Below are positions 1 through 64,000 of a stretch of DNA of 64,000 bases, one piece after another. Both the position numbers and the translations under genes were made by a program. Below the pieces are notes generated by a model that worked only from the letters and a program-made list of their open reading frames with translations, made no database searches and was not told the DNA's origin. Numbering within the stretch: the first letter of the stretch is position 1; the number at the start of each line of letters is the position of its first letter. Source of the DNA: Nageia nagi (lineage: Eukaryota > Plantae > Pinophyta); contig JBITNC010000001.1 of assembly GCA_050084985.1 (NCBI GenBank), positions 121,148,001-121,212,000 of the forward strand, in the 5' to 3' direction.

Positions 1-431
1 GTGCCATATCCTTGAAAGCTCACGAGTTTTAGGAGAATTTCTTGCAAACTTTTCCAAAGTGTTTGAATTGTCCCAAATTGTTGCTAATCCATTGCTTTCA
101 TGTATAAATACTTCGTATTCTGAATTGCCTTTCTTTTATGATATCAAACTAGACTACTTGTTCAAAACATGTTCGTCCTTGTGATCCACTCTAAGTTTCT
201 TTGATTGTTTCGACAATCAGCTTTGCTTTACACTTCTCTTTGAAACGATTGGACTATAGTCATTTGTTTTCAAAGTTGGATGAATCGAACAAGACCTCTT
301 AATTGATCCAAAAGAAAGAAAGTTTAGACAATGCTAGTATAGTGATAATCATTTTGAAATCCGATCAGTATCTACCTCATTCTCACCCTTTTCTTTTCTT
401 TATTTTTACTTATTTTAAAATCCATAGCAAC

Positions 432-1516
432 TGTGATGATCCAAAAATTAAATTCCCCTTCAAACTAACAATGCAGGATCATCAAACCTTGATGTCAGGT
501 TTAGGGCATCAACATGCAACCATACAAACCCTCAATGCCAACATTAGGGTTAGAGTAACCAATAAGCATCACAACAAGATAATTATACCAATGCCTAGCA
601 CATACTTGCGAATGGCAATGAACAATACATCATATTGCCAACGTCTAGCTCATACATGCACAATGAAGCATAAACAATCTAACGCATGCACAAGTATGGA
701 ATACACAATACACAAATGAGATCCAATGCCCTCTAGCGTATATGAATGATAAGAATGACAATAATACAATACAAACCCTAATGGGCAATCGTTGGCCTCC
801 TAGGAGCCAACTAGGGCACAATGTTTGATCTCTCCAATACAGGATGAACTATGGAACGTGGGATAGATCTATCACCTCAGATCTTGAGTCCTCTCCATTG
901 ATGGAGCCCTCCTTGAACTCTGGCTAACTGACTGAACAGTAGAAGTAAACCGTCGGAATGCCACCGGGTGGGCAAAGGTGCTTCACCAATGCCGTAGATA
1001 ATCAAGATCCCAACGCTTGACTACCCTCTAGACGTTCTGCCTAGGAATGGTTGCTTAGCACCGCTAAGACTTGTGTCTAAAGGACTGTAGTAGAAGTGTA
1101 ATAATAATCAAGTGTGTCCAGTAATGAAGCTCCAATGTCTATTTATACATTATTATGTTTGGATCTCACCTATGAGTCATCCCAGACCCATCTAATCCAA
1201 CATTGGGCATTTGGGGGCCCAATCATTTAAAGTGCCAATGTGGGAGTCATGATTACTCATAATGCCAACGTGGGGGTCGTGTGCATAAATATACCTTAGG
1301 ATTCCCACAACCCGAGATCTTCAATACAATCAAATGCCTAATCTACTACTTAGGAGGGAGACGTCCCACTTGAGGCTCACAGTGGGGTCCATTGACCCAT
1401 TAAGTCTTCTATCCTAAGTTACAATTATAAAGTGTAAATACATGAATGAAGTATATTACAAAGAGGAACCTTTCTAACCCCACAATGAATTACAACTATT
1501 CAAAAGGGATATCACA
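432..1516 (-). mobile_element. Solo LTR (same family as 36069-37297 and 47176-50694)
   Basis: TGTGAT...ATCACA ends; TSD GCAAC/ACAAC (1 mismatch); reverse-complement similarity to 36069-37297. Confidence 0.85.
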
Positions 1517-2446
1517 ACAACTTTCGAACTATTGCAAGATAGACACTCAGTCCCTGAAAAAACATGTTAACAGTTACTACCTCTACTACACCACTCAGTT
1601 GATTCCCAAACAAGACCTACACAATTTAAAGCTTGTATTAATGACACAAGCTTTCTGATAGAAACCTTAGGGTATCAGTCCTTACAAGAGGAGTTCAGTA
1701 ACGAGTTCTAACCCATTGTTGGGTTGCTTTCCCGTCTTGATTGTCTCGTGGCGATCGTTGAGGAAGAGGAAAGATTTCCTTCCCAACACATTGCACTCGA
1801 TGCAATCGAAGAGGTCATGAAGTCAGTACCTGTTGTACGCCTTGGGAGAAGATCAAATAATATAGAGAAAAGCGTGAACAACATAGTGATCAGAGTAAGA
1901 ACTCACTTTGTTACAATAGAATGTAACGTTGGTCTCAACGATCTGCTGAACACTTCATACGCATCTTGGGAGGATGCGTGGTTTCTTGACACTGGAGCCA
2001 CCTGTCACATGAGATTCAGGCGAGACTTCTTTGAAGATTTGAATGAAAACATTGATGGTGCAGTTTACTTTGCAGATAGATCCAACATCAAACCATCTGG
2101 AATCGGAACTATTAGGCTCAAACTACTAGTTTATCTAGACTTTCTGTTGAATGATATGCTTTCTCTTCCTGAATTGCAACGAAATTTGCTATGTCTTGTT
2201 CTTGTTCATCAAAAAGGACATTCTATCCATATGTTTGACGGAAAGGTGGGGATTAGGAGGTCTTTCGACAACCAGATTGTTATACTTGGCCTAGAAGATG
2301 AAAAATTATTGAAGCTAAAGGGTACCTCTATTTGTTCGAAGAATTTTGCTTTTCTTGCTCATCAGGAAAAAGGTACACTTCCCTCTTGTCTCTTGTGGCA
2401 TGCTCGATTTGGGCACCTTAATTTTGACGACCTTTGTCTCTTAAAG

Positions 2447-3665
2447 TGTGATGATCCAAAATGGACCTCCATTCAAAAACACCTTTCCACAAGCTCCAAA
2501 CCCTAACATTTAGCCTCAGGTACTCACTATGCACAACAAAACCTCCAAATACCAATGTTAGGGTTAGGGTATTTCATAAACTCATTCACAATGCCAGAAT
2601 GCTGACTTCTAACCTCAAAAAGCAATATTCAACTAATTAAACATTACAACATCATCGTATGAGCAATACAAATATGATAGCCACAATCATCCCAACATAT
2701 GCACCAGAAAAGTAATAACAACACAATATAATATCTAAAAACCCTCAGAATGTCTATTGACAATATGGAGCAATACAAGTCATACAAACCCTGAAAAGCA
2801 TTTGTGGGCTTCTCAGGCTGAACATAATGATGACAATATGTAATATCTTCGGAACCATAGGATAGATCTATCCCCTTAGATCTCAAGTCCTCTCCATTGA
2901 ATGAGCTCTCCCCGATCTTTGGGCAACTGATTGAACGGTAGGAATAAACCCTTAGATACCACCAGATGGGCTATGGTGCTTCACCAAAGCCGTAGATAGT
3001 CAGGATCCCAACGCCTAGCTACCCTCTTAGGTGCTCCACCTAAGGAATACAATTAGCGCTCCGCTAATGTCTTGTCCACTGGACGAAGTAGGAGAATAAA
3101 TGTAATATAATGAGCCTTCGGTGTCTATTTATACATTTGCTTTGTTCGGATCCCACCTAGGAATCATATCTCTAACCGCAAGTCCAACATTAGCCTAGGG
3201 ATGCCAATAATTACAAGATCCAACGGCTAAGTATGCAACGCTTCATTATTAGAGACTAATATTGCATTTACAATTATAATTGCCTTGGAATCATGTATTA
3301 CAAATCATACAAGTGGCCCCATCAAGTATACTAAATCTAATATAAATTACCAAGCTCACACCTAAATATAGTAAGTAATCAACTTCTATACCAAGGAGTG
3401 GGAAGTCACATCTCAAGGAGTCAATATGAAGATGTTTCTGGATTTCCGTGGGTGGCCACGATATGGAAGACTGGTCCAACTAGCGAACTTCAAGAGACCA
3501 TAACTCCTTCATTTCTTGATGAAACCCTGTCGTGTAACCTATCAAAACATTTCCCACGAGATGCCCTATCCAAAGAATAAATCAAATCAACTCTCCAAGA
3601 CCTATGGCGAACTCTATCCTTACAAATAGGTGAATGAACATAATATTTGCAAAATGGGCATCACA
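2447..3665 (-). mobile_element. Solo LTR (related subfamily)
   Basis: TGTGATG...CATCACA; perfect TSD TAAAG; splits the copia GAG-pre-integrase region. Confidence 0.9.
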
Positions 3666-4694
3666 TAAAGCAACGTGGTTTTTCCGGTCTGCCTACAATT
3701 CTTCCAAATTTTGAACCTTGTGAAGCATGTATTTTAGGCAAACATCGCTAGCAACCCTTTTTAGATTCCCAATGGAGAGCTAGTAGGAAATTAGAACTCA
3801 TTCACTCTAATCTTTGTGGTCCATTTCCCATCTCTTATGTAGTCCGTAATCACTACCTTATGACCTTCATTGATGATTATTCTCGGATGTGTTGGGTCTA
3901 TTTGTTGAAACACCTTTGATGCCTTTTCCAAGTTTAAGGAGTTTCATGCCAGTGTAGAGAATGAAGCCCATGCTCGTCTCTGCTTTGATAAAGGGGGGGA
4001 ATATACTTATGTTGAGTTCACTTCATACCTACACCAACATGGGATCAAACATCATACCATTGTCCCTTATAATCCTTAACAAAATGGTGTTGCAGAATGA
4101 ATGAATAGGACACTTTTGAATACGGCTCATTTCTATGTTATTTTTCAAAAATGTGAAATTAATATTTTGGGATGATGCAGTCCAATGTGCTATCTACCTG
4201 AGAAACAAATGTCTTTCTCAAGCTCTCAAGAACAAGATTCCATTTGAAATGTGGTTTGGTCGTGTTCCTTTCATGTGACATCTCAAGATTTTTGGTTCCA
4301 CCTATTATGCGCTCATTCCTGAGGAACAACGACACAAGCTAGCAGCTCAGAGTCGCAAATGTATCTTCTTGGGCTACTCAGACACCACCAAGGGATACAA
4401 GCTTTACGACGAGTTAAACAAGAAGTTTCTCTTTGCTAGAGATTATTTTTCTTGAATGCTCCAAATGTGACGATGCTGTAGGGCGGTAATTTGATCACCT
4501 TGATTGGTTTACCTGTGGGAAGCCTTGTATTAAAGCAGATTATGAGATTCCAAACCTTGAGGGGGGGATACCAATATTGGATCATAGTTTGGAATCTACA
4601 CCACTTGTTCTAGAAGAACAAACACCTCCTTCAGCAGTTTCTTCTAGTTCTTCAATGCTTGCATCAATGAGCTAGCTAGATGATGTGATTGAAG

Positions 4695-5521
4695 CAATGT
4701 TATCAGGGGACATGTCCCCCCCCTTTTTTTTTCCGTTTCCCCGTCCCTCACATCCTCGAGACTTGGGGACACCTCAAGGGATGTTTCCTTGCCGTCCCCT
4801 TTTTAGGGCGTACGGAGGGGACGCCCTCGGGACAATTTCCCAGGCCTTGGGGACATTTCTTTTTAAAATTTTGCAAAGGGGACGGCCAGGGGACATCCCC
4901 CCCTCTTACACACTAAAAACAAAAAAAAATCTTTTTTTTTTTTTTTAATTTTTTTTCATAAACCTTAGGGGGGTCGGTCCCACAAGAGTCTCCACCCCTC
5001 CAACCCTTAAAACATGCCTTTATATTCACATTGCATCATTTTGTTATTTACAATTATTTGTCATTTTTGACTTATTTGACAGATTCATGTCAAAGACTAT
5101 GTTTATGGGCCTTAGCATATTCAAACTTAATGGCATTATGATTATTGACTATGATTATTAGACTATATTTATGGCTCATTTTGATTTATCATTTATGATT
5201 CAGATTTTTGATTTTCATTTTATAATCATGTTACATGTTAGTATGTTAGTAGTTACAGATTTTCATTTTCAAAGTATGTTACATATTTAAATTGGTCCAT
5301 GGATGAATCATGAATGCTAATGATGCATGAAACATTGAAACTTTATCTAATATCTACTTTTCTTAAATTTGAAAATTTTGGGGATTTTTTTAGTATATAT
5401 ATATATATATACCTGTCATCCCCCTCGCATTTCCTAAAATCAAGTCGCCATCCCCTACCGTCCCTGGGGACTTGTTCCCTCGTTTCCTTGTCCCCCCTTC
5501 CCCCAGTCTATGACAACCTTG
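4695..5521. mobile_element. Non-autonomous hAT-type DNA transposon
   Basis: 8-bp TSD GATTGAAG (4687-4694 and 5522-5529); TIRs CAATGTTATCA / TGACAACCTTG; subterminal GGGGAC/GTCCCC motifs. Confidence 0.88.
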
Positions 5522-8452
5522 GATTGAAGGGATTGGGCAGTTGAGTCTTGCTAGTGATGAACCAAGACCGTCATAGAAGATTCCAAAATAGACATCGAAA
5601 ACACTTGAAAATGTTCATCCTAATGAACTCGGGAAAACAGGAACTCGGAGTTCTTATCGAGCACGAGTAGAAAATGGAGCAGTAGAAGGTTAGTTTTAGT
5701 TTCAGTTGATGTTTTTTTAGATGATGGTGAGGACTATTCTTTTGACATGGAACTGAATTTTTCTGTTGCTTTTGAGCCAACTTCCTTTAAGGAGGCTATT
5801 TCCCATGATGTTTGGAAAGAAGCCATGAGGAAGGAGTATGATGCTCTCATCAAGACTGGGATTTGGAAGTTGGTTGATCCTTCTTATGGAACCAAACCAA
5901 TAGATTGCAAGTGGGTCTACTGAAACAAGCACAAATCAGACGACTCTCTTGACAAACACAAAGCGACGCTAGCTGCTAAGGGCTATGCATAGAAAGAAGG
6001 CATTGATTATGATGATATATTTGCTCCTACAGCCAAATTGGCAACCATTCGTTCTTTTTTGGCCATGTCAGTTCAACATAGATGGAAAGTACATCAGATG
6101 GATGTAAAAGAAACATTTCTGAATGGTGATTTGAAGGAAAATGTGTACATGACTCAACTTGAAGGATTTGCAATGAAGGGACATGAACATAAGGTGTGTA
6201 AAATCATCAAATCTTTGTATGGTTTAAAGCAAGCACCTCACACATGGTATGAAAAACTTATTGAAATTTTTTTGAAGATTAATTTCCAACCCTTTAATCT
6301 TGATGATGCAACTTTATTTGTCAAGAAAGTTGGCAAAACAGGTGTATATCTTGTGGTGTATGTAGATGATCTTTTGATAGCAAGGAACAATGAAGGATTC
6401 ATTGCATTCGTGAAACAAGATTTGAAATGATTGATATAGGGCATCTTCATTATTACTTGGGTGTTGATCTAACTCAAGCATCACAACACATTTATTTCCC
6501 AAAAGAAGTATGTTGGAGAATTGTTAAGTAAGTTTGTCATGACTGATTGTAAGCCACTTTCTACTCTAGTGGAACAAAATCTGAAGTTGACATCAATTGA
6601 AGGGAATCAATTCGAAGATGCTGCAAAATATAGGCAGCTAGTTGGAAGTCTCATTTATCTAACCACTACCAGACCCGATATTTCATTTGTGGTTGGTATT
6701 CTATCTTGGTTTATGCACAAACCATGTGAAGGCCATTGGATAGCAGCGAAGAGAGTTGTTCGATATTTGGAGGGGACTCAAGATTTTGGTCTCAAATACT
6801 CCAAGGTACGAGACTTCAAGTTGATTGGATACACTGATTCAAACTTTGATGGTGATAAGGAAAATGGAGTTTCTACTTCAAGTTATCTTATGAGTCTTGG
6901 ATCAACAGTTGTTTCCTGGAGATCACGAAAACAATCATACTCGTGAATTCTACAACTGAGGTAGTGTATGTGGCTGTTGTAGAGGCAACAAAGGAGATTG
7001 TGTGGCTCAGGAAAATCCTTGAAGATTTGTAGGAGGTACAAGTGCTTCCCACTCCGCTTCTGATTGATAATACTTCTGCGATAAAATTGGCTAAGAATCT
7101 ATAGTTTCATGATCAAACTAAGCACATCAACACGAAGTATCATTTGATTCGACATCATGTAGAGGTGAAGACAATTCGGTTGAAACATTGTTCCACTGAA
7201 GAACAAACTGCAAACATCTTCACCAAAGCGCTTGGAATCGAGAAGTTTGAGAAGTTCAGACAAATTCTCGGACTTCAACCTACCCCTTCAGATTAAGGGG
7301 AGAATGCTAAGTTATAATCCTCATGGGTTATTAATTTAACATTTATATTATAATAAGTCACATATTTACGTGTGGCATTAGGAAGTTAAATTAGTTACAT
7401 AGTTATTCAACTACATAATAGTTATACAACTATAATGTTCAATTATATATTGTACACCGTTCTGATTCAATAATCAATCATGGAGTTTACCGATCGCCTT
7501 TCAGTTACAAGTTACATGCTTACAAATACTTTCATATAGGATATGTCTATGATAATGAAATATGATTTGAATTTCACATGTTTGATAATTTGATTACATT
7601 TGCATTTTGATTTTAATGATTAATTAAAATTCCATAAGAATATTTGAAAATTAAAAAATTCAATACTTTTTATATATATTTATAATTTTATTATATTTTA
7701 ATATTGTTGTACCCACTGTACCCAAAATTGGACCCAAGCCGTATCAATCCTGCGAACATGTCCTGCCTACCCCGCCATTCCTATCCCGAAAACTTCGTGG
7801 AACGTAGCTTGTAGCTAGCAGCAACTTTCTTTTAGTTAGATATCTGCAATTTTATAGGAAGATTATCTAAGCTTCAGGAGCTATGTCCATACCTTAATTT
7901 AAAGCTAAGGCAAATGTAACTACATGTTCTACATGTTTTATGCTTCAATGGTTTCATTTACGTACCTGCCATGTTATTCCTTTTATGGTGCCATTGCAGT
8001 CGCTCTTTCCTTCTTTTAATGGTTTGCAGATATTTACTGTCACATGTATTTGTTTTACTGCAAAATTTGATTTAAAATAGCTGTTAAGTAGTCCTTTTGA
8101 GCTCAGTGTATTGTCACCATCATCTTCTTGTTCCTAGTTCTGTTCCTTTGTCTCAACCAAAAAGTTGTAATTTAGTTAGAGGATCCTCCCTTCTCTGGAG
8201 GTCTTTTTGGGTGAAACCTAAGGATTTCATTTTTCAACTATATTGTGATTATGGTGTGCCCTAATCATTAGGATAATCATCAAGGAAAAACAAGAAATAG
8301 AAACGAAAATGTATTAGCCGCATATTTCATGGTTTCTGTCTTTTTTTGGGTTAGCCTCTATGTTTTTAAAAACTTTTATATATCATTAATACTATTTGTT
8401 AACAATGTAATATGAAGAATGTTAATGCTTTTCCTTTCTTTATTCCAAACAG

Positions 8453-8502
8453 CAACTTATGATGGGGATCGTTTTTTCACACAATCTGAAGGCGCCTGGA
8501 AA
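8453..8502 (+). CDS. TERC: TerC-family thylakoid membrane protein, internal exon (upstream exons lie outside the window)
   Basis: AG/GT-bounded 50-nt exon encoding TYDGDRFFTQSEGAWK, matching the YDGxxFF motif of TerC/Alx proteins; phase compatible with the next exon. Confidence 0.92.
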
Positions 8503-8734
8503 GTATGGTTTCTCTTTAGCTTCCAATATCTTGTCAGTAGAATATTTTTTTGCAACTAGTTTATTGAATGACTGTGACCTAGTTGTTACCAGAGTTCACG
8601 GTGCTTTAGCTTCAAGCACTTTTGCATGGTGATCACCAATATTTCATAAACTGATAAAAGCATTCCAGTATTAAATGCATTTCAATCTCCTTCCAGTGAA
8701 TCTTCATGAGAGCGATTTAATTTTCTTTAAGCAG

Positions 8735-8791
8735 GCGACACCTTTGCTGTTGACAGTGGCTGTGGTGGAGTTGAGTGATATTGCATTTGCT
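8735..8791 (+). CDS. TERC: TerC exon
   Basis: CAG|...|GTAAG, 57 nt, ATPLLLTVAVVELSDIAFA. Confidence 0.95.
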
Positions 8792-8939
8792 GTAAGCTTT
8801 GATTGTCTTGGTCTCCTGTTTTTTAATAGTTGAACAGGCACAGAAACTGGATTGCTTAAATTAGTTTATATCTTTCAACAATCAGAGCTGTTCAGCTCTA
8901 ATGTGGATCCGACATTGAAAGAATGTATGTGCATACCAG

Positions 8940-9018
8940 GTTGATTCAATACCAGCAGTTTTTGGTGTTACAAGGGACCCATTCACAGTTTTCTCGTCAA
9001 ATATGTTTGCAATTCTTG
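8940..9018 (+). CDS. TERC: TerC exon
   Basis: CAG|...|GTAAT, 79 nt, [26 protein letters not shown](G), the hallmark DSIPA...SNxFAILG motif. Confidence 0.96.
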
Positions 9019-9715
9019 GTAATCCACTATCTAAGTATGCCCCATTTTAAAAATGTACAGTCAATGAGTATCATTCTTGTATTTTCCTGATTTTGTTTCA
9101 ATGTAAGTATTGAATACAATTTATGTTCTTATTTTGAATCTTGACATTTGAGTTATATAATGAACAGTGCAACAAAGTTCAGGAGAATCCAGCGACAAGA
9201 TCATTTATAACTTGGAAGCAACCTACTTTACACTAGAATCACAACCTGGTAGAAAGGAGCAAAATAAATCAAAACAAAATCACATTCAATGTATTGGTAA
9301 ATTTCAAGCCACAAAAGGAGGAGGGGGGCTTATCAGAAGCCCTGTGATATGTTCTTATTCATTAAAAGATCTTTTTTTTTTGGAAAAGAAAAAAGATGGT
9401 TTTAATATTGTATGTGAAAATAGGTCAGTGGAACTCATACAGCAAGTTAGAATAGCTGATCAATAGTGCTAAACTCCAACAATCAGATTCAATATAAGAA
9501 TAGATCGAATTATAGGAATCACAAGAACAGAATAAGCATAGTGTCGAGCTCTGAAGGGAAAGCCGGTGAGTGTTTAGCCAAGTCAATCAGGACAATTACT
9601 CACCAAAATGCTCGTGTAGTTTGTAATATTCCAAAATATTACTGAGTATTTTTGGTGAGTTCTTCTAAAACGTGTTAGTCAGCGAGTTTCTCTTTGCTAA
9701 GTATTGGTTGCATTT

Positions 9716-10854
9716 TGTGATGTTCCCAAATCGAGAACTCTAGAAATAGCTCAAACAATTACTGAATAAAATCTCTAAATATTCCATAAATTCCGAATTA
9801 CTCAAATATGCCCAAATCATGCTCCATAAATTATTCTTATCACTCCAATAGGGCATAGAAATAACATCAATAAGGCATGCATCTGGCTTCTAGGTGTGAG
9901 ATCTCAAGCATTAATCAAATTAACTCAAATAACATCACATCCATGCATGTGTCCAATACCAAACAATGGATTTCAATTATACACAACAATAGATGACATA
10001 AAAATATATGTTGAATACCAAATGATCAAATGAGCCAAGAGAAATGTGTTACAAGCCTCAGAATTGCTAGATTTGTGCCCTAAGGTAAGACATGTCAACC
10101 AGGGAAACTGGATCTCACTTCAGGAACCCTCAAATGTACTCTAACTAGCCCTAGAAACTAAACATCAAGAGTAGGAAGCCCCCCTCAATAGAGCAGAAGG
10201 TGTACACAAGCTTATCAATGGTGGATCTCAACAATTGAAGTTAGATCCTTGATGGATCTTAGAAACAACAATAGTTAGAGTGAATCCTTGATGGATTCTA
10301 AGACTCCTCAGCAGTGATGGCAATCTTCGGGAAACCCTAAGGAATGTCGGGCCCTAGGTAGCAATCAAATGACCTTTGAGGAGTGCTAGGCCTTTCAAAG
10401 TAGCAGTCAGTTAAGGCTTGAGGAATGCTATACCTCAAGTACCTCCCTTGCATGCACAAGAGGAATGGAGAGAACTCACACCCACAAAATATCAATAATC
10501 AAGCATATCCTTCAAATGAGACTCTAATTTCTTATTGGGATTACAAAATTATTATTTACTCCCAAGAGGAGGTGTCTAGCCTATTTTAGACTCCTAGCTA
10601 ACTTAGAAATTATTGCTAGATCCTAGAAGAGGGACGTCCAACCTTAAATGCTCAATTAACACATTTGCAACCAAGATGAACGCTCATTCACATTGGGAAG
10701 CCATAGAATGACGTAATTACTTTTAATTGCATAAAAGAACTTAAAATCACAAAGAATGCCTCCTAGAGCTCCTAGAGGTGTATCCCACCTCATGAGGAAG
10801 AATAGCTGAGAGTGAAGCGCTCATGAAAGGGACCTTGAAAAATGAAACATTACA
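9716..10854. mobile_element. Solo LTR
   Basis: TGTGATGTTCC...GAAACATTACA; perfect TSD CATTT. Confidence 0.85.
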
Positions 10855-10924
10855 CATTTGAATCTATAAATTATGGTATCGAGACTTTGCATGTCTTAGT
10901 GAGACTATCAATTTCTGAGCCAAG

Positions 10925-12414
10925 TGATGAGTAAAATAATGGTATTCCAAATTCCACCAGGGCTGTCACTACCCTTCCCCTAGTGATCCTTTCACCTGTT
11001 ATCGTGAAAGGACCAGTTAGCTCGTAGAGCTGGTACTCCAACACTTAGGGCAGATTTAGTTTCCTCTCACTAGTTTTGGAAGACAATATGTGACTCTTTC
11101 ATTTAGTTAATCAATCCGGGCGGTGTTCAAGGCTATATGCTATTGAACTCTATTCTCTCAGCTGTATCTACTTCAAGTAAACATTGCAAAAAGCAAATTT
11201 GCAGAATGGAAAGTTGCAAAATTGAAAGTATAGGAATCTTAAATGCTGAAAGAAATATACACTTGAAATCATCACATTGAATGTAAACTCACACCTGAAT
11301 TAAAAGAACAGTAAAATAAAAGAGTCTTCTACCATTTGGAGTGGGCCCTTGCTCCTCTTGGTGGAAGACTTAGAAGAACTCAGAACTGGAAACTCTTAAC
11401 ATATCACTCTATTATTGTATGCAATTTGTCTTGCACAGAATGTGCTTGACAAATCTAATACAAAGTTTTATTCTCAACAGTCTACACACAATACTTCCTT
11501 AATCTTCTAACCCTCCCTATCGTCAACAATTGAGGTATAAATACCCTCAGTTGTTTAACAATAGGCTGGCCAAGAATAACAATAATCTGAACAATATTCT
11601 GTTATAGAAAATAGAATCACTTATTCTACCAACTAGCTAATGCTAAAATTAACATGCTAACAGTGCTCATGTCTTATCTAAGGAGAGCTGCAATCCCTTT
11701 AAAAAAGGGTGGCTCATCTCAACAAGTCAGCACTATCCTATTTACATCATAAGTAGTTTATTATGCCTAATTTGGAGTCAAACATACTCTATAAAACAAG
11801 AATCATATCTGACTATATATCTAATGTGTTGGAGCCATGCTCCTATAGACTATATTTGGAGTAGCTCACATCACGTAAATATCTGGATCATACAAGGCTG
11901 GAATAGAGCTGGCAATATAGTCAATAATGACGGTCAATTTCTCAAATTTGGGTCTGGAGCGGAAGCTCCGGACGAGTTTGGAGCGGGAGCTCCGGATGAG
12001 TCTGAAATAGAAGCTCCGAACGAGTCTGAAATAGAAGCTTCGGACGAGTTTGGAACAAAAGCTCCAGACAATATAACTCTGCTTTACCAAATGAAGCGTC
12101 CAATTGGTCCGAAGCGGAGTCCAGGACAATGTATACAAGTGAGAATCCATTCAGAATACTTCCTAACAATACTTGCAACTCATTCGAGTTATCAACCATC
12201 ATTCCATGGAGCAAAGAGAAGCATTTTGGTTCAAACAAACACACAAAATAGAATCAATATGCACAAAATACTAATATAAGGAAAGTATGCATTTAACCAT
12301 ATATTAAACAACTAAATAGTCCAACAGTTACAATTAATCCGTCCCATAATGTCCAAATATACAAAATGAACCATCGAATTGTGCCAAAAACTAGGTAATT
12401 ACTGAGACTCATCA
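10925..12414 (-). repeat. 3' LTR of the Athila-like element
   Basis: Direct repeat of 31242-32675; adjacent PPT. Confidence 0.95.
11956..12069. repeat. 24-bp minisatellite in the LTR (5 units; 3 units at 32264-32329)
   Basis: Units such as GGAGCGGAAGCTCCGGACGAGTTT and GAAATAGAAGCTCCGAACGAGTCT. Confidence 0.88.
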
Positions 12415-12581
12415 CTCCCCCCAGCTTAAGACATTGCTACTCCTGGAGCAATAAAGGAAAAAGATAGCTTCAATTAGAATCACTGGAACTGTCAACAACA
12501 GTAACAACTGGTGGAGCATGAACTAGATGAGCCAAATCATAAGGTCTGGTAGCGAGCTACAGTCTTTGTCAAGTCCGAATG

Positions 12582-12773
12582 TCAATTGTGCCCCTGAAGA
12601 TTGACAGAGTTTTCTTTTAATTCGGCTACAAACTGCCACACTAGCCAGAGCTCATAGCCGTGAAACTTGTTGAAAAATTGGAGCCATTGGGCGGTGGCAA
12701 ATATTTCTGACACCTTGGGATCCTTCCGAAGCTCTTCCGTCGAGCTGGGTTCTTCTCGGTGCTTTTGACCCAT
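12582..12773 (-). pseudogene. Truncated extra ORF downstream of integrase (Athila extra-ORF position)
   Basis: MGQKHREEP...WLQFFNKFHGYELWLVWQFV in element sense between pol and the PPT; family similarity from memory only. Confidence 0.4.
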
Positions 12774-12908
12774 TTCATTGACAACCAATGGTCTGCAAGT
12801 TTTTGCTGAATTTCGAGTGTGGCAAGGTGGCGAACAACACTTATGGCACATATGTTACTTGGACATACAGATTCGAATAATTTATAACAGTTAAACTACT
12901 AATTACCA

Positions 12909-13392
12909 GACGAGCCACCCCTTAGAGCGTGGCTACCGATGGCAACGCCCGACACCGACATAGACTACACGGTTCACAAGCTTGAGTACCGGACTTATGG
13001 GAATCACCCCGGCCAGGCATAACCACTCACAGCCCATCCCGCACGTCTAGCCGGCTCCGCCGTATCCGTCAAGTCCGTAGTTGCATACTGCTAGAGGCCT
13101 CGTGCCTCTAGAGCTGGTCCGACCCCTTGGAGCATCGGACCGGTTTGTCATAGTTACCAGAGTGCCTGGTGCTCACCGCCCAACCAACGACCTTCAAACG
13201 GGTATCACCCCTAAGGTCCCCCTGAGCTTTATTCGCCCATCCATGTCGCCCAGTCCAACCATAGGAACGGCCTCTCAACCTTGTCCGCCATGGTTCCTAA
13301 AGCACGACAGTTTGGGCCCGGAATGGATCCCCGTGTACTAGAGGTTACGCTCTACGTACACTCACCACCCCGGGAGAGGCGGCCCTCTCACA
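12909..13392 (-). repeat. LTR of the left arm
   Basis: Reverse complement of 23807-24290; PPT at 13393-13405. Confidence 0.8.
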
Positions 13393-13456
13393 TTCTCCCC
13401 CACTTAAAGGTGTTGACGACCTCGTCAACAATGCACACCGAGGGGAGGAATTGGTG

Positions 13457-16400
13457 CTAGTCACACCACCAATATTTCTCGTGGCCTTCAGCTAGGAACT
13501 CTTGGATTTTGTCCTCAAAGTTCCAAAGGCTTTCCGCTCTTTCCCACGTATCGTTCTCAATGGTTTCACCTTCCCAACCAACAAGGTATTCGGTTTTCTT
13601 AATCTTGCCAAAACCCCTTGTACGAACACCCTTGATTTCCTTCACTATCTTCTGCGGTCTGTCGATGATACCGGTAGGCGGGCGAGTGGGAACCATTCTC
13701 TCAGGATTTTCTGAATCTTCCACACATGGCCTCAACTGGCTGACATGAAAGACATCATGTATGTGCAGATGACTTGGTAGCTGGATCTTATACGCCACTT
13801 TGCCAATTCGCTTAATCACTCTGAACGGCCCCTCATATCTCCTCGAGAGGGACTTTGACGTTCCCGGTGCAGGCTTGAAGTGGTCTCCATCAATTCTCAA
13901 AAATACCAAGTCCCCAACCTTGAACTCCAACTCCCGTCTCCTCTGATCTGCATTTTTCCGCATCCTCTCCTGAGCCTGTAGTAGAAATGCTCGTGCGGCA
14001 TCTATTCTCTCCTTCCAATCCTCCAGGTACCGAGTTGCCGATGGGCAAGTGCTGAAGTATTCCGGTACCACTGTGTGGGGAGCGATTGGTTGCCTACCTG
14101 TGGCAAGTTCGAATGGAGTGAATTTACTTGAGGCCGACTTCTGGCTATTGTAACTGAATTGTGCAATGTCCAGGAGGTCGGGCCAATTTGTTTGGTCTGA
14201 TGTCACATAATGCCTCAAGTATTCTTCTAGGATCCCATTTACTCTCTCTGTCTGCCCATCTGTCTGTGGATGGTGACTTGTGGACAGAAACAGCTTTGTG
14301 CCCATTATCCTGAATAACGCTGACCAGAAGTTACTAGTGAATCGAGCATCCCTATCCGACACAATGTTCAGTGGTATCCCCCAATATTTCACAACATGCT
14401 TGAAGAAGTATTCGGCTGCCGTTGCCGCTTCGCATGGATACTTACACGGGATGAATGTGGCATACTTAGAGAATCTATCAACCACTACCATAATGCTAGT
14501 ATATCCTTGTACCTCCGGTAAGCTGGTGATAAAGTCCATGCTGACACTCACCCACGGTCTGATAGGTATTGGGAGAGGTTGAAGTAAACCTGCTGGCCGT
14601 TTTCTCTCACTCTTATCTTGTTGGCACAACAGGCAGCTTCTCACATAGCTTTCCACATCGTTGAACATGTTCAGCCAATAGTATCCTCTAGAGATCAATG
14701 CCATCATCCTATCTCTTCCTGGGTGCCCGGCCCAAGGCGAGTCATGACACTCCTTCATTATCTCATTTCTTAGGCCGTCCCACTTCGGCACATAGATCCT
14801 GTTGGCTCCATACAACAATAAACCCATACGGGTTCTGAACCTGGTCAACCGATTCACATTTGCAAATTTATCTGCTGAGGCTACCATGGCTCTGGCCTGC
14901 GGGTCTTTTCCCATCCCCTCTCTGATTCTCGAAACCAAATCCCCTGAAAGCTGTACTTGACCTGGTTGATTTGGCTGCTGATCCTCTTTGGCCAACTCCT
15001 CCTGGCCATTTGTCATCGCAGTGAGGGCACGGGGTGGTTTCTCCCCCACTTGAGCTTGGGCGAGCTCCTGCAAGCCCTCATTAGGATCCTTTAGTTGAGC
15101 CTTACGGCTCAAGGCATCCGTTGCCGCATTCTTCTTGCCTGGGTTGTATCTGAACTCGGCATCATATTCGGCCAAGAAGTTTGCCCACCGTGCCTTCTTG
15201 CCTGTTAGCTTGCTAGATGTCTTAAAATAAGTGTTGGAGATGTCCGTTTTGATCACAAACGGAGTGCCCAAAAGATAGTGTCTCCAAACACGTAAACAGT
15301 GTAAGACTGCCACCATCTCCTTGTCATGCGCGGGGTAGTTTCTCTCCGCGTCTTTCAATTTCCGCAATTCATAAGCGATGGGGTGTCCATCCTGGATCAA
15401 GACCCCACCGATGGCATAATCTGAGGCATCCGTATGCACTTCAAAAGACTTAGAAAAATCAGGCAAGGCTAACACCGGTGATGTTGTAAGTTTGCATTTC
15501 AATTCCTCAAATGCCTGCTGCCGACTTGCTGTCCAAAACCACCTTGTCTGTTTTCTGAGCAACTGAGTGAGGGGGGCTGCTATCTTCGAATATCCACACA
15601 CAAACTTCCTGTAATAGTTGGCTAAGCCCAAAAATTGTCTGAGCTGATGGACATCCTTCGGAGGCTCCCAATCTCGAATGGCATCCAATTTCTTCATCTC
15701 CGGCTTAATCTTTCCACCGCCGACGACATGTCACAGGAAGCTCACTTCAGTTTGTGCAAAGGCTCATTTTTCCTTTTTGACGTAAAGCTCGTTCTCCTTG
15801 AGCTTGTCAAACACCAATGCCAAATGAGTTATGATCCTCTAGGGACTTGCTATAAATCAAAATGTCGTCCAGATATACCAAGACAAACTTATCCAAATAA
15901 GGCCGGAACACATCGTTCATAAGTGTACAAAATGTCGCCGGGGCGTTGCACAAACCGAATGGCATAACCATAAAGTCGAAGGAGCCATATCTTGTCACAC
16001 AGGTTGTTTTTACTTCATCACCCTGTGCGATACGTACTTGGTAATAACCTTGCTTTAAATCAAGCTTCGAGAAGTACACGGCTTTACCCAATCGATCAAA
16101 ACAATCCTCAATGAGTGGGAGTGGGTACTTGTTTTTTATCGTAATTTTGTTAAGGGCCCGGTAGTCCACACACATCCGCAACGACCCGTCTTTCTTTTTC
16201 TGAAATAGCACAGGTGCCCCGTAAGGCGAGTGAGACGGTCTCAAATAACCGGCGGCCATTAACTCTTCCAGCTGCTTCTTTAACTCTGCCATTTCAGCCA
16301 CTGACAGTCTGTACGGTTTGATGGACGGCGGTTTGGCCCCCGGAGTCAACTCAATCTTATGATCGACCGTCCTCCTCGGTGGGAGTCGAGTTGGTAACTC

Positions 16401-18372
16401 CACCGGCATAACATCCCCATATCTCTCCAGTACTTCGTTGATCTCTCCGGGGACTGTTGTCTTCTCCACTTCCTGTTCCTCCCAACCTCCCAACATGGCT
16501 GCTAGAAATAGAGGTTCCCGTTTATTCCTAGAGGCTTTTCTAATGGACATGACAGAGAGGTTTTGGAGGCGACCACTAGACCTAGGCTCAACAAGGTCGA
16601 CCATGCACGAGTAGTCAGGATGCATAATGACCAGCTTCCCGATGTGGGGCATGGCCGCGGCATGGGCAGTATAGATGAAGGATTGACCTAGGACCAGGTC
16701 GAAGTTGAGACTAGGCACCACAAAGAGGATTGTGGTACCAAGCCACTTCCCTACTTGGAGAGACACTTTGGGAGTTCGGCGCAAACTGATTTCCTCTGGC
16801 CGATTAGCAACTTGCAAAGATTCATTGGACTTGTGCGTCTTAAGGCCCAAATCCTTACATAGGCGTTCAGATATATAATTGCTTGACGCACCGCCATCGA
16901 CAAGCGCCACGACAGGTCTACCATTAAGAGTGACGTCCACATAACTGAGAGGATAGTGTTAGGTTTCATCAATATGAGCCGGCTTACCCTCAATGGCTGC
17001 CAAAGCATTCAAAAGTCGAACACCAGGGGCACTTTGAGGGTTCGATGATGTTGAGGCAGTCGTTGTTAGAGCCAACGGTTGGGGAGGATGAGTCACATAG
17101 TATTGGACTGGTTGAGCTTGGGGAGTGGCTAGGTTCATGACATTTAGGCGATTTTGGTGAGGGCATTCTCTAGCAATATGACTGGTGCTATCACACCCGA
17201 AGCACCGCCGTCTGCCTTGTTGCTCATACTCAACCTGCTGCACCTTCTGTGACCGATTACTGTCCTCACCTTGGTGCCCTCTTTTGCCCTTTTTATTCTT
17301 GTCATGCTTGCCCTCTCCTTTCCCAAACCTTTCCTGCTTTCCCCTGTTATCTCTGTTGTCCCGACTGTCACCTGTCCAACCCTTCTTACTTTTCCGCTTA
17401 TCTCCCCAACCTTTCTTTTCTGAACTCACCCCTCTCTTCTCCTCCCTTTTATTGTCCTTTTTCAGCCCAGCCTCTCTATAATCGGTCAACTTTTCTGCCG
17501 CTTGTATTGCTTCGGTGAGCTTGTCGGTTTAGCTCAGCCTTGGCCCAAGGTCGAAGGCCTTTCATAAAGTAATGCAGTTTAACATGCTCTTGCAAGCCCG
17601 AAGTTGCCAATATGTATACTTGGAAGGCCTTGATATATTCTTTTATGGTTCCGGTATGCTGGAGGGCATCCAGCTTTTCCAAGATCTTTATATCTGCATT
17701 GGTGGGCTTGAATTGTTCTCTCAAGAGTTGTTGAAAGTTTTCCCAGGTCTTGCAAGGATCTTCCCCTGTCAATGACGTCGACCGAGTCCTCCACCAAAGT
17801 TTGGCACCACCTTCTAGCAAACCCACCACAATATTGATCTTTTTTCGGTCATCAACCCGAGGAAGCTGACTGAAATAGTGTCCCAAATCCCAAATCCATG
17901 GTTCCAACACCGTAGCTTCTCGTTCCCCACTGCACGCTGTTGGCATTTTCACCTTAATTCGTGCCTCGACTTTGTCTTGGCCTGCTGAGCCAGCTACAAG
18001 TTGTGTCAAAAGGGTCATTTTCTCGCTCATCTCGTGAATTACCCGTCTATACTCACCCACTTGAGTCTCCAGGTCAAAAACACGATTGCCCAGATCTATG
18101 GTCTCTCCACGCATGACCTCGTGCTCCTCAGTAAGGGCAGCATTTTCTGCTTGGAGTCGCACGATCATATCACCATCCCCTACTCTTTCACCACGAGGTT
18201 TTCTTTTATTTTGATCCCTCAGTTCCTTGAACTGTTCCAAATATTTATCCACTGTTATCTGATGTATGACCCGATAAGGAGTTTCCTCCTCGTTTTGAAC
18301 ACCCGGTTCCTGCGGTGCCGTTTCCTGAGGCATCTCTTCCAACTCTATCTCTTCCACTGGCTGAGCAGACAT
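13457..18372 (-). pseudogene. Chromovirus (Galadriel-like) gag-pol, left arm
   Basis: gag AKLWWR, CCHC knuckle CFGCDSTSHIAREC, protease ALVDGGA, RT YLDD, RNase H HTDASD, integrase CHDSPWAGHPG/DRFSK, chromodomain EYLVGWEG...TWE; stops and frameshifts. Confidence 0.94.
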
Positions 18373-18823
18373 CTTGAACAACCCAGCGCGGTCACTAGCA
18401 CAATTCGACACAGGTACACACACACGGACACACTTTACCAAACTTCACGCTTCAAACCTACAACACGAGACATGTAGGTTAGAATACCACACAAGGCGCC
18501 ACGAATTGCTAAGGCAAACAAGGTTGTGCATGAGCAAAAATAAACACACAGCACGAAGCATGCACAAACACACGGTAAGCATCACATCAGTCGGGTCGGG
18601 AAAATGTGATGTGATGCTTACCGTGTGTTTGTGCATGCTTCGTGCTGTGTGTTTATTTTTGCTCATGCACAACCTTGTTTGCCTTAGCAATTCGTGGCGC
18701 CTTGTGTGGTATTCTAACCTACATGTCTCGTGTTGTAGGTTTGAAGCGTGAAGTTTGGTAAAGTGTGTCCGTGTGTGTGTACCTGTGTCGAATTGTGCTA
18801 GTGACTGCGCTGGGTTGTTCAAG

Positions 18824-21800
18824 ATGTCTGCTCAGCCAGTGGAAGAGATAGAGTTGGAAGAGATGCCTCAGGAAACGGCACCGCAGGAACCGGGTGTTCA
18901 AAACGAGGAGGAGGAAACTCCTTATCGGGTCATACATCAGATAACAGTGGATAAATATTTGGAACAGTTCAAGGAACTGAGGGATCAAAATAAAAGAAAA
19001 CCTCGTGGTGAAAGAGTAGGGGATGGTGATATGATCGTGCGACTCCAAGCAGAAAATGCTGCCCTTACTGAGGAGCACGAGGTCATGCGTGGAGAGACCA
19101 TAGATCTGGGCAATCGTGTTTTTGACCTGGAGACTCAAGTGGGTGAGTATAGACGGGTCATTCACGAGATGAGCGAGAAAATGACCCTTTTGACACAACT
19201 TGTAGCTGGCTCAGCAGGCCAAGACAAAGTCGAGGCACGAATTAAGGTGAAAATGCCAACAGCGTGCAGTGGGGAACGGAAGCTACGGTGTTGGAAACAT
19301 GGATTTGGGATTTGGGACACTATTTCAGTCAGCTTCCTCGGGTTGATGACCGAAAAAAGATCAATATTGTGGTGGGTTTGCTAGAAGGTGGTGCCAAACT
19401 TTGGTGGAGGACTCGGTCGACGTCATTGACAGGGGAAGATCCCTGCAAGACCTGGGAAAACTTTCAACAACTCTTGAGAGAACAATTCAAGCCCACCAAT
19501 GCAGATATAAAGATCTTGGAAAAGCTGGATGCCCTCCAGCATACCGGAACCATAAAAGAATATATCAAGGCCTTCCAAGTATACATATTGGCAACTTCGG
19601 GCTTGCAAGAGCATGTTAAACTGCATTACTTTATGAAAGGCCTTCAACCTTGGGCCAAGGCTGAGCTAAACCGACAAGCTCACCGAAGCAATACAAGCGG
19701 CAGAAAAGTTGACCGATTATAGAGAGGCTGGGCTGAAAAAGGACAATAAAAGGGAGGAGAAGAGAGGGGTGAGTTCAGAAAAGAAAGGTTGGGGAGATAA
19801 GCAGAAAAGTAAGAAGGGTTGGACAGGTGACAGTCGGGACAACAGAGATAACAGGGGAAAGCAGGAAAGGTTTGGGAAAGGAGAGGGCAAGCATGACAGG
19901 AATAAAAAGGGCAAAAGAGGGCACCAAGGTGAGGACAGTAATCTGTCACAGAAGGTGCAGCGGGTTGAGTATGAGCAGCAAGGCAGATGGCGGTGCTTCG
20001 GGTGTGATAGCACTAGTCATATTGCTAGAGAATGCCCTCACCAAAATCGCCTAAATGTCATGAACCTAGCCACTCCCCAAGCTCAACCAGTCCAATACTA
20101 TGTGACTCATCCTCCCCAACCGTTGGCTCTAACAACGACTGCCTCAACATCATCGAACCCTCAAAGTGCCCCTGGTGTTCGACTTTTGAATGCTTTGGCA
20201 GCCATTGAGGGTAAGCCGGCTCATATTGATGAAAGCTAACACTATCCTCTCAGTTATGTGGATGTCACTCTTAATGGTAGACCTGTCGTGGCGCTTGTCG
20301 ATGGCGGTGCGTCAAGCAATTATATATCTGAACGCCTATGTAAGGATTTGGGCCTTAAGACGCACAAGTCCAATGAATCTTTGCAAGTTGCTAACCGGCC
20401 AGAGGAAATCAGTTTGCGCCGAACTCCCAAAGTGTCTCTCCAAGTAGGGAAGTGGCTTGGTACCACAATCCTCTTTGTGGTGCCTAGTCTCAACTTCGAC
20501 CTGGTCCTAGGTCAATCCTTCATCTATACTGCCCATGCCGCGGCCATGCCCCACATCGGGAAGCTGGTCATTATGCATCCTGACTACTCGTGCATGGTCG
20601 ACCTTGTTGAGCCTAGGTCTAGTGGTCGCCTCCAAAACCTCTCTGTCATGTCCATTAGAAAAGCCTCTAGGAATAAACGGGAACCTCTATTTCTAGCAGC
20701 CATGTTGGGAGGTTGGGAGGAACAGGAAGTGGAGAAGACAACAGTCCCCGGAGAGATCAACGAAGTACTGGAGAGATATGGGGATGTTATGCCGGTGGAG
20801 TTACCAACTCGACTCCCACCGAGGAGGACGGTCGATCATAAGATTGAGTTGACTCCGGGGGCCAAACCGCCATCCATCAAACCGTACAGACTGTCAGTGG
20901 CTGAAATGGCAGAGTTAAAGAAGCAGCTGGAAGAGTTAATGGCCGCCGGTTATTTGAGACCGTCTCACTCGCCTTACGGGGCACCTGTGCTATTTCAGAA
21001 AAAGAAAGACGGGTCGTTGCGGATGTGTGTGGACTACCGGGCCCTTAACAAAATTACGATAAAAAACAAGTACCCACTCCCACTCATTGAGGATTGTTTT
21101 GATCGATTGGGTAAAGCCGTGTACTTCTCGAAGCTTGATTTAAAGCAAGGTTATTACCAAGTACGTATCGCACAGGGTGATGAAGAGAAAACAACCTGTG
21201 TGATAAGATATGGCTCCTTCGACTTTATGGTTATGCCATTCGGTTTGTGCAACGCCCCGGCGACATTTTGTACACTTATGAACGATGTGTTCCGGCCTTA
21301 TTTGGATAAGTTTGTCTTGGTATATCTGGACGACATTTTGATTTATAGCAAGTCCCTAGAGGATCATAAGACTCATTTGGCATTGGTGTTTGACAAGCTC
21401 AAGGAGAACGAGCTTTACGTCAAAAAGGAAAAATGTGCCTTTGCACAAACTGAAGTGAGCTTCCTGTGACATGTCGTCGGCGGTGGAAAGATTAAGCCGG
21501 AGATGAAGAAATTGGATGCCATTCGAGATTGGGAGCCTCCGAAGGATGTCCATCAGCTCAGACAATTTTTGGGCTTAGCCAACTATTACAGGAAGTTTGT
21601 GTGTGGATATTCGAAGATAGCAGCCCCCCTCACTCAGTTGCTCAGAAAACAGACAAGGTGGTTTTGGACAGCAAGTCGGCAGCAGGCATTTGAGGAATTG
21701 AAATGCAAACTTACAACATCACCGGTGTTAGCCTTGCCTGATTTTTCTAAGTCTTTTGAAGTGCATACGGATGCCTCAGATTATGCCATCGGTGGGGTCT

Positions 21801-23742
21801 TGATCCAGGATGGACACCCCATCGCTTATGAATCGCGGAAATTGAAAGACGCGGAGAGAAACTACCCCGCGCATGACAAGGAGATGGTGGCAGTCTTACA
21901 CTGTTTACGTGTTTGGAGACACTATCTTTTGGGCACTCCGTTTGTGATCAAAACGGACAACATCTCCAACACTTATTTTAAGACATCTAGCAAGCTAACA
22001 GGCAAGAAGGCACGGTGGGCAGACTTCTTGGCCGAATATGATGCCGAGTTCAGATACAACCCAGGCAAGAAGAATGCGGCAGCGGATGCCTTGAGCCGTA
22101 AGGCTCAACTAAAGGATCCTAATGAGGGCTTGCAGGAGCTCGCCCAAGCTCAAGTGGGGGAGAAACCACCCCGTGCCCTCACTGCGATGACAAATGGCCA
22201 GGAGGAGTTGGCCAAAGAGGATCAGCAGCCAAATCAACCAGGTCAAGTACAGCTTTCAGGGGATTTGGTTTCGAGAATCAGAGAGGGGATGGAAAAAGAC
22301 CCGCAGGCCAGAGCCATGGTAGCCTCAGCAGATAAATTTGCAAATGTGAATCGGTTGACCAGGTTCAGAACCCGTATGGGTTTATTGTTGTATGGAGCCA
22401 ACAGGATCTATGTGCCGAAGTGGGACGGCCTAAGAAATGAGATAATGAAGGAGTGTCACGACTCGCCTTGGGCCGGACACCCAGGAAGAGATAGGATGAT
22501 GGCGTTGATCTCTAGAGGATACTATTGGCCGAACATGTTCAAGGATGTGGAAAGCTATGTGAGAAGCTGCCTGTTGTGCCAACAAGATAAGAGTGAGAGA
22601 AAACGGCCAGCAGGTTTACTTCAACCTCTCCCAATACCTGTCAGACCGTGGGTGAGTGTCAGCATGGACTTTATCACCAGCTTACCGGAGGTACAAGGAT
22701 ATACTAGCATTATGGTAGTGGTTGATAGATTTTCTAAGTATGCCACATTCATCCCGTGTAAGTATCCATGCGAAGCGGCAACGGCAACCGAATACTTCTT
22801 CAAGCATGTTGTGAAATATTGGGGGATACCATTGAACATTGTGTCGGATAGGGATGCTCGATTCACTAGTAACTTCTGGTCAGCGTTATTCAGGATAATT
22901 GGCACAAAGCTGTTTCTGTCCACAAGTCACCATCCACAGACAGATGGGCAAACAGAGAGAGTAAACGGGATCCTAGAGGAATACTTGAGGCATTATGTGA
23001 CATCAGACCAAACAAATTGGCCCGACCTCCTGGACATTGCACAATTCAGTTACAATAGCCAGAATTCGGCCTCAAGTAAATTCACTCCATTCGAACTTGG
23101 CACGGGTAGGCAACCAATCGCTCCCCACACAGTGGTACCGGAATACTTCAGCACTTGCCCATCGGCAACTCGGTACCTGGAGGATTGGAAGGAGAGAATA
23201 GATGCCGCACGAGCATTTCTACGGCTCAGGAGAGAATGCGGAAAAATGCAGATCAGAGGAGACGGGAGTTGGAGTTCAAGGTTGGGGACTTCGTATTTTT
23301 GAGAATTGATGGAGACCACTTCAAGCCTGCACCGGGAACATCAAAGTCCCTCACGAGGAGATATGAGGGGCCGTTCAGAGTGATTAAGCGAATTGGCAAA
23401 GTGGCGTATAAGATCCAGTTACCAAGTCATCTGCACATACATGATGTTTTTCATGTTAGCCAGTTGAGGCCATGTGTGGAAGATTCGGAAAATCCTGAGA
23501 GAATGGTTCCCACTCGCCCGCCTACCGGTATCATCGACAGACCGCAGAAGATAGTGAAGGAAATCAAGGGTGTTCGTACAAGGGGTTTCGGCAAGATTAA
23601 GAAAACCGAATACCTTGTTGGTTGGGAAGGTGAAACCATTGAGAACGATACGTGGGAAAGAGCGGAAAGCCTTTGGAACTTTGAGGACAAAATCCAAGAG
23701 TTCCTAGCTGAAGGCCATGAGAAATATTGGTGGCGTGACTAG
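18824..23742 (+). pseudogene. Chromovirus (Galadriel-like) gag-pol, right arm
   Basis: Same domains as the left arm; stops at 20237 and 21467, frameshifts at ~19279, ~19677 and ~23221. Confidence 0.94.
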
Positions 23743-23806
23743 CACCAATTCCTCCTTTTGGTGTGCATTGTTGACGAGGTCGTCAACACCTTTAAGTGGG
23801 GGAGAA

Positions 23807-24290
23807 TGTGAGAGGGCCGCCTCTCCCGGGGTGGTGAGTGTACGTAGAGCGCAACCTTTAGTACACGGGGATCCATTCCGGGCCCAGACTGTCGTGCTTT
23901 AGGAACCATGACGGACAAGGTTGAGAGTCCGTTCCTATGGTTGGACTGGGCGACACGGATGGGCGAATAAAGCTCAGGGGTACCTTAGGGGTGATACCCG
24001 TTTGAAGGTCGTTGGTTGGGCGGTGAGCACTAGGCACTTTGGTAACTATGACAAACCGGTTCGATGCTCCAAGGGGTCGGACTAGCTCTAGAGGCACAAG
24101 GCCTCGAGCAGTATGCAACTACGGACTTGACGGATACGGCGGAGCCGGCTAGACGTGCGGGACGGGCCGTGAGTGGATATGCCTGGCAGGGGTGATTCCC
24201 ATAAGTCCGGTACCCAGGCTTGTGAACCGTGTAGTCTATGTCGGTGCCGGGCGTTACCATCGGTAGCCACGCTCTAAGGGGTGGCTCGTC
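23807..24290 (+). repeat. LTR of the right arm (no terminal CA; followed by TGGTA)
   Basis: Begins TGTGAG directly after PPT AAGTGGGGGAGAA; end inferred from the imperfect terminal inverted repeat. Confidence 0.8.
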
Positions 24291-24981
24291 TGGTAGTGAA
24301 ATGACATACCATTTAATGGCGGATGGTGGCAGAGCGCAAAGATGTACGTCTGAAGCTGCCGATCTCTTCCTTTGAATCATATGTCACATGAGAGACACTT
24401 GACACGTGTTAGGCATTGGTTTGTGTGAAGGGAAAAGGTGGCACTTCGTCTTATTCATGGCATGGAAAAGTGTGACAGCTAGCTCTTGAATCCTGTGCCA
24501 TGGAGTGGTGGGTGTGAACATGTGGATATGTGGACGTACCTTGTTTGCCAAGCTATCATATGGTTTGGTTGTTATGTTGCACTCTCGACGGGTGATGTTA
24601 CCTTGAAAATTGGGCCATCACATTATAATTGAAATCTCGTTTGGCGCATTGTACGAAGGTCATGGTGAGGAAATTGACAGCTATTGACGTGTCCGAAGAA
24701 ACGTTGTTCGAAGCTACAGTCACGACACCTATGTAAGATTCATGCCAACTCTTGAAACTATAATAGTTCCTGCTGAAATGAGAATCCTACACGTGACCTT
24801 ATGTTATTATTATTAAAATATATATATATATAATTTTTTTCTCTTTTTTTTTTTAAATTGACAAAAGCTCCTTGTGTTTCCAGTGTTGGTGGTTTTCACC
24901 CGCAAGTGCCAGTTTCTTGGTTTTCGCTTACCGATTGCCACGTTCATTGGAATCACTTATTTATAAGACTGATCAATGGAA

Positions 24982-27900
24982 TTATTTAACGATACTCGAG
25001 GAGGAAGAGGCTTCCCCGGATGTATTAAGATCTGCTATCCTTATCTGCTGCGTGAATTGCTCCAATACTGGTACAGTATACGGGCGAAGGTGATGTCCAT
25101 TAACCAGGAGAATCCTCCGAGAGTCGTCAATCGGTTGCAACTGGATTGAACCATTAGGGAATATTTGAAGAATCTTATATGGCCCCAACCATTGTGTCTG
25201 GAGCTTCCCTATGAAATCATTATAGCGGGAATCAAATAATAAAGCCCATTCTCCTACCCGAAATTGGTTCTATTTCAGATTTTTGTCATGCCAGCTCATT
25301 TAGCTGTAGTAGTCTATTTTTCAGTATTTCTATAATGTCCATCCCAGCCTCTAGGGTTGTTCTCAGTGTCTAGAGCTCAAATTGTATTGGCAATAAAGGC
25401 TTCTTACAAAATACTAACTCATATGGAGTAAACCCAATGGTGGATTTCCACATAGTATTGTATGCCCAGATTGCTGCAGGAAGCCTGGATACCCAATCCC
25501 TTCTATGTGAAGCTACTGTCTTGGTCAATATATTTTCCAGTTCTCTGTTAGTAACTTCAACTTGTCCATTCGTCTGTGGATGATAAGGCGAAGCCTTCTT
25601 ATGTCGGATTTGGTACTGGTTCACAAAATGTTGAATTGTTTTTGACATGAACTGTGGACCTTGATTAGAAACCAGAAACCGAAGAGCTCCAAATCTTTGC
25701 ATAATGTTATTATACAGAAAATCTACCACATATTCTTTCTTGGCATGTGCCAAGGCTACTACTTCTACCCACTTAGTGGCATAATCAGTACAGACTAGTA
25801 TGTGTTTCTTACCTTGAGATGGAGGATTAATCGGCCCGACAAAGTCGATACTCCATTGTTCAAATGGTTCAAGCATCCATTGCGGTTGTAATGGCATTTG
25901 AGTAGTAGCAGTAGGCCTACCCATTCGTTGACACTTATCACATTGCCTCACATATTTTCTAATGTCTTTGTGCATAGAAGGCCAAAAATAACCAGCTCCT
26001 AGGACTTTATGGATGGTTCGTTTATCAGAATAATGACCTCCTGAAGGCTCATCATGGCATGCATGGATGATATCAAATACCTCGTTTGTCTGAAGACACC
26101 TTCGGAGTGCATGATCAGGTCCATATTTAAACAACAACCCATCCAACCACTTATATGATGCACTTTGTCTAATCAATTGTTTCCTCTGATTTGGAGACAA
26201 ATGTGGAGGAAGTTTCCCAGTGGCTAAATAATTGGCAATATTTGCAAACCAGGGAGACTGTGCAGATATTGCAAAAAGTAAATTCATCTGGAAAGGTATC
26301 TTCCACCATCTCATCTTCCCGGACAATATTCAATCTGGATAAGAAATCTGCGACCTCATTTGCCTTTCCAGGCTTATCAATGATAGTCACATTAAACTCC
26401 TGTAATAGTAGCAACCATCTCACAACTCTTCCACTTACCACAGGTTTGTTCATGATGGCAGCATGGTCAGTATGAACAAATACTTGGTATCTTGTGATAT
26501 GGAGTCTAAATTTATTGATGGCATACGTTACTGCTAGGAATTCTTTCTCTGCAGTAGTATAATTTCTTTCAGCTCCCACCAAATTTTTACTTATGTAATA
26601 AATAGCATATGGGGACTTACTTGGTTCTTCTTGTCTTAGGATTGCTCCAATAGTATAATTTGAGGCATCCATATGAATGTAGAATGGTAGTTCCCAATTG
26701 GGACCTCTCAACACATGAGTTGTGGTGAGTTTTTCCTTCATAATCTGAAAAGCTTCTTCACAATCAGCTGTCCATTCAAATTCATTGTCCTTATGCAGCA
26801 GGGCAAATAATGGGGTTGCTGTTTAACTAATTTTTTTTTTAAATCTTCTGTAGTATCCGTCATGTCCCAAGAAGTTCCGGACATTTGCTTGAGTCTCAAG
26901 TTGAGGGAGTTGCTTGATGACTTCTATTTTCTTGGGATCCACCTTAATCCCTTGGGCTGAAATATGATGGCCCAAAACTATTCCCTCCTGTACAAGCATG
27001 AAGCATTTTTCATGGCTTAAGGATAGATTATGCACTTTACATCTCACCAAAACTTTTTCTAAGTTCCTCAATGCATCTCCAAAAGTGTTGCCATACACCG
27101 TGAAGTCATCCATGTACACTTCAACGCAATCATTAGTCAAATATGAAAAGATTGCTAGTACAACTCTTTGGAAAGTTGTTGGTGCATTGCACAAGTCAAA
27201 TGGAAGAACTTTATAAGCATATGTACCCCATGCACAAGTAAATGTGGTCTTGCCTTGATTTTCCTCTGCAATTTGTATTTGGTTATAGCCACTAAATCCA
27301 TCTAGGAAGGAGAAATATTGCTTACCAGACAAAATGTCTAACACTTGGTCAATGAAAGGTAATGGGAAGTGGTTCTTGAATGTAGCTTTATTGAGAGCTT
27401 TGTAGTCAACACAAACCCTCCATTTGCCGTTTTTCTTTGACACAATAACCAATGGTGAGACCCATTGACTATCTGAGATAGGATAGATGAATTTAGCTTT
27501 CAATAGCCTTTCAATTTCAGTCTTAACAACTTCTTTAAGTGTAGGATTTACCCATCTGGGAGGCTGCTGGACTGGTCTGGTTTCATCCGTATATATACGA
27601 TGGGTACAAATCTCCGGATGAATACCTTTCATGTCTGAATATTCCCAGGTGAAAGCCTCAGTATGGGCTCTCAAGACATCAAAAAGCTTCTTCTCTTGTT
27701 CATCTGTCAACCAACTGCTGATATTAAGAGTCTTTCCTGGTAATACTTCAACAGTCTTGATCCCAGGTTTGGTCAGATTACTTTGTTCTGGAAGTTGAAC
27801 TAGGGAATTCAAAAGACAAGAGTGTGGAAATAAAAAATGGAATACTCTTGTTCTTTCCCTGAAAGTATCCCCTTTTGGAACAATGTGAGTAAGGGGGCAT

Positions 27901-30900
27901 TTGAGCATTGCCAAAAATGTTGCCTGCTCTTCTGATGGAACATTGAAAATAATGCTTTGTAGTGGGTTAACCACTGTATTTCCCTTCTCTTCATCACTGC
28001 CCTCTGATTCTTCTTTGTGTGGCTCCGAACAGTGGTACTATATTTGTTCCAGATTAGGATCTTCTTCTATCTCTTCAACATGGTCCTTGATGGTAATGGT
28101 TGCTAATGTTGCAAAAGTCTCATGTGCATCTGTGTTAGACTCATCAACCCATATCTGGTTGTGATATTCCAACGTTGGTTGGGCAGGTGGGTACAAAGAA
28201 AGTGTCTTTGTGTTTAGGCCATTAGAAATGGTCATATCTCCAGACCTATAGTTGATGTATGCAACTGCAGTGGCTAACCAAGGTCTTCCCAATATGATTG
28301 GATATCTAGAAGGCTGTACTCTTGTCTTTAGAAGCAAAAAATCTACTAGATAGCTCCAGGAATCTACTGTTATTTGGACATCTTCCACGATTCCTTCTGG
28401 CTTGGCCACTATTCGGTTTGCCATCTGCAACATAGTTGAAGTGGGCTGTATATTTGACAGGAATAGTTTTTGAGACATCCAAAATCATGCCATTTATTGC
28501 TACTCCCAAGTCAACCAAAACATTGGGCTCTTTAGTATTCCTATGAAAATTGTAATAATAGGATTACCTGGATTGCCATACTAAGGAATTACCAAATTTC
28601 CAGCCAAAAGATCAGCTACTTTATCATCTACTTTAACAGTCTTTGGATAGACCTTTCTTTTTGCTCATTTTTGGATGCATAGTTCTTTAACCAACTTGTT
28701 TAGCTTAGGAACTTGTTTGATTGCTTGTAATATAGGTATCAAGATATTCAATTTCCTTATCTCTTGCAGCAGTTCTAATTCAATTTCTTGGGGTTTTTCA
28801 ATCAGCTTTTTTGGATACGGAGTAACTTCTGTCCGGAGCTCCTTGTTGTTTGCAGGTAGAATTGTTTCTGTTGGTGGCTCCTGACTGTCTTCCATGTGTT
28901 CTTTTGGAGATTCATCTGAGCTGTCCACCTCTACTTCTGTGATGATAGGAGGTACAGGATTTGGCAATTTTTTACCAGATCGAAGCTCAATTTCATTGCA
29001 TTGGATAGCATTTACTGATGCAGTGTCTCCTTGATCAATTTGATAGGCAGGTGCTGGAGCTTGCTTGTTATTATTTGGGTTAGGAACAGGTTGGGCTAGA
29101 AGAGCAGGTTGCTTTGGAGGTTGTTGCTGCTGATTCATTTGCTGTTGTTGATTAAATGGTGGTGGTAGCCAACCTTGCCTTCGCTGTCCTTGTACTGGAT
29201 GATTACTCCAGTTCTGCCGATTTTGTCCTCCATATTGCTGCCATTGTGGATTCCATTGTGAAGGATCCCATCCATAACCTTGCCAATCTTGAGTTACCAT
29301 CCATGGGGAATATGGTGGCATGCTCCACCAATTCTGATTCGTTGGTCTAGAAAAATAGGGATTTGGATTCCCTTGGAAATTACTATTTTCCCTAGGCCCC
29401 ATTGCTCCCATATAGTTCATGTTCATGTTTGGAGCTGCTACAGACATTTGTGCTATCCTTAGATAGTCACAATCATCTGTTGGATGGTCATTATTGCATA
29501 GGTTGCATATATGGTTAGTGTTCAGAGGACATTCATCTAGAACATGTTTCTTTCGGCACCTAGGACAGTACCTTGTTGAAAACTCATCTGTGGTCTGCTT
29601 TTTCGAATTTGTAATTTGAAGAGAATCCTGGATCTCCTTTAGTTTATTTGCTGTTTCCTTCAGTTGACTTAATTCAAACAGAACATCAGTCCCGAAGTTT
29701 GCAAATTCCTCTTTAATTTCACTTGCCAATCCAGTCTCTACCCGACTATCATTCTGAAACCTGTCACTTCTCTTATGTGTTCTGGTCCTTGAATAGTTTC
29801 TGTAGAGTTCCACAATTTCATCAAGAGCTGACTTATTGACATTACCCTTTCCCATCATATTTAGGACTTCCAATGTGGAATCCAGAAGCCCTCTTAGAAA
29901 GATGGTTTTGGAGAATTCGGGATCCATGGTCGTGCCAACTCTTTTTTGAACAAATAAGAATCTGTCAAGGTAATCTTCAAGGCTTTCTGATGCTGCTTGA
30001 TTGAGTCAAAACAGTTCATCTTTCCTATCTTTGACTCGACAGTATTCCTGGTATTTTTCCAGAAAAGCTTTCTCCATTTCATCCCAAGTGGAGATGGAAT
30101 CTGGAGGAAGTCCCATGAACCACCTCATTGCATTGTCTTTTAGAGTGGATGGAAAAAGTTTTAATTTTTGTTCATCCATCTCATAGTCATATGTTCTGCA
30201 CAGTATCTTGAATTCAAATAGAAACTGATCTAGATCCTCACTAGAAAGACCTCGAAAGGTAGGTAAGACTGACGGTGAAATGTTCTTCATAGGAGCCTGA
30301 GTCCCTGCGGCGAGCCTTATGGGATAAGTGAATGTTTGAGTAGAGGGATTAGTACCTCCCACTCCAGAACCACCACTTCCTCTAGACATATTGACAAGTG
30401 GATTAGTATATATCTTCTTTATTTGCTCAAACTCTAGTAATCTCACCTTGCTGTAATAAATATGGAAGATTATCTTGGCTGTTTCTTTTTCTGCTTCAGA
30501 ATCACTTTCACTGGAAAGAGGATGAATATGAGTAACGGGTAATGGTAAAGATGCATTGGAGAAATGGATGGATGGATGAAAAGTAGCAATGACTGTATCC
30601 GGAGCAGGCTCAATTGTCTCTGTTTGGAGAGTTAAGTCTACAAACCGAATAGGAAATGGAGGGGATTTATCAGTAAATCTCCTATATTGCTTAGGTGGAT
30701 CTGAGAATCTCAGAAATGGTGGTGATGATGGACTAATGAAAGTTGTCTCTTCTGCAGCGACTGGGTGCTCAGATTTTGGAGTATGGTCTGCCTCCTCTTC
30801 CAAAATTGTTGGATCAATTTCTTCCAATTCTTCCACAAGTCTAGGCTTTGGCCTAGTTTCTTCTAGTTGCTCCACCTGATGTTCTTCGACAACTATACCA

Positions 30901-31055
30901 CTTCCCTTTTCTTCCACAACCTTTTCTGAACTCAACTTTTTAGTTTTGGGGGGTTTTAGTTGTGTTTTCTGGACTGATTTTCCTACAGCTACTTTCTTAC
31001 TACTGTCTCCTTTACTATTGACAAATCTTCCTTTATCATCTCTTGATCTATTCAT
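24982..31055 (-). pseudogene. Frameshifted gag-pol of the Athila-like element
   Basis: gag (KLKLFPSTLKDNAMRWF), protease (IILGRPWL), RT (CVDYKALN, YMDD), RNase H (DAS), integrase (CHD..GGH, CDKCQ, YHPQTNGQ, GPY) in gypsy order. Confidence 0.93.
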
Positions 31056-31241
31056 ACATTCTCAAGCAAATAAGGACACCAATCTATCACAACTTAGACA
31101 ACAGTTCACTGCAACTCATTCTGTGAATAATTGAGAAACCAGGATGGCACCCGATTTCAAACTGGCTTTGTCAAGTCCCCTATCCTTAAGAAGTACAGGG
31201 ATAGTTCAATTAACACCGTTCCCCGACAATGATGCCAAAAA

Positions 31242-32675
31242 TGATGAGTAAAATAATGGTATTCCAAATTCCACCAAGGCTGTCACTACCCTTCCCCTAG
31301 TGATCCTTTCACCTGTTATCGTGAAGGGACAAGTTAGCTCGTACAACTGCTACTCCACTCAAGGTAGATTTACTTTCCTCTCACTAGTCTTGGAAGACAA
31401 TATTTAACTCCATTTAGTTAATCAATCCGAGCGGTGTTCAAGGCTATATGCTAGTGAACTCTATTCTCTCAGTTGTATCTACTTCAAGTAACATTGTAGA
31501 AAGCAAATATGCAGAATGGAAAGTTGCAGAATTGAAAGTATAGGAATCTTAAATGCTGAAAGAAATATACACTTGAAATCATCACATTGAATGTAAACTC
31601 ACACTTGAATTAAAAGAACAATAAAATAAAAGAGTCTTCTACCATTTGGAGTGGGCCTTTGCTCCTCTTGGTGGAAGACTTAGAAGAACTCAAAACTAGA
31701 AACTCTTAACATATCACTCTATTATTGCATGCAATTTGTCTTGCACAGAATGTGCTTGACAAATCTAATACAAAGTTTTATTCTCAACAGTCTACACACA
31801 ATACTTCCTTAATCTTCTAACCCTCCCTACCGTCAACAATTGAGGTATAAATACCCTTAGTTGTTTAACAATAGGTTGGCCAAGAATAACAATAATCTGA
31901 ACAATATTCTGTTATAGAAAATAGAATCACTTATTCTACCAGCTAGCTAATGCTAAAATTAACATGCTAACAGTGCTCATGTCTTATCTAAGGAGAGCTG
32001 CAATCCCTTTAAAAAAGGGTGGCTCATCTCAATGAGCCAGCACTATCCTATTTACATCATAAGTAGTTTATTATGCCTAATTTGGAGTCAAACATACTCT
32101 ATAAAACAAGAATCATATCTGACTATATCTAATGTGTTGGAGCCATGCTCCTATAGACTATATTTGGAGTAGCTCACATCACGTAAATATCTGGATCATA
32201 CAAGGTTGGAATAGAGCTGGCAATATAGTCAATAATGACGGTCAATTTCTCAAATTTGGGTCTGGAGCGGGAGCTCCGGACGAGTCTGAAATAGAAGCTC
32301 CGAACGAGTGTGGAACAGAAGTTTTAGACAATATAACTCTGCTTTACCAAATGAGGCGTCCAATGTTTCCGGAGCGAAGCTCTAGAAAATGTATACAAGT
32401 GCAGAATCTATTCAGAATACTTCCTAACAATACTTGCAACTCATCCGAGTTATCAACCATCATTCCGTGGAGCAAAGAGAAGCATTTTGGTTCAAACAAA
32501 CACACAAAATAGAATCAGTATGCACAAAATACTAATATAAGGAAAGTATGCATTTAACCATATATGAAGCAACTAAATAGTCCAACAGTTACAATTAATC
32601 CGTCCCATAATGCCCAAATATACAAAATGAACCATCAAACTGTGCCAAAAACCAGGTAATTACTGAGACTCATCA
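31242..32675 (-). repeat. 5' LTR of the Athila-like element
   Basis: Direct repeat of 10925-12414; adjacent PBS TGGCATCATTGTCGGGGA on the - strand. Confidence 0.95.
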
Positions 32676-35600
32676 CCAAGTCAAGGCCTTGTGAGCTCAG
32701 CTGATTAGAGGGTTGGTCCTTGTGAGTCCATAGTCCCCACTTATCCGATTGTAAAGTGGGTTTTTTTACCCAAAGCTATGGCCCTCCTTATGCCTTGGCT
32801 TGGCTGGTACGTCTACGAACCAGGATTGATACCCAAACACCCGTTCTACCTCCTGTGTGTGATCTTGCATCTGCAAACATTAATCCCATGACTCCATTAG
32901 TCTGTCTTTGTTAAGAGAGAAAAAAAAATAGGATACAAAAAATTTCTAAAACTTAATACTCCCTCCTTTTTAGTCATTTTTCTTCTATTATCATATGTAT
33001 GGTTATTTTGGTGAACTTTGTATTTCATGGATGGTGTCGTTTAGAAAATATATAAAAACAAATTTCCCCAAAATTTGTTAAATTACAATTTTTTTGTTTG
33101 TCCAGCATTTCCAAATATTTTCCTGAGTCCGAGTCTAAGACAAAACTATGTCTGTTGAGTCTGAGTCTGAACACCATGCTAATACACCCTAACATATAAA
33201 GATAGAATAATACATTAACTTTGAATTTTGAACAGCATAAGTCCTCTTTTTATTAACTTTCTTTCCATTGTTATTGGAGGATTTGTTTTATAGATGATTT
33301 TGTGTTGTATGTTTACTCAAATAGACAGTAAATGCATCTCAAACTATGGATGTGGAACAAGGAAATTGGGCAAGTTTTGAGAAACATACCTTATAATGTT
33401 GGCATGTTCATACATATGTCTACTGATGGCATTAACCAAACACCAATTCTAAATAGAAGAGAATATGAGTACACAATGAAAATTTGTTGATATACTAGAT
33501 AATACAATAAAAGTATGATTAGAGAAGTGGATTAGTAAATGGCCATACTCATGGGTTTTGGAAAGTGAAGTTTGTAATCAAAATCATGTGGATGTTCACA
33601 TATGATAAAATTGTTCCTTTGAATGTTAAAACTTAAAATAACAGCAATAGTTGATGAATCCAAGAGGATTCAAATAAACAAATAATACTGTAAACAATGG
33701 AGTAATACTGTAAAACAATGGAAGAATTGAATAGGAACAATATTCTATTAATGTAAAACGAAATTACATAAGATGAAGTTCAATAATGAAGCTTCATACA
33801 CTCTTCAATGGTGAGAGTTGCAGAACTGAAAAAAACAATACCATACATTTGTGAAAAAAATAATACCATACATTTGTGAACCAAACTAGCTAATGTTACA
33901 AAGCATTCTAATCCCTAGTAACTGAAATCAACAACAAGCTACACTTGTCAAGTACATCAAGGCAAGCTGAGAAACTGAAAGAAACGTACAAAAACAAGTA
34001 AAAACGCCTTCAAAATTTGGAGTTACGAAGGCACTTTTCGTCTGAGCCTAACCGGTTGGTAGATTTGGGGCCGGTCGGGTAGCTATCGGTTGGAACTAGC
34101 CGGTTTGCAAGCTAGCGGTTTGGACCTGAAATGTGGAAGCTTAAAAAAGAACTCATTGCAAGTGCCAATTCTCCAACATTCTCCCCCTTGATGCGAAGAG
34201 GGCTCACCATGGAGTCTCTGAGCATCATATACTAAGCCTTGGCAACACCTTTCGTAAATATATCAACCAAATTGATTGTGGTATTACAATATTGGAGCAC
34301 AATTTGTCTCTTCTCCACCACGTCACATATGAAATTATACTTCAATCTAAAGTGCTTTGACCTGCTGTGGTGGATGGGATTGTGTGCCAACTGAATGGCA
34401 CTCTGGTTGTCACAATAAAGAATGGTTGGCCCATGTTTACCAATTTCTTCAAGCAACTTCCTCAACCACAATGCTTGAGTGTTGGCTGTTGTAAGAGCAA
34501 TATACTCCACTTCATGAGGAAAGTGCTACTGTAGATTGCTTCTTGGAGCTCCACGTAATCAGACCTGAACACCAAGTGAGAAACATTGCTCGGAAGTTGA
34601 TTTCCTATCATCAAGATTGCTGCCCCAATCACTATCACTGTAGCCTACAAGTGCCATCTTCTCCACATGAGAATAACGAAGACCAAAATTGATGGTGCCT
34701 CTCACATATCTAAAATTTCGCTTGACATCCTTCATGTGCAAAATGGAAGGATCATTGAGGTTGTTGCACATAAACCTCTTCATTCAAATAGCCATTTAAG
34801 AATGCATTTTTTACATCCATATGGTGTACATTCCAATGCTTTTGTGTGAACCCTTTGGCAACTAACGTTGTTTTGTGCCTCTCAATGAGTCAATTGTTCC
34901 ATCACTATTATATTTAGTTTTGTAAACCCATTTGGAGCCTACACATCTCTTTCCTTTGGGCAACTCACAAAGTTCCCAAGTATCATTTTTTTTTTCAATT
35001 GAGTGAAACTCTTCTTGCATGGCCTTCAACCACACATTTTTGATACAAGATTCCTCATAACTATATGGATCAAAACAAAAAAAAACAACTTTTTGGGTTG
35101 CACACAATGCATAATTAACCATCTCCCCCTTTGGTTCACTATTTATTTTCATATCACTAAATTGCTTGACAAATTGCTCCATTTCATGAAATTGACTTCT
35201 AGAAAGCCTTTGATGAAAATTTGGATCTAGAACTTGAGAATGAGGATTGTTTTGGAAATGCTTCTTACCTTTTTTTGTCTTCATTACTTCTGCAATCACA
35301 TTGGGAGAACCTCCGCTTGAAGGAGAAGTTGGAGTGGACTTGGAGATGTTGGAGGGACTTGATGGAGGACTTGGAGGCACAACTTGAAGATTTGGAAGAA
35401 CTACATCTCTTTGGCTGATTAGTATTCAAATTTGAAATGTTTTCTTGGCTGGGCACTTATCCTCCAATATCCACCATACATTTTTGCTGCTGGCCATAGA
35501 CTTTCCCCTCCTCAAAAATGACATCCTTTGACACAATTATGTTTTTGGTTTTGGAATTGTAAAGCCTAGATGCTTTACTCTCTTCACTATAGCCAATGAA

Positions 35601-36068
35601 CACACATAGTTCACTCTTTGCATTCAATTTTTTTCTATTTTCTTTTGGCACACAAGCATATGCCAAGCAACCAAAAACTCTAAAATGACAGACACTTGGT
35701 TTCTTGTCATACCAAGCTTCAAAAAGGGTTTTTTCTTCTAGCTGGATCATCTATTCAAAACATAATTGGATGTTCTTATTGCTTCAGCCCAATACATGTT
35801 ATGCAACTTTTTGGTTTACAACAAACATCTTGACATCTCCATGAGATTTCTTTTTTTTTCTCTCAGTCACTCCATTTTGTTGAGGAGTATAGGATGTAGT
35901 AAACTGCCTCTTGTAAATTCATTAGAGACATACTCTCTCCTCTTATCACTTCTTACACATTTTATGGAGTTCTCACTCTCATTTTCAACAAGCTCTTTGA
36001 ATTCCTTAAAACACCCAAATGCCTCATCTTTATGTTTGAGAAAATAAACCCAACACACTCTACTAAAA

Positions 36069-37297
36069 TGTGACATCCTCCTTGTACTTCTGATGGGACC
36101 TATTGGGTCATCTTGTATTATATTCCTTTCATGTATTTGCATTCACTATGTTGTAACTCAGGATAGGAGTTTAATGGGTCATGTGGACCCCACTGTGAGC
36201 CCCAAGTGGGACGTCTCTCTCCTGAGTAGTAGAATAGACATATTTGGTATTGGAGATCCCGGATTGTGGGAATACCAAGGTGCATTGGTGTCCGAGAGTG
36301 ATGGACGGCCATCGGCATGCTTGCACCATCTTGGGGAGGACCCCACACCCCCACGTTGGCTTATAAGGCTTCTAGGAACCCCACATTGACACTTAAAGTG
36401 TCAGGGACCCCACGTTGGTATTATTGGGCAATTATAACAGCATGTTAAGTTATTGGCCCCCCCCAAATGCCCAACATTGGATTAGAAGGGCATGGGATGA
36501 CTCCTAGGTGGGTTCCGTCCACAAGAGGTTATAAATACACATTGGATCTTCACATTTGGATATACTTTAACATTACATTTACCTTACTTCAGTCCATTAG
36601 ATATACAGGCTTAGTAGTGCTGAGCATCTTTCCTAGACAGAGCATCTAGAGGGCGATTAGGCTTTGGGATCTTGATCGTCTATGGCTTAGGTGGAGCACC
36701 TAGCCCATCCGGTGGTATTCTGAGGGTTCATCTCTACTTTCAGTTGTTTACCAGAGCTTGAGAATGACTCCTTTGGTGGAGGGGATTTGAGTTTCTGAGG
36801 AGGTTGGCCTAACCCACGATTCGGTAGTTCAGTCCAGTTGTGAAGATATTTGTATTGTGCCCTAGTTGGCTCCTAGGAGGCCAACGACTGCCCCTTAGGG
36901 CTTGGTATTGTATTCACTATCATTGAATATCATTCGCATAGCCAAGAGGCACTTGGATCTCATGTATGTGTTGTAATGCTTCATCTTGTGCATTCGTTGG
37001 ATCTATATGGTTGTGTATGCTTGTATTTACCATGCGATTGCATTATGATGTGTTGCTGATCGGATTATGCATGTAAAGGCTAGATGTTAGGTATTAGACA
37101 TTGTATTCATTGGTATATGCTTGTATGTGCTTAACATTGGCATTTTGGGTATTTGAATGTTGAATGTGAATGCCCTAACCCTAACATTGCATGCTTGAGG
37201 TGTTGATTGTATGTGTTTGATGCCCTAAACCTGACGTTAGGGCTTGATGATCCTGTATTGCTAGTTTGTGGCCGAATTTGATTTTTGGATCATCACA
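36069..37297 (+). mobile_element. Solo LTR in the copia B integrase
   Basis: TGTGACATCC...GGATCATCACA; perfect TSD TAAAA. Confidence 0.92.
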
Positions 37298-38649
37298 TAA
37301 AATTATCAATAAAAGTGAGGAAATAATAATTCATACCAAAACTTTTTGATTGCATTGGTCCACATAAATTAGTATGAACCAATTGTAGTTGGAATGAGGC
37401 CCTCCATGCTTTCCCATGATCAAATTTCTATCTTGTTTGCTTGCCCAAAACACAAGCTTCACAAACAGATTTGGGGTCTTCAACTAGAGGCAAACCATGA
37501 ACAAGATCATGTGATAGCTTCAAGCTATTGAAATTCAATTGGCTAAATCTTAAGATGCCACAACCAAGACATGTGATTCACAGCCACATTTGCAAGAAGA
37601 TTGCCCCCTTTGTCTCCAAGCTTCAATGGAAATAGCCTATTGGCTATCATATGCATAGTAGTAACATGCTTGTTCCCATTATTCTTGTGAAAAATTTCAC
37701 ATTTTCTATCCTAAAAAATTATCTTGTAGTTGTTCTCCATAATTTGCTCAACACTAAGCAAGCTATGAACCATATCCGGTGTGTGATAAACATCTGTCAT
37801 CTTCTTCATTCCTTGCTTGGTAGGCACTTCAACAATGCCTTTACAAACCACCTCTATGGCATTATTATTGTCAAGCTTAATGCTTGACTTGTAGGAATGA
37901 TTTATAGAGGAGAGAAGCTCCCCCTTTCCAGTCATATGGTTGGAGCAATCAGTGTCTAGCAATCAAGCCTTTTCACCTTTTGTTTCAGCTACGTTGGCTG
38001 TCTCCTTTATGGAAAGAAAGAGAGTTTCACCATACTCTTATTCCTTTCCATAATTTGCGGCTCTTCCCTCACCAGTTGTAACTTGTTTGGCTCTACACTC
38101 CCTCTCAAAGTGCCCATATTTGTTGCAGTAGTAACATTGTGCATTCCTCTTATCAACGCTACCTCTACCTCTTCCTCTTGAGTTTGAAGAACCTTCTCTT
38201 CCTTTTCCTCTACCTCTACCTCTTTGTTGGCTTCTTCCTCTTCCTCTTCCTTTTCCATTTGATCTTGATTCTCCTTCTTTTGCAGCAAAGACTTTCTCTC
38301 CTACATTACTGGAATGGATTCGTTCATCATCTAGTATCTCTTCATGAGACATAAGAGAGCTAATGATAGAATCAATCTCCATTTTAGAGAGATCCTTAGT
38401 CTCCTTTAACATCACAACAATGCGATTCCACTTTTTGGTGAGTGATCTCAAATTTTTTTTAATTACTAGTGGCTTTTCCATGTCTTCACCAAGAGTTGCC
38501 ATTTTTTTGACAATATCCTTCACTCTCACACAATAATCAACTTCCTTCTCAGTCTCTTTCATCTTGAGAGTTTTAAATTATGTTCTTAGAGTCTGCAACT
38601 TCATCTCTTTTACTTGGTCACTCCTTTGGAAGCCTTCCTTCAACATTGT

Positions 38650-39304
38650 TGTGATGTTCCTTTTATTTTTATTTCTTTATTTCTAGCAAACCCTCAATAT
38701 AAAAATGCATAAATAAATTGCAGCAATAAAATAACTCAGAAATTGCTCATAAAATAACACTAGTATGAGGAGAAATCAGCCAGTATCATATATTAAATAT
38801 TTCCAAACCAATACAAAGTTGGAATGGACAAATGGAATCCTCACGAAACTAAAAATGCAGATACAAACTTTCCAAACTGAGTGAATCCCTCCACAAAAAA
38901 AATGCCACGAACCACTCACAGATGCCTCTTTTTGTATTTTTGATATTTTAGGGCAATAACACCTTCAATGATAGTCCCCAACCATGCACCTCCAATGCAC
39001 TATGGGAATGAGCAAGACCTGCAATCTCAACTCATGGAAACTCTAGGGTTTCAATATTCAATTCTCATATCACATAACATGCTCCAAATGAGATGCTCAC
39101 TTCCTTTTATAGAATGAGGTTCTAATTTGGAGTTGACATCTCCTAACCCTAAAATCACTTAAAGTACCTTATTACAAAAAATAAAAATATAAAACATAAA
39201 TAAACACAACTTAAGTTATGTCTCCTAGTCACATGAACCCCTTTTCCACTTTTATAATTAAGTGTAGGAGACATTTACAAAATATTTATTTTTGGAACAT
39301 TACA
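38650..39304 (-). mobile_element. Solo LTR in the copia B gag
   Basis: TGTGATGTTCC...GGAACATTACA; perfect TSD ATTGT; TATA-like motif on the - strand at ~39101-39112. Confidence 0.9.
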
Positions 39305-40796
39305 ATTGTCCAAGCATCTTTGGCTATCTTGCAACCAACAATCTTGGAAAAAATGCTCCTATGAAGAGCTGCTTGGAGGTGAGACAAGGCAAGTTCTTGC
39401 TCCTACATTCCTTCCTGGTCTTCTCATTTGTTTAGTACTCCAATCCACAGGTTCTAAGTAGTCATCATCTGCTACGTCCCACAAATCTTTGCCAATGAGC
39501 AAAGTTTGCATTTTAATGCTCCAATATTCATAGTCACTTCCATCAAAGTCTGGAATATGAATGGATGAATTTGTGTTGCTGGCCATGATATTTGCAAACA
39601 AGAAACCAAAGACTCTACAAGCAACCTTTGCAATTGCCAGAAGCCATAAGCTTTCTAAAACCCAGCTCAGACCCAACAAAGCTCTGATACTAAATGATGA
39701 ATCCAAGAGGATTCAAATAAACAAATAATACTCTGAACAATGGAGTAATATTTTAAAACAATGGAGTAACTGAATAAGAATAATATTCTATTAATGAAAA
39801 ACGAAATTACATAAGATGAAGTTCAAGAATGAAGCTTCATACACTCTTCAATGGTGAGAGTTGCAAAACTGAAAAAAACAATACCATACATTTGTGAAAT
39901 CAAACTAGCTAATGTTACAAAGCATTCTAATCCCTAGTAACTGAAACCAACAACAAGCTACACTTGCAAGTACATTAGGGTGAGCTGAGAAACTAAAAGA
40001 AACACACAAAAACAAGTAAAAACGCCTTCAAGATTTGGAGTTACGAAGGCACTTTTCATTTGAGCCTAACTGGTGGGTTTTAGGCCAATTGGTCAGGTTG
40101 GATTGGTTGGATGGGAACTGGTTGGCAGATTTGGGGGCCGATCGGGTAGTTTCCTGTTGGAACTAGCCAATCTGCAAGCTAACGGTTGGGACTTGAAATG
40201 TGGAAGCTTAAAAAAGGAACTCGTTGCAAGTGCCAATTCTCCAATAATAGGATCACCAAAAATGGGGGCTACCTTCACAGACATAGGAAATGAAAAATAC
40301 AGAAAGTACATAGATACCTCATAAAAGTATCAATGGTGATAAAGAGGAGACAAATGTTTGTTATTCCCACTACATGAGAACATATACTTCCTATTTCAGC
40401 AATTTTCTGGATGAATTTCAAATTTGATTGCTCAGGCTTCCATGCATTGATTTATGATGTCTATGGTAACAAAATCATAGAGTAGACTGCATACTTGTTA
40501 GCGTATGCCCAATAGTTTTAAATAAATAATAAACTAGAGCCAATTGGTAAAGAAAATCATCTAGATTATTATTATGAATACAAGTAAAATTATTCCATAA
40601 AGCATTAATATCTTGATGTTTATACATATGAAGAACTTGGGTGGGGAAAAAAGAATGGACAAAAAACAAGTATGGTGAGTAAGCGAAATTTGGAGGAAGG
40701 GGCTTCCCCCCCCCCAACGGCCCAGTGTTCAAAGTTTTTTGAACCTGGAATGGTCGGCAATGTTCTTGCACCGTACCATGGTGGTCTCAGTTCTGG

Positions 40797-43510
40797 TGTT
40801 GTAGCCGGACGGGTAACATATTCAATTATGGATAATAGGGACTTGGTACATATTTCTCTAAAACTCTTAAGTTTTCGAAGGAAGGATGCGAAGTGTCAAA
40901 CCAACAAAGATAGCTCTTATGGGTCAATTCTCAACACCACAAATGAAAAATCAAGCTTGATCTATGCCTTAACCACTTTGTATATAGCTTACAAAAAAGT
41001 TATGCAAGAATACATCAATTTGCTCCTCTTTTACAAAAATTTCACTTTTTTTCACAAAATGAGCTCACTCAAATGAGGCCCTAGGCCTCTTATTTATAGA
41101 GATTTTGGGAATTTTTGTAAAAAAACCTAAAATACTAATGAAATGCTAATTTGAATGCTAAATTGAGATTACAATGTCATTTAATGGGATAAAACACTCA
41201 TCCCACTAAATATGCATGGAATAAACTATTTACAGAAATCGACACCCTCTCGAACGAATGTTGAGGCATTTTGCATCAATTTGGCAAAATTTGGAGCTTC
41301 AAATCACCATTCTGGATCTGCTCGTCATTCTTTTGAGCTCCTTTCTTTCAATCTGGATTTGCCCTTGATGTGATCATTTTGACAAATTTTTAGGCAATTT
41401 TGAGAAGATTTTCTGAAAAAGTGGATTTTGTTGGTTTATTTTTCAAAAGATAAAGGGGGGTGTTGATTTTGGAAAAATTTTAAAATGTGGTTTTGACCTC
41501 ATGGATGGGTGAAGGATACAATTATAAAGCATTGGGAAACTTTTGAGATGATTTGGGGTTTATGGTTGTTGGATTTGCTCATTTTTCTCTTGAGGGGGCA
41601 TTTTGGAGGCTCTATAAGGTTTTTGCACATTTGAAGTTTTCTATATTTTCTCTTTTCAAGCGAAAAAAGTAGAAAACATGCACCTAGGTGGGAGAGGTAG
41701 CAATTTTGATTATTTTGGATTATCCTTTAGCCAAGATGGTTCAAATCACATTGTGCTCATGCTCATGATTTCAAATTTGAATTTTGAAAAATGCCATTTT
41801 GCATGCTAGATAAGGTTTTGGGTTTTGGGTGCTTTTTGCATGCTAGACAACGGAAAAGATAGAAAACATGCTCTCCTTTTTCAAAAATTCCAACAGCCAA
41901 AGTGTTTGGATCTTCATTCTACACGTGATCTCCATTTTTTACTTTTTCTTCATTTTTTTTTCTTTTCTTGGAGAAGTGAAGCGTTTTAGTCTTAAGATCT
42001 TGGATCTTGAGAATTCTTTTGTGATTTTCTTCACTTTTATAGATCCAAACCATTTTTCTACACCATGGAAATGGGTAATCAAATCCATTATCCAAATTGA
42101 TTTCTAAAATTTTGGATCTTGACTTAAAAAAACTCAATTTTTTTCTCATTTGGAATTTTCTATTTTTGGAGAAGTGAAGGTTTTTAGCCTTCAAATCTTG
42201 GATCTTGAGAATTATTTTGTGTTTTTCTTCACTTTTTTAGATCCAAACCATTTTTCTACACAATGGAAATGGGTACTTGAATACATTATCAAAATTGATT
42301 TCTAAAATTTTGGATCTTGACATAGAAAAACTCAATTTTTTTTTCATTTGGAGTTTTCTATTTTCCCCAATTTGGAGGACAAATCCATGATTTTAGGGAG
42401 TTTTTCTTATTCAAATTGCACATTTCAAAGACCAAAATGGTGTAGAATCACACCATCTACCTCATAAACCTCAAAAATTTCGAATTTAAGCCAATTTAGA
42501 AGCTCCAAATTCTAGGTGCAGCTTTTCCAAGTTTTCTCAAGCTTGAGAAAAATGAGAAAAGGGGGAAAATGTGTGCCTACCTCCCTCTATCAAGATTTTG
42601 TCATTTTTCTCAAAATTTTCAAGCTCTATGCTCGTATCTTTGCCTTATCTTGATGCTCAGGTCTTCAAATTGCAAAAATAAATTTTGAGAAATTTTGGTG
42701 CATTCTCATTGGCTGCTCTCAATTCCTCTGTTTTATTTTTTCTCTTTTGAGGAAGATATATTTATCCATTTTGCAAATTTTAAAGACCAAAATGGTGTAG
42801 AATTGCATCATCTATGCTCATGCTAAAAATTTTCAAATTTGATTCAATTTGGGGGCTCCTTTTCGTAGGCCCTGATTTTCTAGTTTTTCTATTGCTTGAG
42901 AAAATTTAATAAACTTAGAAAACATGTGCCTAGCCTCCCCTTGCATATTTTTGCTCATTTTTTGGTCAATTTTGACATGCACTATCCTTAAAATAATGGA
43001 AATGGGTACTAAATCCAATCTTGAAACCATTTTTTAGCATGGGGTATTTTGCATGCTAGATAAGCTTTATAGCCTTTGATGACACCAAAGGCATGCAAAC
43101 CTGGGCCTAGCTCTCCAAGGAGCAAACTTGACCAAATCCTGAAAATTCCAAGCCTAAAGTTGTTTGAAATGGGGTCCTCTTCTAGCCTGTGTCTTCTGAT
43201 TCCAACTTTGGCAAACTCTGAAAAAGGACTCCATCTCCACTTATCCCATTTGAGACCTGAAAATCCTGTTTACTTGTGAACTCTCTGGATTCTAGCTCCT
43301 TGGCTGCAAAATTGGTGACTAGATGCTTTGATACTCTTCAGGGTCTTCATTGAATAATCTTTGTGAATTGCTCCTTGATATCATGTTTGCACTCTTCAAA
43401 ATCAATTATCCGTCGCCAAAAGCTAATCTCAAGGCAATACATCTCATTGCCTTTGCAAGAATAGGGTCCCCAAAATCTTGTATTTTGGGATTTGTTGTAT
43501 GAGCACAACA
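40797..43510 (-). mobile_element. Probable long LTR (Tat/Ogre-like); boundaries uncertain
   Basis: TGTTGT...ACAACA ends, CTATAAATAAGAGGCC on the - strand at ~41085-41100, internal repeats; no TSD found. Confidence 0.45.
41969..42364. repeat. Two-copy 198-bp tandem repeat
   Basis: Units begin TGGAGAAGTGAAG at 41969 and 42167. Confidence 0.88.
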
Positions 43511-43779
43511 GAAAGGTTATCCAACCCCTAGTTCATCGGTGGGCTTGTCATTGGTTTTATCCCCTTGTCTGCCATTATCCCCATTCTTATACTTTTCTTT
43601 TGTTATTTTTACTTTCTTTACCATCAAAAGTCTATACTTTCAATTGGTGTAAAACAACTCCAGTGCCCACAACAAACGTGGTTAATCGTTGTTATCTATA
43701 TTCTTCCACCGAATATTCCAAGTATAGCTACTGTGATAGTTGCATAAGACCTTTCATGATGCTAGAAACCTTGTAGTAA

Positions 43780-46700
43780 CCAGTCCTTTCAAGTAGGGGT
43801 TTGTAATGCTAATCAATGGAACAATGTTTTAACTGAATTGTCTTGACCTTTGCATGATGTCGAATCAAATGATACTTTGTGTTGATGTGCTTTGTTTGAT
43901 CATGAAGTTTAGGATTCTTGGCCAATTGTATTGCAGAAGTGTTATCAATTAAAAGTGGAGTTGGTTACACTTGTTTCTCATGCAAATCTTACAATATCTT
44001 CCTGAGCCACAAAATCTCCCTTATTACCTTTGCAACGGCCACATACTCTACCTTTGTAGTGGTATCTGCCGAAACATATTGCTTTTTTGACCTCCAAGAG
44101 ATAGTTGTCTATCCGAGACTCATGAGACATCATGAAGTAAAATTCCTTTCTCTTTGTCTCCATCAAATTTTGAATTTGAATATCCAATCAATTTAAAGTA
44201 TCTCACCTTAGAATATTTGAGCCCAAAATCTTGAGTTCCCTTCAAATATCCAAGGACTCTTTGCTACATTCCAATATCCTTCACACGGGTTTTCCATAAA
44301 TTGAGAAAGGATTCCAACCGCAAATGAAAATATTTGGTCTTGTTGTGGGTAGATAAATACACAATCACAGACCAAATGCAAATATACAATCACTTTAAGA
44401 TATAATAGGAACAGGACTGAATTTTTTGTCTTTCATACTTGCTTTTTGTTGAATATAGATGGCAATCACACCCAACACTACACAACAATAGAACACTACA
44501 ACTCGTATAAGCAAAGGCACAATCAAAGTATGCTAAACAAATCTCTCATTAAACTTGAGAACACACAAATATTGCTTACACAAGTAGACACATCACGGCA
44601 GGACCTTGGCTATATGCAGACAACTTCAAATCTGGTTGTATAAGGATATTGTGTCTTCAGATTCTGTATTCTGCTCTCCTCTAACATTGGTCCAAGCCCT
44701 GACTCACATTCCCTTTATTTCTGAGTGCAAATGGGTGTCCAAAACACTGAATCTTCAAACATGCAAGCACAAATACAGACCTTGAATAGATCTATCCTCA
44801 AATGGGTAAATAGTCTTCAGATCTCTCCTCCAACCTCCATTAGATCATATCTAATGGGAACTGTTCTAAAAAATCCTTAGCAAAATACTAAGGCCCAAGA
44901 GCATGCAAGCTCTCCAAGTTCTCTACCAAAATCAGCCCTCACCAAATGACCAGCTCTTCCTCTTATATAGCCTTGGAAGTCTTAATTTAAACCTCTTTGC
45001 CTTATAACAGTTACAAATCCTCTCCTATGGTAGTTACAAAAACATTAAATATTACCTTGAAATTTGACCTCATAACAGTTACTTTTGCCAAAATGGCAGT
45101 TACAAATAGTAGAGACATTTAATACCTTTTTTCTTGTCCCAAAACTATTCTAAATACATAACCAACTCCCTAAACACTTATACTAACAATAAAACTTCTC
45201 AAAACATACTAACCCACCCCTTCGAAGCCCAGAAACACAACAAAACATAAATTAAAATATTATGGGACATTACAGAGACTTCCTACAAGTTGTCTATATT
45301 TTGTAGCATCCTCAAATTGGTTCCCTTCAATTGATTTCAATTTTAATTTTTTTTTTCCATTGGAGTAGAGAGAGGATTGCAACCTGCCATGCCAAATTTA
45401 TTCAAAAACTCTCCAATGTACTTTTTTTGGGAAATAAAAATATACCTTGGTGTTTGAGTCACTTCAACACCCAAGTAGTAGTGAAGATGACCCATATCTG
45501 TCATTTCAAAGCCTTTCTTCAACTCTTGTTTCATGGATGCAATGTACCCTTTATTATTCCTTGTTATAAAAAGATCATCTACATACACCACAAGATACAT
45601 AACAATTTTGTCATTTCTCTTGACAAATAAAGTTGCATCATCAATATTAAAGTGCTCAAAATTGATCTTCAAAAGATGCTCAATAAGCTTTTCATACCAT
45701 GCACAAGGAGCTTGATGAGCTAGCATACCTTATGTTCTTGACCCTTCACTACAAATCCTTTTGGTTGTTTCATGTACACATTCTCTTTCAAATCACCATT
45801 CAGGAATGCGATCTTCATGTCTATTTGATGAACTTTCCAAAAATACTAAGCTGACATTGCCAACAAAGTGAAATAATCAATGTAGCACACTTAGCTTAGG
45901 AGTAAAAGTTTCATTATAGTCAATAGCTTCTTTATGTGCAAAACCCTCAGCTACAAGCCTTGCTTTATGTTTGTCAAGTGAGCTATCTAGTTTGTACTTG
46001 TTTTTGTAGATCCACTTGCAACGTATAGGTTTGGTTCCATATGGTGGATCCACCAACTTCCACGTCCCATTCTTGATAAGGGTATCATATTCCTTCTTCA
46101 TGGCTTCTTTCCATACATAATGAAAAAATGTTTTTTTAAAGGAAGTTGGCTTAAAATCAACATAAATATTCAATTCACAATCAAATTAACAATCCATATC
46201 ATCAACATCACTTGAATTTTCTACTGCTCCACCTTCTTGTCTAGCTTGAAAGGAACTCTTAGTTCTTATCTTCTCAACTTTATCAAGATGAACGCTCTCA
46301 AGTTATTTTGTGGCCCATTTTGGAATCTTTGGTGATGGATCAGGTTGTTCAAATGGTTGAGGAAGCACTACATTCACATCAAGACTCAACCTACCAATCT
46401 CTTTGATCACATCATCCAGCGGAACTTCTATATTTGATGAATTGGAAAGATCTTGTTGTGGAGGGGGGTGCTTGTTTTGTAGGAATTGATTCTTCAAGAA
46501 CTATAACAAGTGGTGTAGATTCCAAATGTTGATCCAATATAGAGATTCCCCTGTCAAGATTTGGAATCTCATAATCAACCTCAATGTAATGCTTTTCATA
46601 GGCAAACTTGTTAAGGGGATCAAGTTGTTGCTCAAGAGTCATGTCACTCTTCGAGCATTCAAGAAAAATCACATCCCTTGTAAAGAGGAATTTCTTGTTA

Positions 46701-47110
46701 ACCTTATCATAAAGCTTATAATTTTATAACCCTTGGTAGTATTAAAGCACCCTAAGAAAATGCATTTGTGACTCATAGCTTTAAGTATGCTTATTTGTTC
46801 CATAAGTATTAAAGCATAACAAGTGGAACCAAAAACCTTGAAATGCTTAACCGAATGAAGGTGGCCATACCACATTTCATAAGGAGTCTTATTATCAAGA
46901 GCATGAGAAGGACATCTATTTCTCAAATAGACTGCACACCGAATTGCATCACATCAAAACATCAACTTCACATTCTTAAAAAACAACACTGCATGAGCCA
47001 TATTCAAAAGAGTCCTATTCAGCCTTTTTGTTACACCATTTTGCTATGGGTTATATGGAACAATAGTTTGATGTTCGATCCCATCCCATGTTGGCTAAGA
47101 TATGTTTGAT
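43780..47110 (-). mobile_element. Degenerate Ty1/copia fragment C (integrase-RT-RNase H), related to copia A
   Basis: MRNRCPS..TPYEMWYG, KARLVAEGF, YVDDL; clear reverse-complement similarity to 4000-7250. Confidence 0.88.
44359..45274. mobile_element. Truncated LTR inserted in copia C
   Basis: Ends GGGACATTACA; interrupts the SLIYL codons; left terminus and TSD lost. Confidence 0.6.
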
Positions 47111-47449
47111 ACCAATGTGAATTTGTCCATTAACTCCAAGAAAAAGCATTGTATTAGATTAAAGATGAGAATAAATGTGACGTCCCATTTGGACCATTGA
47201 CAAAATGTGTCATGGTCACTTTGTAATCTAGTGTTTGTTTATGGTCTTGTTGTACATGTGTAACTTAAGCAGGAGCTTATGGTCTGTGGACCCCATTGTG
47301 AGCCCAGTAATAGGACATCTTCCCTTGAGTAGTGTTGTATTAGTTTGTAATGGGTTATCCCGGATTGTGGGAATCCCTAGATAAGCATGAGTCCTGTACA
47401 GTCCAGAGTGAGCAAAAGGATACACCAACGTTGGGAGGGCCCCACTTAC

Positions 47450-47670
47450 CCCACTTTGGCTTATGAGGTCACCTGGACCCCCACCTCAACTTGAGGAGGT
47501 CCATTAGACCCCACATCAACTTGAGGAGACCCATTAGACCCCATGCCATCCTTGAGGGCCTTTATGATCCCCACATTGGCACACTGGGCCCATGGGACCC
47601 CCACGTTAGCATATGGGCCAATATGACCCCCACGTTGGCATGGTTGATCTGTTGACCCCAACGTTGGAAT
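47450..47670. repeat. ~30-bp degenerate tandem repeat (CCCACGTTGG core) in the LTR
   Basis: About 8 units at ~30-bp spacing. Confidence 0.75.
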
Positions 47671-48478
47671 AGACTTGGCTTGGGATGATAACGAGGTATG
47701 ATGGATAGACACTGAGGCTATATATTGAGGATGGAGCTCCATGAGGAGGTTAGCTATTGATTATACTTCTATACGGAACCCGATCAGGCATACAAGTCTT
47801 GGCGATGCTGAGCATTATTCCTAGATGGTGTCTAGAGGAGTGATAGGGTTGGGAGCTGGCATTCTATGACTTAGGTGGGTTACCTAGTCCATTCGATAGT
47901 ATTCCAAGGGTGAGCTTCTACCTTTAGTGGTCACTAGGGTTCGAGGAGGCTCCTTCGCAGGAGAGGATTCAGAGTCTAAGGGAGTTAGTCTTTACTATGG
48001 TGTTCGGCTTGTACAAGGGTTTGAAACCCTAGATATGGATGTTGAGATTCTCATTGTACTTCATTGTTATTCCATGATATAATACAACTTGTGTCTCTCT
48101 CATCATTTTGTTATTCCCTTTGTATGCATGCGTTGTGATATACTGGTGTTGGAAGCTTGTTCTGGCTCAATATTGTGTTGTGGCCCTATCGTGGGTATTT
48201 TGTGTTGTCCATTGTTGTTGTGTTGCATTCGTGTGGTTAGCTTAGTGCTGGAGAAGCCCTAGGGGTTGATGTTAGCTTTGTGGGATCATTGTTTGGTGTG
48301 GTGTGTAGTGAGGAAGAACTAGGAGGCCCACGTTGGTGCATTGAGGTGTTTGTATGCTCTAGAGGCCAATCGTTGGGTGCTTGAGGGTAATAGAAGCCCT
48401 AGCTTGGTTTGTTTTTGCTGAGGGTGATTTTAGATCGTCACAAGTGGTATCAAAGCCAAGATCTTGCAGCCTAAGGGG

Positions 48479-50560
48479 ATGGAGGGCCGATCTACCATCA
48501 CAATGAAGAAGTCAGATTATGGTTCGAAGGTATTCTATCACTTGCTCCAAAGATTTGAGGAGGAAAAGATCCCAATGGAGGAAAGGAGGAAGCTCATTTG
48601 GTACTTGAGCGAAAGGCATGTAGAAAGGATGAGAAAGAAGAAGGGGAGGCCGTGCCTACCTAGACCAGATCCGGTGCACAAGGCACCGCCACGAGCTGAG
48701 ATCTTGCTCCAGATCTATTGTGGCATGACTGAGGAGTTCCAAAGAGATGTCACCTTTCATGTGTACCAAGACTTGCTGGGGTACAGGGTGAATGCATGGG
48801 ACAGGAACATCATTGGGGAGATCGGGACTAGCCTGACCCCAGCGTCCGATCCAGAGCAAGGTTTCAAGGAGGACGCAGCCCTGGATCTGAAGAAGAAAGC
48901 CAAACGAGAAATAGCACCCCGATCCATTGCCATGAGCCACAAACCGGAAGCAATTACGGAAGTGATCTCGGTGAAGAATGTGGATGCTACAATTCGGAAG
49001 GGAGCTATTAAGGGGGTATGCGTCTTCACATTGGCCAAGGGAGGCCCCATGTTGGACACTGGGGAGGCCAAGAAGCATCCGTTCGAGATCCAAGGCATCC
49101 TGGATTAATATTCGGACGTGTTTGAGGATAATGCCCTGGTTTAGAAAAAGAAGACAGAAGGAGAAGCCACGTTGTAACCTGAGGAGCCAGGAGGGGTTGC
49201 GTTTGTCATGGAAGAGTCCCCACACCCCACATTGCATTCCGAAGATCTTGGAGGGGGGACGTCAAGGATGGAAGAGCTCCTATGTCCTATGTTGCAATTT
49301 GAGGAGCATGGAGTATGCACAATTGGGTTGGAGGAGCCATCATGGTCTATGTTGGGCATGAGGAGGCCTAGGCATCCCACGTTGGAGGAAGAAGTGGCTG
49401 ATCACCCTACCTTGGGTCCGAGAGACCTTAGGGAGCCCACATTGAGCCTTTGGAGGCTTGGGCACCCCATGTCAGGATTGGAGGAGGTGAAGATTGCCGC
49501 GTTGAACCTTAGTAGGCTTATGGGATCCACGTTGGATGAGGAAGGAGTGGAAGATGTTGTGGAGAGTCCTTGGGCTCTTGGATACCCAATGCTTGGGACG
49601 GGGTTGATAAAACCTCTCACATGGAGCTTTGGGAGACTTGGACACCTCACGTTGGACCTTGAGAAGGTGAGGCAAGTCCTGTTGAGCTATGAGGGGGTAG
49701 GTCACCCCACGTTGAGCCTCGGAGGGAGATTCATGAATCTAGACTCTTGGAGAGATCGGACACCATGGATCCATAAGGATCTTAGCTTGGAGAATGAGCT
49801 TCTTGCTTTGGGAAGGTATGACTTGTTCTTCAATACAGCTTTGTTGATCACTAATCTTGTTCTTGGCATAAACAATTGCATACAGAAAAGAAGAGAGACT
49901 GTTGATAGCTACATCACTTGCACAACCATTGGAGGATTTCCTCTTACAGTTTCAGTCCACCAAGGAAATACTTGCAGCCATGAGTATGGAACATTCTGTT
50001 CCAAATGATCACTTGAGGTGTTGGAGGTATGCATGGTCTGTCCATTCAGCCTTGCTAGTTTCATATCTCACTTTGGAAGACAAAGGCTTTGGCAATGTCA
50101 CAATGAGAGTGATCATAGTATCATTGTTGGGAGGGCTATTGTTGCAGTGTTTTTGGTCACAATTGACATGATGATGCGGTCTGCATATGATGGTATGTTG
50201 ACTGATAAAGTCAAGGTTGCATTTGATGTTGCTGTCCACTCATTATGGGCTGCATTGGATGATGTTATGGTTGTTGCAAGAGGAGGAGCAAACATTAATG
50301 TTGTCATACATGGGACTGATTCGTTTGATGAATTTGAAGCTACTGTTCACATAGAGAAGGCTGCATTTGTTGACACTATTGGGGCTGCACTTGGAAGTGT
50401 ATTGGTTGCCAAGGTGAAGGAGGTTGTTGATGTATCATCTTGTGACAGTTTGAGGGCTACCAATCACTTACTATGGGCTGCATATGTTAGGGTCTTGGCT
50501 GATGATGATAGGGAACAACTATGTCAGCTTTGTGGGATCATTTTTTGGTGTGGTGTGTAG
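48479..50560 (+). pseudogene. Single ~690-codon reading frame with 4 stops and a 10-aa repeat block
   Basis: Track ORFs at 48464, 49208 and 50018 share one frame; HPTL-type repeats recur every 30 nt over ~49165-49715. Confidence 0.6.
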
Positions 50561-51366
50561 TGAGGAAGACCTAGGAGGCCCACGTTGGTGCATTGAGGTG
50601 TTTGTATGCCCTAGAGGGCAATCATTGGGTGCTTGAGGGTTTTGAAAGCCCTAGTTTGGTTTGTTTTTGCTAAGGGTGATTTTAGATCATCACAATAAAT
50701 ACAATATCAAAGTGACTATACGGATTCATCTTCATAGGTGACCTTTGAATTACACATAGATTCTTCATATGCACTTCCTTATGACTCCTAATATTCCACT
50801 AATCTCCTTCATACAAATTTACTATATTCAGTAAATATTACTGCTTTATTATAAATACCATAATTCTTAAGGATTAGGTGTCTGACAAAACCTCTCTATG
50901 CCTTGTTAAATACATGCAGAGAAATTTGTGAAATTGGAAAATGAAACAAATTATATTAGAATTTTGGTCTAAACAGTAGTTATATAGGGCTGTCTTGTTT
51001 GGCGTCCAGGCCTCTCAAAAGAGTCTTGGAATAAATTTGGAAGTGTATAAAATTGCTTCTTATTAGAAAAGCAATGCAAAAGGTGCAAACACCTTATTAT
51101 ATCATTTTGGCTGAAACAGGTATGTTACCCTTGCAAGAAGGAGCACACTGTCAATTTTGATGTACGTAAGCATACAATGCATGCAAAACACGTTATCAAG
51201 GTTCCAACTCAAGAGAAGGGTTGGTATCACAAAGGGATGAAATGGTTAACAAAATGCAGACCTCAATAGAATGATATACTTGAAAAACCATTGTCAATTG
51301 TAAAACTTGTTTAAGAAAGGTGATTGATATGCTTTGGTAGGATTCTAGTGAGAAGGAAGTTTCTAT

Positions 51367-51744
51367 CAAAGTTGTCACGGACTGGGGGACGGGGAAACGA
51401 GGGGATGAGTCCCCATGGACAGCGACTCGATTTTAGGGAATGCGAGGGGGACAACAAGTATATATACTCTAAAAAATATTCAGAATTTTCAGATTTAAGA
51501 AAAGTAGACATTAGATATAGTTTCAATGTTTCATTCATCATTAGCATTCATGATTCATCCAAGGACCAATTCAAATACAGAACTTGCTTTGAAAAAAAAT
51601 CTATAACAACTAACATACTAACAAGTAACATGTAACATGATTATATTTGAAAATCAGAAATCTAAATCATAAATGATAAATCAGAATGAGCCATAAATAT
51701 ATTCTAATAATCATAGTCAATCATAATGCCATTAAGTTTGAATA
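51367..51744. mobile_element. Truncated inverted copy of the hAT element at 4695-5521
   Basis: TIR CAAAGTTGTCA; reverse complement of ~5119-5521. Confidence 0.88.
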
Positions 51745-52954
51745 GGGCATCTCAGTGGGAAACGTTTTGACAGGTTACACGACATGGTTTCATCAGGAAA
51801 TGAAAGAGTTATGGCCTCTTGAAGTTCGCTAGTTGGAAAAATCTTCCATATCGTGGCCTCTCACGGAAATCCAGAAACATCTCCATATTGACCCTTGAAA
51901 TGTGACACTCACTCCTTGGGATAGGAATTAATTATGGATTATATTTAGGTGTGAGCTTGGTAATTAATAATAGATTTAGTATGTTTTATAAGGGACACTT
52001 GTATGAATTGTAATACATGATTCCAAGGCAATTAATAATTGTAAATTCAATATTAGTCTCCAATTATGAGGCGTTGCATATCTGGCCATTGGATCTTGTA
52101 ATTATTGGCATCCCTAGGCAGTGTTGGCATATGTATGATACCTAGAACACACCTAACCCCACATTTGGACATTTGAGGGCCTCTATGAGGCTAACGTTGG
52201 ACTAGGGGGTTGGAGTGATGATTTTTAGGTGAGATCCAGATTTAGGAATTGTTATATAAGGAAGATTAGCATCATTGCTGGATATAGAGAATTATTATTA
52301 TCATTGATACCGTCCAGAGGACAAGAGTCTTAGTGCAGCGCTAAGCAAACCCCTACGTGCAACATCTAGGAGGATTAGCAGGTTGAGGGATCCTGTTAGT
52401 CTACGACTTTGGTGTAGCACCCTAGCCCATCGGGTGGTATTCCGAGGTTGAGCTTCTACCTTCAGTGGTTTCTAGTATTTGAGGAGGGCTCCTTCGGTGG
52501 AGAGGATTCAGGTTCTGAGGGAGCAAGATTGTCCCATTCACCATCCGTCCATCCAGCAATTAGAGACACACGTTGTGCCCTAGTTGGCTCCTTGGAGGCC
52601 AATGTCTAGCCTGGGAGCTTGGTATTGTATCATTTATCACTCTATATCATTTATATAGCCATTGGGCACTTGGATCGCCATATTTGTCTTGTGTATGCTT
52701 TCCTACTGCAATGTTGTGGTTTATTTGTCCATTCATGCATGTATGAGCCAGACGTTGGCATTGTGAGGGTTTGAATATTGATATCTGCTAGTCTTGACCA
52801 GCCATTGGCATTATTGTCTTGTGTAAGTGTGTAATTGATGCCCTAACATTGTGAGGTAGTTGAAGCTTGTATTTGCACTTCTAGGCTAGACGTGGGTGTT
52901 TTCTTGGTTGAATTTGCTAATTTGCATTTGAGTTTGTAATTGGATTTTTACACA
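51742..52954 (+). mobile_element. 5'-truncated LTR related to 2447-3665
   Basis: Reverse-complement similarity to ~2900-3570. Confidence 0.8.
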
Positions 52955-53362
52955 ATCTTTGACACTAGATCTAAATGATGTGAAAAAAAGGGTGTCTTTC
53001 CATTACACAAGGCATATGGTTTCATATAGATAGCTGTCTTCTATGTACCTGATTGTACAATCAGCTGAGGATGATCTTTAAGATTTGATTTTTTGGGAGA
53101 GAACAACTCTTACTCTCTTTGAACATTGCTTACAATACTCGAATTATTTTCTTTTAAAAAATAATTTGCTTTAGCTTTATAATATTCATCCCTTGGACTA
53201 AGCGATTTTGGGTTTTTCTGCCATGCTTAGACAGATATTTGGATAAGATACTTGGTGCCTATTTCAATTATGGAACACCATATACTGGTTCTCACTTGTA
53301 AAATTTCTTTTTTGGTGTTTTTGTAGATGCCAATTTATTTTCCTTTCCTTTCTTTGGTGCAG

Positions 53363-53420
53363 GTTTGAGATCACTTATACCTTGCTTTCTGGAAGCATGT
53401 CTGAATTGGAGTACCTTCAG
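53363..53420 (+). CDS. TERC: TerC exon with an apparent 1-nt deletion
   Basis: Polypyrimidine tract + GCAG|...|GTAAT; reads (G)LRSL[Y]TLLSGSMSELEYLQ only if one T is restored at ~53376 (58 nt seen, 59 needed). Confidence 0.9.
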
Positions 53421-56400
53421 GTAATCTCTGGATCTACGTATACATATTAGTTGTATCTGAAATTTCAGATGATACCAGCGGCCTTGAATACTGCTACTGT
53501 AGTGCTTTGTATATTTGATTATATTCATTTTTTTGTTTCCACTTTTTTAAGTAGTTGATCATTAATGTTTTGGATGTGATTTTTAAATTTGGAGCATGAA
53601 AAATTTAGTCAAACTGGTCAGCTTTCTCTCCAAAATGAAAATAAACCTTTTATGGGTAGCACAATGGTGGCTCTTACCAAATGCCCTCTAAATGAACTTC
53701 CCTAAACAGCCGCTGGTGCAAGAGAAGGGCCCTTCTCAACCAAGAAACGGGAAATTGTAACAACGTGATCAACCTTCATCCATGAAGTATAATCAAGATG
53801 TCCTCACTCAAGAGGAGCAACAATCTTAACATCACCTCAACATCCATCGGAAAATAAAAAAGTCAAAGGAGAAAGATCCAAAGTTATGTTGTCATCACAC
53901 AAATGGAATGTTTATAGCAGTATTCTCCTCACATCTGGAAGAAAATTGATCTGAGTCTTATCATAAGCATCATCACAATGGCATCAAGATCCTTCCCCAT
54001 GAGAATCAGAAGGAATTACAAGGAATATCATTGATTCACTACCACCATGCGAATCCTTAAGATCAACTAAAGTTACATGCACTGGGGTTGTGATAGAGAG
54101 TCCTTGAAGATGAACATTGAGAAATCTCATCACAACAAACCTTATGGCTGGTCTCAGTCATCAACATCATCAATGAAAGAAATCAATGGATCCAAGGAGA
54201 TATCACTGATTCACTATCACCACAAACACGCCTCTTAGCACACATAAGGATTGGAAGTAGGTACTTGGTATAGAAAGTTCTTGTAACCTCAATTCAACAA
54301 GGATCAATAAATGAGTAACCAAAATTAGTTCCAGGATTTGAATTATAGTTCGCAATCATATGACATTTTGAGATGAAGTGTGTGCAATTAAACCCCTTAG
54401 ATATGCAATTAATCAATTTCTCAGAATAAGAATAACTATCACAATCACCAAAACCACTTCTCTTCAATTGCTCTTCAATTTCTTGCAATGCTTTGAAGCA
54501 TTTGCTCAATGTTAGCTACTTAATTATCATAATCGTAGAGACCTATATATACTGAAGGATCTACTCTCTATGATCCGATATCACATATATTTTCTAAATG
54601 CAGAATTCTTTGTATGTAAATATATTTCCAATTATTTCCTCTCTCCTCAACTTCAACTGGTATTAGATTGCAAGCCCAAACCTCAAACCTTAGATGCTTT
54701 TTGCTGCAAATTGAAAATGAAGTTGGCCTAAATTAGAAAAGTGCACATATGGTTATTTCCTACAAGGCTACAATGAACTGGAAATTCTCAACATTGTTCT
54801 CCAATGTCTCTCTAAAAATATTTCAAAAATTCTTCATGATTCGTAAGAGATGATTTCTTTCTCAAACCAGTTTTTTTTTGGCAAAATCTTGGTTTAACCT
54901 GTAAGCTGCTGCAAATCTGGACAAAACATGAGGTGCACCCTTCCAAATACCAATCCTAACTGTTGACCAAAATATATAAGATTTCTTACGCAACAAAAGT
55001 GAGAGGACACAATCATTGGGAAGTGAGGTATGAAGCCAAATCCATCCAAGACTCCTCACTTAACATGGCAGGACACAAGTGCAAGCAATCAAAGCAGGAA
55101 GCTGGATTCGTGTGTCATAGAAGTACTCAATGCCAAATATTCTACCATGTTGAATTTTGAAATGTAATCCCAAATTATATAATATTATAAACCACAATCA
55201 GTGCACACATGTAGCACTATCATAATGACAAGAGCACTTAAAACAAATTAGGATGCCAAGAGCCATTGCAACAATAATGGACTCTATAAACACACACTCA
55301 TATGCGGGGAATAAGAAGAAAATATCAAATATGGACAAGCCTTTTGGGTCAACGTCAAACAGTTTGATAATGAAGGATATGAAGCAAGATATATGATTCG
55401 TATCCACACAATATGCAATGAGGCCCTTTCAAATAGTTACAAAGGTTTTTAAGTGATTTAGCTATGGTAAAGTGATGTGACAGGATAAATTATAAAATAA
55501 TACACATTAGGCAATGTTGAACTACTATGAAGAGCACACTGATAGTCGTCCACTAGAAAATCTTAATAAGAAAATATTACATTCCAACATATACTTAATC
55601 TATTAGCTATCTTCTCTCAAGAATCTATATCTGCCTTACTATGTTGTCTACTTGTTATTAGTTTTTCAAGGAAAGAGGGAAATTACTCTCTTGCTTATCT
55701 TTTCCATTTTAGTTTTCAGAACTAATTGATATGTTGCTTGCATATGGTGTTTTGCTATCTAATTGAAAACATATTTCAGAGACAAGGGACCTATATCGCC
55801 TTTGAAAAGTCTTGTATTATTATTTTTTTGCTTCCCACAAATATGTTCTGAATTTATGATTTATCAGATGTGTGAGGAACTGTAGTGTTGAAAATTAATT
55901 TAACATAAATTGAAGAGAAAACATCCTGTATAAAACTTCAATAAGCAATCCATTCCCTTTCACTTCAAGTTCCAAATAAATCTATTTGTCTGTTTGAAGC
56001 AGTGCATTGACTATTTAGTGACTCATTTTGAATGATATCCAAACATATGACGAAAGTTACAATGTTTTATCAAAGCAAGTAAAATATTGGTATTTTGGCT
56101 CTTTATTCCTCAAATTTCAGATAGGTTTAAGTTTTAACTAGTGGCAGCTTGAAAAATCTAAACATTGTTCAAAACTGGTTTCTATTGTTAATACAGCATG
56201 TGATTCTGTCTCTGTAAGCTTGTGTAGTACAGGCCTTCAAATGTCAGCATATGTCACATATGAACGTAGGTAGTAATTATTGCTGCATTTACATCTGCAT
56301 CACTTAAATTATAATATGATTGATGAAGTAGTAACTAAAAGTTTATGCATCCTTGTTGGCAATAAGGAGAATCACTGTTTGCCAACATGAATTTATTTGT

Positions 56401-56475
56401 CTGTGACTCATCAACTATATGGTGAGTCTCTTGTAGTTTATCTAATCTTACATCTCAGTATCCAAATGTGTGTAG

Positions 56476-56533
56476 CCTTCTGTTGGAGTGGTTTTAGGCT
56501 TCATTGGCTGCAAAATGATAGCAGATTTCTTTG
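56476..56533 (+). CDS. TERC: TerC exon
   Basis: TAG|...|GTGAG, PSVGVVLGFIGCKMIADFF(G), the conserved VLxFIGxKM helix. Confidence 0.94.
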
Positions 56534-56703
56534 GTGAGCTTCACAAGTATCCATATTTTCCAATATTTGAGTTCTAGTGTTCTCTAAATTCTCATATGCT
56601 CAATTTGGGTGTCTATGTCAAAAGTAGAGAATCTAATATATTGGACTGGTAAGGTGTCTGTGATTCCCCTCTTCCGTCAATGTAATTGTGCTTTTTTTTG
56701 TAG

Positions 56704-56804
56704 GTTATCATACACCTACTGAGGTCTCCTTGGGGTTAGTAGCCACAATACTTGGTACAGGAGTTCTGTCAAGCCTATTGACAAAATCAAAAGATGATGC
56801 ATAG
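56704..56804 (+). CDS. TERC: TerC terminal coding exon
   Basis: T-tract + GTAG|, (G)YHTPTEVSLGLVATILGTGVLSSLLTKSKDDA*, TAG at 56802-56804. Confidence 0.94.
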
Positions 56805-57594
56805 CTGCTGGTTACCAGACATGCATATTTGCTTATCGTTTTGTAATAATGCAATTTTTGAGGCATTTATATATGCAGATCGATCAAAATCATCTTATTC
56901 TTAATGATCATTTTCTTGTGGGTTGCTGGAACTTTTCCTGTTCATGAGAAAATCACGTTTGTACACCAAGAGAACATTATGAAATCTAGGAGCCCCAATA
57001 TTGATGTCTACTTTTTATAATCTGAAGGGGATGCATCCACTACCTCAAATAATTTGCAATTTCTTTTTTTAGAGAAAGAAAGCAAATTCTTCTCATGGAG
57101 TTTTATGGTGGTGGTTTTATTATTGAGATGATTGATATCGACAACCAAGAAGAGCAACAATGTCATATGATGAACTTTTAGACATAAACCCCAACTATCT
57201 AATTTGAAATTGTTGAGATGCCAAAGTTTTTCATAGTTGGTCTCTCTAATATGAATGAACCTATCAAGGGCATCTAAAACATTTCATCTATTTACAAAGA
57301 ATATTGGATGCTTTGATTTGCATGATTGAAAGTTTGATCTTCTTAGGTGTGCTGCTTTTTGAGACTTTTAAGGTCATCTTGTAAGTTTTTTTAGTGCTAT
57401 TTTTCTTCTTTGATCATGGTTGAGTTCAACCATGGAATGTATCTGGTAATTACAAGATATCTTTAGAAGGAAACAAGTTGTAAGGTTGGTAACTTGTCTT
57501 CTCAACATGTCATTGATATAACTTTGTTCTGATATGGGCAAAAAACAAATGTTTTTTGATACTCATGTTGATTAGTTATCAGTTACAGTGCTCC

Positions 57595-57781
57595 AAGGAA
57601 TCATAATGAAGGGGTGTCTCTGTGGAAGCTCATACTTGGTTCTTGCGTGGAGATGTGATTTATCTATGAGACTTGATCAAATTGTATATGATGCACTGCT
57701 TCAAAGAACCATAATGAACATACTTGGTTTTTCTAGTAGAGATGTGATTTATCTATGACATAGGATCAAGTTGTATATGAT
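57595..57781. repeat. Imperfect local duplication
   Basis: CATAATGAA..TACTTGGTT..GAGATGTGATTTATCTATGA..GATCAA.TTGTATATGAT occurs twice. Confidence 0.7.
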
Positions 57782-58099
57782 TATTTTTTGGCTATTTTGA
57801 ATTTGAGGTTTTTGTTAACCTCCGCCAATCACAAAGTTTGAATTGTTATGTCCAATTTTCTATCACTAATATGCAAAACAACTATGATGTTTATTATGGT
57901 TTAAATATTTCTAGACGTAGATCACCTGGGAAAGGAGCGTACATATCATTAATTAGTAAAGAAAGCTAAGACAGAATGCATAGGCATTTAATAATACTTG
58001 GTACATGCAATATGTTCATCTGTAAATACTATATGTGCATTTATTAACGAGATAGTAATATATTCTTATTTTACTTCAGCATAAGAGAAAATACATATT

Positions 58100-58920
58100 T
58101 ATTTACTGTATAATCTACTATTTGGGAAATGGAAGATCTGCCCATATTTTGGAGGACACAAGGTTATCAAACTCACCGTTGACAAAGAATGATGAGCTAG
58201 TAAGAAAAAATGAGGAGCTGATAGCTAATTATAAGGATTACGTAAGTGACTAAACTCTACATAACAGAGAGGTAAAATGAGAAATGCTACGAGTTCAGAA
58301 TGAACTTAAAAAATAATTTTGGAGAAGCTCAATGACGAATTGAAAGCATATTGCATAAATCCTTCCATGGAGGAGGATACAATAATATGGGGGTAACAAA
58401 GGATGTTTCTTTTATGGTCATATTTGCCTAGGAATTGGCGCTTATGGGTCTAAGAGGAGGTTTCCAATGGGAAAAAATATGTAAGAAAACCACTCTAAAG
58501 GTACCCTATTTTTTGGTGATTAGTGGTGTAAAATAGTCTTTATAGTAGGAAACCTACATAAGAGATTATTTCAATTCCTCAACATATTATTTATGAAACT
58601 AACATGAAAAGACATTAAATCGTCCATTCTTAAAGTGGAGTTACTCATTGCAAATTTTGAAGGACCTGCTAAAAAGAATGGGGATGTCATGGGTTTTGCC
58701 TCAAACAATGTTAGATTAGATAGAACAATGAGAATAAACATTCAAGAGTTCAAGGCTACATTAGATATGGATTATGATCTCTTCTGTTTTGCATGGGGTT
58801 TATGGTTGTAAAGGAACGAAAGAATTTTCGAAGGGGAAAAGAGCACATACTATCAAGTATATTGGAATTTTTTTAAGTGTTAAAAATAAAGAGTCTCATA
58901 ACCGAAAGGGAAAGTAATAA
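58100..58920 (+). mobile_element. Decayed LINE (L1-like ORF2 3' part)
   Basis: WGLWL*RNERIFEG at ~58794-58835 fits the plant L1 WxIWxxRNxxIF motif; boundaries approximate. Confidence 0.55.
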
Positions 58921-58929
58921 TCAATTCTC

Positions 58930-60398
58930 AATGGGATCTCTATTCAGGGTGTAAAATGTAGTATTCATAGCTTCACCCCATAAGAAATTAGAGAGATTTA
59001 CCAACATGCATTTAGTTATTTCTTAAATGGTTCTATTCTTTCGTTTAGCAACATTGTTTTGTTAAGGGGTGTAAGGGATCATGAATTGTCTTTTGATCTC
59101 GTATTTGGCACAATAATCATTGCATTTATTGCTATTATACTCACCTCTATTGTTAGATCTTAGCATCTTGATTTTGAAGTCAGTTTGATTTTCAACTAAA
59201 GTTTATAAATCTTTGAACCTATCAAAGGTTTGATCTTTGTGCTTGAGTAGATAACCAAATGTCATCTTACTAAAGTCATTAATGAAGATTAAGACATAGA
59301 TGCTCCTCCAAGAGATTTAGTTGAAATGGACCCATCAAATTTGAATGCACAAGTTGAAGAGGTGTTTCTCTTTTTACCTTATTTTTATCAAAATTTTGCC
59401 TATTGATTTGTTTAAGATGCAATTCTCACAAAGATCAATTGTGGGTGATATCGAAGGCAAACCTTCCACAAGTTCTTAATTTTTCATGACTTGAATGCTT
59501 TTGTGGTTAATGTGGCCTAATTGATGATGCCAAAGATTGCCCCTAGACTAAACTTTCATAGCAAGGCATATTTATGTTAGCACTTGATCTATAATGTGGA
59601 GATCATTTTTCACTGATCTTTTTATCAAATAGCAAGTTCTTTCTCAATGCATTAAGAGTGAGTTGAACTCGAATGAGTATCCTTTCGTTGCAACTTGAAT
59701 TATAAAAAGACTATTCATACCTAAGTTTAGGCATATAGAGAACATTTTCAAGAACCTTTCTGTGCAACAACACAATCCCAATCCCTTGGACTTCAAAGAT
59801 TGAATTATCACTTATCAGAATTGCATCTTTTTTATACTCATGAAAATTTTCAAACTTAGCCTTTTCAAAACACATGTGATTCATGCACCCAAAGTCAACA
59901 GTCCAATCTTTCGAGAAAGTGTAAGACTTGGAGTACAAACAAAAACAGATTTATTTTTCTTCTTTCCTTTGAAGTTGTTTTATTTTTCAGTTTCTTTTCC
60001 ACTTTGTTCTTTGTTTTTTTTGTAGCAATTTGATTCCTTGTGATCATAGATCCACATAAATTACAATTGCCATCAAATTTTTATTTAGATTTAGACTCAC
60101 GTGGCCATTTTATTGTTTGTTTCCACCTTTTTTGAAGTCTTTTATCGGAGCATAAGAAGATTTCTTTTGATGTTTGAATTTCTTTTTGAAGTGAATCTTC
60201 GTTGGTCCTAGTGCTACAGAATGCTCTTTAGGAGTGGAGATCAACAACTTTTTATTAAGAGTTTCCTTGTATTTCAAAAGAATCTTTGAAAGATTTTTCA
60301 AGGAATACACTTCTTCATCATCAAGCCTCATCTCAATGATTATCACAAAGTGACTTAATTTAGTATAGAGGCTTTGAAGGATGATGAATACCATAAAT
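58930..60398 (-). mobile_element. Copia fragment (gag-protease-integrase)
   Basis: WTVDFGCMNHM protease motif; integrase similar to 63640-64000. Confidence 0.82.
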
Positions 60399-63300
60399 TG
60401 AAGGAACTAACACTAACAAGATAGTTCTTAAACAATCAAGATCACATGAAAGCTTACAAACACATCTAAATAACTCATAAAGCAATATCACAAAATAACT
60501 TAAGATGTAAGTGGTTCCTCCAATTAGGAGTACATCCATTAACTAGATCTTTCAATCACAAATACAATTCTCTTACAATCCTCTTAATCTCATCTTCTAC
60601 ACTTCTATCCTATAGCATAATTTTACTCCACAATTGGTGTATAATCATAAAGAGGGAGCCTTCTATTTATAGGCCAAAATCCCTATTTGGATCACCTTTT
60701 TATCCAATGTACAAAAGCATGACATGCACATCCTTTTACCTAAGGGGCATGCTCATGACATGCAGTGTAGAACAAGTTACATTATCATATTCACTTAAAC
60801 ACTTAAGGTATTAAATGATACCCTTAAGTATTAGTGAACTTACATAGAAGATTTAATACAAACATTTACAATAATGCATTATACATTCCAACACTCTCTT
60901 AATGCAATATTGGGACAAAGCGAGTAAGAGAAAAGAAAAAGAGAAAGTAAGAGAGTTCTCCAAATAAATACAAAGTAGATGAGAACTTTTTACATATTTG
61001 TGAAGTAAGAAAATTCTAGTTTGAGACTCACTACTTTGCCAAATACAATCATTAACCACAATCGGTTTCAATGTACATGAAGTAGTCATCCAATTGGAAG
61101 TCATGAAGAGTCTCCAAGAGCTTACATACCTGAGGTAAGTAACCTGCAATCTCAAAAGAACTGCAAGTCATAAGCAGCTCAAATAACAAGATCAGTTAGA
61201 TGCAACATATTCATCTCATCAAGGATAGATGAATCACACAAATGCCATCATAAACTGATCAATGGTGCATTATAAGTCATCACGAAGATGCCATGCCAAA
61301 AACTTAGTCACTCGCTGTATATAAAACATGTGTTGATTATCATTACAAAATAGAACATCCACATACGAGTTCCTCACATATGGATAACTGAACAGTGCCA
61401 AAAAACACATAAGAGTTCCTCACACATGGATAATTGAACAGTGCTAGATTGACCAAAATAGAGCATGCACATACGAGTTCCTCATATATGGATAACTAAA
61501 CAATGTCAAAAGACATATAGATTTTTCACACATGGATAACTAAATAGTGCTAGATTGGCCAATTTGTACAAGTTTCTCACGTAGAACGAACTTACCATGA
61601 AGGTGTACAACAAAATCAACACTATATAGCATAAAATCCTCCTAAGGTTGTCATCACAAACATGAATTCAACACAAAAATTCAAACTTCACTCCCCTTTG
61701 AGGGCAACTTCACCAACCTGATAACATCCTTGAGCTTACAAAAGTAAGCTTTCGAAAGGGGCTTGGTGAACAAATCAACGAGTTCAAGGTGGATGGATAA
61801 TACTCCAGGTGTATGATGCCATAAAGAACCTTCTCCTTGATAAAATGAGAATAGATTTCTACATGTTTTGTTCTTTGATGGAACATAGGATTTTAGTCAA
61901 AAAAATAGTCGATTGATTATCTGAAGAGATCAAAGATGAGCCACCTTACTCATGTCCAATTTCTTTCAGAAGATGCCTTAGCTAAATGGCTTCCTAGGCT
62001 GCAATAGACATGGCATGGTATTCAGCTTCTGTGGTGGAAAGAGAAACAATAGGCTGCTTCTTAAAAGCCCAAGAGATAGCACTTGAACCAATGCTAAACA
62101 CATGCAAATGTTGATTTCTTATCATCTTTATCTCTCCCATAGTCAGAATCTGAGAATCCAAAGAGAACAAACAAGGGCAACTTAGAATACTTGAAAGCAA
62201 GATCCTTAGTCCTTGCAACATACCTCAAGATTTGCTTAACATCATTAAGATGCTCAACATATGGTTTTTGCAAATCATGCCATCAGATTCATTACAAAGA
62301 TAATATCTGATCTGGATATAGTCAAATACAAAAAACTACCAATTAATTGCCTGTAAGCTGTAGCATTAGCTAATCGAGAGTTGGAGCTTAGAGAAATAGT
62401 GATTCTAGGAGAGATCGGGATCGTGACATATCTACACTCCATTCCAAATTTTTGCAAGATGTCTGATATATACTTAGATTGATTGAGGTAAGTACAATCC
62501 TTGTATTGACATTTGCATTCCAAGATAGTAATGCAAGAGACCAAGATCAATCATTTCAAATGTTGCCTTAAGTTTGAATATGCACTTTTGAATGATTTCA
62601 TCATTATTCCCAATAATCAAAAGATCATCCACATAAAGAAGAATCAAGACCACGTCTTTTTCTTGATTGAGCACATATAAATCGGAGTCAAAAAAACACT
62701 TAGAGAATCCAATGTCTGCAAAGTACCCTGAAATCTTTCTGTACCAGACTCTAGGTGTTTGCTTAAGTCCATACAATGACTTTTTTAACTTGCATACAAA
62801 GGACTCTTTGTCTTCCACAATAAATCCTTCTGTTGATTCATGAAGATTTTCACATTTAAGTCATCATTGAAAAATGCACTCTTGACACCAAGTTGAAAAA
62901 CTTTCCATCCTTGAGCTGTAGAAAGAGCAAGGATAACTCTCATAATAGGCATCTTTACCACGGGAGCAAAGGTTTCCTCATAATTTACATCGTATTTATG
63001 AGCAATACCTTTAGCTACTAATCTTCCCTTGTATTTTTCAATATCTCTAATGAATTGAACTTAATCTTGTAGATCCACTTATTGCCAATCACATTTTTTT
63101 CATTGGGATATATAAACCAAGTCCCAAGTATTATTTTTCATAAGTGCCTCATACTCCACTTTCATGGCTTCCATCTAGCGTTCATGCTTAGAAGCTTCCT
63201 TGAAGGTTGAAAGTTTATGCTTGTCAATCTTGGTAATTAAAGATTTGTTCAAGGTCATGCTCTTTGTTACCATTTGTGTTGGAGAATTTTGTTCCTTAGG

Positions 63301-64000
63301 TGATTTGTCTACATTAATATCCAACTAGCTAGGAGCAACTAAAGAGTCCTTTGGATCATCAACATCCTTATTAGAAGTAGATTCTCCAAGAAGCTCATTA
63401 AACTTTACATCCATTGAAATGAAAACTACTTTATAGGTTGGAGAGTAGAGCTTGTAGCCTTTATGTTGATTGTCATAACCCACAAAGATGTATTTTTTAG
63501 CTTTTTTGTTCAACTTCTTCTTTTTTTCAAAAATAATGTAGGAGAATACTTCACAACCAAATACCTTAAGGTGAGAAATGTTAGGTTTTCTTCCTGACCA
63601 TGCTTCAAAAGGAGTTTTACTTTGAACGGTTTTTATGGGACACCTATTCAAGGTGTAAATAGTAATGCTCATAGCTTCACCTCACAAGAATTTAGGAAGA
63701 TTACCCAACATGCATCTAGCATCTCTATAATATTCTATTTATTTTTTCAATAACACGTTCTGTAATGAGATATGGAATTGTAAACTACCTCTTATTCCAT
63801 ATAGCACATAGTCATTGAACTCATTGCTGTTATATTTTCCTCTATTATCTGATCTTAACATCTTGATTTTGAGGTAGTTTGATTTTCAACAAAGGCCTTA
63901 AAGATTTTAAAATTCTCAAAGGTTTGATTTTTGTGTTCAAGTAGATATCCAAAGGTCATCTTACTAAAGTCATCAATGAAGGTTAAAACATAAGATGCTC
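60399..64000 (-). mobile_element. Copia element D (3' LTR ~60399-60893, long 3' UTR, RNase H, RT, integrase; continues beyond the window)
   Basis: TPFEAWSG, SLYGLKQ, YVDDL, LSTTEAEY; TG...CCAACA LTR with TATA motif and adjacent degenerate PPT. Confidence 0.85.
61362..61562. repeat. Four-unit (2 x dimer, ~108-bp period) tandem repeat in the copia D 3' UTR
   Basis: CATACGAGTTCCTCACATATGGATAACTGAACAGTG-like units at ~61362, 61408, 61470 and 61514. Confidence 0.85.

Follow-up and report, generated by a model that had tools for sequence, protein, structure and literature searches.

An 11.4-kb head-to-head chromovirus palindrome in Nageia nagi, consistent with fold-back of a minus strand at the primer-binding site

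Organization of the palindrome

We analysed a 64-kb stretch of Nageia nagi DNA (64,000 nucleotides; the window). Self-BLAST gave a single inverted match at 12904-24295 with 98.3% identity, which bears out the claim of a preliminary description that two ~5.7-kb inverted arms surround a 17-nt loop. The left arm (12904-18589; 5686 bp, minus strand) and the right arm (18607-24295; 5689 bp, plus strand) are separated by the loop at 18590-18606. Aligned over 5681 columns, the arms differ by 75 substitutions (58 of them transitions) and 5 indels. The first mismatch lies 199 nt from the centre, so that the inner stem is perfect for 199 bp.

Read outward, each arm consists of leader, gag, protease, reverse transcriptase (RT), RNase H, integrase, chromodomain, polypurine tract (PPT) and a 489-bp LTR, with the domains assigned by Pfam. 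The left LTR (12904-13392, minus strand) starts with TGTGAGAG at 13392 and ends with TGGTA at 12904. The final TGGTA of the right LTR (23807-24295, plus strand) is located at 24291-24295, and the CA expected before it is absent. The 3′ PPTs are found at 13393-13405 (left arm, minus strand) and 23794-23806 (right arm, plus strand). The two LTRs are inverted and a 5′ LTR is absent, as had been claimed along with the outward order of the arms; the two direct LTRs of an integrase-made insertion were not found.

The gag-pol of the right arm (18824-23742, plus strand) is broken. Common to both arms are a frame change in gag near 19670-19722 and stops at 20237-20239 and 21467-21469. The right arm alone has lost 1 bp at 19279 and 4 bp at 23223, and the left arm alone 2 bp at 15829. 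The order gag-protease-RT-RNase H-integrase, a C-terminal chromodomain and Pfam matches in both arms (chromodomain E-values 1e-6 and 6.5e-6) identify a Ty3/gypsy chromovirus, whose best solved relative was Ty3 Gag-Pol (E=8.8e-94). The left RNase H-integrase ORF contains YLVGWEG at residue 715, in agreement with the chromodomain motif (Y/f)(L/Y)(I/V)kWkg of Galadriel (group II; PMC3350952). An integrase tree of 24 rows (22 of 120 matches plus two window proteins) placed the element in a group of 18 rows (100/100) that includes pine and eudicot proteins, none of them a labelled Galadriel reference, and the nearest named integrases were likewise from pine and eudicots. Membership of the Galadriel clade is thus putative. 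The element resembles Galadriel-clade chromoviruses in domain order, group II chromodomain motif and tRNA-Met-type letters of the primer-binding site (PBS), but its LTR ends without CA, and its RNase H-integrase linker is ~30 aa longer and holds a PPT copy. Of the tRNA-Met PBS that Galadriel elements have behind the 5′ LTR, only two cut halves are present.

Searches of viral contigs returned no protein relative and 0 matches for two DNA patterns, and genome contigs gave one match, in a bacterial chromosome, which was taken as chance. Metagenome contigs gave 43 loci with identities of 33-62%, too distant to reveal the LTR end.

The centre and the PBS letters

Our preferred reading, developed below, is that a minus strand folded back at the centre of the palindrome (18586-18610), where ATCA (18586-18589) and TGAT (18607-18610) enclose the loop. 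ATCAG at this position is presumably the inner part of a tRNA-iMet-type PBS. Similar PBSs are present in the window after the LTR end at 48445 and beside 39695; no tRNA genes were found in the 64 kb. TGGTA closes both arms on the outside, and the fold is at ATCAG. Judged by their letters, these would be two overlapping parts of one PBS-type 9-mer, and the extent of each arm seems to be that of a single minus-strand cDNA with the LTR end and the PBS as its limits. This reading of the PBS is built on the two cut halves, since the LTR-PBS-leader join of the chromovirus family was not among the joints and loose ends listed in the contigs of public runs.

The priming repeat is just 4 nt long and the leader contains 18 such repeats, which counts against the preferred reading. 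When the 112 nt at the end of the minus strand were folded, no stable fold-back emerged (z=−0.38), so the 4-nt pairing would not be a strong structure.

The host element and the junctions

The palindrome is nested in an older Athila-like element on the minus strand, which comprises a 3′ LTR (10925-12414; target-site duplication [TSD] CCAAG at 10920-10924), a broken gag-pol (25370-31061) and a 5′ LTR (31242-32675; CCAAG at 32676-32680). Both LTRs and the TSD have been retained around the palindrome, and K2P between the LTRs is 0.045. Athila elements are non-chromovirus gypsy elements with long LTRs, a long 3′ region and a tRNA-Asp-type PBS. The host element has 1.4-1.5-kb LTRs with a TSD and a PBS that seems to resemble the tRNA-Asp type, and is a putative Athila element.

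The empty host site was seen in contigs of three public runs (X1, X2 and X3), which may come from other species (best share of words, 0.28). In X2 and X3 contigs, position 12907 is followed by 9 other letters and then by an exact 21-nt match to 24296-24316. Two X1 contigs have a 20-nt match to 12888-12907 and then 10 other letters before 24297. Host copies in all three runs join the flanks with ~9 bases between them, which supports the earlier view that the locus does not consist of two independent insertions. We conclude that the 11.4-kb palindrome is genuine and entered as a single insertion.

An assembly artefact, whether from fold-back reads or from a misjoin of two distant copies, would agree with the inspection of the run contigs, which showed neither reads nor contigs spanning the centre or a junction. 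However, the arms differ at 75 sites, CG/CHG sites account for 16 of the 23 inner differences (an enrichment with P=0.0003 against the corrected background), the flanks adjoin in other host copies, and the host LTRs and TSD have been kept around the insertion. We consider an artefact very improbable. The preliminary description had likewise argued from the arm differences for persistence and against an artefact; the empty host sites and the CG/CHG enrichment uphold the latter, but a reading of the LTR differences as time since insertion is not supported, for the reasons given in the next section.

At the left junction, TACC (12904-12907, plus strand) is common to the host and the element end, as read from loose ends of host contigs; the chance of a 4-base overlap here is ~0.008. 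The right junction shows no such overlap. The host has lost ~9 bases and, as stated previously, the flanks (CTAAT and GTGAA) show no duplication. The TG..CA ends and the 4-6-bp TSD of an integrase-made insertion were not found, the ends being TGGTA. The lost bases, the left overlap and the missing duplication point to entry of the palindrome by end-joining and not by integrase.

The ends could also be read differently: the palindromic cDNA may have formed as we propose, with TGGTA as its natural LTR end (TG..TA), and integrase may have inserted it aberrantly, one end being finished by host repair. Both arms end at the identical base, the right junction lacks an overlap, and the LTR start is weakly mirrored in register with 24295. 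This mirror would fit a natural TG..TA end and counts against our preferred reading; 50 of 5668 windows score equally. An aberrant integrase reaction nevertheless seems highly improbable, because it would have to lose ~9 bases without the 4-6-bp duplication of surveyed plant elements (93.4% 5 bp, in a survey that selected for TSDs; PMC6317226), leaves the left overlap to chance, and does not account for ATCAG at the centre completing the PBS motif.

An overlap at one junction without duplication would also result if a normal copy had been present first, a later break near the PBS had removed its 5′ LTR, the end had folded back and copied the element, and ectopic conversion had altered the outer left arm. 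Fold-back at breaks through short microhomology has been described (10.1101/2024.03.07.583931), but the local fold-back duplications described in the available text of that report are mostly 5-34 bp. This course further requires a break at the PBS, copying that ended exactly at the element end, a deletion confined to the first ~9 host bases, and conversion as an additional event; the right end, moreover, lacks a CA terminus. We give it little credence.

Divergence between the arms

The divergence of the arms is stepped, with 0.6% in the inner 3.7 kb and 2-4% in the outer 2 kb. The LTRs differ at 21 of 489 positions and the interior at 54 of 5192 (1.04%), mostly by transitions, which reproduces the ~21 LTR substitutions and ~1% interior divergence reported before. 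Within the interior, divergence was 0.63% in the inner and 2.05% in the outer part, with region limits that were set after the data had been seen. The preliminary description contained neither this unevenness nor the nesting in an older element, and it did not explain how the fold or the insertion came about.

Among all coding differences, 25 of 49 were synonymous (15.0 expected, P=0.002). The outer part accounted for 17 of 28 (8.6 expected, P=0.0008), leaving 11 non-synonymous differences, and the inner part for 6 of 14 (4.1 expected, P=0.2). Near-fixed differences from family contigs, tabulated from the 40 best rows, were shared by the arms in 10 cases and arm-specific in 2 in the interior, with 0 shared and 9 arm-specific in the LTR (Fisher P=0.0002). 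The synonymous-rich outer differences, together with arm-specific LTR sites (9/9) against a shared interior (10/12), suggest that the outer arms are likely to derive from two family members, in which case the outer differences would be no measure of age. The inner 0.63% is a better age guide than the LTR differences. Beyond 22700, all five polarised amino-acid changes and the 4-bp loss are on the right arm. The inner part has six derived amino-acid changes on the left arm versus two on the right, a distribution that counts against our preferred reading.

Two other accounts of the divergence were tried and rejected. CG/CHG content does not yield the LTR excess (21 differences seen, 7.6 expected), and purely neutral decay from one template is at odds with the synonymous excess.

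The step was placed within 22246-22503 (95% support set; best position 22458) and may mark a template boundary. It is located 82-340 nt behind a second, exact copy (13 nt) of the 3′ PPT. This internal copy is found in the lengthened RNase H-integrase linker (22152-22164, plus strand) and is also exact in the left arm (15039-15051, minus strand). The chance of an exact internal copy is 2.6×10−4, and we regard it as a candidate central PPT at which plus-strand priming is putative. Against this part of the preferred reading, the 95% set for the step does not include the copy itself (log-likelihood drop of 2.98), and the copy is missing in 15 of 15 distant loci and in 93 of 94 proteins.

A patch of raised divergence within the inner part (19796-20019, plus strand; 7 substitutions in 224 sites, ~1 expected) requires an extra step in the preferred reading. 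It would fit an unconverted remnant if two complete minus strands, A and B, had cross-primed via ATCA/TGAT to give one arm entirely from A and one entirely from B, and the inner 3.7 kb had later been homogenised by arm-to-arm gene conversion, with one patch left out. A single step of cross-priming suffices for a two-ended duplex, divergence does grow away from the centre, and conversion in plant palindromes has been reported (PMC7023750). In the available text on yeast single-stranded DNA (ssDNA) inversions, only 16% had matching barcodes, so that most did not arise from one molecule (10.1101/2024.03.07.583931). We still hold cross-priming with conversion to be unlikely. Of the 8 mapped interior changes that the arms share, 6 are synonymous, which fits a donor lineage and not converted decay, and divergence rises abruptly near the PPT copy instead of gradually. 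Moreover, judged by the 11 non-synonymous outer differences, the outer arms leave room for little decay after insertion, and three shared breaks are many in comparison.

Proposed origin

We propose, with a probability of about 0.6, that the palindrome arose when a minus strand folded back at the PBS, was completed with sequence of a co-packaged genome and was captured at a break in the older retrotransposon. The traces expected of such a capture, namely ATCA/TGAT around 17 nt (putatively native to the donor), a 4-base overlap and the loss of ~9 bases, are all present. In this sequence of events, minus strand A would have run from the LTR end to the PBS without receiving the second strand transfer, and its 3′ end, TGAT, would have paired with ATCA 17 nt away. 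The right arm would correspond to the native molecule, whose minus strand carries the loop, and the left arm to the fold-back (plus-strand) copy. The folded strand would then have copied the leader, gag, RT and RNase H of A to just past the candidate central PPT, which would explain why the inner 3.7 kb of the two arms hardly differ. In the left arm, the outer 2 kb, where the two-source pattern is observed, would have come from a sister genome B, either through a plus segment begun at the central PPT or through annealing to the minus strand of B. Finally, the PBS-tailed 3′ end may have paired with 4 host bases at a break, leaving the observed scar by the action of presumed repair enzymes, and the opposite end may have been joined without overlap at the cost of ~9 host bases. 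Since then the two arms, both of them broken, have aged independently.

Comparison with known systems

Fold-back of ssDNA followed by capture at a break has been described in yeast (Yu et al., 10.1101/2024.03.07.583931), with a short inverted microhomology, a small gap and a 0-4-bp overlap at the break as here. The insertions in the available part of that report measure tens to ~150 bp, with Ty sequences excluded from the counts, whereas the present arms are 5.7 kb long and bounded by retroelement replication signals. Ty1 cDNA is also captured at breaks independently of integrase, and 40 of 56 3′ LTR inserts had extra cDNA-only bases (PMC11372161); the available text describes fragments and no whole-element palindrome. 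A supply of one cDNA by two co-packaged family members, old ones included, is paralleled by the pairwise recombination of ONSEN copies in plant particles (PMC5668417), and central PPTs interrupt plus-strand synthesis in the plant element EVADE (PMC7197481). According to the available parts of these reports, however, both are Ty1/copia elements, and the ONSEN products are normal two-LTR copies.

The complex LTR insertions of Sabot and Schulman 2007 (PMC1950507) are, in the available text, likewise oversized cDNAs from two parent RNAs inserted as one piece. Those insertions have a head-to-tail layout with three LTRs, of which the outer ones are nearly identical, and a 5-bp TSD, whereas our palindrome is head-to-head, with two inverted LTRs probably from different donors and neither a 5′ LTR nor a TSD. 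The marks of a template switch (a third internal LTR, direct orientation and a flanking TSD) were not found. SISYPHUS inversions, as far as they are described in the source available, are autointegration circles with the inverted part between two LTRs.

If our reading is correct, a single locus preserves four steps in the replication of plant retrotransposons for which particles and yeast are otherwise the only sources: failed second strand transfer, two co-packaged genomes, a central plus-strand start and integrase-free entry. Its signature (whole elements in inverted orientation that carry PBS letters at each end and turn at the PBS through a very short loop) would be searchable. It would also offer LTR families a route to their own hairpin silencers. 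Mu killer and endogenous inverted repeats such as IR71 are likewise long transposon-derived inverted repeats with potential hairpin RNA against the family (PMC10827316, PMC11624286). In the available accounts, Mu killer comes from a DNA transposon and its transcription has been shown, whereas both LTR promoters point outward here. The locus is probably inert, and any role would be that of a putative hairpin-RNA source. More speculatively, PBS fold-back might be a recurring side reaction of LTR reverse transcription that yields whole-element palindromes, with a template boundary marking the central PPT and with read-through from host promoters turning them into self-made killer loci that silence their own family; we regard this generalization as doubtful. 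At present there is a single dead copy.

For loci of this kind, LTR-to-LTR dating would be misleading. The locus also shows that plant genomes can retain a palindrome of 11 kb even when its loop measures 17 nt and its innermost 199 bp pair perfectly.

Structure and coding state of the palindrome

Self-BLAST of the window gave one long inverted match (12904–24295; 98.3 % identity), bearing out the 11.4-kb head-to-head palindrome with a 17-nt loop proposed in the preliminary description. The left arm (12904–18589, minus strand) and the right arm (18607–24295, plus strand) flank the loop at 18590–18606. Read outward, each arm carries the leader, gag, protease, RT, RNase H, integrase, chromodomain, polypurine tract (PPT) and a 489-bp LTR. 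The arms differ by 75 substitutions and 5 indels over 5681 columns, and pairing is perfect for the first 199 bp outward from the centre; the earlier counts of about 21 substitutions in the LTR, roughly 1 % divergence internally and mostly transitions (58/75) between the arms were correct. Both arms are broken, and three of the breaks are common to both, namely a gag frame change and two stops (20237–20239 and 21467–21469 in right-arm coordinates). The RT stop was absent from family contigs covering that site in three public sequencing runs (X1, X2 and X3). We conclude that the insertion is real and a single accident of reverse transcription, recorded in unusually readable form.

The element is a chromovirus and, judged by its sequence, probably Galadriel-like. 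It contains the Galadriel chromodomain motif given in PMC3350952, and its integrase groups with pine and eudicot integrases, none of which is a labelled Galadriel reference.

Empty host site and junction scar

The palindrome sits within the 3′ region of an older minus-strand Ty3/gypsy element, the host. Seven of nine sequencing runs contained part of the window (at best 0.28 of its words), and these runs may come from other individuals or species. We compared four runs at the right arm and its flank and four at the left junction, five different runs in total. Host copies without the insertion were visible as loose ends, where a run contig departs from the window sequence. One contig each from X2 and X3 departed after 12907 and, following nine other letters, continued exactly with 24296–24316; the same flank-to-flank join was found from the opposite side in two X1 contigs. 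Measured against these varying host copies, rather than the insertion's own pre-insertion site, about 9 host bases were lost. Nothing was duplicated, in agreement with the earlier claim that a target-site duplication (TSD) is absent. At the left junction, TACC is common to the host and the element end (chance about 0.008). From the loss, the lack of duplication and this overlap we conclude that the scar is one of end-joining. The insertion lacks the features of normal LTR elements as given in PMC6317226.

Entry by integrase via TG..TA ends is quite improbable. That the LTR naturally ends in TG..TA is a possible alternative to a primer-binding-site reading of the end letters: in register with 24295 the LTR start shows a weak mirror, a score equalled by 50 of 5668 windows. 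CA is absent from the expected LTR-end place in both arms.

Exactly at the break (12899–12907, 24296–24300), the empty site in X2 and X3 contains a 4-nt loop enclosed by 5-bp inverted repeats, which may have favoured breakage.

Uneven arm divergence and two probable donors

Divergence between the arms rose outward from 0.63 % across the inner 3678 sites to 2.05 % across the outer 1514 internal sites and 4.3 % within the LTR, with the inner and outer limits set on divergence after inspection of the data. The 21 LTR differences compare with 7.6 expected from CG/CHG content, which rules out this content as the cause of the excess. Synonymous changes made up 25 of the 49 coding differences (15.0 expected from a context-matched background; P 0.002). 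They were in excess in the outer part (17/28 vs 8.6 expected; P 0.0008) but not in the inner part (6/14 vs 4.1).

Against 120 protein relatives, all five polarised amino-acid changes beyond 22700 fell on the right arm (two more were ambiguous), and this arm has additionally lost 4 bp in that part; inside 22700, six fell on the left arm, two on the right and one was ambiguous. We further scored sites at which at least 85 % of the family depth was unlike the arm compared. Ten such interior sites were common to both arms and two arm-specific, whereas in the LTR none was common and nine were arm-specific (P 0.0002 vs interior). These counts draw on the best 40 of 1715 rows for the right arm and its flank and the best 40 of 58 for the left junction. 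The comparison comprised 26 rows within the right arm and 18 from the left LTR, and left out 5 host rows, 17 LTR rows judged by eye to be below 85 % and two interior sites at which the left arm is gapped. The polarised right-arm changes, the family-site pattern and the synonymous excess together point to two donors: an aged one, A, which both the right arm and the inner left arm resemble, and a healthier one, B, apparently the source of the outer left arm.

Inner differences were enriched at CG/CHG (16/23 vs a background share of 0.33; P 0.0003), so the inner arms are separate aged DNA and not a read folded on itself, in line with the preliminary description, which had argued against a fold-back read. 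The adjacency of the flanks in other host copies also speaks against an erroneous joining of two copies from distant places, and an assembly or read artefact is, on both counts, very improbable. Arm divergence had also been read as time since insertion; this suits the CG/CHG-rich inner differences but not the outer and LTR excess, which points to the second donor. Should the inner differences postdate the insertion, the palindrome would have about one-seventh of the host's age.

Over the right LTR (23807–24295), family contigs are far deeper in the first ~330 bp than in the final ~155 bp. Several of their loose ends were met in more than one run. Both features suggest that many subfamilies share the front of the LTR.

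Proposed fold-back at the primer-binding site

TGGTA terminates both arms, and the fold is located at ATCA-G. TGGTA and ATCAG overlap to give the 9-mer TGGTATCAG, which we take to be the start of a tRNA-iMet-type primer-binding site (PBS); we infer that TGGTA and the centre letters are PBS parts. Similar letters lie two bases behind the LTR's CA in two other window elements. The family's native LTR–PBS join was not among the run-contig rows listed.

We favour, at a probability of roughly 0.6, a mechanism with putative enzymes in which minus strand A would have folded back at the PBS, been completed from co-packaged genome B near a candidate central PPT and, once finished, been captured at a chromosome break. 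Each arm would cover what a completed minus strand covers, from LTR end to PBS, and ATCA/TGAT would be the 4-nt repeat where the 3′ end of that strand turned back. The predicted ATCA/TGAT pairing is weak, and the leader contains 18 4-nt repeats of this kind. That two minus strands primed each other, with later conversion, is unlikely. Followed along the minus strand of the window, the inserted molecule begins at 24295, passes the loop and ends at 12904; its 3′ end is thus the one bearing the 4-base overlap, a geometry that fits fold-back and capture. A chromosomal break followed by fold-back of a normal copy is quite improbable.

An exact copy of the 13-nt 3′ PPT lies at 22152–22164 and in the left arm (chance 2.6×10−4), within an RNase H–integrase linker (22075–22270) ~30 residues longer than that of relatives; with this copy the family may have acquired a central PPT of its own. 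The divergence step was best placed at 22458 (95 % set 22246–22503), 82–340 nt behind this copy. Flaps in HIV and Ty1 are about 100–130 nt. A central PPT initiates a plus strand, part of which later becomes displaced to form a flap (PMC7197481), and a fold-back strand running slightly past the candidate central PPT before meeting genome B DNA would give the observed step. Against this reading count the position of the copy outside the 95 % set and its absence from 15/15 distant loci and 93/94 proteins. A 224-bp patch at 19796–20019 (7 differences vs about 1 expected) would need a further step, e.g. patchy heteroduplex repair.

Each ingredient of the proposed mechanism has a precedent in earlier reports: two-parent cDNAs (PMC5668417, PMC6894440), complex head-to-tail insertions (PMC1950507), Ty1 intermediates that were captured (PMC11372161) and, at breaks, insertions formed by fold-back (10.1101/2024.03.07.583931). 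The titles and abstract openings listed by full-text searches, with subscription journals sparsely covered, gave no account of a whole LTR element mirrored at the PBS.

Predicted transcription and neighbouring repeats

Neither arm is functional, and the LTR promoters of both face outward. If transcription began in the host 5′ LTR, it would run through the right arm in antisense and through the left arm in sense orientation, so that the RNA would form a predicted 5.7-kb hairpin comparable to Mu killer (PMC10827316, PMC11624286).

The host is complete in outline (10920–32680), with a PBS, a PPT, TSD CCAAG and two minus-strand LTRs (10925–12414 and 31242–32675; K2P 0.045). In both LTRs a unit of 24 bp is repeated in tandem (4.9 copies at 11952–12069, 2.1 at 32272–32321). 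The long LTRs and the PBS look Athila-like. A minus-strand Ty1/copia-type element (33652–40244) has two ~520–550-bp LTRs, 80 % alike, and a PBS-like motif beside 39695. A short element (48269–50695) is bounded by 175-bp direct repeats (48269–48443 and 50521–50695; 92.6 %), with a PBS-like motif at 48445; its internal ORFs had no Pfam match, and it looks non-autonomous. Several old inverted matches (73–88 %) link 3184–7199 with 43813–52127, probably two decayed, opposite-orientation copies of one repeat family. Two-copy tandem units lie at 41958–42364 (198 bp) and 61346–61562 (108 bp).

Follow-up and report, generated by a model that had tools for sequence, protein, structure and literature searches.

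How did an 11.4-kb palindrome made of two retrotransposon copies come to lie within an intron of a plant TerC gene, and might RNA read through it act against the family from which it came? The first requirement is that the palindrome be what it seems. It was assessed over the whole stretch of DNA analysed (64 kb, hereafter the window), and an inverted-repeat search bore out the original prediction of a palindrome at 12904..24295; the two chromovirus copies that form it stand head to head (Table 1). Six collinear inverted-repeat blocks make up the pairing, from an outermost pair at 12904-13976/23223-24295 to an innermost pair at 18284-18589/18607-18912. End-to-end alignment of the arms (5686 versus 5689 nt; blastn) yielded 98.455% identity, with 75 mismatches and 5 gap openings. 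Since comparison of the arm with the whole 64-kb window gave no further match at E<1e-5, the pairing of the arms is no chance or low-complexity match. A search of Rfam with positions 8000-33000 produced no match at gathering score.

Table 1. Positions of the palindrome, of the older element around it and of the TerC gene in the window.
Feature	Position	Strand	Remarks
Left arm	12904..18589	-	5'-truncated Ty3/gypsy chromovirus; LTR outermost, gag central
Left-arm LTR	12904-13392	-	mirror of right-arm LTR
Left-arm domains	gag 17476-18444; protease and RT 15807-16958; RNase H, integrase and chromodomain 13457-15730	-	Pfam on ORF pieces
Spacer	18590..18606	+	17 nt, GTCGGGTCGGGAAAATG; would be the hairpin loop
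Right arm	18607..24295	+	same chromovirus: gag, PR, RT, RH, INT, chromodomain, PPT, LTR
Right-arm LTR	23807..24295	+	single, at least 489 nt; begins TGTGAG right behind purine tract 23794-23806
Left junction	12900..12907	.	TACC (12904-12907) fits both flank and arm (microhomology); no TSD
Right junction	24292..24300	.	no TSD, no terminal CA
Outer, older Ty3/gypsy element	10925..32675	-	LTRs 10925-12414 and 31242-32675, TG..CA ends
Outer element domains	gag 30009-31061; RT 26826-28037; RNase H 26172-26822; integrase 25373-26329	-	Pfam
TerC upstream exons	~8449-8502, 8735-8791, 8940-9018	+	tblastn, profile, contig joints
TerC intron	9019..53362	+	~44.3 kb; holds outer gypsy element with palindrome, plus copia-type elements
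TerC last three exons	53363-53420, 56476-56533, 56704-56801 (including stop)	+	tblastn, contigs

The expectation that the arms would cover LTR, gag, reverse transcriptase, integrase and chromodomain proved sound, Pfam searches of the ORFs adding a protease and an RNase H. In both arms the domains follow gypsy order (PF03732/PF19259, PF13975, PF00078, PF17917/PF17919, PF17921/PF00665, PF00385), and by this order and its C-terminal chromodomain the arm element is a Ty3/gypsy chromovirus. Its gag-pol frame is interrupted: counting ORF pieces of 150 aa or more, the left arm has 4 and the right arm 6. The best protein relatives of a 757-aa RNase H-integrase-chromodomain ORF are 60-68% identical to it, none exceeding 68%; because the arm family is thus not represented in the protein search, we give it no clade name. 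Nine public sequencing runs share part of the window's words, none of them as much as half and none listed as an RNA run, and contig comparisons covered the runs other than air metagenomes of small share. In run X1, two contigs fit the window only from 23807 onwards and are unlike it before that point (agreement 0.69), as expected at the start of an LTR. Repeat, similarity and contig comparisons revealed neither a second LTR copy near the centre nor a leader upstream of 18590, and where a full element would have paired direct LTRs with PBS and PPT, an arm offers a single LTR and a purine tract. The arms are therefore derivatives truncated at their 5' ends and not complete elements. Metagenomes were also scanned for natural family copies, with a leader word of 24 nt and an LTR-end word of 20 nt, and neither word had a match.

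The outer junctions differ sharply from those of a nearby element. The palindrome is not placed directly in intron DNA: it is nested within an older gypsy element, between the integrase region and the 3' LTR. That outer element, 2 kb off and with LTRs that differ by 62 substitutions in 1437 aligned sites (4.3%), has TG..CA termini and a perfect 5-bp TSD, CCAAG (10920-10924 and 32676-32680). In contrast, the palindrome, flanked by CTAAT and GTGAA and with an arm end reading ...TGGTA, lacks the integrase signature of TG..CA ends with a 4-6-bp TSD. Contigs running from flank to flank without the palindrome were present in the public runs (two in X3 in one comparison, one each in X1 and X3 in another). 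They read ...ACTAATTACC, then 9-10 nt absent from the window, then continue from 24296/7. The palindrome is a discrete insertion that replaced some 9-10 nt of target, a size that is approximate because these contigs, which depart from the window in a few places (a 1-nt gap at 24312 among them), may derive from paralogous copies of the outer family and not from the allelic site. With no TSD and with target bases lost, insertion of an inverted dimer by integrase was rejected. The 4-nt microhomology at the left junction is of a length that can arise by chance.

At the centre, the spacer belongs to the element itself and runs on into the right arm as it does in ordinary family copies: three contigs of run X2 cross spacer and right arm but differ before 18589 (agreement 0.97). 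Homology at the turn point amounts to at most 1 nt.

On balance we favour a single event. The palindrome of 5'-truncated, head-to-head chromovirus copies, nested in an older element, probably arose by one fold-back followed by end-joining and not through integrase, and would give about 5.7 kb of double-stranded RNA, likely to be diced, only when read through from outside. An element copy would have stopped at 18589/18590, within the leader that separates LTR from gag. The 3' end of this copy would then have snapped back, leaving the 17-nt loop, and been copied along itself as far as the end of the LTR. The most economical template would be a linear cDNA made on a 5'-broken RNA, its second strand self-primed by reverse transcriptase, and such a self-primed fold-back would explain why both arms stop at the same position in the element. 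The right arm would be the template copy and the left arm the fold-back copy. Capture of the hairpin DNA at a break in the outer gypsy element by end-joining would account for the TACC microhomology and the lost target bases, and the passage from hairpin-ended DNA to a full chromosomal palindrome is a step that we infer. The ends of the arms, which are without the usual CA, would be the putative true end of the cDNA and LTR.

As a tentative possibility, the same structure might have come from chromosomal rearrangement of a chromovirus copy after its normal integration. Fold-back or template switching of the MMBIR/FoSTeS type, set off by a break or a stalled fork within the leader, would have copied 5.7 kb of the opposite strand before a switch back into the left flank, the 5' LTR being deleted. 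Short-spacer fold-back inverted duplications are a known product of break repair; the colinearity of the spacer with the right arm, the near absence of homology at the turn, the TACC at the left junction and the loss of 5' LTR and PBS would suit such a course. However, copying must on this view have halted 0-4 nt from the original element end, a coincidence in a tract of 5.7 kb, and at the right junction, too, the missing TSD and terminal CA make the right arm unlike the product of an integrase.

The predicted position of the palindrome inside a TerC intron was confirmed, TerC exons lying on both sides on the + strand. Plant TERC proteins (8 of the 38 found served as tblastn queries) gave six ordered + strand exon matches with up to 93% identity, those to the upstream exons being 86-93% identical, and the colinear exons argue for assignment of the gene to the plant TERC family. 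A Pfam match to PF03741 (E 5.5e-4, 20.2 bits) is below the 27.8 cut-off and appeared only in a six-frame read-through with X at stops. Outside the palindrome, the ORFs of 45 aa or more (430 of 431, with 63858-63998 left out) gave TE domains only and no TerC match, because the TerC exons are short. Most of the intron consists of TEs. TerC is a gene of the chloroplast (thylakoid) membrane, and it is essential in Arabidopsis.

Evidence of transcription comes from X3, the one public run with spliced TerC RNA, whose source plant is not necessarily a carrier of the palindrome. GT..AG joints 8502>8735 and 8791>8940 are present in a contig of depth 52.5, and behind 9020 a loose end of 255 letters has its match in the exon at 53363, as in an mRNA spliced from the exon ending at 9018 to 53363. 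TerC mRNA is thus spliced over the intron, and polymerase therefore crosses the homologous intron in the organism of run X3. The same run covers the intron at 9173-10331 to a depth of about 2-3, including one 417-nt contig without differences, which could represent pre-mRNA or an early-ending isoform. In exon 53363-53420 the window reads CACTTATACC and the mRNA contig CACTTTATACC, a 1-nt deletion in a homopolymer; the shifted frame meets a TAG in the next exon, leaving the last exons without an intact frame. The deletion may be an assembly error. If real, it makes it uncertain that the TerC copy in the window is a working, transcribed gene.

A hairpin imposed on the + transcript had a predicted energy of -11766 kcal/mol and a longest perfect run of 476 bp; Watson-Crick pairs numbered 5606 and G-U pairs 32, with 43 mismatches. 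Both arm LTRs point outward, so production of the hairpin RNA from the palindrome's own LTR promoters was rejected. A minus-strand transcript of the outer gypsy element would also contain both arms, which means that TerC is not the sole possible driver. Any siRNAs would be a by-product of TerC pre-mRNA (+) or of outer-element RNA (-) running through the palindrome.

The original prediction saw here a candidate locus of the Mu killer kind, and as an analogue of that system the reading is plausible. We nevertheless regard as unlikely its full sequence of events, in which a 5.7-kb hairpin made by TerC read-through would be diced to 21-24-nt siRNAs by Dicer-like enzymes, no RNA-dependent RNA polymerase being involved, and the siRNAs would act in trans to silence the chromovirus family in tissue that expresses TerC. 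Several observations speak for it: a TE inverted duplication lies in a transcribed host gene and on the gene's strand, spliced TerC mRNA crosses the homologous intron, the predicted stem is near perfect, and the family is multi-copy, with contigs 95-99% alike to the arms in run X3, so that targets may exist. Mu killer offers a precedent (PMC3440606), and hairpins of LTR elements are discussed as a possible silencing trigger (PMC11624286). Among the contigs listed, however, none of RNA was assignable to this locus, whether to its arms or to its near flanks, those of X3 on the arms all carrying other letters than the window. Gaps in coverage are uninformative either way: X3 cover is absent at 16950-18650 and 18480-20351 and, in the unique flanks, amounts to 0.34 at 12452-12797 and 0 at 24512-24700, while run X16 has nothing placed on 18480-24700.

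Further considerations weigh against such a locus. The many dispersed copies of the family could supply siRNAs anyway, and any trans effect of the palindrome would add to what they already provide. A nascent pre-mRNA cut some 30 kb before the 3' splice site exists would cost TerC mRNA, which, should this copy be a working gene, would make efficient dicing less likely, and the 1-nt exon deletion speaks against the locus as well. Transgenes for hairpin RNA, moreover, are reported to become methylated and to silence their own transcription (PMC9263138). We infer no selected function for the palindrome. The boldest version would have an LTR retrotransposon make its own killer. A self-primed snap-back cDNA, end-joined into a transcribed intron of a gymnosperm-like giant genome, would have become a heritable locus giving siRNAs that need no RDR and act against the element's own family, driven by an essential thylakoid gene or by the older host element; this we consider decidedly improbable.

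Differences between the arms bear on the history of the palindrome and on its authenticity. The 88 differing columns comprise 58 transitions, 17 transversions and 13 indel columns, and their distribution is patchy. Of the 75 substitutions, 23 fall at CG positions (CG making up 444 of 5686 sites) and 19 more at CHG positions, and this excess of CG/CHG transitions suggests decay as methylated DNA. Measured against contigs of other copies, 8 changes occur in the left arm only and 6 in the right arm only, counting the arm differences listed in the contig tables. These patterns point to a real repeat, probably methylated, that is decaying and undergoing conversion between its arms, and they speak against an assembly artefact: since insertion the arms would have decayed as methylated DNA while parts of them were re-homogenised by conversion from arm to arm.

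An artefact, whether a fold-back chimeric long read or a misjoin of haplotypes or of two family copies, is accordingly very improbable in our view. Among the contigs listed from public runs none bridges the centre or either outer junction, so that the palindrome is seen in the assembly only, and the homopolymer difference in the exon at 53363 could itself be an assembly error. A fold-back read would nonetheless give identical arms or random indels in place of 75 substitutions skewed towards transitions and CG/CHG positions, some of them peculiar to one arm and some to the other, and the spacer is element sequence, not adapter. A haplotype flip would give mirrored flanks, whereas the left and right flanks are not mirror images of each other but adjacent parts of the outer element, directly joined in other contigs. 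Fold-back read and haplotype flip were both rejected on the divergence pattern, the spacer and the non-mirrored flanks. Two independent head-to-head insertions of one family, later trimmed and homogenised, are already disfavoured and scarcely credible: LTR retrotransposons do nest and cluster, and the window holds at least 5 other LTR-element bodies, but both copies would have been truncated at exactly the same internal position, TSDs are lacking, neither copy has a 5' LTR, and the arms, at 98.5%, are far more alike than the 95-99% of most contigs of other copies.

Several known systems resemble the locus in part. Mu killer is reported to be an inverted duplication, a partial one, from which read-through out of a flanking gene is presumed to yield a hairpin RNA of about 4 kb (PMC3440606). 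It shares with the palindrome a TE inverted duplication readable through both arms by host transcription and a predicted hairpin of kilobase scale, and neither would need RNA-dependent RNA polymerase. Mu killer differs in being derived from a DNA transposon (maize MuDR), in lying beside a promoter and in having genetic proof of heritable trans-silencing together with siRNAs, whereas the palindrome here, of LTR retrotransposon origin, is buried in another TE far inside a 44-kb intron, and the case for it consists of structure and host-gene expression. Long inverted repeats, 6,619,473 of them in 424 genomes, are collected in LIRBase, and they have in common with the palindrome a long stem, a short loop and the potential to give hpRNA and from it siRNAs (PMC8728187). 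With 5.7-kb arms, 98.5% identity and a 17-nt loop, the present example would probably stand at their large, young end. A further parallel is the proposal, in a study of Arabidopsis EVD, that head-to-head, tail-to-tail or nested LTR insertions may form hairpins that start silencing (PMC11624286). The hairpin here differs in spanning nearly the whole element and in its probable origin from one event, not two insertions.

Transgenes for hpRNA are likewise near-perfect inverted repeats under read-through, and the methylation of inverted-repeat DNA reported for them in plants fits the CG/CHG-biased decay seen here (PMC9263138). They differ in having a strong promoter of their own and stems of a few hundred bp, and for the palindrome it is the mutation pattern alone that suggests methylation. 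Penelope-like elements inserted head to head (PMC3846280) likewise form palindromes of retroelement origin in introns, which arise during insertion and for which RNA hairpins are predicted. Those elements, in contrast, are target-primed and have neither LTR nor integrase, and an inverted copy is their usual outcome. For LTR elements we know of no such regular outcome. A literature search on LTR-retrotransposon palindromes, self-primed cDNA insertions and intronic TE hairpins did not find this arrangement described. Inverted repeats of this sort are already known, and the locus is a structural curiosity.

Its interest lies in several directions. How silencing of a newly active LTR retrotransposon begins is debated, hairpins of rearranged copies being one proposed trigger, and the locus is a clean natural example, with an almost whole element, near-perfect pairing and two promoters that could read through it. 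Its junctions bear on how palindromes are born, pointing to fold-back copying and end-joining, not to integrase. Should palindromes that lack TSDs and end at LTR termini prove recurrent in giant genomes, reverse transcription would regularly yield them as a by-product, and they would keep up a steady supply of hairpins against TEs. For the host, the question is how the TerC gene tolerates a 5.7-kb dsRNA-forming segment in its pre-mRNA.

A repeat search of the window returned six collinear inverted blocks, running from 12904-13976/23223-24295 inward to 18284-18589/18607-18912, and blastn joined arm to arm in a single alignment of 5686 against 5689 nt (98.455% identity, 75 mismatches, 5 gap openings). 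End to end, these searches place the palindrome exactly where the original prediction had put it. The 17-nt spacer separating the arms reads GTCGGGTCGGGAAAATG, and the arm sequence has no further match elsewhere in the window at E<1e-5. The hairpin was assessed by imposing arm-to-arm pairing on the RNA and evaluating the result. So paired, the plus-strand RNA contains 5606 Watson-Crick pairs, 32 G-U pairs and 43 mismatches, with perfect runs of up to 476 bp and an evaluated energy of -11766 kcal/mol; the minus-strand hairpin, under the same imposed pairing, is nearly equal.

Pfam matches in both arms follow the Ty3/gypsy order of gag (PF03732, PF19259), aspartic protease, RT (PF00078), RNase H, integrase zinc and core domains, and chromodomain (PF00385). 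With gag adjoining the centre and the chromodomain towards the outer end, the arms are two copies placed head to head. The terminal part of the right arm is identified as an LTR because contigs of other family copies begin to match exactly at 23807, the sequence preceding this point being unlike. Repeat and blastn searches found no second LTR copy in the window; with a single LTR apiece, the arms are therefore copies that lack the 5' LTR and the leader upstream. The gag-pol frame is interrupted in both, leaving 4 ORF pieces of 150 aa or more in the left arm and 6 in the right. Both LTRs face away from the centre, so neither of the palindrome's own promoters can drive transcription of the hairpin.

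Palindrome-free contigs were present in two public sequencing runs, X3 (two in the comparison with 8300-18650, one in that with 18480-24700) and X1 (one, in the latter). They read ...ACTAATTACC, then TAAATAATGA or TAAGTAATG, and continue from 24297 or 24296 onward, thus joining left flank to right flank through 9-10 nt absent from the window. They are copies of the outer element family or an empty allele. Because they join the flanks, these are adjacent outer-element sequence and not mirror images, which rules out a haplotype-flip misassembly. The arm differences are biological in pattern, unlike what a fold-back chimeric read would produce: there are 58 transitions to 17 transversions, 23 of the 75 substitutions fall at CG positions (7.8% of sites) and a further 19 at CHG, and, of the differences that the read tables list, the left arm has 8 private ones and the right arm 6. 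This evidence favours a real, self-contained insertion, with the centre taken from the assembly.

The insertion is hosted by an older minus-strand gypsy element whose LTRs (1.44-1.49 kb) are represented by a 1.5-kb direct repeat (10922-12415/31239-32676; 92% identical including gaps, 4.3% substitutions). The palindrome occupies its internal region, between integrase and 3' LTR. With LTRs 4.3% apart, the outer element is therefore older than the palindrome, as nesting requires; it measures about 10.4 kb without the palindrome, and its family is very abundant in the DNA runs compared, those of other organisms included. One of its LTRs contains a 24-nt tandem unit at 11952-12068 (four overlapping 45-nt copies spaced 24 nt, 73-100% alike), lying within a 208-aa ORF (11653-12279) that has no Pfam match.

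Pfam gave no TerC match in any of 430 ORFs scanned, out of 431 that lie outside the palindrome and reach at least 45 aa. A weak match to PF03741 at ~8775-9020 (E 5.5e-4, 20.2 bits against a cut-off of 27.8) was found in frames read through with X, and a 43-aa ORF from this region retrieved 38 TerC proteins in a protein search, the best named matches being from gymnosperms (Ginkgo, Araucaria, Taxus, Cryptomeria) and others from lycophytes, bryophytes and angiosperms. Exons were placed by tblastn of 8 of the 38 proteins against the window. Their order on the plus strand, on either side of the palindrome and its host element, defines an intron of 44.3 kb (~9019-53362), so that the proposed location within a TerC intron is upheld. 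The remainder of the intron holds copia-type elements. Also observed were a 198-nt unit doubled in tandem at 41958-42353 (90% identity) and a GC-rich block at 48269-50695 (48% GC), edged by direct repeats of 175 nt that lie 2252 nt from each other and are 93% identical; the block, which may be a small non-autonomous LTR element, has three long plus-strand ORFs (48434-49105, 49178-50005 and 50009-50557), all without a Pfam match.

Features of the window, with substitution divergence for regions of the arms
Feature	Position	Strand	Basis or remark
TerC exon	8449-8502	+	tblastn
TerC exon	8729-8794	+	tblastn
TerC exon	8931-9020	+	tblastn
TerC exon	~53376-53435	+	tblastn; exon start at 53363 by mRNA contig
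TerC exon	56476-56535	+	tblastn
TerC exon	56685-56798	+	tblastn
Outer Ty3/gypsy element, complete	10920-32680	-	including target duplication; TG..CA ends, perfect CCAAG on both sides
Outer element gag, RT, RNase H, integrase	25373-31061	-	Pfam
Left copy of palindrome	12904-18589	-	
Right copy of palindrome	18607-24295	+	
Purine tract	23794-23806		after chromodomain stop
LTR of right arm	23807-24295		starts TGTGAG at 23807
Arm region	12904-14910		2.6% substitution divergence
Arm region	14911-16800		0.4% substitution divergence
Arm region	16801-17400		1.8% substitution divergence
Arm region	17401-18589		0.4% substitution divergence
Copia-type body	1712-7000		among RVT_2, Pol_BBD, SH3_retrovirus, gag_pre-integrase matches
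Copia-type body	33652-40078		same domain set; LTR-like direct repeats 94% and 89% alike
Copia-type body	43813-46953		among RVT_2, Pol_BBD, SH3_retrovirus, gag_pre-integrase matches
Copia-type body	59065-63681		among RVT_2, Pol_BBD, SH3_retrovirus, gag_pre-integrase matches

The search of public data listed 19 runs, none on record as RNA, X3 being labelled "RNA?" by guess; contigs of four runs were compared with 8300-18650 and of four with 18480-24700. An X3 contig of depth 52.5 shows the GT..AG joints 8502>8735 and 8791>8940, and X3 therefore contains spliced TerC RNA. Behind 9020 the same contig has 255 further letters, the first 30 of which match the exon at 53363 save for one extra T. The exon ending at 9020 is thus joined to that at 53363, and the homologous TerC intron is transcribed and removed in the X3 organism. 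X2, a DNA run of the same sample, yielded a 154-nt contig at 8714-8867 without differences to the window; the sampled plant is therefore the same or a very close species. No weight is given to stretches of the arms and near flanks that lack contig cover. Relative to the X3 mRNA contig, the window exon at 53363-53420 has a 1-nt deletion in a T-run near 53376 (TT against TTT), reading CACTTATACC for CACTTTATACC, so that the reading frame runs onto TAG within the following exon (56476-56533). Possible explanations are a second gene copy, a null allele or an error of assembly. The mRNA contig also includes an exon upstream of 8449 that is absent from the window, making that intron >8.4 kb. Just past the exon end at 9020 lie X3 intron contigs (9173-9589 without differences, 9854-10040 and 10085-10331), and P0001, a predicted TerC protein of 404 aa derived from a public contig of 1433 nt, continues past this exon end into sequence resembling intron; together these hint that TerC may have an isoform that ends early, or retains intron, upstream of the palindrome.

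Three X2 contigs span the spacer and right arm but differ from the window before 18589 (agreement 0.97), from which it follows that ordinary copies have the spacer directly upstream of the right-arm sequence and that the left arm is the mirror copy. The turn is a 17-nt loop with at most 1 nt of homology. Comparison of both outer junctions with the flanks revealed no target-site duplication; about 9-10 target bases were lost, and TACC fits flank and arm alike. These junctions are unlike the integrase type exemplified in the same DNA by the outer element (TG..CA, CCAAG). We regard this junction anatomy as the firmest new result; it speaks for an origin by a single fold-back event in which integrase played no part. 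Reverse transcriptase is known to prime itself at 3' hairpins, and the origin we favour, with slightly less than even confidence, is a self-primed cDNA. Synthesised on a 5'-broken chromovirus RNA, this cDNA would have snapped back, primed itself and been copied along itself to the end of the linear extrachromosomal DNA; the hairpin DNA would then have been captured at a break by end-joining and its hairpin end presumably converted into a full chromosomal palindrome. Both arms end at one element position to within 0-4 nt, and a linear template stops copying of necessity. The second choice, template switching on an integrated copy, is rather unlikely, as a chromosomal template offers no reason for copying to halt where the element ends. 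Penelope-like elements make inverted copies as a rule; to our knowledge, LTR elements do not. We found no description in the literature of a near-full-length LTR-element palindrome lacking a target-site duplication, which is weak evidence for its absence from print.

Since formation, the arms have diverged by 1.3% in substitutions overall, in a patchy manner (the regional values are our own tally from listed arm-difference positions). The outer third holds 51 of the 75 substitutions (binomial p = 1.5e-9), an excess that persists for non-CG changes, and such patchiness resembles the outcome of gene conversion between the arms in some tracts. The CG and CHG bias suggests that the palindrome DNA has been methylated. 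If about 2.2e-9 substitutions per site per year are taken for conifers, the palindrome would date from roughly 3-6 million years ago.

Hairpin RNA is possible only by read-through from outside the palindrome, for which there are, on paper, two sources: TerC pre-mRNA (plus strand) and outer element RNA from the 5' LTR at 31242-32675 (minus strand). Expression of TerC is evident from its spliced RNA in X3. Mu killer is described in the cited account as a partial inverted duplication whose ~4-kb hairpin is thought to arise by read-through from a flanking gene (PMC3440606); the palindrome is likened to it here, and of the features considered the structural one is the only one shown for the palindrome. 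More broadly, it belongs to the long inverted repeats capable of giving hpRNAs, a wide class according to the LIRBase description (PMC8728187). That head-to-head, tail-to-tail or nested LTR-element copies give hairpins starting silencing is a published hypothesis (PMC11624286), and hpRNA transgenes are reported to draw methylation to the repeat (PMC9263138). The original prediction of a hairpin siRNA locus acting in trans on its own family stands as to structure and, as a killer interpretation, is a reasonable but hypothetical analogy; nesting, a second possible driver, outward LTRs, a 44-kb intron and a possible frameshift are added complications. A Mu killer-like trans effect of biological meaning would have candidate targets, arm-family contigs 95-99% identical occurring in the RNA-holding run X3, but appears improbable: cutting nascent RNA ~30 kb ahead of the 3' splice site would destroy the TerC message, which argues against an efficient process, and the TerC copy of the window carries the apparent deletion that leads into TAG. 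For some siRNA output in carriers the chances seem about even. Read-through RNA would fold once the second arm had been made and would serve Dicer-like enzymes as substrate, and the resulting siRNAs would match a multi-copy family over its LTR, gag, RT, integrase and chromodomain.
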